In this document: one piece after another, positions 1 through 64,000 of the stretch
Layout: each line of letters opens with the position of its first letter
Position numbering within the stretch: the stretch's first letter is position 1
Source: Takakia lepidozioides
Lineage: Eukaryota > Plantae > Bryophyta
Reading direction: 5' to 3'
NCBI GenBank assembly: GCA_030704615.1
Contig: CM060731.1
Location: 18,228,001-18,292,000, forward strand
Length of the DNA: 64,000 nt
Position numbers and translations under genes: made by a program
Notes under the pieces: model-generated
The model's database searches: none
What the model saw: only the letters and a program-made list of their open reading frames with translations
What the model was told of the DNA's origin: nothing

Positions 1-229
1 TGTGCAGTAAAACAAATACTTTCATGATTAAGAAAAACCTAATTCTGATGAGCAATTTTCTATAACTTCATCAAAAAACTTGTATTGATTTACTTTTGCT
101 TTTGCAGGAGGAGGATAAGCCTTGGCCAACTAATTATAGTTAGTCTCCCTCGGTTAAGAACATTTTAGAAAAATTAATTAGTGCTGATTAAGATCTGGTG
201 ACCCACCCATAGTTTCTTTTTCTTCTTAA

Positions 230-669
230 CCCTTAAGTTCCCAAGCCCGTTTTGGACTTTTTACCAATTTTGGGTACCCAGCTGCAGTAAATTACCCCTA
301 GATTCGTACCAAAAATCATCCAGAGATTCCAGCCTTATAGCAGTGGGCCCAGCTCATTTATGCATGACATACCAAAAAATGAGCCAAGTCCACAGTGGAA
401 ATTGTGAGATTATAACGGTGGCCCAGACCTCAAATATCAGGTCCCAAAGAAAAAGTGAGAAAGAAATTGGTTTGACCAAATCAAAACCAAATCAAATCAA
501 TTCAAACCAAATCAATTAGCTTTTGTTTTTTCTCAATTTTGTTATTACTCCAGACAAATCCATTGTCATTAAAGCTTCAGGAGTGGGCCCCATCAGATTA
601 GATCTGCAAAAATTTGGTCGAACTGCAAATTCAAAGTGACCTGATTCAGGTCGCTTGGGAACTTAAGGG
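230..669. mobile_element. Non-autonomous piggyBac-like MITE (440 bp)
   Basis: Perfect 17-bp TIRs CCCTTAAGTTCCCAAGC (230-246) and GCTTGGGAACTTAAGGG (653-669), each flanked by TTAA (226-229, 670-673). A TTAA TSD with CCC..GGG termini is the piggyBac signature. No ORF. Confidence 0.75.
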
Positions 670-1343
670 TTAAAACTGCTTGACTTAAATTTGATGGTGT
701 GAGTGGTGTCCCCTTGGGTGCAGATATCTTGTCATGATTTTAATCATGGTTAGCTAGAAATAGTTATTGTTAGTTAATAATTAGTTAGGACAATATATAT
801 CATAAATGTATTTGTTGATGTTGGGACTTCATTGGTTCCATATATTAAATGAGATGACGAACCTCACTTGAGATGTGGAGTGGGTTTTTCCCATGTGTGA
901 GTTGGGAAGACTCCCACGTCCAACAAACGCCTCTAAAAGAGTTTCAATTGCATTATTCTTCTTTCATTTCACTTCCATTTTTGTTAGGGCATAACTTTCT
1001 AGGGGAAAAAAAACAAAATAAAAAAAAATTCTAGGATGGTACATGTGCTAGGAAATATGGCTAGATAGCGATGTATGTTGTGCCACAATGCTTAGGTGCA
1101 TGAGATTCTTAATGGTTACTAAAGAAAAAACCCAAACGGAGAGTGAGGATTTGAATCTAAGAAGATGACATAAATGTATAATGTGTTGTTATCTGTAATT
1201 AATCGAGAAGGCAACTCAGTAGCCTCCCCTCTGCTTCCAATAGCAACTTGCTCATGAGGCCAGACTTATTAAGATTAGCCTGGACTTGAGTTGCCTTTCT
1301 CATCAATGGAAGGGAGATTTATACAATTCTACCTTACCTAACA

Positions 1344-1410
1344 TGGAAGCAAGATTTGAACCCAAAGTCACCTGGGTGGCACTCACTGCTCTATCCAAGT
1401 ACGCTACCCA
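1344..1410 (-). mobile_element. tRNA-derived SINE head
   Basis: Reverse complement TGGGTAGCGTACTTGGATAGAGCAGTGAGTGCCACCCAGGTGACTTTGGGTTCAAATCTTGCTTCCA has A-box-like and B-box-like (GGTTCAAATC) motifs. It shares TGAGTGCCACC and TCAAATCTTGCT with the SINE at 40005. Confidence 0.55.
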
Positions 1411-1520
1411 CTAATTTAACTACATTTGTAACTAATAATCCTTATTAAGACGGTTATTAGTCAAGCCTGGAACCATCATTGATGTAGGCTAGTGTTAAAC
1501 TGCTATAAGTTGTGTTACCA

Positions 1521-1580
1521 TCAGTAGCTCAGTTGGTTAAGGGGTGAGCCAGGTGTTTCCCTTTTTTTTCTTTTCTTTTT
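1521..1580 (+). mobile_element. Internally deleted SINE remnant
   Basis: TCAGTAGCTCAGTTGGT is joined almost directly to TAAGGGG..GTGAGC..CCAGGTGTTTCC. These match the 5' and 3' portions of the SINE at 40005-40206. Confidence 0.45.
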
Positions 1581-1853
1581 AAAAGTTGTGTTTCGAAATT
1601 TTGTTTTTCCTTTTTTTAGTGAAAGGAGGAAGACCTTCCAATTGAACTGAAGAAAACCAAGAAATCTGTGCTCCACAGCATTGGGCTCAAGAAAGTAAAA
1701 GGCTCATTAGTGAATGAGGTTCTGAAATTAAGGCGAGATCCTCAAATTAGGGCGGGAAGTCAGACAAGGTAGAAGTGGGTCCGTGCGAGACAGAGAGAGA
1801 GAGAGAAACAGACGGGGAAGAGGGAGAGGACGAGGGAGAGGGTGGAGGGGGCC

Positions 1854-3074
1854 ATGGTCGCTGATCGATCCGAGAGCAAGGCCGTCGATCATCTTGTGGG
1901 GGCTGGGAGAATGGGAGGGCGCAACACGGATGGGCGAGCAGCAGGGGGAGCAGGCGATGGCGTTCGAGCACAGAGCAGTACAGCGGAGCAGCAGATAAGG
2001 AAGCTGGAGCTGGAAGCGTACACGGCTGTGCTGCGAGCTTTCGTATCGCAATCGGAGGTTATCACGTGGGCCAAGCAGCAGCTGATGGCGGACTTGAGGA
2101 AAGAGCTGAGGGTGACGGATGAGCAGCACCGGGTGCTGTTGGGGGAAGTTGATGATGCGGTGGGGGAGATTCGGCCTACCAGGGATTCTGCATCACCAGA
2201 TGGGGTGACTCAATCCCGCAAGAAGCAAAAGATTGAGCATGTGGCTGTGGCCGCAAGCAGTCTAGCGCAAGGGCTTCAGCTTCATGAGACGGGAGCATCT
2301 GCACAGGTCGCAACCCTAAACCCAGCTTCCTCAAAGAGGGGTGGTGCGGTCGGTTCACGAGGCAAGAAGAACGGTGTGGCAGCTGCCACACCGAAGGTTA
2401 TGTCTGGTTCTGGTCCTGTCCTTGGGAGGGGCGCGACCCCGAGGGCTGGCAAGGAGGCCGGCTCGTCGTTCGATGTGCCAGTGGATAACTGGTTAGGGCG
2501 GAGGGTGAAGACGAGATGGCCAGACGATAAATGTTTCTATGAGGCCGTGATAACTCGGTATGATCGCGACAGGGGATTGCATGCCCTCGTCTACGACATG
2601 GACACCCCGGACGAGACGTGGGAGTGGGTGAATTTGAAGGAGATGCCAAAGCACGACCTGATTTGGGTGGAGGCCCCAAGAGTTCCATTAGCTGGAAAGC
2701 GCGTGCCCCCGGAAGAAGGAGCTGGGATTGGCAGAGACAGTTTGGAGCAGGGTGCAAAGTGGCAGGAGACTGCGGGGGTTGTATTATCAGCACTCCTAGG
2801 GAAGCCCAAAACTGGTCAAAGAGGTCAGCAAGCAATTTCTAGCCCTCCCCCGCAGCCTCGACCCTGGCGCGGGGTTCCTTACTTGGAGCGGAAGGGGTCT
2901 TGCAGCGTGGAGATTCCTGATTTCGTGCCATTATTGAAGGAGGCAGATGCGTTAGAACAGGAAGAAAGCCTGGAGAAGCTCGATCGTATTCAAAGGATGG
3001 CACAAGAGCAGGAGGCAAAGCTTCGCCGTGCGCTGTCGGAAGTTGGCGAGTCTGAGGATGAAAGTGACAGTTAG
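1854..3074 (+). CDS. EMSY-like protein (ENT domain + Agenet/Tudor domain), intronless
   Basis: ENT: IRKLELEAYTAVLRAF..ITWAKQQLMADLRKELRVTDEQHR. Agenet/Tudor: LGRRVKTRWPDDKCFYEAVITRYD..HALVYD..ETWEWVNL. C-terminal coiled coil ends in ESEDESDS. First ATG at 1854 (ORF track starts at GTG 1842). Confidence 0.92.
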   Translation: MVADRSESKAVDHLVGAGRMGGRNTDGRAAGGAGDGVRAQSSTAEQQIRKLELEAYTAVLRAFVSQSEVITWAKQQLMADLRKELRVTDEQHRVLLGEVDDAVGEIRPTRDSASPDGVTQSRKKQKIEHVAVAASSLAQGLQLHETGASAQVATLNPASSKRGGAVGSRGKKNGVAAATPKVMSGSGPVLGRGATPRAGKEAGSSFDVPVDNWLGRRVKTRWPDDKCFYEAVITRYDRDRGLHALVYDMDTPDETWEWVNLKEMPKHDLIWVEAPRVPLAGKRVPPEEGAGIGRDSLEQGAKWQETAGVVLSALLGKPKTGQRGQQAISSPPPQPRPWRGVPYLERKGSCSVEIPDFVPLLKEADALEQEESLEKLDRIQRMAQEQEAKLRRALSEVGESEDESDS

Positions 3075-3605
3075 ATAGTTGAACTGGAGGGCCTCAGGGC
3101 TTCTTCGCCTGTGATTGTATGGATCCCTGTAAGGAAGGTGGAAGGAGTTGGCTGGGCCGGAATTCCTGGGCCAGCAAGTGCAAGGTTCATTGAAGGTAGT
3201 TGGAAAGTTAATTTATGTTGGATATTTGGTCTTGCAAAACATTTTCAAGCTTTATTGTCTGTCCATACATTGGATATCTGTATAATAATTTGACACTCAA
3301 GGACATGAACATGTTATAAATTCGTCATCTTTTTCTTGCACTGGAACTGTTTTGACTCTCCATGGCTGATTCATCCCTATGCATGTTGGATTTGGTAGAA
3401 ACTTGTTATGTAGAACTTTCTGGGTGGACAAGCTTGATATTACTTGAAAGTGTGTGCAGTATAGATGGCGGCTGGAATTGTAATAGATAGGAGCTAGAAA
3501 GGAAACTCTTCTGTCCATGATGAACAACTCTACTATTTTCTCTCATGGTCTACCCGGTTGTCTAGCACGACTGGATACCAACTGTTTGGTGATTTTACTT
3601 CGAAA

Positions 3606-4160
3606 GAGAGTGTACTCATAAGAAGCCAGTTGCTGTAGCCTTGTGGCCATAGACCCTGTGCCAAATTTGGATGGAACTAAAGGGAACAGAAACTACCTTG
3701 GCGAGGGCTCACTTCGGTTGTGTTCATGGTATAGGTCTACCATTAGTTCAGGCTTTCCAGATATCCTCCAGAAAGCCCTTCACACAAACATCAGCCTGAT
3801 GTGTGTGGTCTGCCCAGCAATTAGACCCCAATGAGACGGGACCATGGCTTTAAGTTATGTTGTTGAACAGAGGTGCAGGGACAATGTTCTTGATGTTCCT
3901 GCAGAGAGTCACTCTGATGAGAATATCCCCGACAATGCATCAGAAAATGGATTTTGTCTTCATGCTGCCTGTACATTGGGCTATTACAATCTCCTTCTCC
4001 TGACTGCATCTATTTATTGTTCAAAAGTAAGCTTGCCACCCTGAGTTTAAATTTCAGTCAGTGCCATGGATAGGCCCTTCAGATCATCCTTAAGGTCCTT
4101 GCCCATGTCACAGGCTGGAAACAAGTTCAGGGAAGTTTTATGCCTAACTTCGTTTTTACT
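3606..4160 (-). mobile_element. 5'-truncated, older copy of RTE/RTEX-like LINE (3' end)
   Basis: Diverged homologue of 4170-4750 (NEVRHKTSLNLFPACDMGKDLKDDLKGL; CNSPMYRQHEDKIHFLMHC). Ends in the same 3' motif followed by a (TC)n tail. Confidence 0.8.
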
Positions 4161-4168
4161 TTGAAAAA

Positions 4169-5412
4169 GAGAGAGATTGTACTCATAAGACGTTGTTTGC
4201 CGTAGCCTTGTGGCCATTGACCCCGCGCCCAGTTTGAGCGGGAACAAAAGGGACAGAACCTACCTCTGTCAGGGGCTGACGTTGGTAGTAAGACTTACCT
4301 TCATATATAGAATTAATCCGGGTTTTCCAGATATCCTCTAGAAATCCCTTCACACAAGCATCAATCTGCTGTGTGTGATTTGCCCAAAAACTAGGCCTCA
4401 GGAGGGCCTGGGCTTTTGGCTCAGCCTCGAGACTTTCAAAGTTGGTAAACAGGGGTACAGGCACAATTCCCTTGATAGATTTGAAGAGAGCGTCTCTTTG
4501 GTGAGAGAACCCCGGACAGTGTATCAGAAAATGAATACTGTCCTCAGATTGCCCACACAACGGGCAATTGCACTCTCCCTTTCCTCTCTGCTTCTGTTTG
4601 CTGTTCAAAGGTAGGCTTCCTGCCCTGAGTTTAAATTTCAGTCTAGTGCCGAGAGTGGGTAGACCCTTGAGGTCATCCAAGATGTCCTCCCCCATGTCAC
4701 AGACTGGAAACAAGTTCAGGGAAGTTTTCTGCCTAACTTCATTTTCATCAGACAATCTCATGGCAACAGACATGGCTGAGGACACTACAGCCTCTAAGTC
4801 AGATTTATCCAGCAGGGTCAAGACTTGCGGATCCAGGTCCAGGTCCTTGAGGATCTCTTCTACTCTCTTCTGCCAGGACTTAGCCTGTTTGACAGGGCGG
4901 TCCTGTTTCCAAGATATAGAGTCGATTAACTTAGGATATCTGGTGTTGGGCATATGTTGCAGCTGACCCCACCATCTGACCTTGAATTCATCTCGTCGGG
5001 AGCTTAAGGACAGAATGCCAACTCCCCCGAACAGCCACATTGGCTGTTTTGGAGCATGCTGACATACACTCCTTAAGCACCCCCACTTGAATGGATTCTA
5101 GAGACTTAGCCTGGTTGGAGTTATCACCCCCATAGCAGATCCGTACTCCAAGGCAGGTCTAATAACGCGACAAAGCATGGTTTTCTTAACCTCAGAGGTG
5201 ACCCCTCTGCAGTGGAAAAATTTAGTGAGCCCCAGAGCTTTGCCCTTGCCAGTTTGAACAACTTTCCGGATATGTGCATCCCAATTACAATTGGAGGAGA
5301 ACTCAACGCCCAGGTAAGTGTAGGAAGGGAGGACCGGGATCTCTTGGCTACCCCACTGCCACTTAAGATCACTTCCTCCCTCTCCTCTGTCGTTGAATGC
5401 TACCACTGCACA
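4169..5412 (-). mobile_element. 5'-truncated RTE/RTEX-like LINE (RT C-terminus + CCHC finger)
   Basis: YTYLGVEF (RT thumb region), CRVIRPALEYGS, KLRAGSLPL, CPLCGQSEDSIHFLIHC. Frameshifted. (GA)n on both flanks (4169-4177, 5413-5440). Closely similar to 27723-28945 in the opposite orientation. Confidence 0.9.
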
Positions 5413-8400
5413 AGAAAAAGAGAAAGAGAGAGAGAGAGAGTTTATTGTTGCCTTTTGGTTTTTAAAGAAAGGGGAGAGGAAGAGAGAGAGACGGTCGTCA
5501 GCATTTCCAGAATACTGATAACTATTCCTAGTCCCCATGGATCTTGGGAGTTGCTCTCAGATCTCTTGTGCGTCTCATTGGGATGAGGCCCCTTCAACAG
5601 TTCACATGTACAGATTTTCTACAATATTGTAATCACACAAGCTTGATTGGATACAATCTCTGAACGACTTTTTGATTATGTGGCAAGGAGTGACACCTGG
5701 GAATCCCATAGACATGCTTGGGCTGTGAGGTGGTAGTGCAGGGGTGATTTTGTGAAGTTTGAGTATTCTGGAAGTCGTTTGGAGATGTCCGCCACCAATC
5801 ACAATGGCGAGTGCTGAAATGTGTACTTGGTACTCTCTTGTCATAGTCCATTTGATTTTGTGTTGTTTCTGCCACTAAATTTGTTGGTTTTTGTTCCTCA
5901 CACTCTCTTTGTTCCCCCCCATGGCGGTCCCCTCTCCGTTGATCCCCCACACCACCTGGACTGATCCCCCATCCTTCCGCTTCTCCCCCCCCCCCCCCGG
6001 GAGCGATCCCCCTTCCACGTGTCAAATGTCAGGGCTGTTTGCACGTGGCTATCATTCTGTTCATCTATGTCGTCCTCCCCTCCCCATCCATGGCCATGCA
6101 CGTCCCCGCCATTTTGGTCTGTCACATGACGGTGTGGATGTATTAAAATTTAGGGTTTCCGGCTGCTCGCAAATTTGATCCTCTTTGCGCGCGTGTATGC
6201 TGCACTTGCGCGTGTAGTTTGCTGTTGTGTACTGTTTCCGCAGGACGCGTGTGGTCTGCGGATGTGTACTGTTCCTGCAGGGGTGCCGGGCATCATGACT
6301 GGATCTTCGGAGTTGCGCACATCATTCCTTCTATCACAGCTGCGTGCCCCCGGATGGTTCCTTCAACCAAAGTCGCTTATATGGACTCCAACTATTTCAA
6401 GTGGAGGTGGACATCGTGTATATACGAATGTTGCGGTCATTCTTTGGAGCAGGATCGACGATTTTGTGAGAAGGGAGGAAGAAAGGGCAGAACCAGTTTG
6501 GGAGCTAGGCGCGCATATCAAAGCGAGTAACTATGACTTGAAGGGAAATTTACTAAAGTGAGGTGCGCGACAGTCTGCTAGGGTCTCCTAAGGTCTGTCG
6601 GGTCTGGTCTGCTCTGCAACGGCAACCGCGTTAAAGACCCAATTATTCAAAAATGAGAGGCTATATACACTCGATCGGTAGTTCCTGGGTCCACATATAT
6701 AGGCCATTAAAAGATGTACACTTTTCTATGAAGAAAGATCAGATCTCCCAAGAAATCAGCCTAGAATACCAAGGAGTCAATAGCACTACAAACCCCAAAA
6801 GAAAAAAAAACCAAATGCTAAAAGAGTTCTCCAACTCGGGTTTGGCAAACTATACCCTAAACCTCCAGCTTTTAGCCTATGCCAAATTGACTGACCACTG
6901 GCCCTAAACTTTTCGATCAGGGCTTCGAACAGTTGAATGATATGCCTATTAGTGCTTTTGGAGCACTCATTGTAAGACAGATGAGGGCGAGGATGATGGG
7001 CCTCAGAGTGCAAGGTTTTTCTTCTAAGATTGTCTCTAGATTCTCACATTATTTGTCCCTCAGTCCTCTCTGTCTCATCGTTCCATTGCGCGCGGTCCTG
7101 GATCTGGGGTTTCCCCGCTCATACTGATTCAGTTGTATGGAGCAACGAGCTTTGAGCTGCATAGCATCCGACACAACACCACGTGGTTCTGGTCTGGCAT
7201 CCAGTGAGCACTTGGTAAGCACTTGGTACCTTCTCTAGCACCTGAATTCCTCTATCCTGGAGCATTTCAAGAATCTATGTTCTGTCTCCGTGAGTACTTG
7301 ATATGCCAACAAGGATAATGGGTGAGTTGATGGGGAACTAGTGTAGTAACTGACTGTGCTTGCCAGATTCGATGTGCTTGGTCAATACTAAGCGGGTTTG
7401 GATGGTCAATAAACGTCTCTTGTTCGTGTGCTCTCGATGAGAATCCCTTTGGAAGTTTGTCCTCCCGCCATCACTTCATATCTTTAGGATATCATCTGGA
7501 CTCAGGCGTTGCAACGAAATTGGTTTATGATAGACAACATTTCGTTTGGACGACCTAGTGTTTAGGGTTTCAGATAGTCGATGCCATTTTACTGCAATTT
7601 TCGTCATAAATTTGAAGCTATGCAGGTTCGATCATGCCTACATAGGCGGGAAGTCTCCCTCGGGTTGGCTTTGAGCTTACCCCTAGAACTGTATTCACAT
7701 ATTCAGTTAACTAGTGTTGATTACCGGAGGTTTAGAATATGGAGAGTCAAGCCTTTGGCTGTTTAGTGGTAGGCATGCTCTTGAAGGTGCTGAAGATGCT
7801 GCTTTCACTCGTTGTTGTGAAGCCTGAGCCATGGCTGCAACTGAAGGATGACTGATCAAACAGCTTGTCTTGTTCATATGACCAAAGGAAGACGAAGCTT
7901 AAAACTGGGGAACATAGAGAGAGTGTACTCACAATTTTCCAAGTGTTTCCCTCACATTACTCCCCAAGGACCTTTGTAATTTACCTGTCTTAGATTGTGA
8001 CTAATCCTCTAAATCTGATGTTTTGGGGCAGAAAACCAAGTGCAGATACTGGACTGGGTATTTTCGACGTGGCAAGACAATCTCTATGGGCAATTGTCTT
8101 ATGTTGAAGGATACCCAAACATAGGGCTGGAATATGGGAAAAATGGAGACCCTGGGATTGGCTGTAGTGGTCATGTCAACTCCATCAATAATCTCTTTGT
8201 CAATATCGGGTCACCGGCACATCAGGGTGCTCCTATTAGTGCTTCTTATGGTCAAGACCTCTGTACAAGAGTGGCAATCCAAGATGGAGCTGTTGAAATC
8301 TCCAGTGCTGGTCTTGCCACTAAAATTGCTGGTGTGATTCGAAATGAAAAACCACTAGAATTGTTGAGTGACATTATGACCATGAAAAGGGGTGCAAAAA

Positions 8401-10751
8401 AGTTGGTTCATGGCCAAACCTCACAGACTTGTCACTAAGCTCCCACAAAAATGGTTGGCATCTTTTGTCTCAACAACGAAGCTTGATGACAAACACACCT
8501 GCATCAAGCCTACCGGACAATTCTCAGGGCCTTGAACACAGGCCCCTTGCAAGATAAGAAAGAAAGGAATTGAAGGAGGGCACTCGGAAGTCATGGATGA
8601 CTTTCAACATGAGGAGATAGGTGGGTCCCACAGTGGACCGAGACACATCACCTGTTTGCTATGAGAGTTACGGGAGTCTCTTGAATCCGTAAGAGTTCTA
8701 TATGCACTTCAGAAAAGTCTTTGTTGTGATGGGAGCGCTCCAAGTACTGGCCGTTGTTTGGAGCAATTTCTTTCTGGCAAGCATCTAAACCCACGTGGCA
8801 GTTTGTCCCTTCCATCCTGCTGTCATTGCCCTTGCCTACCTCGTCAGAGATTGCTTGGAGCCCATGACATTTTTGCTAAACTTGAGGAAAGGGCCGATTG
8901 CGAATTGCCACCCTGTCTCTTATGGTCACCAAGGGGCTTTCATATTTCTTTCAGCGTGCAAACCTAGTTCTGAGAGTAGCAACCATAGGAATATTCTTGG
9001 TTTTTCTTATGAACATCTTGCCTCTTTTGATAGCTCTGCTTGGCTTGAATAGAGGGTAGTGTTGAACATTACAGACTGTTTATCCCAGTTTAGGAATTGC
9101 CAGCATGCCAGATATCATCTGTTGCTAGCACCTGTGCATTTTTGGCCTCTCATTAATAGAGAGAGGATGTACATCCTTCACTCTTCCATCAGCACTTACG
9201 ATCTGAGTAAGTCTAATAGCTTCAGGAATTTGGGGTTCCAATAGTTGACGAAGTCTTCCTTCTTCATGGAATGATGTTCAGAACTTCCTTTTCCGCTCAA
9301 GATGCCACTTGTGAGTGGGTCAAACAGGTCATGACTGATTGTTCTGAGCGGGCCGAGTACTTAGAGATTTCCAACTCTTCTATCTTGGAGTTTCCGCCTT
9401 GAAGCCTCTACTACTGGAGGTATTAGTTTGGCTTTACTTCTTGTTACTATCATTGTATTTACTTCTGGTACAACACATGGCCTAACCATGTGAGCTGCCA
9501 CCACTGGGCCCTCATTCACAGGAGGAGCTGGGTGAGTAAAAGCCGCGCGACACTCTTGTGTTTAGACAGGAACGATTGGGTTACTACTTGCCTGGCTTTC
9601 CTGTTACTGATTATCCAGTGCATACACTGCTTGCCAAGGAAAAGCTTATTCGCTCCATAGTTCGCGTGACTTTCTGGCTCAAAATGGACGAAGAACTGTG
9701 GCACTTTCTAGGTGAAGGTGTTTACATGCTTCACAAACACAGGTTCATAAGTGGCTATTGTATCAAGGAATGGGAGTCCATTAGCCATATTACTCTTAAG
9801 CGCCCAGCTGGAGGAGAAACTTCATTGCATAATGTCCTCCCACTACGGACACAGTGGTTTTTATCTTGTTTGAAACACAGTGACGCTGTAGGCTGTGTGA
9901 AATCGCCAACTATATCTTTTCCTCTCTGAAACATCCCATATTTTTTGTTGACTCTCTCAAAACACCATTCCTTTGAGGGATTGGTGCTAGCTGTTCCAGA
10001 GTGTTTGATAGTGAGAATTTTGGTGGTTGGGATGTGATGGTCAGTTCCAAGGGAGAGTAGTATCCCAAATGAGTTTGGCTGGGTTAGCAAAATAGACATA
10101 GGGATGTAGTTATGAATGACCGACTGAACTGCCAGTTCAGCATTGACTTCCAAAGTATGATATAAGTAAAGAATATATTCCTACACGATCTGCAGGTTCT
10201 TACAGCAAATAGTCTGGAAATCTGTATGGACATACACACCTGCAAACCAGCACACTCACACTCCATCAGGACCACACCAAGTACTCTGCCTGTTAAAAAA
10301 GAGGGTTTACTTCCACACGCTACTGCAATGTCATCAGTCAAGTGTCTTTTGGTCTCAAGGCACATAACTCATTCCTATCTTTGAAGTCAATGTTCAATGT
10401 ACTCCAGAACTATTCTCGTACTAAGCAGCTTGTTACACCACATCACAACATTTCCATCGTTGGCTACCAATCTGAGCACATTGAAGACACTGAAGGCTGG
10501 GGTGGTCTAGTTTCAAAGTCATGGAAGTTGATAAATCAAAAGATAGAAACCTTAAGACTCCGGTCCATAATGGACTACCTTGGTAGTCTTAAGTACTGGA
10601 AATTCTACTGCAGTACCAATTCAGGACAAAATTGGAATTCCTACCTAAACATCAGGACTTCTCTTCGATTTCCTGTGATGACAGCAGGCCAGAAATCAGT
10701 TCGGAATTAGAAGTCTGAAACTTCCTGGCAATCTTTCCAACCTCACAGTCC

Positions 10752-11996
10752 TCAACCTGCTCTTATTGAAGACTTGCCCACAAGATACACTTGGCTCTTG
10801 AGTATGATTTTGCTCACACGGAATCCAGGAACCACCATGAGGCCTACTGTTGGTACCGAGGATGCAACATCACCATCGTCCAGCACAGCAGATTCCATGT
10901 ATGTTGCGTCGAATGCTGCACCCGTACCCACTCTGAAAATGCTGGCTGTAGAGTTGAATGAAAAGGCTAGCTTGTGCACTAGCCAAACGGACAGTGCTAG
11001 ATGAAAGAAACTTGTGTAGATTTTTTTGCCCTTAGGATGCTTCCCAGTCTTGCGGATGTCCTCCGAGAGTTTTTCACAACCATAGAGACCTTTCTCGAAA
11101 CCACCAAGGACACGAAAAAACTTTCGAAAGCAGAACAGGTCAAATGGGCTCGCAGGCGCATTTCTATTCACATCTGACCCCAACTCTATCGAGCGCAATT
11201 CCTGAAATTGGCGAAAACATTCCATTGCGCGCTGCTCAGGATCGAAAATCTGTGACAGACCGTCGACGGTGAAAGATTCGTTTTCAAAATCTGCAAACAT
11301 CTCATGACAGATCCAAGATAAGATGGCATACTTACGTCGATGAGCTTCCCTTGGGAAAATTATCCGCGATTGTAAGCTGGAGACGAAGCAGTCTATATCA
11401 AGATTCGCCCGCTTCATTTGGGAGATGAAGACCTTCGTGAAACCGCTGGAAGAATCCTTCACTCCTCGGACAGCCGCCTCTAGGAGCGGAGGAGTGGCTG
11501 CAGAGTCTAGGTAGGAGCCACTTGTAACACACGCCTTAGCATTCTGCTGCTCTAATGCTTTGATCTGTCGCGTTAGATTCTCGTTCTGAAGATGAAGAGA
11601 GTCTGTGAGCTGCTTCGTATGTGCCAGCTTTCGCTACGCTAAATCCATCTCCGCACAGTGACTCTGTCTCTCGGAGCGCCAACCGCTGACTAGACGTTGG
11701 ATGTGCAGACTTTGGCCATGCAACTCGGATTCATACGCCATTATTACGTCAGACATTTCAGCAAGCTTTTCCTCCATATACCTCAATCTCTTTTCCATGT
11801 CGGCTGGATCCAGAGCTTGCTGCATATTCATGTCAGGACGTTGAGCGTCTGCTTGATCCACTGTGGACGCCATAACTTGATCTGCTCGGACATCTGCATT
11901 TGAACTCCCATGGGCACCTGGCAAAGCGTGTGCATGTCCTGACGCTCCCACATTTTCCTTTAGAAAATGGTTGAAAATGGAGGACATCATACCCAT
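10752..11996 (-). pseudogene. GIL1/IRK-interacting-like coiled-coil protein with one in-frame premature stop
   Basis: ORFs 11634-11996 and 10752-11462 share a frame, and 11463-11633 is open (RKLAHTKQLTDSL..ATPPLLEAAVRGV). The only lesion is TAG at 11634-11636. The C-terminus FFHLALSVWLVHKLAFSF..ASIFRV..FDATYMES..VGLMVVPGFRV..KSQVYL matches the GIL1/IRKI C-terminal motif. Confidence 0.75.
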
Positions 11997-13694
11997 GTCA
12001 AAAGAACCTCAAGAACCATAAACCGTTGCAATTGCCTTTCTCAGAATGGAAACCACTCTCTGTATGCAAGCTTGACCCATTAAGGCATTGTGTGTTGGAC
12101 AGCGTGGGTGTCAAGAGCCACAGCAGCAGCTACCGGTACCTCACAAGCAATTTCGATGCAGGATGGCCACCCAATTCGCCTCCAGGGTAGCAAACGACCA
12201 AGTTCCGAAGCCTTGTTTCAGACCCATCTGGTGCTCTTCCTCCACAAGCTTCACAGGCAGACGGAGTGACAGAAACGGCTAAGTTACAGTGGGCATCATC
12301 AAGGAAGCTGGCGGCCAGGGCGCCGTCATTCATTTGTTGGCCTTAGTTTGTGACGGCGCTGCCTACTTTATGAGACAGACGTTAATACGTTTTCTGAAAC
12401 TCCCTCCCTTTTATACAACTAAAACTACATTACTTAGGTGTCAGTTTGGCCTCAGCTCACTGTGGCATAAGTGGGTTAGTAAAAGGCTTTTGGACTTAGT
12501 ACATGGGTGACCAGTGTTTTCTTTTTTCTTCTCTTTTATTTTTTTATTTTTTAGAGAACAGGGGGATTGTCGCCCTGAAATTGATAAGGTAAGCCAAAAA
12601 TAACCTTACGAAAGCCATGAAGGCAGAGAAACAAACAGAACTAGAAACAGAAGGATAGCAGAAACAAGAAAGGATGTTCCAGCATCAAGCTTATTCTATC
12701 ATAAGCTACATCGGAGCCCATCCTAAAGAGAATAGCAGAAATGAGAAAGGAGAAAGAACAAGGACCTACAGCAGAAGCAGCAGTAGATGTCATACTGAAG
12801 CTTCAGTATAGTAAGCTTCACAGTATACTGTAAGCTATACTGTAAGCTACACAGTATAGAAGTCATACTGAAGCTACAGATATAAGCTACAAGAAGACTA
12901 CATATTAGGTGTTAAAGTGAGTGAGTTATTAAAAAAAAAAAAAAATTAAAGTGAGTCAAGGTATGGGACATAGTTGGGAACATTATTTACTCAGAATGGT
13001 AGATCATACAATTGTTTAATTAAATAAAAGGGTGGCAGATTTGAGGGTGAAAAAGGTTGTAGACTTTTAGGGTTAAAGATTGCCAGCTGATAGCCTAGAA
13101 AAACAAGTTGTAAGTGAGCATAGTGACTGGTCATGAGTCACAACTATGGAGTGTGCTCTGGCAAGAGAAGGCTATCCTAACAAGCGAGAAAGTGCTCTAA
13201 CTTAAAGAAACTCCAAAAGCAGCACATGTTGGTTGGGAGGAGGCTCCATCGCACAACACACTGTCTCACACTTGAAGCACTCTACACAAACAGTGACCCA
13301 ACTGATGTTGGTGTTACAATTTACTGGCAAAGCTGGGCACTCTGAAGATCAGACAGACACTTAGAAAATTCAGGAAGCCGCCTCTGACTGTTGGCACTGA
13401 CATATCAGTGGTGAATGAATGATTGAATTATAAACAAGGGTAGCAAATGTGCTACTGCCTTGCAAAATTTACAGGTGAACATACAAGCCTGCCATCTACT
13501 GGGGTGATGGAGGAGACCCATCCTGGAGGGCTCTCTAAATTTCTGTTTCCCTTCACTAGTCTAAGTAACTCTGAACATAAATGAAGTGGGAGAGAGGGAG
13601 CATCGTGCAAAACTTCTGACACAGCCCAGGTTGTTATTGGGAGCCCAAGACCAGACATGAACCCAGATGAGGACAGAGCAGACAATTTGATGAA

Positions 13695-15329
13695 CTAGGC
13701 TGTTATTTGTACCCATACAGAAGTGCTTGGAGTGCCCTGATTGAGGACAGTGAGCAAGTAGTAGCCAGCGGGTGCCACAATTGCAGAAGGAGGAGCAAAC
13801 ACAGTGGCTACAAAGCTTTTACCGGTAGCGGTGATTGCACCAGCTTTGAGTGTGAGCAGGCGTTGATTCATGGAGAACGTGTGTGTGGTGAAGGGTGGAG
13901 CATACAGATTGAACAGCACATTCTTGGGAGCGCCTGCAACAGTGAAGGTCACTTTGAAATTTGTGTTGTATCCCACCCGCGCACTGTAGAGGGTGATCTT
14001 TGGGCGTCGCAGGTTGTAGCCTCTGCTCAGATAATAGGGACTGTATTTTTCTATCCGAAGCTCAGTAGGGTAGAGGACACCCGCGAATGCATACCCTGCG
14101 TTGGGATTGCTGCCACCCACTAGTACCGAGCCGTCTTGTAACACAATCGCTGTGGAATGATAGAGCCTGGGGATGGTGCTAGCTCGTTGTGCTAGGTAAC
14201 GCCGGAAGATGGGATTGTAGAGCACTGGTTGCAGGGCGGGATTGCGAGCCACTCCCCAACCAGCAGTGCCCTCTTGCGCTCCATTGATGATAAGAACCTC
14301 CCCGGTAGGCAACAGAAGCATGTCTCCCATTACTCGTGGAAAAGGCATGTTTTCCATGACCCAAACCGGGTTGACTGCCGTGATAACCATGCGCCCACAC
14401 GTCTGCAACGCAGGTATAAACTTCCCTCGATTTGCATTAGGAAACGCCCCATCAGGTGCCCCACCACAGATCATGACCTCCACTGTCGCGAAGTTGTTAG
14501 CAGCTGAAAGAGGGAGCATCACTGAGGACCCTGACGATGGGTAGTTGCGAGGCCCACCTGGAATAGTCGGATACTTGCGAACCACCTGGCCAGTCTTGTA
14601 ATTCAACAAAATGGAATCTTTGTTTGCAAAGATGAACAGGTTCCCGTCCGATGAGAGGTGAAGGAAGGGATATAGATTGTTCTCAGAACCGGCTTCGTTA
14701 GTTGCCTGCAAGAAGGGAAGACTGTGTGCACCCTCCCCGTTTGCCTTGGGTAGAAACTCGTAGCTGTATTGCCGCCGACCTCCAACCACAATGACACGGT
14801 TGTCAGGTAAAATCTGATCGGATGCATACCAGCGAGCTACAGCAAGTCCTCTAGGAGTCTCCACCCAATCATCAGCTGGGCCGACGCCAATGTGACGAAC
14901 TACATTGCCTCCATCGTTCCAACCTCCTGTCTGCGTCAATGTCCCATCGGCTTGGAATGCACCTGAGGAGCACCAGGTATCTGTAAGAACTTCCAGAGGC
15001 CGAATTTTGTTTGTGGTAAGATCATACTCCACTGAATGAGCCCAGCAATCATCTTTGAGTGCTAAGTCATTAATGTCATGGCGGCACTTTCCATTGGGGA
15101 GCTTGATTTGCGATGGTCCATAGTCAGTCCTATCGAAGATGATGACTCTATTCGTGTGCGCCAACATCATGTGCATGGCCGACACCCCCGAGTTTTGTAC
15201 TACGACTTGCCATGAGTCCGCCGAGCCTGCAGCTCCCAGTCTTGCCCAGCTACAGAGCATTATGAGACTAATGCTCACCAATGTCATCCCTTGTCCCATC
15301 GCCATGGCTAGTTTCTCTTTGCACATCAA
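13695..15329 (-). CDS. Secreted glyoxal/aldehyde oxidase (galactose oxidase-like copper radical oxidase, AA5), intronless
   Basis: 544-aa ORF with a hydrophobic N-terminal signal and the motifs GVSAMHM, TDTWCSSG, RWYAS, NNLYP, RLYHS, GSNP and THTFSMNQR. The Cys/Tyr/Tyr/His/His copper-radical residues are all present. Confidence 0.95.
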   Translation of the reverse strand: MMCKEKLAMAMGQGMTLVSISLIMLCSWARLGAAGSADSWQVVVQNSGVSAMHMMLAHTNRVIIFDRTDYGPSQIKLPNGKCRHDINDLALKDDCWAHSVEYDLTTNKIRPLEVLTDTWCSSGAFQADGTLTQTGGWNDGGNVVRHIGVGPADDWVETPRGLAVARWYASDQILPDNRVIVVGGRRQYSYEFLPKANGEGAHSLPFLQATNEAGSENNLYPFLHLSSDGNLFIFANKDSILLNYKTGQVVRKYPTIPGGPRNYPSSGSSVMLPLSAANNFATVEVMICGGAPDGAFPNANRGKFIPALQTCGRMVITAVNPVWVMENMPFPRVMGDMLLLPTGEVLIINGAQEGTAGWGVARNPALQPVLYNPIFRRYLAQRASTIPRLYHSTAIVLQDGSVLVGGSNPNAGYAFAGVLYPTELRIEKYSPYYLSRGYNLRRPKITLYSARVGYNTNFKVTFTVAGAPKNVLFNLYAPPFTTHTFSMNQRLLTLKAGAITATGKSFVATVFAPPSAIVAPAGYYLLTVLNQGTPSTSVWVQITA

Positions 15330-18300
15330 TGGGAGCCTTCCACTTTCACATGAATATATGTGCCGACTGTCAGAGAGCTAACACACACTAGAGCTCTCTC
15401 TCGAGGAACCGAGTTCTAGCTTAGCTTTCGCAAGGCAAGCTCGGGGCATTGAACTACCGTCGAGTTGCAGACAGATTGGAGGACCTGCAGCTGCAAAGAC
15501 TCACCTGGGCTATTCTTTTGTTACAAGCCCTCTTCGTATTGGATAAGAAAACAACTGAGGGAGCTCAGAGGCAGACACGAGCTCAAGACTCACTACGGTA
15601 CCGTAGGCTAGGTGTGCTCCTTGGACTGATTCCGAGATCGAGGGAACTCAAAGAGCCAAGATACTAGTTATGATTAACGACTTTGCCTCCTAGTGCAAGG
15701 ACTTTGCGTGTTGTCCCGAGCAAGATACGTGCACTCACGTAATAAGTGCAGCTTCATCTGAAGGTCTGGACAGCTAATAAGAGAGAAGGGGAGCCAATGA
15801 ACACGTACTGAAGTTCACTACCAGCTCGCTCCCTCCTCTCTCGCTGCACAACATGAGAGAGAGATCCACACGTAGCCAGCACTCTAGCTGGCCGACTACC
15901 CAAGTTCCAACTCACTACATTAAGTTGTGCCACTCTGCCCCTCACTCTGCCTGTACAGGCGGCGCTTTACGCTATGTGTTCTTTCGGGTAACTGAAGAAC
16001 CACTCGAGGAAGCTACAGCACCAGCGACAGGGACACCGATATTGCTTTCTAACTGTAACTGCACTCCCAACTACCCACTCTATATAGCAAGCGCTGCGGA
16101 TCTCCGAGGTTACCAAGGAAATAGGAGTTGTAGCAAAGTTCTGCTGGGTTTCAAGCGCACAAGCCATCACTGCCTGCACCATTGACCTGTGGGTTATCTT
16201 GATGAAAGATATCAATGAACTTGAATGCAAAGTACCGTATCTGCAAGATGAAGGACAGGTAGCCCTTCCGTTTAGATCGCAGCAGTGAAGACAGTGAAGG
16301 ATGGTTGGTAGAAGATTTTTAGTCGAGGGATTACCAGTACAGTAGGTGGAACTGGTTTATTATTAGTGACTACCTAGTTTCGAACTAAATACGGAATACA
16401 GCCCACTCGTTTGACTTTTTCAGGGGGCTCCCTATGTCTCTGCGGATTGACGTCACGAGCTGATCTTGCATCATGACGACAGCTGCAGACACGCATTGCA
16501 ATCCCTCGTGCCCTCAATCTGCACGCTGTGCAGTCTGGAAGCAGGCTGTTCTCCCATCTCTTCCCTGACCTGGTCAGAGAAAGGCTAGAATTGGATCATT
16601 CAATCATAGCCCCTGCCAAGTTGAAACCCTTTTCTCTGGACTATCTTTCAGAGGACACGGCTCCCATCGGAGGTTGTGTAAGTAGGTAGGTTCGTTATTC
16701 ACTGTTCGATTGAGATGCAGAGATTTGCATTTTGTTCTGTTAGACATCAAGATTCATATGACTAAATTGGTGTGTAACTGAACTTTCGGATGTGGGCCAG
16801 GCAGGATAACAAACGAGGTGAATGTCAGCAATGGATCAACCACTTACGAGCAATTAGGTTCGGCTCCGCTTCAATGAACGAAATGAGTGACTTCCATCAC
16901 TATCTCAATCCACTCAGCCATGAACTCTAAGTAACTCTCCCAATCAATTGCATAAACCAAATCCAGCGCATGTGACTTGGACTCGACAAGTACATCACGT
17001 CATCCTGGCATTCATATTCGCTGTAGCTAATTTTGGTTGTCCAGAGACAATTCTATGACCCTGCGAACCTTCCGCCAGCCTGGTAGCTCAGCTCGGCATT
17101 TCTGACGACAGGATGACAGGGTATGTAACAGCAGCTTGCCCACACAACACCAGAAACTTAGTGTACACTTGGTGCGCCGCAGGGCAGTTGCAGTTGTGGG
17201 TCAGTAGTTTTTGTGATACTGCTAGTGCACACGTGAAACAAATCGAACAAAGTTCTATCGGTCCTCGTAAGTACGTAAGTACCTATCCTGGGACGCGCAT
17301 TGCCCGACAGCTTGCATGGGTGAGGCCCAAGCTCATAGCCCATGGATATTGGAGAGAGAGACGTGGGGACGTTGGGACCCTTGAGTACGAGTCTGCAGTA
17401 GAATCAGCGTTTCTTTTAAGGTATTTACATTGTAGCACAAGTGGCATCCATTAGAACCTTAGAGGAGCATGTCTGGCGCTTGTACAAAATGCGTAGTGGA
17501 AATGGCTGGCGATAATATGAGATTTTGAATGGGTATTGGGCGAATGAACCTAAAACCTAGTAGACTTGTTGAGGCGAATAACCCAGAATTGACATAGCAA
17601 ATTGGAGGGTTTAGGCATCATTGGAGACTAGGCAGAAATTATGCCAAACACCACCAAAAAAATTTAAACCACCATTCATAAGTAGAAAACCTTAAATTGG
17701 CTTATATTGCATTTCAGTCAATCTACACTGTGGCATATTTGAACCCTGGCCGAAAAAGACCTTGCCTAATGCTCTATGGCACATAGATAAGAAGTATCAA
17801 TGTTTGCTCTCTTTAATCGCAGCCTTGAGTGATTACTGATACTAACATAAAGTGCATGCGAAAGCACGCTCTGCAACTTGCAAGCAGCCCTAAGGCCTAA
17901 AGAGAGAGGAGGAAAAAAATGAAAGAAGGAAGATGTGTGTTTTAGGTTTTTTTTTTTTGTTTTTTGGGTCCCCTAAACTTGCTGACATGTGTCCTTTCAT
18001 CCCAAAAACAATGAATAAATGACATTCTCATTCCGTTTTTGTAACCCTCTGCCACCCTTTTGATTATCATCCTCCTCTGCAGTCACCCTTTTGCCCTCCT
18101 CCGCGGCCACCTTTTTCATATTTAAGAACTTTATCATCCAAACCAGGTTGCTATCAAAAAAATGTTGAGGTGTTAGTATTTGAACATCAAGTCGATTGGC
18201 TAGGAAGGAAGATCTCTACTACTAAGCTACCCATACATATATTATAATAATAACACTACAAAATCTATCTATCCAGATTATACTATACTTACCCATATAT

Positions 18301-21300
18301 ATATATATACAAAAATGGGCAACATAGCTGGCTCCACGTCCTCCCGCGCACTCGGAATGCGGCGATGTCTTGCACGTGGTCCGTGGGATCTGGCTCCTTT
18401 GCTGTAAACTGTCTTCACTCAATATGGCGCCATGTGCCTCCCTGTGGCGGCCCCTCTAGCGAATGGTGGGCCCATCATATAAGCTTTTGGCGAAAAGTGA
18501 TGATTTTTCAGCCTCATTTCCCTTTACCCCTGTCGCCAAGACCCGCCCCAGGTCGAAATCTGGCGATTATTCGCCACTAAAAGAATGGCTGAGTAGAATG
18601 GAATTTGTTCCATTCGAGATTCACAAGTTAGATGTTCTACCAGCATTCACTGACCCTCACAGATCAGTTTGATCAAGGATAAGGTGATCAGGGTCGCGCC
18701 CATCTTCTGCTGTGTACAGCTAGCCTACTGTGTATGTAATAAGCACGGTGGAACAAATTCGTGGACTCATTGAAGAGACCCAGTGTCATTCCCCCCTTGA
18801 TGAGCTGCATGCGGTAAGTGGCGATGAAAGGCTGCCAAAATGAGCAACACAAAAGCGCATGAGTGCACTGCATGCAACCGATACACAACAATAGCCCATT
18901 CACTTCCCCCCTCTCCTCCTAAAACATTATTGATGTACTCTGTGTACGTAGCATTGAAGTTTTAGTTGAATTCAGTGAATGTTGCATGCGCATATACTCA
19001 AGTAATACAAAGTGCCCGGGAAGTTGAGTGCCCTGACACCAATGTCAGCGCCCTCATCCTCTGTCCACCCGGACCTCGGCCGGGACCGATTGATCCGGAT
19101 TGCTTGGCTAACCCACAAATCCCACAAGAAAAGCGTGTTTTGCATTTTCCAGTGAAAGATTAAGAATCATTTCTTCTCTGCCACCTTCCGACATTCATTC
19201 TTGAAGGAAGATACAGAGAAAAGAAGACAAACATTTGTAACAAATTTTGAAAACAAGGTAAGCAGGTGTTACTGGTTTGTACCAGACTCATGAGCTCTGT
19301 CCAGACTAAAGAGGTCGGTCCTGTCTCTCTCAGTTTTTCTGGCGCAAAATTTTTTCCTTCTACTGCTTGCATTTAACACAGCAAACTACATAAGGTTATT
19401 AGTAGGTACTTGGGATGTCCATCGACATGCCTCTCCCTGCCTCTCCCTGACATGTGGGAGGCCATGTCAGAGTAACCACTAACTACCAGACCATGAGGTA
19501 CCTACTTGGCCTACAAACCGCCGTGAGTGCACAAGGTTTTCTGGTGCCGTTGGATCTGTTGACTTGTGTCTGTGAGTGACGAGTCCATACAGCTCATGAA
19601 AGGAATTTAAGACAAGTTAAGTCGCCTGCTTGGGTATCCAGGTATGACAATGTGTAGTTGCAACTTTGGAGTCTCGAATCCAAGGCAAGAATCTTGTGGG
19701 ACCCAATTTTAGTCCCTCGGATCCGTAGCCTCCGTACTCTGGGCCCACATGCCACCCACATCGGCTTCCTCAGCAGCCTTCATGACCACAATCGGCTTCA
19801 GCGTTTTCCATACTTAGCTTCCAGAGATATAAAACATCCAAGAATATCAACGGGAAGAGGGTCATCAACGCTGCTCATCACTCTCTGCGTGGAACAAAGT
19901 ACACCATCGTCAGGGTTGAAGCGGAACCTGAAAGGGCAACTGTCAAAAGCACACCTAGATGAGAGAATTTGAAGCAAATCCTACAAAACCCTCAACTTCA
20001 TACGTAAAACAGTAAGAAAGGAAGGCATTGACTGGCATGCCCAATCAAAACAGTCCTTCTACTGGGTCCCATGAGTGACTCAGACGGCATCAATCGTCCA
20101 GCAAGGCGAAGAAACACCTGCACATTGCCTACCTGCTGTTCTTCAATTGCCCCTGAAGAGACAATGCCTTTTGTCTACAAAGACATCTCGAAAGGGCTTT
20201 CGAAATGCAATTCCTCCTGAGATCTGTTCAGTGCACCGATGCCCCTACGAATCTTCTCCTGTGATGCCTAGTATGTTCAACAACTGGAATCATGAACGGC
20301 CCCTGGTTGTAGTTTGTCATCTTGGCATCCAAAGGCTCATCATGTGGGCAAAGAAAACCGTGTGGCTCCAGGCTTGATTTCTTACATGACAGAGGTGCGG
20401 CACCGATATCTGTTCCATGGTCGATTAACCATGTCTAAGATCCCCATACCCTTGTTGTGCACTTGCAAAAAGAGGCTCTCACAATGCATCTCGGCTACTG
20501 CTTGAAGATCTGCATGACCGTAACTTCCCCTTTTCACCCTATCTCGTAGCTTGCAATCACCAAGTCAGACAGTAGTATTCGTCTTCCGCTCTGGAAGATA
20601 GGTAAACGTATTCCGCAGATGCATCATCCGAGACGGAGACAAGGAGAGTGTAGCAACTTCTCTCTGTGATAGAAGTAATTGCCTTGGCAGCTGGTCCAAT
20701 GTTTAGGGCACAAGGGCTACTTGGGTAAACCTGTTGCCAGTAACCCTACCGATAAAGCATATCTCAGTTTGCTTAGAGATCCTTGTCGTAATTTGCTTGC
20801 TAGAAGCACGGTTTCAAGTACTTCCGATGGTGCAGAGCATGTCCACTTACGCTTGTTCATCTTCCGAGTAAGTAATCTTTGCAGAGTTTACATCATTGCT
20901 TTGTTTCAGGGCAAATCCTTTGAGATGGTAACGAGGTTCTTAGAAAGGTCCCACCTTCTAAATGAGCCATTGCACCGAGGGGTGAAGACGATGTATACCA
21001 TAATTTGCTTCCACAGGTAGCCCACCTTCCTTACCTCAGAATGGCTCGATTATTCCTTTCTTCGAATTCACATCTTCACAGCTTCTTCGATCGAAGCCCA
21101 TGTTGATTCGGGAATAAGACCACCACACTTCTTCTATGTTAGTCGTATCTTGTAAGAATGTTGTTCCATTTTGTTCCAGTTTCCTTGTAGAAGCCATGAG
21201 GCTACAAGCACGAGGGTAACAGAGCATTTGTACAAGATAAACCCAAGATCGCTCAGGGCCCCACTGATGTAGTGAAAGATGGGCAATGGAAAATTCCGGT

Positions 21301-21526
21301 GATGCTTTAAGGATAAGTTCAATCCGCGATGTCTCTTGGATCATCTCAAAATCAAAATGCAGGCTTTTGGTGAAGTACCCAGCCCTTCAAAGATGGTAGA
21401 CATGTGAGCAGTGTTATCGTTTGCATTGCATTCCGTGCTCCTCATGTGGCTTCAACTGGCATGAGCTCGAAACTGGGGAAAATGGAAGTGTAACACAGTC
21501 TTGGAGAATTCGGGGGTGTACTAAAT

Positions 21527-22783
21527 TCATTCACTGAGTAGCCAGATGGGTGGGCTGCTGTACCAGAGAAGAGTATTGCCATTAGGCCCTTTCCTGAAGA
21601 GAGTCTCCTTGTAATCGTAACAGGTCCAAAACAGTTGGTCTAAATGGTGCATTCGTTCGTACTGTTGCATGAGAAGACTCTCCTTCATATCCTCTTGCAA
21701 AGATCTGGCTGACAACAGCAGCTCATTCCACACTCGGAATATAATCACATCCACAGGAACGTCATGCTGGTGACAAATGCATGAAGAGCACAGAGCAGAC
21801 CAAATGTGCCACAAGGTGAACGATCGTGTCAACTCCCACAAATATATTGAGGCTGCGCCCGACAGGCTCTCTCTTATTCTGCGCCGGAATTGAGGTGTAG
21901 ATCCTGGGTGTGATACCTGGCGCAAGGACTGCACAATCGACAGAACCTGCGGTGAGCCCAGTAACAGTTCCTCCCAAGACAGATCATGGAGAATGCCCAG
22001 GTGCCTGCGAAGGCGACATATTCTCGCCCAAACTTCCTGTGCTTTCGGACAGTCATACAAGCAATGACGGATCGTCTCGACCACATCTTGGTTACAACAT
22101 TCACACCTCGCACCTTTCCCTCCGCACTGCATCAGTGTCAAATTCTTGGTGAGGACCCGCCAAAGGAATCGAGAAATCTTCTTGGACTTGCCTCGTTCCC
22201 ACAACAAGTCCCAGGTTTGACACTGCTGCGTGGTAGTCAGGCCTAGCTCCTGCAAGAACTCTGAACCCCGAGTTGATATTGAGGGTAGTATGGCTTTCAA
22301 AGAAATTCGAGAGCTATTAACGCACCACACATCTTCGCAATTGGAGGCCTGGTTGCTGGATTGAGGACTATTGGGTGCAGAAGGAGTGCCAGTCAGTTCT
22401 AAGAGCTGCTCTAAGTGAAGCCAAGACTTGCTTGTCGAGTCCCATACATGAGCAGGTGGTGCTTGTCCTCCAACCGAAGTTGCCCAGGGACCAAAATTAC
22501 TCCGCAATTTGGAACCATTACTAGTGTATTGCATTAACTGTTGACAATAGTGCAAACTGTGGGGATTCCATTGAAGCTCAAGCTTTCTACTGGACTCCTG
22601 GGGCAATGCTCTCAATCTAGAATAGTATGTTCGCATAATTGAGAACCATGCGTTTATAATACCTTGCAAAAGCTTAGAGTTGGATCCCCAGGACCAGTGA
22701 ATTTTTGGAGGCCCAATTGTAGCTACCCAGTACTGGAAAGGGTGTGCATCATCCTTGGTTGATGCCATGTCTGCCGTTTGCAA
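21527..22783 (-). mobile_element. 3' fragment of L1-type plant LINE ORF2 (zf-RVT region)
   Basis: KKISRFLWRVLTKNL..CECCNQDVVETIRHCLYDCPKAQEVW..SWEELLLG..LWHIWSA is a zf-RVT-like CCHC finger with a Trp-rich tail. The RT core is absent. Confidence 0.8.
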
Positions 22784-23299
22784 TGTCAGTGGGCAGATAA
22801 GGTCCCCAACCCGCTCAAAAGGTACCCGTCAAACCAGAAAGAATGTTGAAAAGTCTGGGGGGGGGAATATTCCTGCATACATACACTGGGTTGCTTCAAG
22901 ACAAGATGAAAGCTGATGCAGGATGTGAGTGGAACTGTAGAATCAAAGGCAGGAGGAGAGGTCACTCTTCCACTATCAACTAAAGAAAGTTTCATCAGGC
23001 CAAGACTTTGAAAAGCTTCACTACATCTACAACCATTTTTCTAAGCTAAGATTCTAGCAACGCCTTTTCCAGATGGTTCGAGAGATGAGGTTTCATATCA
23101 CATCATTTCGGATTGAAGTGTCCATGCCTTTTCCATTCCATTTCTCAATGAATCGACCCATAACCTAATCTATTCGAAGAGGTCGAAGGAGAAATGAAGA
23201 GGTGGACATGAAAGGGCTCATATTCATGAAGAGGTAGGTTGTAGGTTCTCGGATAATCGACGTTTACAAATGTTAGCTCTCCTAATTAGTACTTCGATC

Positions 23300-23850
23300 A
23301 AGTACTGGAGGATGGCAATGCTTAGTTCCAGTATGTGGATGTTTCTACTTAAACCTGTTGTCCCCTACATGTTCACCCCCGGGACGAACTAGGTGCACTT
23401 GGCGGACAGAAGTTATCACACCCAAGCCTACTGCTGGGTTGCAGATGGCGAGAAACGGCTGTCATCCGGACCCAACAAACTCTCAGCAAAGTCAGGTCAC
23501 CATCTTAACTTTTCTGCCGATTCCTAACGATTTTGCATAAAGCTGAATGAAGCTGAAGTCAAGTCTATAGTCTATACCACTTGTTCAATGGTGTATCAAA
23601 AGCAGCAGACTGGAAGCCAACAACAAGGAATGTCATCAGTAGGCAGTGCATAAGCTTCATTACTATCATCGAACCGGAGGATTTACGATGGCCGTCGAGG
23701 TGTGCGTGCCATAGATCACCGAAGTAGGGTGACGACAGCAAGGCATTCCAGTCCTTGCACACTGGCGAAAACCAAACAGTTGTGGAATCCGCAGGCATGC
23801 CAGCACTTTTTCCAAAATCTCACTAGGAAGGTTCTCCCAGAAGAGCTGTT
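23300..23850 (-). pseudogene. F-box protein pseudogene
   Basis: FWENLPSEILEKVLACLRIPQLF, then a frameshift, then SPVCKDWNALLSSPYF form an F-box motif. Downstream AFDTPLNKW and LAICNP are typical of F-box/kelch-type proteins. Several stops and frameshifts; boundaries approximate. Confidence 0.65.
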
Positions 23851-24120
23851 ATCAAGGCCCATCTCCGTTTCTTGCAGAAAATAGCTTTACTGTTCTCCTC
23901 TCTTGTCTGGCAATCTACAGGGCGACTTTAATCGACCCTCTGTTGTAGCTCCTTGCATTGTGAGGATCGGAGCGCAAGTGTGAGCAAAAGGGAAGACATC
24001 ATCTAAACCCGTACACTCCAATGGGCGAAGCCCAACGTCGGTGTTCTGAGATTCATGCTGTGCACATCGAGTTTGAAAAGAGCAGGACGAAGGTGCACGG
24101 AGGGAAGGACTGAGGAAGAG

Positions 24121-27100
24121 ATGGCGCGAAGCAGTGAATGTGCAGGAAACCACTTGAAAGGTCACTGTGTTGGCCCTGCAGTATTGCGATGTGGGTCGTG
24201 TGGGGCTGTGCGCTACTGCTCTCGCGAGCACCAAGTGAGTGTTCCCCGTCGGCACACCACAACCATAACGCTGGATACAAATTGAAGCTCGAAACAGTGT
24301 ATAGCAACTAAGCTTATCTAGTGAAAGACTCTCTCTTGGGCACAGGCTAGTACAGGGGACTTGTGTTGCAATACAATTCAGCCCTTCAAAGTCCATGCCT
24401 GCCTACAAATTGTGTCTCGGGTTTTAGGGTCGGTTGTCTAAGGCTTATTTGAAATAGTTCGAAGTACCTCCAAGCTTTGGCAATCGCTTAGCTGTTGTCC
24501 TAGTAAAGCATAGATTTTTATATGGTGGATGAAGTCTCCAACAGTTCTTGATTAGACCTTCCATTTTGATGCCAGGTAAGGGTAACTTGAAAACCACAAA
24601 TTGGAAAAGAGGGAACCCCTTACCATCCCTGCGGATCTTGCCGCACAAGTGGCTCAGTCTGTAGTTCTTGGTGATAGATATGCTTCGAGCATGGATGGAT
24701 AGCGAATCTAGAATGTTCTTGTCAGCATGGACATGGACATTTCATGGATTCAAGGAAGTGGTAGGAATTATGGGCAAAAGTGTCATGTGTGGGTCGGTCT
24801 CTTCACATACAGATGTGCAGCTATGCCATCCAAGGCAAGTGGAAATTATGTCTCCAGATGATGTAGGTTCTCCTCTAATGCTGGATCTGAGTCTTTACAG
24901 AAGGCGCATTGGTCGGAGCATGAAGATGCCTGCAGGCGAATGGCAGAGCAGATGCAGCGTGCTGCTTATCTACATGACTTTCCTTTCACTTTTACTCTGG
25001 AAACTACTCAATTGGTGCACCCTAACTCCTGGTCCCTAAGTTACCTTTGTGTATTATGGTTAACAAGAGTAAAAGCAGATTACTGAACAGTCTCTGGTTG
25101 TAAGCCATCCCAAGCCAAGATTTGCCTTGGAATGGCTGCAGCATTGATTTTCCTTAAAATATTGGGTATAACCAATTGTACAAATTTCATTACCACTTAG
25201 TGTGTGTTGGTTACCAGGTTTCTTTCTGACGGCAGGTGGATATGGGAGCTGTAACATCGTGCTCCTTTTTAGGGAGTCATGGGCTTCATGGTCAAGGCAT
25301 GTGGCAAGCGGAGTGTGACTGTGCCTCCAACGAGGCCTCCCTCTCAGGCACCTGGGATTTCTCCTTGCTTCCTGGTCTTTGTTGAGATTGGTGCTAGATT
25401 TCAGCTTCTCTCACATACAAGTATGACAAAGAGTGGCAGACAGCAAGTGACGGTGACCAAAGAAGAGAAGGGAGAGAGGAAACTTGGCATGTTAAGACCT
25501 ATACTTTTGAGGGAGAGAGAGAGAGAGAGAATGTACTCATAAGATGTTGTTTGCCGTAGCCTTGTGGCCATAGACCCTGCGACCAGTTTGGGTGGAACAA
25601 AAAGCGAGAGAGAGAGAGAGAGAGAGTGGAACATGAATGCTTAACCACAGAAACAACTTTGAAAGTTTTTGTTAGCACTATTTCTGATGTAATTGCAAGT
25701 TCAACCAATAACAATGGGTAGTTTGGTGAAGGGATCTTAGAGCTTGCTATGAGTTGCCGCAGGCATGGCTCGAAGGAGCGCGGATTGGCATCTACCTTCC
25801 AGCATGTGCCCTTGTACAGGTATCTCCCTAATTGATATGATTTTTTTCAACTTTTGTGGGGTTGAGGCCTTTTGGAGGAGAACAAAGCTAATCCATTTGA
25901 TTCGTTTTCACATTCTTTCTCTTTCTCTTTCTCTTTCTACCCCTCCATAAGGCCATCCGGCCCTGACACATCATCTTTATGCCTTTCCTTGCTAAACGCA
26001 CGATACCTCTTGCTCTGTGTTTGTGTATCTGTATCTGTGTGATGTGCAGTGAATGTAAGGTTTGTGACAAATGTGCAGATCCAGCGAGTTCAGTGGGTTT
26101 GCTGAGAGACTGGTCTGAGTATTACAGTTGGCGGCAGCTGCCGATTGATTCACCAGTAGCCTTACTGCTACATTGGGTAGGTTCTAGGCTCTGTACCTTG
26201 CTACTCCTTCCCAACCTTGTGCTGCATTATTCAGGCATTGCATTTGTCAGTAAAGGGAAACATATTTGCGTTAGTGTAGGAAAGGTCTTGACCACTCAAC
26301 TTTCAATTGCTCGATTTGATCAATTTCCTCCTGATATAGAGTGCTGCTGATAAGCCGTTTGCTTTCTGCAGCTGTGTGGTGTCCCACACCTGAGTCGAAA
26401 TGAGGGTTACAGGAGGATAGAATGGGGACCATAACATTGAAAAAGGCTCATGCTAGTACCTTCCAAATGAAAATTTTATTAGCTTCCAGATGATCCCAAG
26501 AGAGGGAGTTTCTTTGGAACTGCTTCAAATGTTTTTAGTTTGGTGGTTGCAGTCACCATTAGCTCATAACAATAATTTAAGATTTAAACATTCATACAAT
26601 TTTATCAACACCAGACCAGAAGTCTCTTGCTTCCATATAAGTAGTTGTGCTGTGTAACGTCCCGCAACATAGATCCAAAGGAGCAAAGTTACAGGGGGCA
26701 TGTGGGGAATGCCTGGGTTGCAGGGAAGAAGAGAGAGAGAGGCCCAAATGAATTCTCATCTGTAATTGGTCCACACATGGCTGCAGCCTCTCACTTTGTA
26801 CCATGCGCTGCGCCTACTTGAATCTCGGTCTTCCTGGACTCTTCCAGCTGGGTGTCAGCAAAGCTTGCATGTCCACTACCTCGGTAACTCACTTTCTCTG
26901 TCTCTCTCTCTCAAATCTTTCAAGTTAGTTTCACTGTTGTTGTTTCAGAATGGTTTGAGAATAATAATAATACTAATCCTGGAAGGCCCTTGGTGTCCTT
27001 TTTATAAGTCTCCTACAATATAATGGTTTCTGCCACATCTTTCTGATGTTGATAGCTGTTCTTATGATGCAATGGCTGCAGGACCAGAGAGAGAGTTAGA

Positions 27101-30100
27101 TCAGCTAGCTGTGTTTGGAGAGCTGCTAGCCCTCCTTCCAGGGGTGCAAGTCTACATCGACCTTATTGGGCCTGCCGTCCCTACTTCAAGGTTAGAACCT
27201 CTCTCTTTGTTTCACTTTTGTTGAGGAGGGAATGGCAAAGCACCCTAGTAGACATTGATCATGAGGTTGGCTGCAAGCAAAAACTTGCCAACCCACAGGG
27301 TTAGCAATCTCTCTCTCTCTCTCTCTCTGTCCTTATGACACAGTGTGGAGAGATGGTCTATGGCTCCGACTCTGGTCTTGCGGAATCAAGGGAAAAATGT
27401 GGAGAGTTGTACATAACTTGTATGGTCACACCAAAAGCTGTGTCACTGTTAATGGACAGAGGTCTAACTTCTTTGACATAGACCAAGGTGTAGCTCAAGG
27501 ATGTACCCTCTCCCCTCTGCTCTTCAATGTTTTCATCAATCAACTCCTTGAGGATGTGGAACATGAGGGATTTGGGTTAAGGGTGGGTGATGCCACCATT
27601 CCAGCCCTTATGTTTGCGGATGACTTCGCAGGCATAGGGGAGACTCCTTTCAACCTCCAGGAATTGATTGATTGCACGAAGAGATACTTTGATCTTTGGG
27701 GGCTAGAGGCTAATGTGAGTAAATGTGCAGTGGTGGCATTCAACGACAGAGGAGAGGGAGGAAGTGATCTTAAGTGGCAGTGGGGTAGCCAAGAGATTCC
27801 AGTCCTCTCTTCCTACACATACCTGGGCGTTGAGTTTTCCTCCAACTGTAATTGGGATGCACATATCCAGAAAGTTGTTCAATCTGGCAAGGGCAAAGCG
27901 CTGAGTCTCACTAAATTTTTCCACTGCAGAGGGATTAACTCTGAGGTCAAAAACCTTGCTTTGCCGCGTTATTAGACCTGCCTTGGGGTACGGATCTGCT
28001 ATATGGGTTGATAACTCCAACCAGGCTAAGTCTCTAGAATCCATTCAAGTGGGGGTGCTTAAGGAGTGCATGTCAGCATGCTCCAAAACAGCCAATGTGG
28101 CTGTTCGGGGTGAGTTTGGCATCCCTTCCTTAAGCTCCGGACGAGATGAATTCAAGGTCAGATGGTGGGGTCAGTTGCAACACATGTCCAACCAGATAAC
28201 CTAAGTTAATCAACTCATATCTTTGGAAACAGGACCGCCCTGTCAAACAGGCTAAGTCCTGAGAAGAAGAGATTCTCAAGGATCTGAATCTGGACCCGCA
28301 AGCCTTGACCTTGCTGGATAAATCTGACTTAGAGACTGTAGTGTCCAAAGCCATGTCTGTTACCAGAAAATTGTCTGATGCAAATGAAGTTAGGCAGAAA
28401 ACTTCCCTGAACCTGTTTCCAGTCTGTGACATGGGGGAGGATATCATGGATGACCTCAAGGGTCTACCCACTCTCGGCACCAGACTGAAATTTAAACTCA
28501 GGGCAGGAAGCCTACCTTGAACAGTAAACAGAAGCAGAGAGGAAAGGGAGAGTGCAATTGCCCGTTGTGTGGGCAACCCGAAGACAATTCATTTTCTGAT
28601 TCACTGTCCGGGGTACTCTCACACCAGAGAGAAGCTCTCCAATCTATCAAGAGAATTGTGCCTGTACCTCTGTTTACCGACTTTGAAAGTCTCGAGGCTG
28701 AGCCAAAAGCCCAGGCCCTTCTGAGGCCTAGTTTTTGGGCAAATCACACACAGCAGATTGATGCTTGTGTGAAGGGATTTCTAGAGGATATCGGGAAAAC
28801 CCGAACAATTCTATGTATAAAGGTAAGTCTTACTGCCAATGTCAGCCCCTGACAGAGGTAGGTTCTGTCCCTTTGGTTTCCGCTCAAACTGGGCGCGGGG
28901 TCAATGGCCACAAGGCTACGGCAAACAACGTCTTTTGAGTACATTCTCTCTCTCTCTCCATATACAGATTGATGCTTGTGTGAAGGGATTTCTAGAGGAT
29001 ATCTGGAAAACTCGGATTAATTGTCCGTTCAAAGGTAAGTCATACTACCGGCGTCAGCCCTTTACAAAGGTAGTTTCTGTCCTTTTGTGTTCCGCTAAAA
29101 CTGAATGGCCCCAAGGCTACGGCAAACAATGTCTTGTGAGTACACTCTCTCCAGGGACACCTTTGGGGGATGACATCTGTAGAGGATTTCGTGATACTTT
29201 CTAGTAATACGTGTTATTTCTGTTGTTTTGTGCACAGAGATGGCGAACTGTTGGAGCTTGAAGGATATGCAATGTGCTTGGATGTTGATTGTCCATGCAA
29301 AACAAGAAGGCCAAACCCAAAGCCTTGTGGAGACTCACTGGATGGCTTTGTGCATGGACATGTTTGGGTGAGGACATGGAAAGGTCTCTATCATGAGCGG
29401 CACCCAGAGCTGGTAAAGTATAAAATCTCTTCCTCCTTTATGAAACCAACCCCCTCAAAATAAGTATGTTCAGGAAATTTCTGTTTGATGTACAAAGAAT
29501 CCCTGACTGTAGGAAGTAGTCACATAGTCACAGGACATCACCACAAAAGCACAATCTTGAGACAATTTCACATCTCAATGCAGGTATTGAGTATTGGCAT
29601 GTAACAAATTTTTCATGTTTGGGGCTATGTCTTGGTTGGACCAGGATGGTGCTCCAGACTTTGTTCTAGCTGCAAATGCAGGCATTGCTGTGTTTCCAAG
29701 CTGGCAGCCCACCATTGTGGGTATCTTTATCTGTCATTTATTCTGACATTAAACCTGAGCCTCAAACTTCCCTTACTTCCTAGTGCAGCGTGCTCTTGTT
29801 TATTTTTCCAACTTTCCACTCTAGCTGCCTAGACCTGAGCAGGAATGCAGCTGTTCAACTGCTTCACTGCGACTACTTCGTGAAGTTGGATGCGGACACA
29901 ATAATTAGTTGGAAATGCACCCAAATCAATTGGAAGCATGGAACTAGGTCCATTGCTTAAAGTTTAAAATTGAGTGAGAATTCGCAGATGAGGCTTTTGG
30001 TGGTTCTCACTAAATGCTTCTTTGCCATGCTTCTAGACTACTGATAGAGAATGACAATATCTGTATGTAGACTATTGTGCATCCCAGTGTCCAACACCGA

Positions 30101-30770
30101 GTGGCACAGTCAGCCAATTGCACTGAGCCATGTCATTATGATGAATCCACTGGAAGGGCCCATGCAATTTGCTGCTTGTAGTTTTAAAATATTGTTTTGA
30201 CTCAGATTTGTTCTCTTCTCAGGACCTCATAGAGAGGATGAGGGTGCCAGCGTTCTTCACAGATTATTGCGAAGAGGCAGCAACCATGGCAGCGCAGTCA
30301 ATTGCCCTCACTCATGCAGAACCACTTACATTTCCTGTAATTCTCGGTCTCTCTGCCCCTTTACAGCTTCTGGACACTGCTCATCAAATCACCTCTCCGA
30401 GTTTTTGTTGGTGTTTCTGGCGCCTTACTGCCTTTGTATGACGTATTTCAACTTGGTTCTACAGTATGTTCCAATGATATTTGTGTTTGCTAGATCGAGT
30501 GGATTGTCAATGGTTCAGAATGGTAAGGTATGTGCTTTGCTTGTATGCATCCATGGCCTCGTAGCTCTCCCAGTCTCTACTATTGTACAATTCTCTTACT
30601 GCTATTTCCATTTAAAACTACTGTTGTCCCTAGGCATGTTCCATGTCTCACTCATTCTTGGCTCTTGTCAGCAGGTGCAAGTGAACCCATTCAGGCAGCC
30701 TCTCACTCCCAGAAACAAGGTGCTGGATCTTCCTACATTCTCTAATGCCTTCATCCTGGGCCTCAACTAG
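24121..30770 (+). CDS. MYND zinc finger / MSS51-like (ZMYND15-like) protein, 11 exons
   Basis: Exons read by eye: 24121-24234, 24901-25014, 25236-~25347, 25763-25819, 26079-26176, 26787-26883, 27082-27190, 29238-29412, 29645-29716, 30223-30336, 30675-30770. Motifs CGSCGAVRYCSREHQ/KAHW..H...C, DWSEYY..R.LP.DSPVALLLHWPLTLY, HYLGPEREL, ANAGIA..PSW, FTDYCEEA, NPFRQP. The exon 2 and exon 3 donors are uncertain. Confidence 0.88.
25530..25604 (-). mobile_element. Very short 3' end of the (TC)n-associated LINE in intron 3 of the MYND gene
   Basis: ATGTACTCATAAGATGTTGTTTGCCGTAGCCTTGTGGCCATAGACCC matches 4180-4225. Flanked by (GA)n on both sides. Confidence 0.8.
27330..28957 (+). mobile_element. 5'-truncated RTE/RTEX-like LINE with RT core, in intron 7 of the MYND gene
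   Basis: YDTVWRDGLW, GVAQGCTLSPLLFNVFI, LMFADD, YTYLGV and CPLCGQPED, with frameshifts. (TC)n runs lie immediately 5' (27308-27328) and 3' (28944-28957). Confidence 0.92.
28962..29151 (+). mobile_element. Second 3' fragment of the same LINE, in tandem behind the first
   Basis: Repeats CAGATTGATGCTTGTGTGAAGGGATTTCTAGAGGATAT..GGCTACGGCAAACAA..GAGTACA and ends in CTCTCTC. Confidence 0.8.
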
Positions 30771-33214
30771 CATACTCTACTATTGCTCCTGCCTGTGCTT
30801 GCTTATCTCGTAATTCTGGTCTTGGCATTGTTGTCAAGCAATGAAAGTATCACACAGTGCCTATCAATGGAGCTGTGGAGAGGTGTCTCATGCTCCAACT
30901 GAAGTGGGTGCTACTCCTGCAAGTTTACAAGGACGAAGAGAACTCCAAATATACTTCAAAAGAATTATCCTCCATTACTAAACATTTATATACAGGGTAT
31001 ACCCAAATGATTTACCCTAGGCAAGGATAAAAATATTTATCCATATGAAGGGTGAAAGTAAATCAAATGAGTACATTGGGATAAATCATTTACCTGCACA
31101 ACACTGAGGTTGGGAGGTTATCATTATTTTACTGAGCGCTAGTTCCAAATATTACAAAATTTGCAAATCTTCCACCTTCCGGTTCAACGCTTTTCATCCA
31201 CGAGCGTGTTTTTATGGATGAAGTCAGATGGAAACAGTTCTTGAAAGAAAAATCTAGTGTGCTGGATTTAGTTTCGCATAGAAAATCATAAAAGTGTCTT
31301 ATAAGAATTTTTGCGCGCAAATGCGTACCTAGAATTAGTGGCCGTGACGCATCTAGCAAGGGTTGATTATGGCCATGCGGCAGTTGAGATGGGCCACAAT
31401 GGCTGCCATTGCGGGGGTATGTATTTGCTTGCCAAAAATATGCCCGGTCCGGCAACAATTCGCCTGACTTGGCAAGGGATCCAAATTCCACTAAAAAAGA
31501 TGATGTCTCCCTATCAAGAAATGGTTTTGGTTTTCACAACAGTGAAATTACTATCATGATGTGGGTGCTAACTTATTGAGGGCTCTCACTTCAAAATAAT
31601 AGGGTCTTCAATGCGCTTGTGGGCCCCGCCTGTATGGCCCATTGGGTCATCTCATAAGCGGGTCCGCAAGAGTATGATGAGCCATTGGACAGTTGAGTCC
31701 TATCTAGAGAGTCTGCTTGAGGGTCCACCCAAAGAGGGAGAAAATGATGAGCAGGCGTAACTAAGAGTCACTTCGCCTCTAGGGTCCACCCACTCCTCAG
31801 AGCCCGGTGGGCCAGAGTATGATGGATGGGTACTCAAATTGTATTATCAGCCGGTTATCAACCCCGGACATAAATAATTATAATTATAATAACCACTAAA
31901 TCATTAATATGTCTTTAATTTAATTTAGAAGCATACTTACTTGATTTCACAAAGAAATTAAATATTCTGTTGTAAAATTCAAACTCTGCATTAGATAATA
32001 ATGTTGCGGATTTTAGTATGCAAAATTTAGTATGAGTTAAAAGAAAACTGATTGCAAGCCTCATTGTCAAATGCCAGCGATGCAATGAGATCCTCATATT
32101 CAATCATCTTGTCTTCCAACAAAAAGAAATCTTTGATCCCTTGCTCAACCACCTTGCAATCCGTCCGCGCGTCAGCCGGCCAATTCTTCTTTAAATTAGG
32201 AGGTTGGGTAATATGTGCACGGGCTCACGCCTCAGTGCGCCTGAGGATATGCCGCATATTCCAAGAATATTCTTGGAAAATGCTTTAGCCAAAATAAAAC
32301 ACGCTCATGCCAAACGAAATACAAAACATTTGGAAAATTCTGCTTACGTGAGCACAAGCCACACGAAGTTGGGGCATAGGGAATTTTCTGTCAGTGCCAT
32401 GAGCATCAACAATTTTTGTTCATTAATAGTTGCATATTTAATCACGTGAGGTTGACGCTCGTAGCAATCACTACCATGCGAAACTAGACACAATTCATTT
32501 TGTTACACTTAACAATTCGTTAGCGAAATAAAACAAAATCACGTCGTCATTTATATACGAAACCGAACACAACTCATTTTGTTTCGCCCACGAAACCATT
32601 CGATAATGACCTACGCAACGATACCTTAAAAATTTGCTGGAGAAACTCGATACCTTGATTTATTTTGCTGGCGAAATCCAATACCGTGATGTATTTCGTT
32701 GGCGAACCCATTGTTTGCCTCATTATAATAAGTTGTTCTATTATTGTTTGGCATTTGTCTGTTTTGGATGGTGTTGGTTATTGTGGCTTTGTTTTTCCCT
32801 ATTTTGTATGATACCAAAGCTGTAAATATTTGGAACTTTGAGCTTGTAGATATACATTAGGGGTGCCTATTTGCGTGTAGGAACCATATTTATGTCCTTC
32901 GTATTTTATTTCCGTGGAAATATGGGTAATCTATTGGTATATTTTGTGCTCACGACTCCATTTTCCTATGCTCACGTGAGCTGTGCGCACATGTGTGCTT
33001 ACGTTCTACCAACCCCCAAATTAGCACCAATTTGTCGAGGCTGTGCTAAGAAATGAAGAACATGTGCACCCACCCAACTTTATATCTATACCATGTGTAC
33101 AATCATTGTTTTTATAGTACGGGTAGCACTAAATCAACCACCATCTAGGGAATTCCAAATAGGCCTTGATGTGAAATGCATCGCAATCCACTTGATCACC
33201 CCCCTAAAAGTGTG

Positions 33215-33325
33215 CAATTCAATTGAATTGCAAAAACCAGCTTGAAAAGAACCCTAATTTGCAATTCAATTGAATTGTCGGTACTCAATTCAATTCAATT
33301 GCCAATTCACAATTCAATTGAATTG
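33215..33325. repeat. Three copies of 16-bp palindrome CAATTCAATTGAATTG at 47-48 bp spacing
   Basis: Copies at 33215-33230, 33262-33277 and 33310-33325, with CAATT half-sites between them. Probably the subterminal repeats of a small DNA element. Confidence 0.7.
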
Positions 33326-34539
33326 CAAACTATAAATTCTTATGTATTTTTGTATATAACATATATAATGTATATGTGTATATATATATATTCATCTTAT
33401 ACACATACACATATGAGAGTATAAGCTGAAAATACAACTATTCCTGCTGCCCGTCCAGGAATGGGACAGGGGAAATGAATCGACAGGAGTACTACGAATG
33501 GAGCCATGGTGTTTATTGACATATTCTCTTTGTTTCTAGAGACTTGTGAGCGGGGAAATGAGGACCCGGGACAGTGGAGCTGATCCAAAGTTTTCGGTGG
33601 ACTCTAAAGTAGTTGTGTTTTTCTTAGTTGGTCTTAGGCTTGTATTGTGTTCAGCCTTCCGCAATTTTGATTGGAAAAATCTACTTGATTCTCGCAGCGA
33701 AATCCCCCATCACCTTCCACATCGGGGAGATGTCGCTCACTCTGCCATTCTCGCTAGACGTAGCCAAGGGTCTAAGCTCTGCCATCGTCGGCCTCCTAAC
33801 GACATTTAAAGAGAAGGAGAAGGCCACGAGGCCACGGAGATGGGACACAATGGAGTACCAGCAGACATGAGATGATGGTGTTTTCTTTGAGGTTTTTTGC
33901 AACCCAAATGCATATGCTATTGCATTTCAGGCCAAAGTTATGATAACTATCAGTAATGACAAGATCGAAGTTGCGTCGGAAGGTCAACTGAGCGGCCTCA
34001 AGTCTGATGTCGATCAATACGTGGATTCTCAAAGTGAGCCTAGGCTTTGTTCCTCGAAGCAGTTTAGGTTTTTGTAGTTTCGAGCCAATGTTTCCAAAAT
34101 TTCTCGAGGGCTCTGATGAGAAGCTTTTCATTATGCCATGTATAGAAGAGGATGCAAATGGTTTACCCTAAATGTTCAATGCTAGCAAATAAGCTGTTGT
34201 TTTTGCACTACATGAACTAGGGAGAAATATGAGAACAATGGCTACTGTCACATCTTCTAGGAAGAAGAGACTTTAAGGTATCTTCTATGTGCTATCTTCC
34301 CAAGGAACCAGTGATGTTGGCTTCAGCTGTGTTGAAAATTTGACAGCCCCTTCCTGCACCATCCATCTTTAGCACTGCTAAGTTAATATATTCATGGTCT
34401 AAAATCGTTATATCCAACAGGTGAATATAGAGGTACATGGTATTCTTCGACTCATTATAAGATAAGTATAATATCACCTTGAGAGCCTCACAATGTCTGT
34501 CTTTTCAGTCAGCGTCTTCTCAGTCAATGTCCATGTAAT

Positions 34540-35045
34540 TGTTGCGCACCTCACTTTGGTAAATCCCCCTTTAAGTCATAGTTACTCGCTTTGATGCGCG
34601 CGCCTAACTCCCAAACCGGCCGCCGAGCCAACTCGGAGCTTCGACTGCTCACCGGGGCATAACGGTCCCCTTACTCCTCCACGAGACCCTCCACCACTTT
34701 GGGCCTAATGGAAATTCCCTTTGGTAGTTGGCAATCTGGAATAGCTCCCCACATCTTGGTCGCTTTCCGATTCGCACGCTTACTCACTAGCTTTTGGTCA
34801 TCAACGGGCTTGCACCGTTCTTGGGGTTACTCCTCCCTATATTATTTTTTTTGTATATATCCACGGGGGTTCCACAAACAGCCAAGTCCAAATTTGGTGC
34901 ACCGCCACCTAGACCCTCGACTCCCTGTGATGAGTCGCAGTGAATCTTGGCCCACCCACCACGGCCCCAATGGACCGCGGTGAGCCCCAAGACTCCCCAC
35001 GACTCCTACCACAAGGTCTCAGCCCCGTGGCAAAGGGCCGTGACA
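34540..35045. mobile_element. Solo LTR (506 bp)
   Basis: Starts TGTTGCG and ends CGTGACA (TG..CA, imperfect inverted ends). Flanked by a perfect 5-bp TSD GTAAT (34535-34539, 35046-35050). GC-rich interior with a TATA-like tract. Confidence 0.8.
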
Positions 35046-35269
35046 GTAATTATGAGAAGTAATTATTTTTTTGCATGAACTAACTCATCATAACAACTGT
35101 AATAAAGAGATAACGGCCTTTGCTTGCTATAGATGATCTAGATACGAGCGTTAGAGATGCAGCATTTCAAGGTCATGTTTTGGTCGTTACGACAACTGTT
35201 ACATTTAAACCAATAGTATATTTTATTCCCCAAGTGCATTTTTATATTTGCATTGTGATGTTACATACA

Positions 35270-35640
35270 ACTATGGGTTTATTATGGTGACCATCACAGT
35301 CTCTGGTTCTCTTGTGCAGACTCACTTTGACAAGCTCACACGAGAAGCTTTCATATGTTTGGAGAATTTTTCAGTCCATAATAAGCAAAAGTTCAAAAGA
35401 GAGGACTTGGATGTCGTTGTCAAGATCAGCTCATCCACCAAAGTAGAGATCATCGCTCCATTCGTTTCATTTTCTCTTTACTTTCTCGCTGGTAAAACTA
35501 TTGTGACCTTTGCCAAAAAGGTCCATGAAAAATTTGCTACGGCTTCTATTGCGGTGGTGGTAATCGCCGTACGTGGAGAAGTCGACAACAAATTTGAGCT
35601 TACTATTTGCGGATGGAAATACACAGTCCGATATCCAAAT
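35270..35640 (+). pseudogene. RPA70-like OB-fold fragment, possibly Helitron-associated
   Basis: ITVSGSLVQTHFDKLTREAFICLENFSV..KISSSTKVEII..ASIAVVVIAVRG resembles the OB-fold pattern of Helitron-borne RPA genes. Pattern recognition only. Confidence 0.4.
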
Positions 35641-35716
35641 AGTACGTGTTCTTTGTGCTTTAACTTGTAAAAACTACCAATCGTGTCCATCTTTTGTGAA
35701 TGAAATTGTCGGTTAA

Positions 35717-36051
35717 CACAAATCCAAGAATTATCTCAATATTTTTATGGATTCTAGTGTTTTGTCCTTTTTTTTAATGATAACTAATCTATATTAGAAT
35801 AATAATTATATTTTCTTTTGATTTATGCATAATAGTATAAAATCTATTCGGTTACATTAGTTGTATACTTTAACTTTCAGCTTTTTCCCTCAAAGGAAAC
35901 CAGTGACTTAAACCTGTGAATCTACGCCTCAGCCCGGCGGATAGATTACACTCGGTCCCTCAGTTATTTCCTACAATATATCAATTCAAATTTTCAAGTG
36001 TCCCTTGAATATTTCCATTAGTTAATCTTGTTGTAATTTGTGCACACTAGA
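35717..36051 (+). repeat. AT-rich dispersed repeat (copy 1)
   Basis: ACAAATCCAAGAATTAT..GATAACTAATCTATA..GGTTACATTAGTTGTATACTTTAA..GGTCCCTCAGTTATTTCCTACAATA..TGCACACTAGA recurs in direct orientation at 62032-62296 and partly at 62643-62735. Confidence 0.8.
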
Positions 36052-36105
36052 GATACGTGCTCTCTGTGCTTTAACTTGTAAAAGCTACCAATCATGTCCA
36101 TCTTT

Positions 36106-37470
36106 CTTGTGAGTGTGTTCTTACATTGTCAACACACAAATCTTAGTAACATAGTAATATAGTGCCTCAATTTGCAAAATCATAAGTTAGTAATTTTTTG
36201 TTATTTTTGTAATTAATAACTAGTTAATACACCGGATTTTTTTTTTTGATAGACACTAAAGTTATCCGTTAAGTCCCACCCTCTTTGACCCTCTAATCCA
36301 TCCCCACATGCGGCTTTGGTGGGCAGTTTGAGCCTATTTGTTAAGTCCGATAAAATGGGCCCGAGTCGAGTAAACTGGGCATGAGCGGAACAAAGTGGCC
36401 TGCATGTAGCACGACTTTGTGCCAGTTGGAAATGTGGGAAGGGTCAACACGATGGGAGCGTGGGCCCCGAGTCAGGCTCATCCACGGGGCGCTGCGCGGA
36501 GGAAGACGGGATTAGACATTTGCGTTGGTTTTTCCTGCTATTTGAGTTTGGCCCTTTATTTTGCTTGTACTTTGTGGGTCCACTTCATAGACGTTCACCC
36601 TGTCTTTTGACCAAACTAGCCGAACTCACCTTGCATCCCCCGGACTTAAATGGATAACTTTATTGTCAATGTCACCTTTTAAAAGCGACATAACCCACAT
36701 ACGGTGACCACCTATATATGCATAAATTATGAAACTAATAAGCTTTTTTTTTTTGTTCGTACAATTAATTAGTTAAGTTCGCACCTTTTTTGTGAGTGTA
36801 CTCTTGAAGAGGCTCATGCAAACTTCATCGCTGGTGGCATCCCCGCCTGTGAGGAATTTGACCTCCTCATCACTTATATTTAGGTGTATTAACTAATTAA
36901 TTGTAGGAGCAACAAAAACTTGCTAGCTTATGCATATTTCGATGGTCATTGTGTGCGGGTTAGGTTGCTAAAGGTGTTGACAATGTCTATCAACAGCACA
37001 CTTATGTGTTAATTATATTTCATAGAGGTCACAACAAGAGAGCTTATTATTGGGCAATGTATTTAGTTGGTCATTGTGTGCAGGTTTAATAGCAAATTTT
37101 TCTAAGTAACTAATTAATTTAATTTAAAAGGTGACATTGACATTAATCATTTTTCTAATTAATTAATTAGTATATATGTAACTAATTAATTACAGGAATA
37201 ACAAGAAATTACTAAGTTATGATTATGCAAATTGAGACACTAGATTACTAGGTTACTAAAATTTGTATACCTATTGACAATGTGTTGACAACGAAGAGCA
37301 CACTCACAAGAATATATTTAGGTGTATTAACTAATTAATTGCAGGAACAACAAAAACTTGCTATTTAGGTGGCCACTGTGTGCCGGTCAAGGTTGCTAAA
37401 GGTGTTGACAATGTCTATCAATAACATACTCATGTGTTAATTATATTTCATAGAAGTCACAACAAGAGAG
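36106..37470. repeat. Foldback-like AT-rich repeat cluster
   Basis: 36106-36232 is inverted relative to ~37180-37311. ~36875-37050 is duplicated directly at ~37313-37470. TGTCAATGTCACCTTTTAAA (~36664) is inverted at ~37123-37143. Confidence 0.6.
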
Positions 37471-40004
37471 GCACATTTAGTTGACAAGTTTAATAGCAAT
37501 TTTTTTCTAAGTGTGTCATATGGTGTTGATAACATTCAAGACTATCTAGAATGTCATATCGCAAATCAAAGTCTCAATTTAATTGTCGAGGGTTTAGGGT
37601 CTAACCCTAAGTATTAAGGATTAGTGATTTAGTGTTTAACCCTAAGTGTTGATTAATTACATGAACAACAATATATTATCATTTTACTAGGCATTAGGTG
37701 GTCACTTCATAGAGGTCCGACAACATTGCTAATTGTGTGTTGACAATATCAATTTTGTGTGCCAAAGAGTTTTAGGCATCTAGGTGTTAATAATTAATTA
37801 CAAGAACAACAAGATAACATGTCTGGTTGCTATTTGTCCAATTCAATGAAATTTCAATTAAATGATCAAACTTGTCAATATTGACGCTTTGACTCGAACT
37901 ACCGTTTGCTATTCGTCAGGACCCTGCCGGATTGATTAATTTTTCTTAAAGAAGGGGTCTGGCAGCCTTTTTTTCAAATTCTGCAGTTCCGGCAGTTTCA
38001 CGATAAATAATTTAAAAAAGCACTCTTGGTGCATGTGTGTGTGGCTAGTGCAATGGTATTTGCAAATGAATATGGTGGGGCAAGCCTTGGGGCCGAATTT
38101 CTCTGACATTCGTTCTTGGGAAGGCTTTATTTTAATTTTTTCCGGCAATCTGTTTTTGCATTTAATTATCATCGGACAGCATAGGCAGGTATGGTATAAC
38201 ATCAATCATGGTACAAACATAATGATATCTCAATTGTATCATGGACCTTCTTGACAATTAAATTGACTGCAATTAATATGTCATCCAATTTATTTAATGA
38301 TAATTTCTTAAAAGTCTTGCTATAAAATTTCACCACAATTTTTGAAGCCCTTCGATTTTGTTTCTAAGTTAAATGATTAAATATGACTAAATATAATTAT
38401 TTTTCAATGTTATTTATCGATTGATTTAATTTTATTGTATATCAAGTTTGGTCCAAATTTAAGCCAAATTTGTATTTATAGATGTATGTTGGATGTAATT
38501 CATTATAGCCAATCTTAAGAAGGAGGTCACAGGTCAACCCGCATATTGACCCATGACCTCCTATATAAAGATATATGAGGACTTTTGTGTGGGGGAGAAT
38601 GGACAACTGCATTGCATTGATTGTGACAGTTGGAAGATGTTCACTTTGAAAAGTTAGTTTTAATTGAGATGAAACAATATAGTTATTTATGTTTGTTTTA
38701 CCAATTGTTTGTTTTTAGACATGGCTTGCCTATTATACTGATTATGACACCAAAATTTCAGAGGATTGTGATCACACGTCATGTATTTAGGCAAGGTTAA
38801 TTCAAATAGTATTTATCTATTTCTAGTTAAGCCTATTTACACTTATTTGTATTTTTGGGTATTAAATTGGACTTCATTTGGTCCCACGTGTCGTCTCAGC
38901 GTTGAATCTTACTTAGGTCATGGGCAACCTTAAATCTCCATGCAATGGGTGAAGGAGACTCATCTTCTTCTAGTTGAGCTTCCATAGCAGAAGCTCTTAA
39001 AAGAGAGCTGTGTGGTGAGGATTAATAACTAATTGATTCCTCAACCATGGTGTCATTGGCTTAACTTAGTTTATGTGATAGAGTAGTTGATGTGCACTTG
39101 TAAGGGAGAGAACCTGACCTGAGAGAAGCAAACTTGAGTACATAGGAGAGCTTGAGAGCATATTGCAACTCGAGTACTTACGCCCCCACAACATGATGGT
39201 TGCGACTTCGTTTTGCTTGGTCATATTTCTGACACCAATATTTTTATTGAATGACGCATTTGCTTACTGTGTGTATAATGACGCCTCATATGATATCACC
39301 GCCTTACAGGTACTCATGAATTAGTAGTTACGAGTCACGAAACCTACATGAAAGTGCATTGATCAATTGTAAAGTAATTTGAAATTATTCTAAAGTGTAT
39401 AGAAATAGTTGTAAAGATAAGTCCACTTCACATAGGGGAACTGTACTATTTTCCTCAACGGATCTGAAAAACACACTCACGACTTCCACAACTTTATGAA
39501 ATTCCACTTCATAGTCTAACAATTCTTTGAAAAATCCTCAAATTTCTATATCGTTTGTCATGGTCTTGATACCAATTAGATTGAAAGGGATATTTGCTTA
39601 TATCATATACAAAAATCAACAGTACTCTATAGGTTATCATGAGCTACAGAATTTTTTTAAATTTTTAGATTAGTAGGAAGTGAACGTAAGACTAGTTTTG
39701 ACCATAGTTTAAGATCTATCGATAGGATGTAACACCATTTTAAGTAAATTTGGACTAAAGTTTGGTCCAGAAATAAGGAGAAATATCTGAATATGTATTT
39801 TTTAAATCATTTAAATAAATTTAAATGGATCGTTTTAAATATAAATATAAAGATATAAATAATTATTTGTCTATTAATATATAATATGAGCAATAAAGAA
39901 ACATTATGTATAAACTTCAGGAGAAAAAACAGTTTTTATTTGGCTCATAAAGCAAGTTCCACTGTTCACTCGACGTTTAGTAAGAGTTGAATGAGATACC
40001 AACA

Positions 40005-40206
40005 GTCAGTAGCTCAGTTGGTGAAGTGCACTGAGTGCCACCAAGATGATGATGGGGTCAAATCTTGCTACTGACAAGTGTGGTATGTTCCTGGGTGGTG
40101 TCCCATTCCAATGCCACATGGCGGGGTTACTGTGAAAGAGGTTATACTATTAAGGGGGCTTGATTTGTGAGCTGTCGCTCCCAGGTGTTTCCATTACATT
40201 AAAAAA
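40005..40206 (+). mobile_element. tRNA-derived SINE
   Basis: GTCAGTAG..CTACTGAC acceptor-stem-like pairing, A box TAGCTCAGTTGG, B-box-like GGTCAAATC, a unique body and an A-rich 3' end. Related copies at 1344 and 1521. Confidence 0.65.
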
Positions 40207-43200
40207 TCAATTAGAAAAACGGGTGTCGGGTGATAACTCGTCTCACGATCCGCGGCCTGATGGATGATTGGAGCACCAGTCATATCCGTAACCGCGACTG
40301 AGCTTAAGAAGGCCGTTACTATGTAACGTACAAGACAAATCAATCAAATATATAAGCAAAACATGGCACAATGACACAATACCATGAAATGAAATGAAAG
40401 ACAATGGGGAGACATTGATGATAAACAAACAGGTTTTATTTCAGAACCATGTCAATTTGAGTAAGTTTCGCCCTATGCGGCATGGACCAATACAAGTAAA
40501 TGAGAGTATCAACTTCTAGAAGGAGGGCTGAACTCCGCTAGCACAAGACGATGTCGGCCGACGTACTTATGATGAGAATATTTTGAGGAAAGTCATTTCC
40601 CAAAATCACGATATTTTGACAAGGTTGAAGGGACCATTTTCAAATCTGTATTCTTCCATTGTTCCGAAGGTTGATGGAAGAAGTCCCTGAAATGCTATCT
40701 CGAGCATCGTTGATATGGTGATGACCTCACAAAAAATATCCTCCAATATTACGCCAACCAACAATGTCTTGTGCGACCAAAGTTCAGCTGTAAATCTCGA
40801 AGAATTGGTGGTCTTGCAGACTTTCAGTGAATCGCGAATATGATGAATTACTCGTATGCTCTTCAAAACATAATGTCCAAGTAACTGACCCTGGAGTAAG
40901 ATGCTAAAAATATCCAATTGGGGAGTAAGTATGCTGCTCGTATGTTTCTGGAGAGTGGCTCGGTGGCGAGTACGTTGATGGAGAGAGTGACGTTTTCTGC
41001 GAAATCTTCAAGGAAATAGTGTCGGGTAACCAGTCGAGGTTCATCTGTGACGGGCTGTGGTACTTCTGACGATTTACTGTAAAGCACTCGTAAACTGATC
41101 ACCAACTAAATAATCTCCAACTGACTAACCACCAACTAACTGATTGGAGCTGTCACAAGCAATGTCAAAAATCCTATTTACTGCTAGGTGTTTGATGCTA
41201 TTGTTGTTCTTGTAGCTGAATTGTATAGTAGTCATTTTGCTATTCCCATGCGAACAGTATCAGGTCCCCAGAGACTGTCATATTCAGACTCCCGTATTAG
41301 CCACGGCCCACCATCGTTGACCAATATTAAATTCATCAGCTGCATGTCAGCTGAGAACTAGATCTTCGATTCATTGTATGCGACTCCAGAGAAACACCCT
41401 AGCCCACAAGTAGTTGGCCAGCAGCTTGAGATATTTCTCTGGACTGTGATTGAATGAACTGGAGATTTCATTTCTAGCTGATGGTGTCATGTAGGTGGTG
41501 CCTGATTCCGATTTCGGAAAATGGCAGTCTCAGTGGACCTGATGTTGTTGGAATGAGAATAGCAAAAAGACTCATATAGAAATTAACTATATGAACATAC
41601 GCAGTATCAAGCACCTTGAAGTACATATAATTGTTGAGATTGTTTGCACAGATTGTTAGCAACGGTGTTCCTCCTTTGGCGTCCAGTTCAAACGAGAATG
41701 TCGCTGGAGATTGACGTTCAATTGCTGACATTCTGCCTCCTCATAACACCATTTTGGTGTGCAATGATGGACATCAGAATAGGTCAGCTCTTAGAAAAAG
41801 CACGCGTGATCGCGCGATGTTAATCGTTGGTGTTCCTCAAAAGAATAATGGATCTCCAAACGAAGGATATAGGAACCAAATAAAATACCACGATGATGCT
41901 GTCAATTGTTGGAGATCGGATTATGCAAGCAGGGATAATGACTTCAAACAACTTAAAGACTAGGATTATAAGATACTTGAACAATCCGTCAGGGAACAAG
42001 TGACACCATCAGCCTCGATGATTTGAGTGCGTGTTCTACAACACAACAATGAATCATCCAGGATGATGGTGTGAAATATTCCGGGACGGATTATCCGAAT
42101 ACCTTGAGTTCCCTCGCTGTAACTGACCTGAAGTAACTCACTATGCCTGCAGAATCATCACATCTTCTAATGACAGCATTTTCGTTGTTGAATGCGTGAG
42201 CATAGGAAAAACATCACTCCGACCAATCACATGTGGCATTGTTGAGGTAATATAACACTTTGGCAGTCGGCTGGAGAACCAGGACGATGTTGAAGTCCGC
42301 TTTTCGAACCACGAGTGACCACGCGATAGATCTCTGCCTCTACCACCATTGAGAACCACAACGAGCCGAGTGCATCCAGATTTCAATCAACCACAAGATG
42401 GCCATCAATTCGTCAGGGAAGGAATTTTGAAGCCGCCAAAATTACTTCAATCCATTTGAAGAGAGATTTTAACAGAGCTTCATAATCCGCTCAGGAACAA
42501 ATGAGACGACCATCGTGGGAGCTTGAATTACGAGGTAGGAACCCGAATTCAGTCATAGACGATGATCGTGTCACTTGTTCCCCATCGTAATATGAAAACA
42601 TCGGAAATTTTCTTCTCCTCCAACCTCCTCCAGCCTCCAGCCTGATCTGTTATTGCTTAAACTGACAATGAAGTCAACTTGTTTTAATAACATCTGATGG
42701 CACTGCTGATCCATGCTAGCTCCACAAGAGGATATATGAAGGAACCACGCGTGATCGCGCGTGATTTCTCTCAAACTTCGATGACTAACATTACATCCGA
42801 AAGGATCTGGCATAACATTGACAGAGTTTCTTCCCATATGTGTGTAATGAACAGGTCGGCCATAGTTTAATTCATCAATAACACAGAGTTGCTTCCCAAA
42901 CGGCTCACACTCAACGCATATGTTCGAGATCACCGTCGGATACCACTGATGGCGGAATTTTGTACACCCGAGGAGATGGATACAGTGGGAGATTGATGTA
43001 GGATATGAACAGACATCTCACTGGCAGCTGTACTTGAAGACCTTGACAAACGTAAAGCCTCGCGGTCCCTCCACTCAGCCTTACGGTGCCGTTCCTCTTT
43101 CTTCTCCTGTCGAATTTGATTCTGAACTTGGCACTGGAATATAACTGTGTGGAGGCAACACAGAAGGGAATTGATAAAGAAAATACAAAGATCATTGAAA

Positions 43201-43309
43201 TATCATTGATCTCACAAAAGTCATGTAAAGTCAACAAACGAAAAAGTACAAATGGAGGTTGAAGTAAAGCTGATGGACTACACACAAAATCGGGCAATGT
43301 TAAACTACG

Positions 43310-44030
43310 TACCCAGATAATCGGGATTTTTTTGAGGAGGGTGCCAAACAGAAGCATCAATAAATCTTCCAAACCAGGACCAGTAGACATGATTTCGACC
43401 TATCGGAGGGCAGGAAGATTTGCAGGAGTTCTTGTCGACGTAATCAACAACAGACTAGGCTCCAATCAAGCCAGAGAGAAAAGGCCACAAAGTTTTGGTG
43501 AGGTCAACCAAATCCTCCAAATTGATTGATTCCTTGAATGTGATGGGGAAGACTCCAGGATTCACCGGGTTTCGGAGTGCCTTGGAAGGGTCATCGTCGA
43601 CCAGTAGAATTTGCCCCTGCTTAGCAAATTCTTTCCCACTAAATTTTACGAGAATACTCTTAATATCTTCAATAAGATATTTCATTCCAGGCTTAATATG
43701 TCCAGCTGTATCTGTGCAATGCTCGGCAGACCATATGAAACGAAATTGTTTCATAATTTCCGGAGGAACAAACCACTCCAACATCTTGAATACAGTATCC
43801 AAGACCAAATCGCTACATGAAAATGAGTCAATGCAAGTAAAAGAAACTTCAGCACTCCAGGTCTTGGAACCCACAATGGTCTTGCGGGCACCCGAAATTG
43901 TTACTTTCCTCAAGTGGAACCTCTGTTTAAACAACTCACCTCCGGTAGGAGGTGGCCTGTAGCAAAGAAGTCCATTGACACTCAGTACCAGCAACATGCG
44001 TTTGTGTTTCCGGACACCACACATTTCTTG
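43310..44030 (-). pseudogene. FCP1/SCP-homology (NIF, HAD-fold CTD phosphatase-like) domain carried by the element
   Basis: KRMLLVLSVNGLL corresponds to family motif I LLVLDLNGLL. An alternate frame at ~43800-43875 reads WVPRPGVLKFLLLALTHFHVAIWS (RP..FL..F.V.IWS motif). Also FIWSAEHCT, ILLVDDDPSKALRNP..GVFP and, past a TAG, SVVDYVDKN..PIGRNHVYW. Two compensating frameshifts and one stop. Confidence 0.82.
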
Positions 44031-45719
44031 AGTAACAACGTTCTGAACCATCCAAAAGAGCCCATTAGTTTTTGTTATCTGACCCAAAAATTAGGCATTT
44101 CCAATACATTTTGCAACTCAAAAAATGCCACGACACTTGCGTTTTGTGGTTTACCTCGTTTCTATACCCTGATTTTCAAATGGAATATTTTGCGAAGGTA
44201 ATATTTTCAGCATTACGACATCCAATTGAGACTTGAGACAAAAAATCACAATCGGGAGTCTCTGAGTTTCCTGCAACCACGCGCGATCGCGCAAGATTAC
44301 TTTGTGAAAGTTGTGTCAACAATGTAAATGATATATGTAATTATTACTAGGAACCCATAACCAATAAGACAGAGGACCAAATGAAGGAGATACTTATTAC
44401 TTTTGCTAGATTTACCCTCCGATTCTGAGGCGGGTTACCACTGGAGGCAGGTGAATGTTGAAGGGATAACAGAACGCCAGATGCTGTTTTTTCATGTTTC
44501 GACCGCTGCTAACTGCTGTGATCTTTGACGTTTTCTTGACACAGGACCATCCGGAATTCCGAGGGGTTGGGGATGTGCAGAAATATTTGCCGGTATTGTC
44601 AGTGTGGTGACCTCAGTCGGCGAATGATTGAGTTCAATAACCTTCTCGGTGACGGTTGACAATGGAACTCGATTTCTTTCTTTCTGCACATCCTGAACCG
44701 AATTTAAACGGAAAAAAAAAGATTGCCTTGGAATACAACCCCACAGAAGTTGTCGCTTCACAGGAAGGTCATACGTTGCAGATTTTCTGGTCTGGAGTGA
44801 AGAGAGAAAATCAGAGGATGAACAGAAACACGGTAACAATAAAACGCATGGATGAAATAGAAATAATTCACCTGACTTCTCAGCAGCTGAGGTGTCCAGC
44901 CCTCGTGATCCGGTGACCCGCTTGGAATTACGACATGATGAGGAGAAAGTTGAGCGATAGTTGCAACCAATTGTTTGGTAGACTCATGTAGATGCCCAGT
45001 GACGGCGTCTGGTGGAAAGTGTTGGGAGAAGGACGGCTCCAAGGAGGATTCCCCAAGATATTGAGAGTCGTTCTCCACCATGCAGCCAACCTCAGTTAAA
45101 TCATCGACCCTGCTAACTGTGGATTCACCTTTTGACATTTTGAGCTTCGAAACAGTCTCCATAACAGCAATGGATGCCTGAGTAGACACAAAGTTGTCAT
45201 CTTTGCGTTGGACAGCTTGGGAATAGTCGTGTGGTGGATAGATCATATCATCCTGCCCATTAAGAAATAATTATTAATTCATTGGAAGTTTTTCGCAATG
45301 GAATGCAGAAAGGAAAGCAGAAGGCGGAGAATGAAGTACCAGCTTTGGCGGCACTTGCTCAGAGCCGGATGAGGTTTTGCCGCCAATTCCACCGACGATG
45401 GGTCTTTTGCCGTCCGGAATGTTTTTGTCGACCCCTCCCATAAGTAACCTCGCGCGATCGCCCGTGGTTTCTGAAGCTGCCACCATGGGCGACGATATCC
45501 TCACTCTCAAGTTGTATTGTTTTTTCATTGTACGCTGTTCTGGTATGTGTCACTTCCTCCGTATTGGACTCACAGATCTACAGAAAATGCGGATGATTAG
45601 ACTTCCGTATAAATTTCGATTCATTTACGAGACTATCACTGTGCAATAGGTTCATAGTTCCATTGGTAAAAGATTCTGATGTTATATCAAGTTTGTTATA
45701 AATTGGGTTTTACAAGTGT

Positions 45720-48700
45720 CAGGACAACTTATAATTTGCAATACTCACTTCAACAGAGTTTTGATCGCCAACCAATGCTCTAGAAGCCTGACCATCAACG
45801 ATGTCTCTAACTCGTTGGCTTAAACCTTGATATGGTGACATCCATAATGGCATATCCTCCTCCACAGGACTAAATCCCATCCCTGAGTCTATTTCTGAAA
45901 TCTCCTTATTGAAGACGTATCTAGAAGGAGCGTTATCCTTTACATTGTCTACCACCACTTCTTCAGTGGAGGAAGACAACACAGTTGTCTCGGGATTGTC
46001 TCCTTCACGGGTATTTGTCTGGGCCTGTGGATAGTGGCTTTCTTTTGGTACTACCCTCCCTGCTTATTCAGCTGGTGGATTTCTTCCTTGCTCAATTATT
46101 TCTGTCTCCTCTTCCAAGAAATTGTTGACTGCATCATTGTGTTGATAGTCGCCATTTCCTTCCTCATCTCCCTCATGTCATTCATTTTTCTCCAACGTTT
46201 CGTTTCCGTCACTTTCTTCCTGGTTTTGCTCTGTCTCCAGATCTCTTTGTCCGTCGTCTTCATCGTCATGTCATCGTCATCGTCATCGTCGTCGTCATTT
46301 CCTTCGTCATTATAGTGTCCGGAGCCTTAATCACTGGTTTAATGGGGCTGAACATCAGCACTCCCTGCAGGTGCTCCTCATGGTTCTCAATCTGGGTAGC
46401 TGTAGCAAGAAATACGTAATCAAGACACATGAAAGGCATTGAAAATGACTTTGGCCGGCTCAAGTAAGGATTGTCGAACTCTCCAGGAAGATACAACCCC
46501 TGAAGCAGAATATACTTGTCTCGCCCCTCGCCAAACCTTATGTACGTGACGAAATTGGAAGAGGACCTCTGCGTCGAGAAGAAAACAAATGCATTGGGGC
46601 TCAGCTGCTGTTCGAAGAACGCATCGAAAATATTCTTGTAATTTCTTTGCATGAAAACAGTAGAGTCATCGTCACAGACTGTGTTGACGAACACCATTGC
46701 GATGTTATCGAAATCCCTCTTTCTCACAATTTTTAACTATGTTTTGGCATCCGTGAACCTCCGCTTCCTTCCAATGCACTGGTAATGTGACTTGAATGTA
46801 TCCTTGAGGTTGCTCATTTCCTTCTCCATGTCTTCAACCCTTTTCTTGCATGAAAGCATGTATTTGATGAGAGCATCACTCACTTTCTCGGTTTTCATGT
46901 TCATGTTCACTTTGCTTTTCATGTATTTGGCTCCCAGTTTCGATCGGAATGTCTCGAACTCCAACTTGTTGAACTTGTACATTTTCTTCACTTCAAACCA
47001 TTCTGCTTTTGTGTACGGCTCTGGATGCTGCTTGCTCCTGGCATCATATCCCAATACCATCATAACATCATCGATGATAAACCGCCTGTCCTTTATTCGA
47101 TCGATGTAATCGGACAAGCAGAGAATCTTGGGGTCTTTTCCGTTGTAAGGACCACGAACGCAGATCTTCAAGTCCAAAATCTTTTGCGCAACCTTCTTCA
47201 TTTGAAGGGGGTTCAATCCCTGGAGTTTGCAGACTGCAGATTTGTTAGCTGCGATTGTACACCCTTGTGCTTCTTTCCGTTAATGTCCAAGAGGTTTCCC
47301 TTCTCCCACTCTCTGAAAACCTCCTGCCACTTCTCCCAAACATCGTCATCGCAAAGGACCAAGGTCATGGCCTCCTTAACGCTAAGCATCTCCAATATAA
47401 GTTGTGAGGCTTGCAAAAATTCCTGGTCAACAAGAATAGCATGTCAGGCCAACATACGACAGGGACACACAGTTCTAGTGAATGAACAACAAAACATTAA
47501 ACAATAAAGGAAGTCCGAATAATTACCTTCCACTGGACAGTTTCAAATTTGGAAACGTTATCGTTGAATTTCCTGGACTTCCCCCTCAACTCATAGTACA
47601 TCCTGGCGTGAGCAACTTTCTCCGGGAATGTTGTGTCGATTTTTTGGGTTTTATTTGGGTCGTTGAAGAGCTTGGAAATCTTCAGCAATTGATTATTCCT
47701 ATCTGACCAGAGGATAATTGATGGCCATTCGGCGTAGTAGTCCCTCTGCTCCCAGTCAGTAATCTCCTCCACGAATTCTTGATTTGGAAAATGTTACATC
47801 GGCATGGAATTCAACTATAAAGAATCACGCGCGATCGCGCGTGCTTGCTTATCATGCTTTGCATGTCTATGAAACAAGTCGTCGATGCATCTGATATAAT
47901 CATCTAGTAGAAGCACGCGCGATCGCGCGAGAAGTATAATGAGGAAACGCAAAAAAATATCCGAAAGATGATTCTCATAGAAGCAGAGGAGAATATATAA
48001 GAACGCGTTGATGTACTATACCTTTGCAACCATAATTGTGTGTTGGCCTCCAATGACGAAGAATTTGGATTTGTTAATATCCTTCTGATGCCTTGGTTTC
48101 ATCGCAGACACCTGGGTTGGCACCTGTTCGTTCTTTGGCGCCAAATAGACGAGATGTTTCGTATCTAGAACCCGCAACTGGTATAGACGGGCTTTGACTT
48201 CATCTTTGTGATTGATATTCAGCGGAAGATACACCATGCTTATGGGAGCAAGTTCCATCTTTGAGATGTCAATTGATATTATGTGGTTGAACCCAAAAGG
48301 GAACATGTCTTTGTAGTCATTCTGCAGACTTTGATTCATCGCCTCGCATTTCTTCTTGTCGAAAATCTCGCCAGGTTTTGGCTTCTTGTTGTCATTCATA
48401 AATACAATATCGAGCTCTTCTTTCTTTTTCTTTTTGCCGACTGGCTGCTCCTCTTCATTCTCAGTCTGAGAGGATCCCGCCGTGGACTTCCGTTTCCCTT
48501 TACCCTTTGTCCCCTTCGCTGCCTCATCTTCTCGTTGTTTTCTGTTGATGTTTCCCTACGCATGGAGTACATCTTGGAAAATGCTCCAAGCTCGTACGAA
48601 TCCCTGAGCAGTCAGGGCTGCACCACCTTCAGGGAAAGTGAATCCCATCTTTACAGCTGGTTTCATCATTGCCTTGCGAACGCGATGAGATTCCAGAGAT

Positions 48701-49041
48701 AAGCCTAACGTCTTCTTCGCTCTACCATCCTCCAATATGAAAACCACCATCATTGGATTCTCCACGTCGGACTCCATCTCAACATCTTTAACATAGCCAT
48801 AATTAAGCTCCTTCACCTCCGCTCCAATCTTAAATGAAAACTTCAGTTGGTGGTCAGAAGGTACACCCACAGGATTTATTCCCCACTCGGATATCGCCTG
48901 GTTAAGAGTATACAAAGCTACGTGGTCAATGCTGAAGTTTGGCGATTTTGGTGAGACGAACTCCCCACATATCTCCTTGCATACGCCAACCAGGCAATCC
49001 GCCGGTATGTTTGACTGACGACTGAACATGAAACACAACAT
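45720..49041 (-). pseudogene. Large multi-exon accessory gene with basic NLS-like tract, ParB/Srx-like motif and acidic D/E tract
   Basis: ORFs 48556-49041 and 48016-48399 share a frame across one TAG (linker KGKGKRK..GKKKKKEE). FFVIGGQHTIMVAK precedes a GT donor at ~48021. Introns at ~47785-48021 and ~47424-47527. Coding continues through 47213-47416, 46737-47216 and 46266-46727 into a (GAC/GAT)n poly-Asp tract near 46260-46310. May continue to the FCP1-like exon. Confidence 0.6.
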
Positions 49042-49546
49042 TATGGTATCTGGATTAGATATCTCATGGCGTTATTTCAGGATTGAGAGGAAAGGCCGAA
49101 GTTTGAAACAAATCATAATGTTACGGATGTCAGACCAAATTACAAATGGGAATCCCACTAAGAAGAAATGGAATTGAAAGAAACTAACATACAATTAAGC
49201 TGGAATAGGGACATTCAATTGTGACTGCAATATGGAATAAATGGAATGGACTAAATCAATGTCACTATTAAACTGGAAATCTCAAAAGCTGCAGATCATT
49301 AAATTGGTTTAAAAAATCGTGAAGAATACTTTATTATTCAACAGTGAAGAATGAAAACGGAGACATTGTTGGCGTTTAAATGTACAATCATATATGCCTG
49401 CCTAAAACTGAGATGAAGGACTATATCATGGTGATTCAGGTCACCTCCATAAAGTGATCCTACTGATTATTGTATGTATTCGATGGAACCACGTCGAGAT
49501 TCTGAACTGGTTCAAGTACACTCCTGTGAGTCCGTGAAGAATCAAT

Positions 49547-50171
49547 CTATTTCTGATGATTCTGAATGTCGGAACTTACAGTTGACCTAGGTGTGTACTG
49601 TGCCAAAAATGAGGCCAATGCAGCCGACCCGAATCTGAGGTGGCTAAAGTATCCTATTGGTGAGTATTCTGGGGATCTCGGAGTATACTCTGGCGATGAG
49701 GGTGTATACTTTGGGGATGCCGGAGTGTACTCTGGGGTTGAGGGAGTGTACTCTGGTGATACGGGAGTATACTTCGGAGATTCGGGTGTATAATCTTGGG
49801 TATCTGGCGTATACGCGGTACATAGCGTAGAAATCATTTGATTCTGCCGATACTTCAGCTACAGGATCTCCGGAAGACCCTCCAAAGTATTTTTCTAGAA
49901 AAGAACTTAAAGCTGCTGACCCGGGAGGAACGTCGCAAAAATATCCTATTGGTGAATAATTGTCTTGATCGTCTGATTCAGGGGAGTAGGTGTCAGGCTC
50001 CTCTATGGATGGAATTGTAGAAACCGGAGATGATATAACATGAACTCCTTCGGAAGGTCCCGTCATAATAACCGTAGCTCCGCATTCACCTTGTGAGGAG
50101 GGTGAAAGCGTTGTCTTGTGTCCGGTATGTTCCATCTCTTTCTCCTCCCTCATCGAACACGAATCCACCAC
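49547..50171 (-). pseudogene. Small acidic Ser/Pro-rich ORF with RNA Pol II CTD-like heptad repeats (frameshifted)
   Basis: ORFs 49644-50171 and 49547-49837 join via a frameshift near 49840. Both contain the module YSPIGYF..GSAAL.SFL..Y, which flanks the heptads. Confidence 0.7.
49658..49813 (-). repeat. 21-bp tandem repeat encoding YTPxSPx heptads
   Basis: [52 protein letters not shown], compared with the Pol II CTD consensus YSPTSPS. Confidence 0.92.
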
Positions 50172-50585
50172 ATTGGAAGAATCATCAAGAACTCGTGCTC
50201 AGATACAGACTGTACAGAAAGAGACACGCGAAGAATGCGCGATCGCGCGTATTTGGTCCACAATTTTCCCTCCAATAACGTAAAATCCGATTATAAGCAA
50301 CAACGATGTTACTAAGCATGGCGAACAAAATCCATATACATGACTTTGTTCTTTCAGTCATATAAGAGTATCCTGACATCTATTATCCCAAGAAAATTCT
50401 TCTGAGTTGTAGCAACATCAGAACCACGCGCGATCGCGCGTTATTGAGTTGAGACACAGATGAACTAATTTCATCCCACTGCGAGAAGTCTACCAGAAGG
50501 ACTATTAAAGTACATTGAGAACATTGAGGATTATTCAGCTAGAAGTCGTTTTTATTTATATTTAGAATAAGACTGAAACGAAGAA

Positions 50586-52125
50586 GTCAAATTCGCGTTA
50601 TTGCGCAATGTTCAATAACTGCATAATCCTTAAAATTGCAAACTATGAGTTTATTGTCGTACTAATGAATGATTTCTTCGACCACTTACACTTTGGTATT
50701 AGCTACTGTTCGTTAGTTCTTCTGAAGGTGACGACTTGTACTGAATGAAGCACGCGCGATCGCGTGCGCACCTTTATACCATTCTTGGACATCACATCTT
50801 CACTGTCCAATCTGAAAGAGTGCTCGACATAATCGATGAACAACCTAAGCGATATTGACAACAAGTAATATGTCAAACTGCCCTGGACTTTTGGATTGAT
50901 ATTTGGATACTATTGTGTACTATTGTGTCCAGACTGAACACCTCCGCCCATCATAAATAAGAGTGACAATGCCACCACATATAGAAATTATCATACTCTG
51001 TGTGCATGGCAAGACAGATAAAGTGCGACGGAAGATTTTAGTTGACATTGTATAATGTGAACTAATGTCTTCCGAAACACTTTACAGTTTTGAGTATGCA
51101 CTCAGACATATCCTCATATGTGTCATCTAATTATCTAGGTATCAATGGTGTTGTTGTGGTCGATAGAATACAACTACCAACCAAATGAAGCACGCGCGAC
51201 TGTGCGTGCTTCTTCAGGGCATTCTTTCACATCACATCTTCAATTTCTCATCCAATGCAGTTTACTACGGAGTCAAATTTGCGCGATTGCGCAAAGATCA
51301 ATCATTGCATAATCATTTTAATTGAAAACACTGAGTTTATTGTCCTACTAATGAATGATTTCTTCGACCACGTACAGTTTGGTATTAGCCACTGTTCGAT
51401 AGGGCTTCTATAGGTGACGACTTGCACTGAATGAAACACGCGCAATCGCGCGCGCTCCTTTTAACCATTCATGGACATTACATCTTCACTGTCTAATCAG
51501 AAACAGTGGTCGACATAATCGATGAACAACCCTAGCGATATTGACGACAAGTAATATTTCAAACTGCCCTGGACTTTTGGATTGATATTTGGATACTATT
51601 GTGTACTATTGTGTCCACACTGAACACCTCCACCCATCATACATAAGAGTGACCATGTCACCACATATAGGAATTATCATATTCTTTGTGCATGGCAAGA
51701 CAGATGAAGTGCGACGGAAGATTGTTGACATTGTATAATGTGAACTAATGTCTTCCGAAACACTTTACAGTTTTGAGTATGCTCATATGTGTCATCTAAT
51801 CATCTGGGTATCAATGGTGTTGTTGTTGGTCGCTAGAATACAAGTACCAACCAAATGAAGCACGAGCGATCGCGCGTGCTTTTTCAGGGCATTCTTTCGC
51901 ATCACATCTTCAATTTCTCATCCAATGCAATAAACTATTGAGTCAAATTAGCGCGATTGTGCAAGGTTCAATATTTGCAAAATCCTTAAAATTGAAAACA
52001 TTGAGTTTATTGTCCTACTAATGAATGATTTCTTCGACCCAGTTTGGTATTACCTACTGTTGGTTAGTGCTCCTGTAGATGACGATTTTTACTGAATGAA
52101 ACACGCGCGATCGCGCGTGCTTTGT
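50586..52125. repeat. Tandem repeat, ~670-690 bp unit, ~2.3 copies, each unit with three palindrome copies
   Basis: Units start GTCAAATT at 50586, 51272 and 51942 and share GAGTTTATTGTC.TACTAATGAATGATTTCTTCGACC. Internal sub-repeat ATGAAGCACG..CATTC..ACATCACATCTTCA. Confidence 0.92.
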
Positions 52126-54587
52126 TCAGATCATTTCCTTGATGAACGTGCTTATTGGCCTCGCTCCAAGTCCTAACTAAACCATGTTCCGCAATACTAT
52201 CACTGAAATAAACACGGGCGATCGCGCAAGGTTTCTCTATGACTCACGAAATCACTAGGAATCCCTACTTCGAGAGGCACGTAATGCAGATCATGGAAAT
52301 AATGTGCATAACCGAATCGAGCCAAAAACACAGTTTGGGATCCAGACCTGTACAGGGTAAAATGAGTTCATGTGCGATCGCGCGTGAATGGATTGTGTCA
52401 TGGTACCTATACTGAGGCCTACACCATAGGCTGCAAACCCTAAACAGTTGCTAGCTGTACCTATGAACCCTATGAAATCAGAATTTCTCATGTCTCGAAT
52501 TCGGAGTCGTTCCTCAAGGAAAGCGTACATATCCCGAAATCTTCTACAATTCCCAATCCTTCTATTGACCATCCTACCTCTTTAACTCTGGAATCAATCC
52601 AAAAATCAAAACAAGAAATCAAAACAATCAAAACAAGCAAACAATCAAGCAAACAATCAATCAAGCATGCAACTTCTACCTTCCTGCAATCTCTGCAGCC
52701 CACAGAAGAATCCCTCACTGCATGCACGAAGGGCTGGATGAGCTCTCTTGCTCGGGTGCGCACAACAGCTTCCGAGATAGCGTACTATCTTGCCCTCCTT
52801 TCACTCTGTCACACTCCCCGCACACAGTGAATTGCTCAAACCCACACTCACTCCAATTCATGCTCCCTCGATCTCTCACTCTCTCGCTAACTCGATCTCC
52901 ACCTCTCTGCCTCTCTCGCTCAGCCGCTTTCTCTCGCACCTCTTCCTTGAGTCCAAAATTGAACAGGGCTTCCGCGTGTATCAAATGAATGCAAAAGGAG
53001 ACTCCTTTCGGTCACTCATCCTTATATGCCTTACCACCTGTGATCTCAACCGTCGGTGTTATGTCGCATCCTACGGTTTGTGGCCTCGATGCATGGATGA
53101 ATGAAAGGCGGGATGTTTCGCAACGGTTCGCTGAGGACCCCTAAATTTATGCAGGTACAATCAATGATGCGACATGACTGTCAGTAATGAATGGACTCCA
53201 CTAGTTTGTCCAGAGCGTTACGGCGCGGCAATCCGACGTCTTCATAAAGTGAACACCCTGGAATTATTGCGGATTCCCGTGACGGCGCTCATCCATGAGG
53301 GGAGTTGAATCATCCACTAGGGTAGTCATCTCATCCAGTATACGTCTGTTTCATCCGTGAAAGCTCTTATTTCATCCACTGATAAAAATATTATTCATAG
53401 GTTCAATAATGAGGTGTCGGGACGTGCATCTGGGATTTGATCGGTCTCACGTTTTCTCTACCTACACCTCATCTACGACCCCACGTTCATTGCGGCTACT
53501 TAATGTCACCATGCCATAGATGGCCGTCGGCTCATCACAATGGCCTTAAGAGGCGGCCACTTTCGTCGCCGACTATTCCTTCTCTTGTATCATTAATTCA
53601 ACATCGGATTTTCTGCTTCTCTGGTGCTTTGGATGTCAGATTCCAGATCTCGAATTAGTTAGTTATTCGCATTAGATGCAATAACTTAGGGACCCATTAA
53701 TGTTCGATGGATTTCAGACTCCTACTTGAATTTATGCGCTGGAGGACACATAAGAGCCACTAGATTACACGAAAGAGCATATCCAGGGCGACAATTTGTC
53801 GATCCATGACACTCCAAACGCACCTCTGTAATGTGAACACGTCGACCTCGTACTGTTTGACAATCCGTATAAGAGCCTGCCCTATGCACACTTGCCATTT
53901 TTTCCCTCTCAGTTGCTCTGGCTCGCTGATCTTCAGGACTGTCTGTTTTACGTTCATTCTTCCCTTTGTACTCCTGTCAATATTGAGAGCCTCTCCACAT
54001 CATCTGGGTTTCTCTTCTGTCTCTCTGCTCCTCTATTCCTATCCACTGTCTGCAAAGATCTTACATACACACCCGACCGTTTTATGTACTTCGAATGATC
54101 ACTCGCACTCCAGCTGTTTCGTTCATCTATGTTTCATTTATTCATCCATTTGCTTACCTGTCATCCGAAAGTCGTCTACCATTATTCATCCGTCCTTCAT
54201 TTCATCCATGTGAACCACGCGCGAACGCCCGTCGATGTGGTTCTATTTCTGTTATGGAATCGTACACAATGTTGTGCATTCGGGTCGTAGCTTTAGCATA
54301 TCCTTTAATTTTCTACAAATTTTTGTTTCGACCAATAGAGACCTACGTTCTACATTCTAGTAGACAATCCAAGAGTCCGAGTTCTATTTTCAATTTCCAA
54401 ATCATTATAACCCTAAACTCGGGCGATCGCGCGAGGTTTTTTTTCATCTTCATCCTCAGTTTTTCTAAACAAACTTCAGTAACTTATTGTTTCACTATTT
54501 CTTAGTGTCCATCGATATAGTGTCGAATTATTAATCACCAGAATCTCTACTGTAGGATACACGTGCAATCGCGCGAGGTTCGTGGAA

Positions 54588-57500
54588 ATGTCGTTGTTCC
54601 AAACTGGTCAACAAGTTCTCCTCACTCTTCAGGGCTCCAACTCTATCGTCGCAACAGCAGAATGTCTCAACGTGACTGGTTGCGGAAGTTGTCATGGACG
54701 ACAGCTAAACGGGTCCACAATATCTGTTGTTATAGTGTCTTGCGATCCGGCACATTCTTCTGTGTCGTTGCCATATCCGCACATGGATGCGGACTCTTTG
54801 GGAGAAGCAATCGGAACACCTGTCGTTTGGGATGTGGTGCAAATTCAAAAAGATACTGGGACTGACACCAACACCAACACCAACAATGAGGTTCCTCGGT
54901 TCTCGGAAGTCGAATTGCCATCTGCGGCTGATTACCATCCAAAATTCAATGAACAAATTGAATCTAACATGTCAAGGCCGTCTCCGAATAACGATGTTGC
55001 TATGGGTAGATACAGTTGGAGAAATAAATTGTGTATTCTCTTTGGAGATGAACAAAGTGCTTTGTACGAGGGCAGAATTCAAGCATGTTATCCTGACGAG
55101 GTGATACTTTATGAGAAAGTTGGAGAACATCACGTCGGGGTACTCGTTACAAGGATTTTGAATGGTGGTTCGGCCAATCTCATGTGTCTCGTGAACTGGC
55201 CATTGACGCAGACTCGGTTGATTGATAGTAGCAGGACATTGTCATATGAGCTTCATAGTTTCATCAATAGCCGGGAACAAACAGATATTGGTCACAACGA
55301 AAAAGGTGTGAAAAAAGCAGCATACCAGCATTTCAACAGACCAAAAAAAGATCCGAAAAAAGACGATTCCAAAAAGATAAATACTCGCCTCTCTCTGCAG
55401 GCAGTTCGAGAAATTAGCAGCAAACAATGTTGCAATTTACAGTGTTGCCAATATTTCGGCTGGAGAAAAACACTCGCTATCCGGACTGCTTCTTGGGGAT
55501 CCTCTTACGACGAACAGAGAGAGCTCGGTTTTGATGTTCCCAAAAGACTTCATCGAATCGACGGGGTTTCGACAAAGGCCTACATAACCATTGAGAGCGT
55601 TGATGTGTATGAGACAACTTGGTGGACAATTCACGGAATCGGTCGTTCAACCTACATGGAATACAAAAAACTAAGCAGAGAGGGTGTGGTTACATCTTTG
55701 CACGGGAATTCCGGAGTGAAACGGCCCCGTCCACAAACTCGTCAAGCTGAAGGAAACTTAATGTCGATTATAAACGGAAATTCCGATCTCATGCCTCATA
55801 AGACCCGCTGTATGGAAGACGGATGGAGAGATACTCTTCGAGTTCTGCCACCTGAACTGAACTGGAAAAAATTCGTGAGGAGTGTAATGAGGTCAGTTCT
55901 TCTTCTTTTTACCACTTTCCGAATTCTATATTTTTTGGGACCTTCCCTGTTTTACTTCCACGCAATGTATCAGACCTGTCACTATTAAAGCTCGGGTGAT
56001 CGCACGAGGTTCATTTCCCCCTTTCTGTCTTGTAGGCGAATAAAATATGTGGGTTGAAGCTTATCTCCCAGGTAGCCGTCAGCAGAATCAGACAACAGAT
56101 TTTTCCCAATGTCGAGGTTAGAAAAAGTGGTAGCACGTTTGCCAAATGCATAGACTGTGAGATGCTCAAAGACCTAATCAAGAAGTCAGTCAAACGTAGC
56201 GATGAGCAGGCCTCGCACAAGAAAGCACTTGATAAGCACCTCAGGCTTCAAGAGTCTTGCAGGAGACTCTATCACAACTGGAGGAATGAGTCAGTTATGA
56301 TGCCGTCCGAGTTCCTCTACATCATTCATGACAAGATGGATCATCGGAAAACAGCTATTCCAAGGTTGTAGATGACGAACAAGATGGTCTCCGGCTTAGG
56401 TCAGCTTCCAATCTCGCTAACCGGCATGGTCACCCACGGCCACGGGGACGGAGCCTACGGACAGTACTCTCTAGACTTCTGGCCGGGAGATCCGAACTTC
56501 CCGATTGGCTCTCTAGCAAGATGCCTCCGCCAACTAGAGAAGCCCTCTTGCCGTGAAAGTCGTAACATCTTTGACCACCTACCTCAGAATTCATTTTTCG
56601 AATCTTTCATGAAGGGTAAATCGAGGTGTCTCGACGTCCTGAAACCTTTCGGCGATAAAGAGAAGAAAAAATGTAAAGTCCCACTTCCGCGAAGAGTCTA
56701 CCTGCAGATGGACAACTGCGTGAAGGAAAACAAAAACAGGTGGATGCTGGCTTTTCTGTCGCTCCTAACTGCGAGAGGAGTGTTTGAGGAGATTCAAATG
56801 GGATTTCTCATGGTTGGCCATACCTATGAGGACTTCGACGGATTCTTCAGTTATTTATCGAAGAAGCTAAAGCAAAACAGCACCTACGTTCTCTCCGATC
56901 TTATGAGGTTTTTTACGATCTCTCAAGATTTGCAATTTATTCCTCAAATCATTCAAGAGGTGCCAGATTTCAAGGCGTATGTGGACGGTTGCATTCTCGA
57001 TGGAAAAGAGGCTTTAGTCGGGCAAACAGAAATGCATGTATTTCGATTCTATGTAGATGAAGATGGTTGGCCTGTCATGAAGTTTAAGAAGTTTGCTACT
57101 GATTCTGAGTGGCTCTCCAAAAAAGGTGTGGTGAAGATGTGGATGTCGAATCCCGATGGATCTCCAAAGTTGCCTGTAGCAGTACAACTCAGGGCTGTAA
57201 AAAAAACACCAATTTGGGGTGTGAGAGATGACTCATCCGATAAACAGTCTTTTATCAAAACTGGAATTAAAAAATACAGGGAGTTCTGGAAGAAGGGGAT
57301 GTTGCTTAACGATCATTATCGTGATTTCATGATACAATATGATCAATACTGGGAAGCAATCCTTGCAGAACTTGATCTTTCCATTCCTGGAGAATCACGA
57401 CATTCAATCGCGCTTAAAGAGGGTTTTTGGCCCTCAACCAAGTAGGCTGTCAACCACCACAGAGCCGGAATTCATACACCTGCAGAGGATGATCTGTCGG

Positions 57501-57968
57501 AAGAAGATGAAGTCATGGAGCCGTATTGTGGCCCCTAGTGTGATAGACCGAAGCAGCCTCTAAATCCGTTCAAGGACATTGATAACGGATTCTTCGTCTT
57601 GGTTCGACCAGTAGATACTATGATGTTTCCAGTTTGGATGGGAATGACAATATCGGATGTGGTTCGCGACAGAGGATCCAGTTAAGAAGGTCTATGTCGA
57701 ATGGTGGAGACCCAAAAAATGAGGTAGCCCTTCCGATTTGGACAGGTACAGAGATTGTTGGTCCAAAGTTTAGGAGTTCAATCTAGATGATCCCCCTCAG
57801 TGGATTCACATTAACTCTGTCGTTTGGACAATGCATGCCAGGAAAAACACAACACGTAATAGCTCTAAAAAAATTACCGCAGTGGAGGCGGAGAAAGCAT
57901 GAACAAATTTGGATGAGGCTAAGTCAGACAATGAAGACAATGCAACCTCCGGCGGAGAACAAGGTTGA
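54588..57968 (+). pseudogene. Sola-like DDE transposase (decayed, one intron)
   Basis: Cys motifs CCNLQC and FAKCIDC. Catalytic-type motifs IIHDKMD, VYLQMDNCVKENKN and FLMVGHTYEDFD. GT-AG intron at 55892-56035. Frameshift near 55870 and premature TAGs at 56369 and 57443. The C-terminal part (FFVLVRP..PVWMG..VEWWRP..YRDCW) runs to TGA 57968. Sola assignment rests on motif resemblance. Confidence 0.8.
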
Positions 57969-58739
57969 CAAGGACATATTGTGGAGGTTCACTCCTCGAT
58001 ATCTTTTCAAGAATAAAACTAATGTTTTACCTCCACTCTCCATTTATTTATCTTCACGTCTTATTATTTACGCATGCATGTTCTGGACTAACGAATGTAG
58101 TGGCAGGGATGAGCTCTTCAAATATTAATCTACCTTCTTTGCCAGCCACCAGCTTTTTTCCGGACCTCATCTCTGTAACGTTTCAGGATCCTCGAGTGAT
58201 CATCCGGAGTTCCTAGTTTTCCTGATGTCACTGCTTCCTTCTCTTTGCAGTTCCTCCCTCACATTACACCCATTTCTTTTGGTTCTCTGGTTCTCACCAA
58301 AGTGTCTTCTCCTCAACAGATTCGCCCATCTCCTTAATTCTCGGTCCACATGGTCGTATTGTTGGGCTCAATATGATTGGTCTAAAAAATATCCTGAGTA
58401 TAAACCGCGTGGTAATTTGTGAAAGTTGTTACTTCAATGGACAAGCTTTCTCGCGGTTTACTGATTCTGAATCTTGTCAATCTTCTCCCATTACTCGTCA
58501 GTAGCTTTCTGTAAGTCTGGCTTCAAGTACAGAGTTACATTTCCTTTACTGCCTTTTCGGACTATCTTAAGATTCTTCTCAATTTTCTTCGTCACTAATC
58601 AGTCCTGAACCTCGCTTTGCCACCCGTTATTCCGTGTCATCGCAGGTCAATTTATCTTGGGTCTGTTTATCTTATTAGGACCTTCTAAAGACAATACTTT
58701 TGGGGCCTTCAGTCCTTACATTGTCCTCACCTTAAATCA

Positions 58740-59480
58740 TATACCCTAAACCTAATTCGAATGTTTGATGCGCATTCTTCAACGGTTACAAGGTTGGGCA
58801 TAATAGAATGGCCCTTGAGATATTTCATTCAAGTCTAATTTCTTAGGTGACAAGTCACTTGTACACTTTCCCAGATTTCTGTCATTTTTTGACTCACATT
58901 CCATAATTGTTTGTCCATTTATAGTTCTCTAAACCCTAAACCCTAAGCCCTTAAACGTAACTCCCTTGTTTGATGCACATTCTTCGTAGATTAGACAATC
59001 TGTGGTTGGAAAATTTTATTCCCTAAACCCTAAAGCATAAGTGACAAGTCATCTGTACCTTTCCCAATATTTTCTTTTCCATTCATACCGAGTACTATGG
59101 TTAGTACCCTCGCAAACTCTATACCCTAAAACCTAATTTCAATGTTTGTTGCTTATTTATTTATTACTTCCAATTTTGGGTACGGTCGAAGTGGTGGGGA
59201 TAATATTTCATGAATTGTTCTACGTATGGGTAAAGACTCAAACTCCATAATTGTTTGTCCTTTTATAGTTTTCTAAAACCCTAAACCCTAAACCAAACTC
59301 CACTGTTTGATTCACATTCCTCATAGAAATTTGGATACAATCTGTGGTTGGGATATTTCATTAACAAATTTTCATAGGTGCCAAGTCATCTGTACACTTT
59401 CCCATATTTTCTTTTCCATTCATACCAAGTACTATGTTTCAATGTACCCTAGCAAACTCTATAACCGAAAACCTAATTCC
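58740..59480. repeat. ~340-380 bp tandem repeat rich in telomere-like CCCTAAA
   Basis: TCCATAATTGTTTGTCC..CTAAACCCTAAACCCTAA occurs at ~58900 and ~59244. ACCCTAAA(A)CCTAATT occurs at ~58743 and ~59122, with a variant at ~59463. GACAAGTCA/GCCAAGTCA..TGTACACTTTCCCA occurs three times. Confidence 0.75.
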
Positions 59481-62031
59481 AGCTTGGTTTAATGACTTTA
59501 TAACTGAATCTACATGACATTCTTCCACAATATTTGGTTGTCATATGACCATCGGAATGATCCCTAAATATTTTGAAACATAATTCACATGTTTCATAGA
59601 AATCCAACCTTATTCCATTCAACGTTTTAATCCATCAATTGAAAACTTGCAATACATTGGTTCATGGTACTACTATACTGTAAGCATGGTATGAATGTTT
59701 ACTTTTCATTTGTATATTATTATCTTCTTGAATCATCTGTTTATGTCATACATCTATCAATTTATTAATAACTTCATTCAATCGATCTTATCTTTATAAT
59801 TTTCTGATGCAAAGTACGTCATTCGACTTACCATTCGATGTTACATGAATGGGATTGTGCAACTTCACAAGTGAAATGACTCAATATTCCACGATATTAT
59901 TATTAATACCTGAATTAATTTTAAATTATGTTATATATTAAGTTTGGTCCGGATTTAAGCCAAAAGTCCGGAATTACTTAAAATAGGGTTATGTGTTTGA
60001 AACGATAATCAAATCAAAGTTTGAAATTAATTCTCATAACATATATTTTTTCAACTTCGGAGGACGAAAAATATAATAATATTGCATTTTACTACTTCAA
60101 TAAAAATTATGGTGATATTGCATGTTATCATATAGTATTCACATAATCATCTCCACAACGTGTCTACAGCTCCCAGTGACAATGAATTCTTTCAAAATTA
60201 TTGTATTTGCGGGTAGCTATGAATGAGTTTGATTGTACTTTCGTGGATTCGACCAATGTTGGTAATCCGCATACCGATCAATGCGGAACAACCGCATTTG
60301 CAATCTTTAAGTATCCAATCGATTTGACAGATGACAACAACAAATTATGGAGGCACAAAAATATCTTCTGAGTACCATGAACTTAGGCCATTAGATGCCG
60401 CACATCTCCTAAGAAATATCCACATTGGCTACAATTATCTCCCAGACTTTATTCTGAACGTGATCAACGGGGGCATACTTGAGCATGACTACAATGGTAA
60501 CGATATCCCGGTTTCATGTTGGGAAGGAACATGCCAAGGTCCAAACATCAATTGGGACGGAAGCATAGGCCCTCCTTCTAATATTTGCCCTAATGGCATT
60601 GCCTAAAATGTGACTAGATTGTTTCAGTTGGCATTCATCTATATTATGAAGGAAAACTACTACACAAATAGTGTGTATGATATTAAATAAGTTGCATGGA
60701 TATGCATTGATATTTTAGAGGTTTTAGAGCATGTGGCTAAGGATGCTAGTAAGAGGACCTAAAATTGAATGCAAAAGATAGAATAAGTTGATGTGATAAT
60801 CAAGAAAGTTTTCCATTTTTCTAGTTGAAGAATGACAGCTTGCAGTATTGTAATATGAGCCAATTTTCATTGAAATAATTAAAGTTTGAGGGAAATTTTT
60901 GACTTACAGATTATAACTCCAATTCATGGATTCAAAATGTTCAAATTAAGCATACAGTCAATCCGATAAGTATACATGGAAATGTAATACTTGGAAGAAG
61001 AATATTGGCATAATAAGAGGACAACTGAAGGTATTGGGTGTGCATTGGGTTTCATCATTCGTTGTTACAATCAATACATGAAGCAAGGTAATATGTTGGC
61101 TCTCCTGTAGAGAGAGACTATGCAACATGTTCAAGTACTCAATGGAGAAAATGTTGTCAAAGGACCCTACAACGTTTCGAGGCTCCGATTAGTGTGTTGT
61201 GCTGAGTCATCCCCCATACTTCCACCTTCATTTTATGTTTTGCCAAAGCAAGAGAGTCGATCGCCGTTTTAGGCTTGTTTTGTTTTGTTTGTTTTGTAGC
61301 ATCGTTGAGATCTCCCAAACCGTTAGGCCTGTGCCCGTGGTCTTGATATCAATGGAAAGCTCTCAAGGAGTAGGGGTGCATTGAGGTGGTTTCATAATTT
61401 TGGGACATACGGGAGATGAGATATTGAATTTCAAGTAATTTTTGTTGATAGAAATTCATGAAAATAGCAGAGTGGGTTTTTCTGGAATATGAAATGAAGA
61501 GTTGATCCGTTATATTTAGTGTACAAATGTTTATATGAGCATACCATGATAGAGAGATGGAAAATCAGATTTCTACATGAGTATTTAGTTTATTTTCGGT
61601 AAGTTAAGATATCCATATGAAGAAGTAACTAAGCACTTGGTTGGGTTACGATCACCCTCCAACTCTTAATGCACCGATTGTTGCTGATCCACCTGCAAGT
61701 CTTATATTTCCAAGGTTTTTTACTTTACATTTTCCACGGTTGAGATCCAATATCCCTCTTCATATTTACTAATGATTTGAACAAGCATACAATAACTCAA
61801 TGTGCACTATTCGAATTTGTGTTGTGGTGTATAAAATATGTCTTTATGATTTTTTCACATTCCATCAACTACATATCAGGCACATTAAGACTCTAATACT
61901 ATAGACTTATAGCTCTTTCCAACTAATTTCTCCTTGGTGCAAATTAATACATGAGTCAATCTCCCAAAAACAAAAATCCAGGATTTTCTTTTTTAATGCT
62001 TGATCATGGCATTTTTTTTTTTTTTTGAACC

Positions 62032-62296
62032 CACAAATCCAAGAATTATGTCAATATTTTCATGGATTCTACTGTTTTATTTTTTTTGTTTCTATGATAA
62101 CTAATCTATACTAGAATAACTATTAGATTTTTCTTGATTTATGCATAATAGTTTAAAATCTATTTGGTTACATTAGTTGTATACTTTAAAATTTCCCTTG
62201 GTCCCTCAGTTATTTCCTACAATACTTCAATTCAAATTTCAAGTGTCCTTTGAATATTTGCATAAATTAATCTTGCTGTAATTTATGCACACTAGA
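62032..62296 (+). repeat. AT-rich dispersed repeat (copy 2 of 35717-36051)
   Basis: Direct-orientation homologue lacking ~70 bp of the middle. A third partial copy lies at 62643-62735. Confidence 0.8.
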
Positions 62297-63805
62297 TTTA
62301 AATATTTTCTGATCCATTAGTTATATACTTTTAAGATTTCTCTGGATCCCTCAGTTATTTCTCTCAATTCAGATTTATCAGTCCTTTAATTATATCAATT
62401 TAAATTTATTTTGTTGCCTTGGTTATTTTCTTTCGGTTCCTCAGTAATATCTCGCAATTTCTCCAACACAAATTCTCAATTATACTCATCTTAATTTATC
62501 TTGGATTTTTTAATTATATTTATCTACTCAGTATAGCGAGAATGTTTGTTTGTTTGTTTTAGATTCCAATAGAATCTTAATCATATTTTATTTTATAAAT
62601 TATAATTAAATAACATATATTTGTACATAAAATAATTATATAACAAATCCAAAGAATTATCTCAATATTTTCATGGATTTTAATATTTTGTCATTTTTTC
62701 TATTGATAACTAATCTATATTAGAATAACAATTAGATGTCAATAATTCTAAGATTATAACTTCATTGTCTTGTTCAGCATTGGTCCATGATATTGTAAAT
62801 GATACTAATATAAAAAGAAAACATCAACAAATTAATCATATTATGATTAAAAATGATAATAAGAAATCCAAACAAATGCGTTTCAAGAGGCTACCGGCTC
62901 ATGACCCACCTGTTACTATGTTTGCATGTTCCAAGTTCATTGGTCATTTCAACCCATATAAATATCCATAAACATTGTTAGATTTAGATGAACATTTCTT
63001 AACAAATATGGAGATTTATATTGTAAACGATATCATGTACGCCATCTGAGTACCGTTACCTATTGTGCACTTCATCTAAAGTAAGGAAACAAAATCATTT
63101 TTGTCTCTTTGCCACATGGGAGGCTACTGTTGCATTTTCCTGAAAACATCAATTAGAATATAAATCCGACTATAAATCCAAACATTTGTCCAAAATGAAT
63201 TTTATTGGCTTCCCATGATTTTGTTAATATTCAATTATATGTTCGAAAAAAAGAAGTTATATGGAGAAGCACAAATTAGTCATATTTGCTGGTTCTCGAC
63301 AAATGCGGCAATGAGTCTTAAGAAAAATGCAAAAGCAACATGTATCTAATGAAGAACACAATCATGAAGAAAATCAAAATAATTTTGAAGATGTAAGAGA
63401 AAATATAAATAATTTTCATATGAAACTTCAATTTTCTACTACTAGGATCCACAGTTAACATTACATATGGACAGATACCAATGAAAATCAACAATGCATA
63501 TCTGGTGAGCAATAAAGTTCCCAACCAGGGCCAAGTCCCCTGTTCCTCCAAAAATAAAAATAAAATAAAATAAAATAAAATAAAATCTGGTGGTATAGAA
63601 GCCTATTGGACCATACTCTTGGCCTTGAAACTAGGTAATGTGTCAAAATATTGCCACATCTCACCTATTTTAAATGTTTGATAAGATTTTATCTCAATAT
63701 GAGGAGGAGCCATTATTTGAACTTTAAATACTCTTAAAAAAAATAAAAATACTCTCCACTGTTTTTAAGAAAAGAAAGCAAAGGGAGATGGCAGCAAAGC
63801 CAATC

Positions 63806-64000
63806 TCAGTTGGAGGCCTCCATGACAGCCATGAAATCCAGTTTTCTGATATGAAGCTTCGCAAATCCTGCCTCGGAAGCGAGCTGCCGAAACTCGGCTG
63901 CGTTCCTTTGACGGCCACTAGGAGTGAAGAGCATCATGATCAGATCGAACTGAAAAGCGCATAGGTCGTCGGATGTGGTTTGTGCAGGGATCTCGTCTGG
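63806..64000 (-). CDS. O-methyltransferase (COMT-like, family 2), C-terminal end; gene continues beyond the window
   Basis: Manual translation PDEIPAQTTSDDLCAFQFDLIMMLFTPSGRQRNAAEFRQLASEAGFAKLHIRKLDFMAVMEASN* matches the D..M...G.ER...EF..LA..AGF....E tail of plant OMTs. Not in the ORF track because no start lies in the window. Confidence 0.85.
   Translation of the reverse strand, partial: PDEIPAQTTSDDLCAFQFDLIMMLFTPSGRQRNAAEFRQLASEAGFAKLHIRKLDFMAVMEASN

Follow-up and report, generated by a model that had tools for sequence, protein, structure and literature searches.

Among described systems, the closest to the element reported here is Sola1-1_Ec32 of Ectocarpus, to which we liken it by layout and domain order (PMC12477816). 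Sola1-1_Ec32 is described as a DNA transposon of ~20 kb whose accessory gene lies on the strand opposite to the transposase. This gene encodes a ParB-like domain and, after it, an N4C/N6A methyltransferase domain; binding and modification of the element's own sequence have been proposed as its role (PMC12477816). The Plavaka accessory genes PAG2 and PAG3 of Bostrychia combine a ParB-like gene with arrays of family inverted repeats, in a cassette that moves across transposon superfamilies; there, PAG3 joins ParB to a 2OG oxygenase, PAG2 carries methylase and SET domains, the transposase is of the EnSpm/Plavaka type, and a phosphatase is not mentioned (bioRxiv 10.1101/2025.02.11.637652). In Arabidopsis, the VANC accessory protein of VANDAL elements targets non-coding motifs that are specific to each family and have been multiplied in tandem repeats (PMC5735166). 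Proof that an accessory system binds and modifies the element carrying it is described for VANC alone, and the same role has been proposed for the algal ParB-bearing accessory genes (bioRxiv 10.1101/2025.02.11.637652).

The Takakia element, contained in the window (the whole 64,000-nucleotide stretch that was analysed), is a decayed copy of a high-copy, ~19-kb cut-and-paste giant transposon of a seed-free land plant, with a DUF7869, Sola-like transposase. The transposase lies on the plus strand and diverges from a minus-strand cassette in which CTD-like heptads are followed by a ParB-like domain, then an acidic stretch, then a NIF (FCP1-homology) domain (Table 1). As far as Sola1-1_Ec32 is described, the two share a size of ~20 kb and a ParB-like accessory gene divergent from the transposase; the Takakia element, however, resides in a land plant, has a degenerate or unrecognisable methyltransferase slot, and adds an Asp-less NIF, CTD-like heptads and dispersed intronic palindromes. 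The original prediction, made from this DNA alone, was of a CTD-linked module, whose parts and linkage stand, but it had missed the connection to the algal ParB-methyltransferase accessory genes of giant transposons. With VANDAL/VANC the element shares family-specific non-coding motifs amplified in tandem repeats, whereas the transposase there is of the MULE type, the protein domains are unrelated, and function has been demonstrated for VANC. VANDAL/VANC motifs are short and non-palindromic, and domain searches of the Takakia element found neither a MULE transposase nor a VANC-type accessory domain. A literature search of limited coverage found no paper on DUF7869, on moss or Marchantia ParB-methyltransferase transposons, or on transposon CTD mimics.

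Table 1. Features of the Takakia element, in window coordinates.
Feature	Position	Strand	Evidence or location
Third YSPIGYF module copy, diverged, no heptad array	40790..41005	-	tblastn E 2.6e-8; blastn 74% over 72 nt
Element-specific palindrome CACGCGCGATCGCGCGTG, 19 dispersed copies	41801..56008		mainly introns and spacer
Likely final coding exon, its charged part followed by a Ser-rich one	42933..43145	-	splice sites and frame; inferred
NIF/FCP1-homology domain, Asp-less terminal type with SVNG as motif I, predicted to be a pseudophosphatase	43313..44021	-	E 2.7e-20 against a profile built on terminal NIFs of other genomes
Low-complexity/disordered candidate exons, acidic stretch to NIF interval, approximate	44400..45578	-	sequence
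Candidate exon with helical domain, acidic stretch and, at 46269-46736, the methyltransferase-slot segment	45749..47422	-	helical profile E 4e-5
Candidate exon: ParB-like domain second half	47527..47814	-	aligns with L009, L012; splice sites
Candidate exon: conserved N-terminal domain and ParB-like domain first half (GGQH motif)	48022..49021	-	homologues P0049-P0055; splice sites
Ser/Pro-rich ORF with the heptad array between a YSPIGYF module and a second one	49550..50171	-	sequence; sibling reads
Seven CTD-like heptads Y-T-P-x-[S/T]-P-[E/K]	49658..49813	-	PF05001 E 7e-6, above cut-off; best PDB match RPB1 CTD
~680-bp tandem duplications, each with palindromes	50585..52121		divergent spacer
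DUF7869 DDE transposase gene, two coding exons	54582..57935	+	Pfam PF25273 E 5.7e-41; motifs; splice sites
~345-bp repeats with plant telomere-like AAACCCT motifs	58731..59481		probable right subterminal region

The predicted DDE transposase is confirmed by its DUF7869 match and by three acidic motifs, HDKMD (56327), QMDNC (56705) and GHTYED (56816), which agree with the homologue consensus QLDN / GHTHEDI; it is collinear with homologues in loci L001-L005 and L094, and its splice sites delimit an intron at 55892-56035. The likeness to the Sola1 type, drawn from DUF7869 and these motifs, is putative. That this copy is decayed, as had been noted, is equally plain from stops and frameshifts in both genes, those of the transposase comprising stops at 56369 and 57443 and frameshifts further on. 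In genome skims the whole cassette, heptads included, appears at a depth of hundreds to thousands, so that it is high-copy in Takakia lepidozioides; sibling copies have indels where the frame of this copy is broken, and this copy has A or T at sites that are G or C in its siblings, which implies that any protection was not lasting. Sola1 DNA transposons have terminal inverted repeats (TIRs) and a 4-bp target-site duplication (TSD). A search of this decayed copy found neither, and the ends previously placed at 40210 and 59500 are not confirmed. An inverted match of 11/13 (40213 vs 58625) was judged a chance one and dropped as a TIR. The relatives L001, L004 and L005 have 44-bp inverted ends with no matching TSD.

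The minus-strand cassette would encode a single long spliced protein through candidate exon joins, the spliced models having been examined exon by exon. The Ser/Pro-rich ORF, possibly its first exon, is one frame in siblings, which have two additional nucleotides at 49816. The large gene predicted at 45720-49041 from its ParB motif and acidic character is present, with the GGQH motif and the acidic stretch, but interrupted: the exon bearing the conserved N-terminal domain (profile E 6e-7) has an in-frame stop at 48556-58, and the one bearing the helical domain is broken at 47240, 46737 and 46265, with sibling indels. The ParB-like domain conserves the I-x-G-Q-H motif and lacks an Arg after it; it found no match in Pfam, PHROGs or PDB, and its fold model (pLDDT 40) gave an uninformative fold search. 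The methyltransferase slot of the window bears no significant likeness to any methyltransferase or to the slot of relatives, (D/N/S)PP(Y/F) and SAM-binding motifs were not found in it, and hhalign gave a probability of 2%; the slot of the homologue L009 has a weak PF01555 match (E 0.022). PHROGs, PDB and phage tblastn searches returned no ParB or methyltransferase match, nor did a metagenome scan with a single protein return any matches. Both labels are putative, given by motifs and position only. A linker of the same low-complexity, disordered kind occurs in L012, L044 and L056.

The same parts recur collinearly across genomes, namely the ParB-like, helical and methyltransferase-slot segments, the acidic/disordered linker and between one and three NIF domains; L009 and L012 have the same order in further genomes. 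Among 22 distinct ParB-anchored loci with at least 6.5 kb of 3′ flank in other plant-type genomes, NIF lies downstream on the same strand in 15, and upstream or opposite in none. The cassette domains are under purifying selection across genomes, with dN/dS about 0.3: medians are 0.25 for ParB, 0.31 for the methyltransferase slot and 0.35 for the terminal NIF; shifted frames and an intron control gave 0.5-1.1. The dN/dS values come from pairs that are non-independent because the copies are related and decayed. The value for the DLNG-type NIF is 0.32. Linkage and dN/dS in other genomes thus support the proposal that the accessory genes belong with the transposase in one element family; neither a loss of linkage in other copies nor a dN/dS near 1, the outcomes named beforehand as speaking against it, was seen.

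The FCP1-homology domain predicted at 43310-44030 is borne out by the terminal-NIF profile, by the ESM atlas (27 of 30 matches are NIF) and by BLASTP (a match at E 1e-10 with an L009 protein, which in turn matches PF03031 at 2.6e-13). Queried directly with the window's NIF ORF, Pfam, PDB and the homologue database returned no match, which is explained by the stretch at ~43869-43790, put out of frame by compensating frameshifts near its two ends, which contains the RPG..VAIWS hallmark. A stop at 43455 adds to the damage. The nearest solved structure to the family profile is UBLCP1 (E 1e-3), and presumably the domain resembles the uncharacterised plant 'C1271.03c-like' DLNG clade. It shares the NIF fold with FCP1, SCP, UBLCP1 and TIM50 (PF03031), but DLNG or S/N/G-V/I-N-G replaces DxDx(T/V), no BRCT match was found in the cassette segments scanned, and the domain is transposon-borne and often tandem. 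The catalytic DxDx(T/V) is needed for activity of FCP1/SCP-type phosphatases (PMC2559854). Both aspartates are missing from the window's type in every relative read, where motif I of the terminal NIF is SVNG, NVNG, NING, GING or IING, and the terminal type is therefore predicted to be a conserved pseudophosphatase. DLNG, which keeps the first Asp, occurs in 80 of 120 homologues.

The heptads, as predicted at 49658-49813, are real CTD-like repeats. They share with the RPB1 CTD a heptad period with Y1, P3, S/T5 and P6, but there are seven units, with Thr at position 2, a variable position 4 and Glu/Lys at position 7; an element-specific module makes up the flanks, no RPB1 polymerase is attached, and the likeness to RPB1 is confined to the repeat. 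Among units pN is 0.15 and pS 0.56, and the differences fall chiefly at third codon positions. The array looks selected as protein and seems to be of local, family-specific origin. Its capture from host RPB1 is disfavoured because the flanking module is element-specific.

The palindrome CACGCGCGATCGCGCGTG, CG-rich and said beforehand to run through all parts of the element, does so: 18 matches (at most 3 mismatches) lie from 41801 to 54577, against 0.00 in shuffles, and a weaker copy at 55991 sits inside the transposase intron. Comparison across loci gives each element family its own 14-24-bp palindrome, largely non-coding. Multiple such palindromes lie near the ParB-like gene, as in ParB/parS-like systems, with a putative cognate pairing.

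By analogy, we favour, at a probability of roughly 0.45, a VANC-like cassette for self-recognition and activation. Its ParB-like part would recognise the palindromes of the family in the way that ParB recognises parS and VANC its motifs; through binding of host proteins, not through catalysis, the protein would then keep the element open to transcription or free of silencing. The Asp-less NIF may be a module that binds (phospho)peptides, and the heptads may be a tail, acquired later and by convergence, on which CTD kinases and CTD-binding factors dock. In a bolder form, which we consider doubtful, a DNA clamp on the element's own palindromes would display a convergent CTD mimic and a dead phosphatase-fold reader, recruiting or holding CTD kinases, capping and chromatin factors at cognate copies: anti-silencing through the CTD code, for which a limited literature search found no transposon precedent. 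The ParB-like accessory design is now extended to seed-free land plants, where it is experimentally accessible, and matched protein/palindrome pairs across families offer material for specificity swaps. Two features had no description in that limited search, the conserved Asp-less NIF under purifying selection and the CTD-like tail, which looks selected as protein. Should this tail dock CTD machinery, the transposon would carry a mimic of the Pol II CTD, and the mimic might become a sequence-specific gene-activation tool.

Could the cassette instead serve the mechanics of transposition, with a ParB-like clamp or the transposase pairing or compacting the 20-kb element or picking targets, and NIF and heptads as scaffolding? 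This is unlikely, yet it is the leading rival. Related cassette-free 8-kb DUF7869 elements (L001, L004, L005) have family palindromes too, so the transposase itself could be the binder; a 2026 preprint has transposases themselves bind and activate cognate copies, and the failure to find a TIR here fits as well. Against it, a comparable palindrome-like motif accompanies the cassette beside both a DUF7869 (L058) and a CACTA (L006) transposase, and the palindromes lie in introns and spacer, not at the ends. Next in probability, and likewise unlikely, comes a self-recognition cassette whose heptads are unrelated to Pol II, a proline-rich, phospho-regulated disordered tract amplified locally from the YSP/YTP start of the module. 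The three YSPIGYF copies with the array between two of them, the off-consensus Thr2 and Glu/Lys7, the absence of heptads from all 96 loci fetched from other genomes and a third-position bias of just P=0.09 across all columns agree with this; the exact 7-residue period, the retention of Y1, P3 and P6 despite synonymous change (pN/pS 0.28), the distal RPB1 CTD as closest known sequence and the high depth of heptads in many siblings (genome skims) do not.

The coupled module of the original prediction, an active CTD phosphatase resetting or titrating the CTD code with its own substrate mimic, is very improbable and fails as a cognate pair. A NIF fold and heptads do share one element, and relatives' upstream NIF copies retain the first Asp (DLNG), but no member has DxDx(T/V), in every relative read the window's type is without even the first Asp, a search of the window for further upstream NIF domains, the DLNG type included, found none, NIF occurs without heptads in all other genomes sampled, and scores fall far below the FCP1/SCP family cut-offs (TIGR02250 FCP1_euk, TIGR02251 Dullard). 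Least credible of all is the view that unrelated transposons and host pseudogenes came to be nested here by chance. The missing TIR and TSD, the 7 of 22 ParB loci where no NIF was seen and the cassettes that adjoin transposases of other kinds would suit it; yet a single palindrome spans both genes, L058 (like L060 and L061) has a divergent DUF7869 transposase immediately upstream of the cassette, and skim depth is high without interruption across 44300-50250.

Every part that the original prediction had assigned to one giant transposon (transposase, heptads, large gene, NIF domain and palindrome) is present in the window. In the DUF7869 transposase, the three acidic motifs agree with homologues and several stops interrupt the gene. 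The palindrome CACGCGCGATCGCGCGTG, found 18 times in the window against 0 expected, is confined to the element as proposed, mainly in introns and the spacer; across DUF7869 elements, palindromes are family-specific. Since neither TIR nor TSD was found around the element, its proposed ends at 40210-59500 stand as approximate placements only, and the element may sit within an older repeat region, because both flanks share AT-rich repeat families. The CpG observed/expected ratio is 0.92-1.07 at 50001-56000 (spacer and transposase 5′ region), for which the palindromes partly account, and mostly 0.3-0.65 in the window's left half. In low-coverage DNA runs from the source species, 44300-50250, heptads included, is fully covered at a summed depth of hundreds to thousands, and the element is thus a repeat family; no run recorded as RNA contains the stretch. 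Sibling copies carry indels at the window copy's frame breaks (46265, 47240, 49816), and the commonest differences place A/T here and G/C in siblings, which fits the expectation for methylation-driven decay. The window copy is dead.

Features of the element and of the surrounding window
Feature	Coordinates	Strand	Basis or remark
Multi-exon cassette gene, broken	~49021 to 45749	-	window sequence
Seven CTD-like heptads	49658-49813	-	PF05001; best PDB match RPB1
YSPIGYF module, third copy, array-free	41005-40790		E 2.6e-8
NIF-like domain	44021-43313	-	ESM atlas, BLASTP, profile of relatives
DUF7869 transposase	intron 55892-56035	+	Pfam E 5.7e-41
Small foldback element, probable	41156-41646		133-bp inverted arms, 74% alike; nested in element's left part
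Common AT-rich repeat families	35726-38468, 59914-62737		both flanks, direct orientation
ENT domain	1842-3074		host-type plant gene
GIL1/IRKI C-terminal domain	10752-11462		host-type plant gene
Glyoxal oxidase	13695-15329		host-type plant gene
LINE-like remnants and inverted-copy repeat	3596-5412, 27343-29151; 21527-22783		RVT_1, zf-RVT; ~23 kb between copies

The ParB-like exon retrieved seven homologues, and profiles of relatives' loci pick out the N-terminal domain (E 6e-7) and the helical domain (E 4e-5) of the window's cassette, both above shuffles. Profile, structure and fold searches with the ParB-like domain gave blank or uninformative output; ParB identity is suggested by conservation of an I-x-G-Q-H motif, by the palindromes and by precedent. 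A putative methyltransferase is detectable in one relative alone, L009, and there weakly (PF01555, E 0.022), the window segment in that slot showing no significant similarity. L009 carries, on one strand, N-terminal, ParB-like, helical, methyltransferase-like, acidic and NIF parts in that order, repeated in L012 with its own palindrome. The 80 metagenome loci, chosen by the ParB exon alone, presumably represent moss-associated samples. Among the 22 distinct ParB-anchored loci with enough flank, NIF (one to three domains) lies downstream on the same strand in 15 and upstream or on the opposite strand in none, and three loci (L058, L060, L061) carry a divergent DUF7869 transposase immediately upstream, as in the window. 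Among copies, compared in pairs that are not independent, ParB has a median dN/dS of 0.25 and the methyltransferase slot one of 0.31; NIF domains of the DLNG type reach 0.32 and terminal ones 0.35. An intron and control frames range over 0.5-1.1. The ParB-like and NIF parts are therefore tied together and constrained as predicted, and chance nesting is hardly credible. As two loci (L006, L007) have a CACTA transposase near the cassette, it may move between superfamilies.

The predicted FCP1-type CTD phosphatase is not supported, though NIF homology is: 27 of 30 ESM atlas matches are NIF, BLASTP finds an L009 protein itself matching PF03031, and the profile of relatives gives E 2.7e-20, the missing Pfam match being explained by a middle that is out of frame. 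NIF phosphatases need DxDx(T/V) (PMC2559854), absent here; scores fall far under the thresholds that NCBIfam sets for FCP1 and for Dullard-like domains, UBLCP1 being the closest structure. DLNG occupies the motif in 80 of 120 homologues; the terminal type, the sole one in the window, has SVNG, NVNG, NING, GING or IING in every relative examined, so the window's Ser is a family trait rather than decay. The domain is probably not an enzyme; as selection maintains it although the nucleophile is missing, a binding module is the most plausible reading.

Judged from sequence, the heptads look selected: six compared units give pS 0.56 and pN 0.15, and outside position 4, a post hoc exclusion, no change is second-position and 8 of 10 are third-position, the bias over all columns reaching just P=0.09. 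The array lies between two YSPIGYF modules, which suggests in-place amplification rather than RPB1 capture. A following T-rich stretch and acceptor make the heptad ORF a candidate first exon of the cassette gene. None of the loci sampled from other genomes contains a heptad array, including L058, where the whole spacer is covered; NIF and heptads are thus not an old co-evolved pair, and the proposed active enzyme-substrate couple is very improbable.

Tentatively, at a probability of about 0.45, we propose that the cassette protein, from spliced exons, would use its ParB-like part to recognise the family palindrome, and that its non-catalytic modules would recruit host factors to keep cognate copies active, the heptads serving as a family-specific extra dock for CTD kinases and readers. 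Of this, linkage, constraint, loss of the catalytic motif and palindrome specificity are observed; palindrome binding, splicing and any chromatin effect are predicted. That the heptads bear no relation to Pol II is unlikely. A role in transposition mechanics is rather unlikely. Some ~8-9-kb DUF7869 elements (L001 4862-13090, L004 3423-12708, L005 4750-12916) have dispersed palindromes and 44-bp inverted ends with no ParB cassette or matching TSD, so the binder could be the transposase, or the cassette in trans. For our preferred reading, in which cognate copies are kept active, VANC is a functional precedent (PMC5735166). ParB-type accessory genes with a proposed role are already known: the 21.5-kb Ectocarpus Sola1-1_Ec32 carries a divergent gene that joins ParB to an N4C/N6A methyltransferase (PMC12477816), its orientation matching that of the putative ParB-like cassette here, and in Bostrychia Plavaka PAG3 inverted-repeat arrays accompany a ParB-like gene (bioRxiv 10.1101/2025.02.11.637652). 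The Asp-less NIF and CTD-like heptads may be new, our literature search returning no description of either in such elements.

A second DUF7869 lineage (L003 12579-20620, L005 14720-17593) has methyltransferase-like, transposase and NIF genes all on one strand and palindromes centred on CTCGAGTCGAG, resembling those of L012. Two further DUF7869 elements (L094 1-8500, L096 9800-21137), with their own palindrome GTGGGGAGGCCTCCCCAC, adjoin bacterial mraZ/mur and flagellar operons, junctions that probably reflect chimeric long-read contigs rather than transfer.
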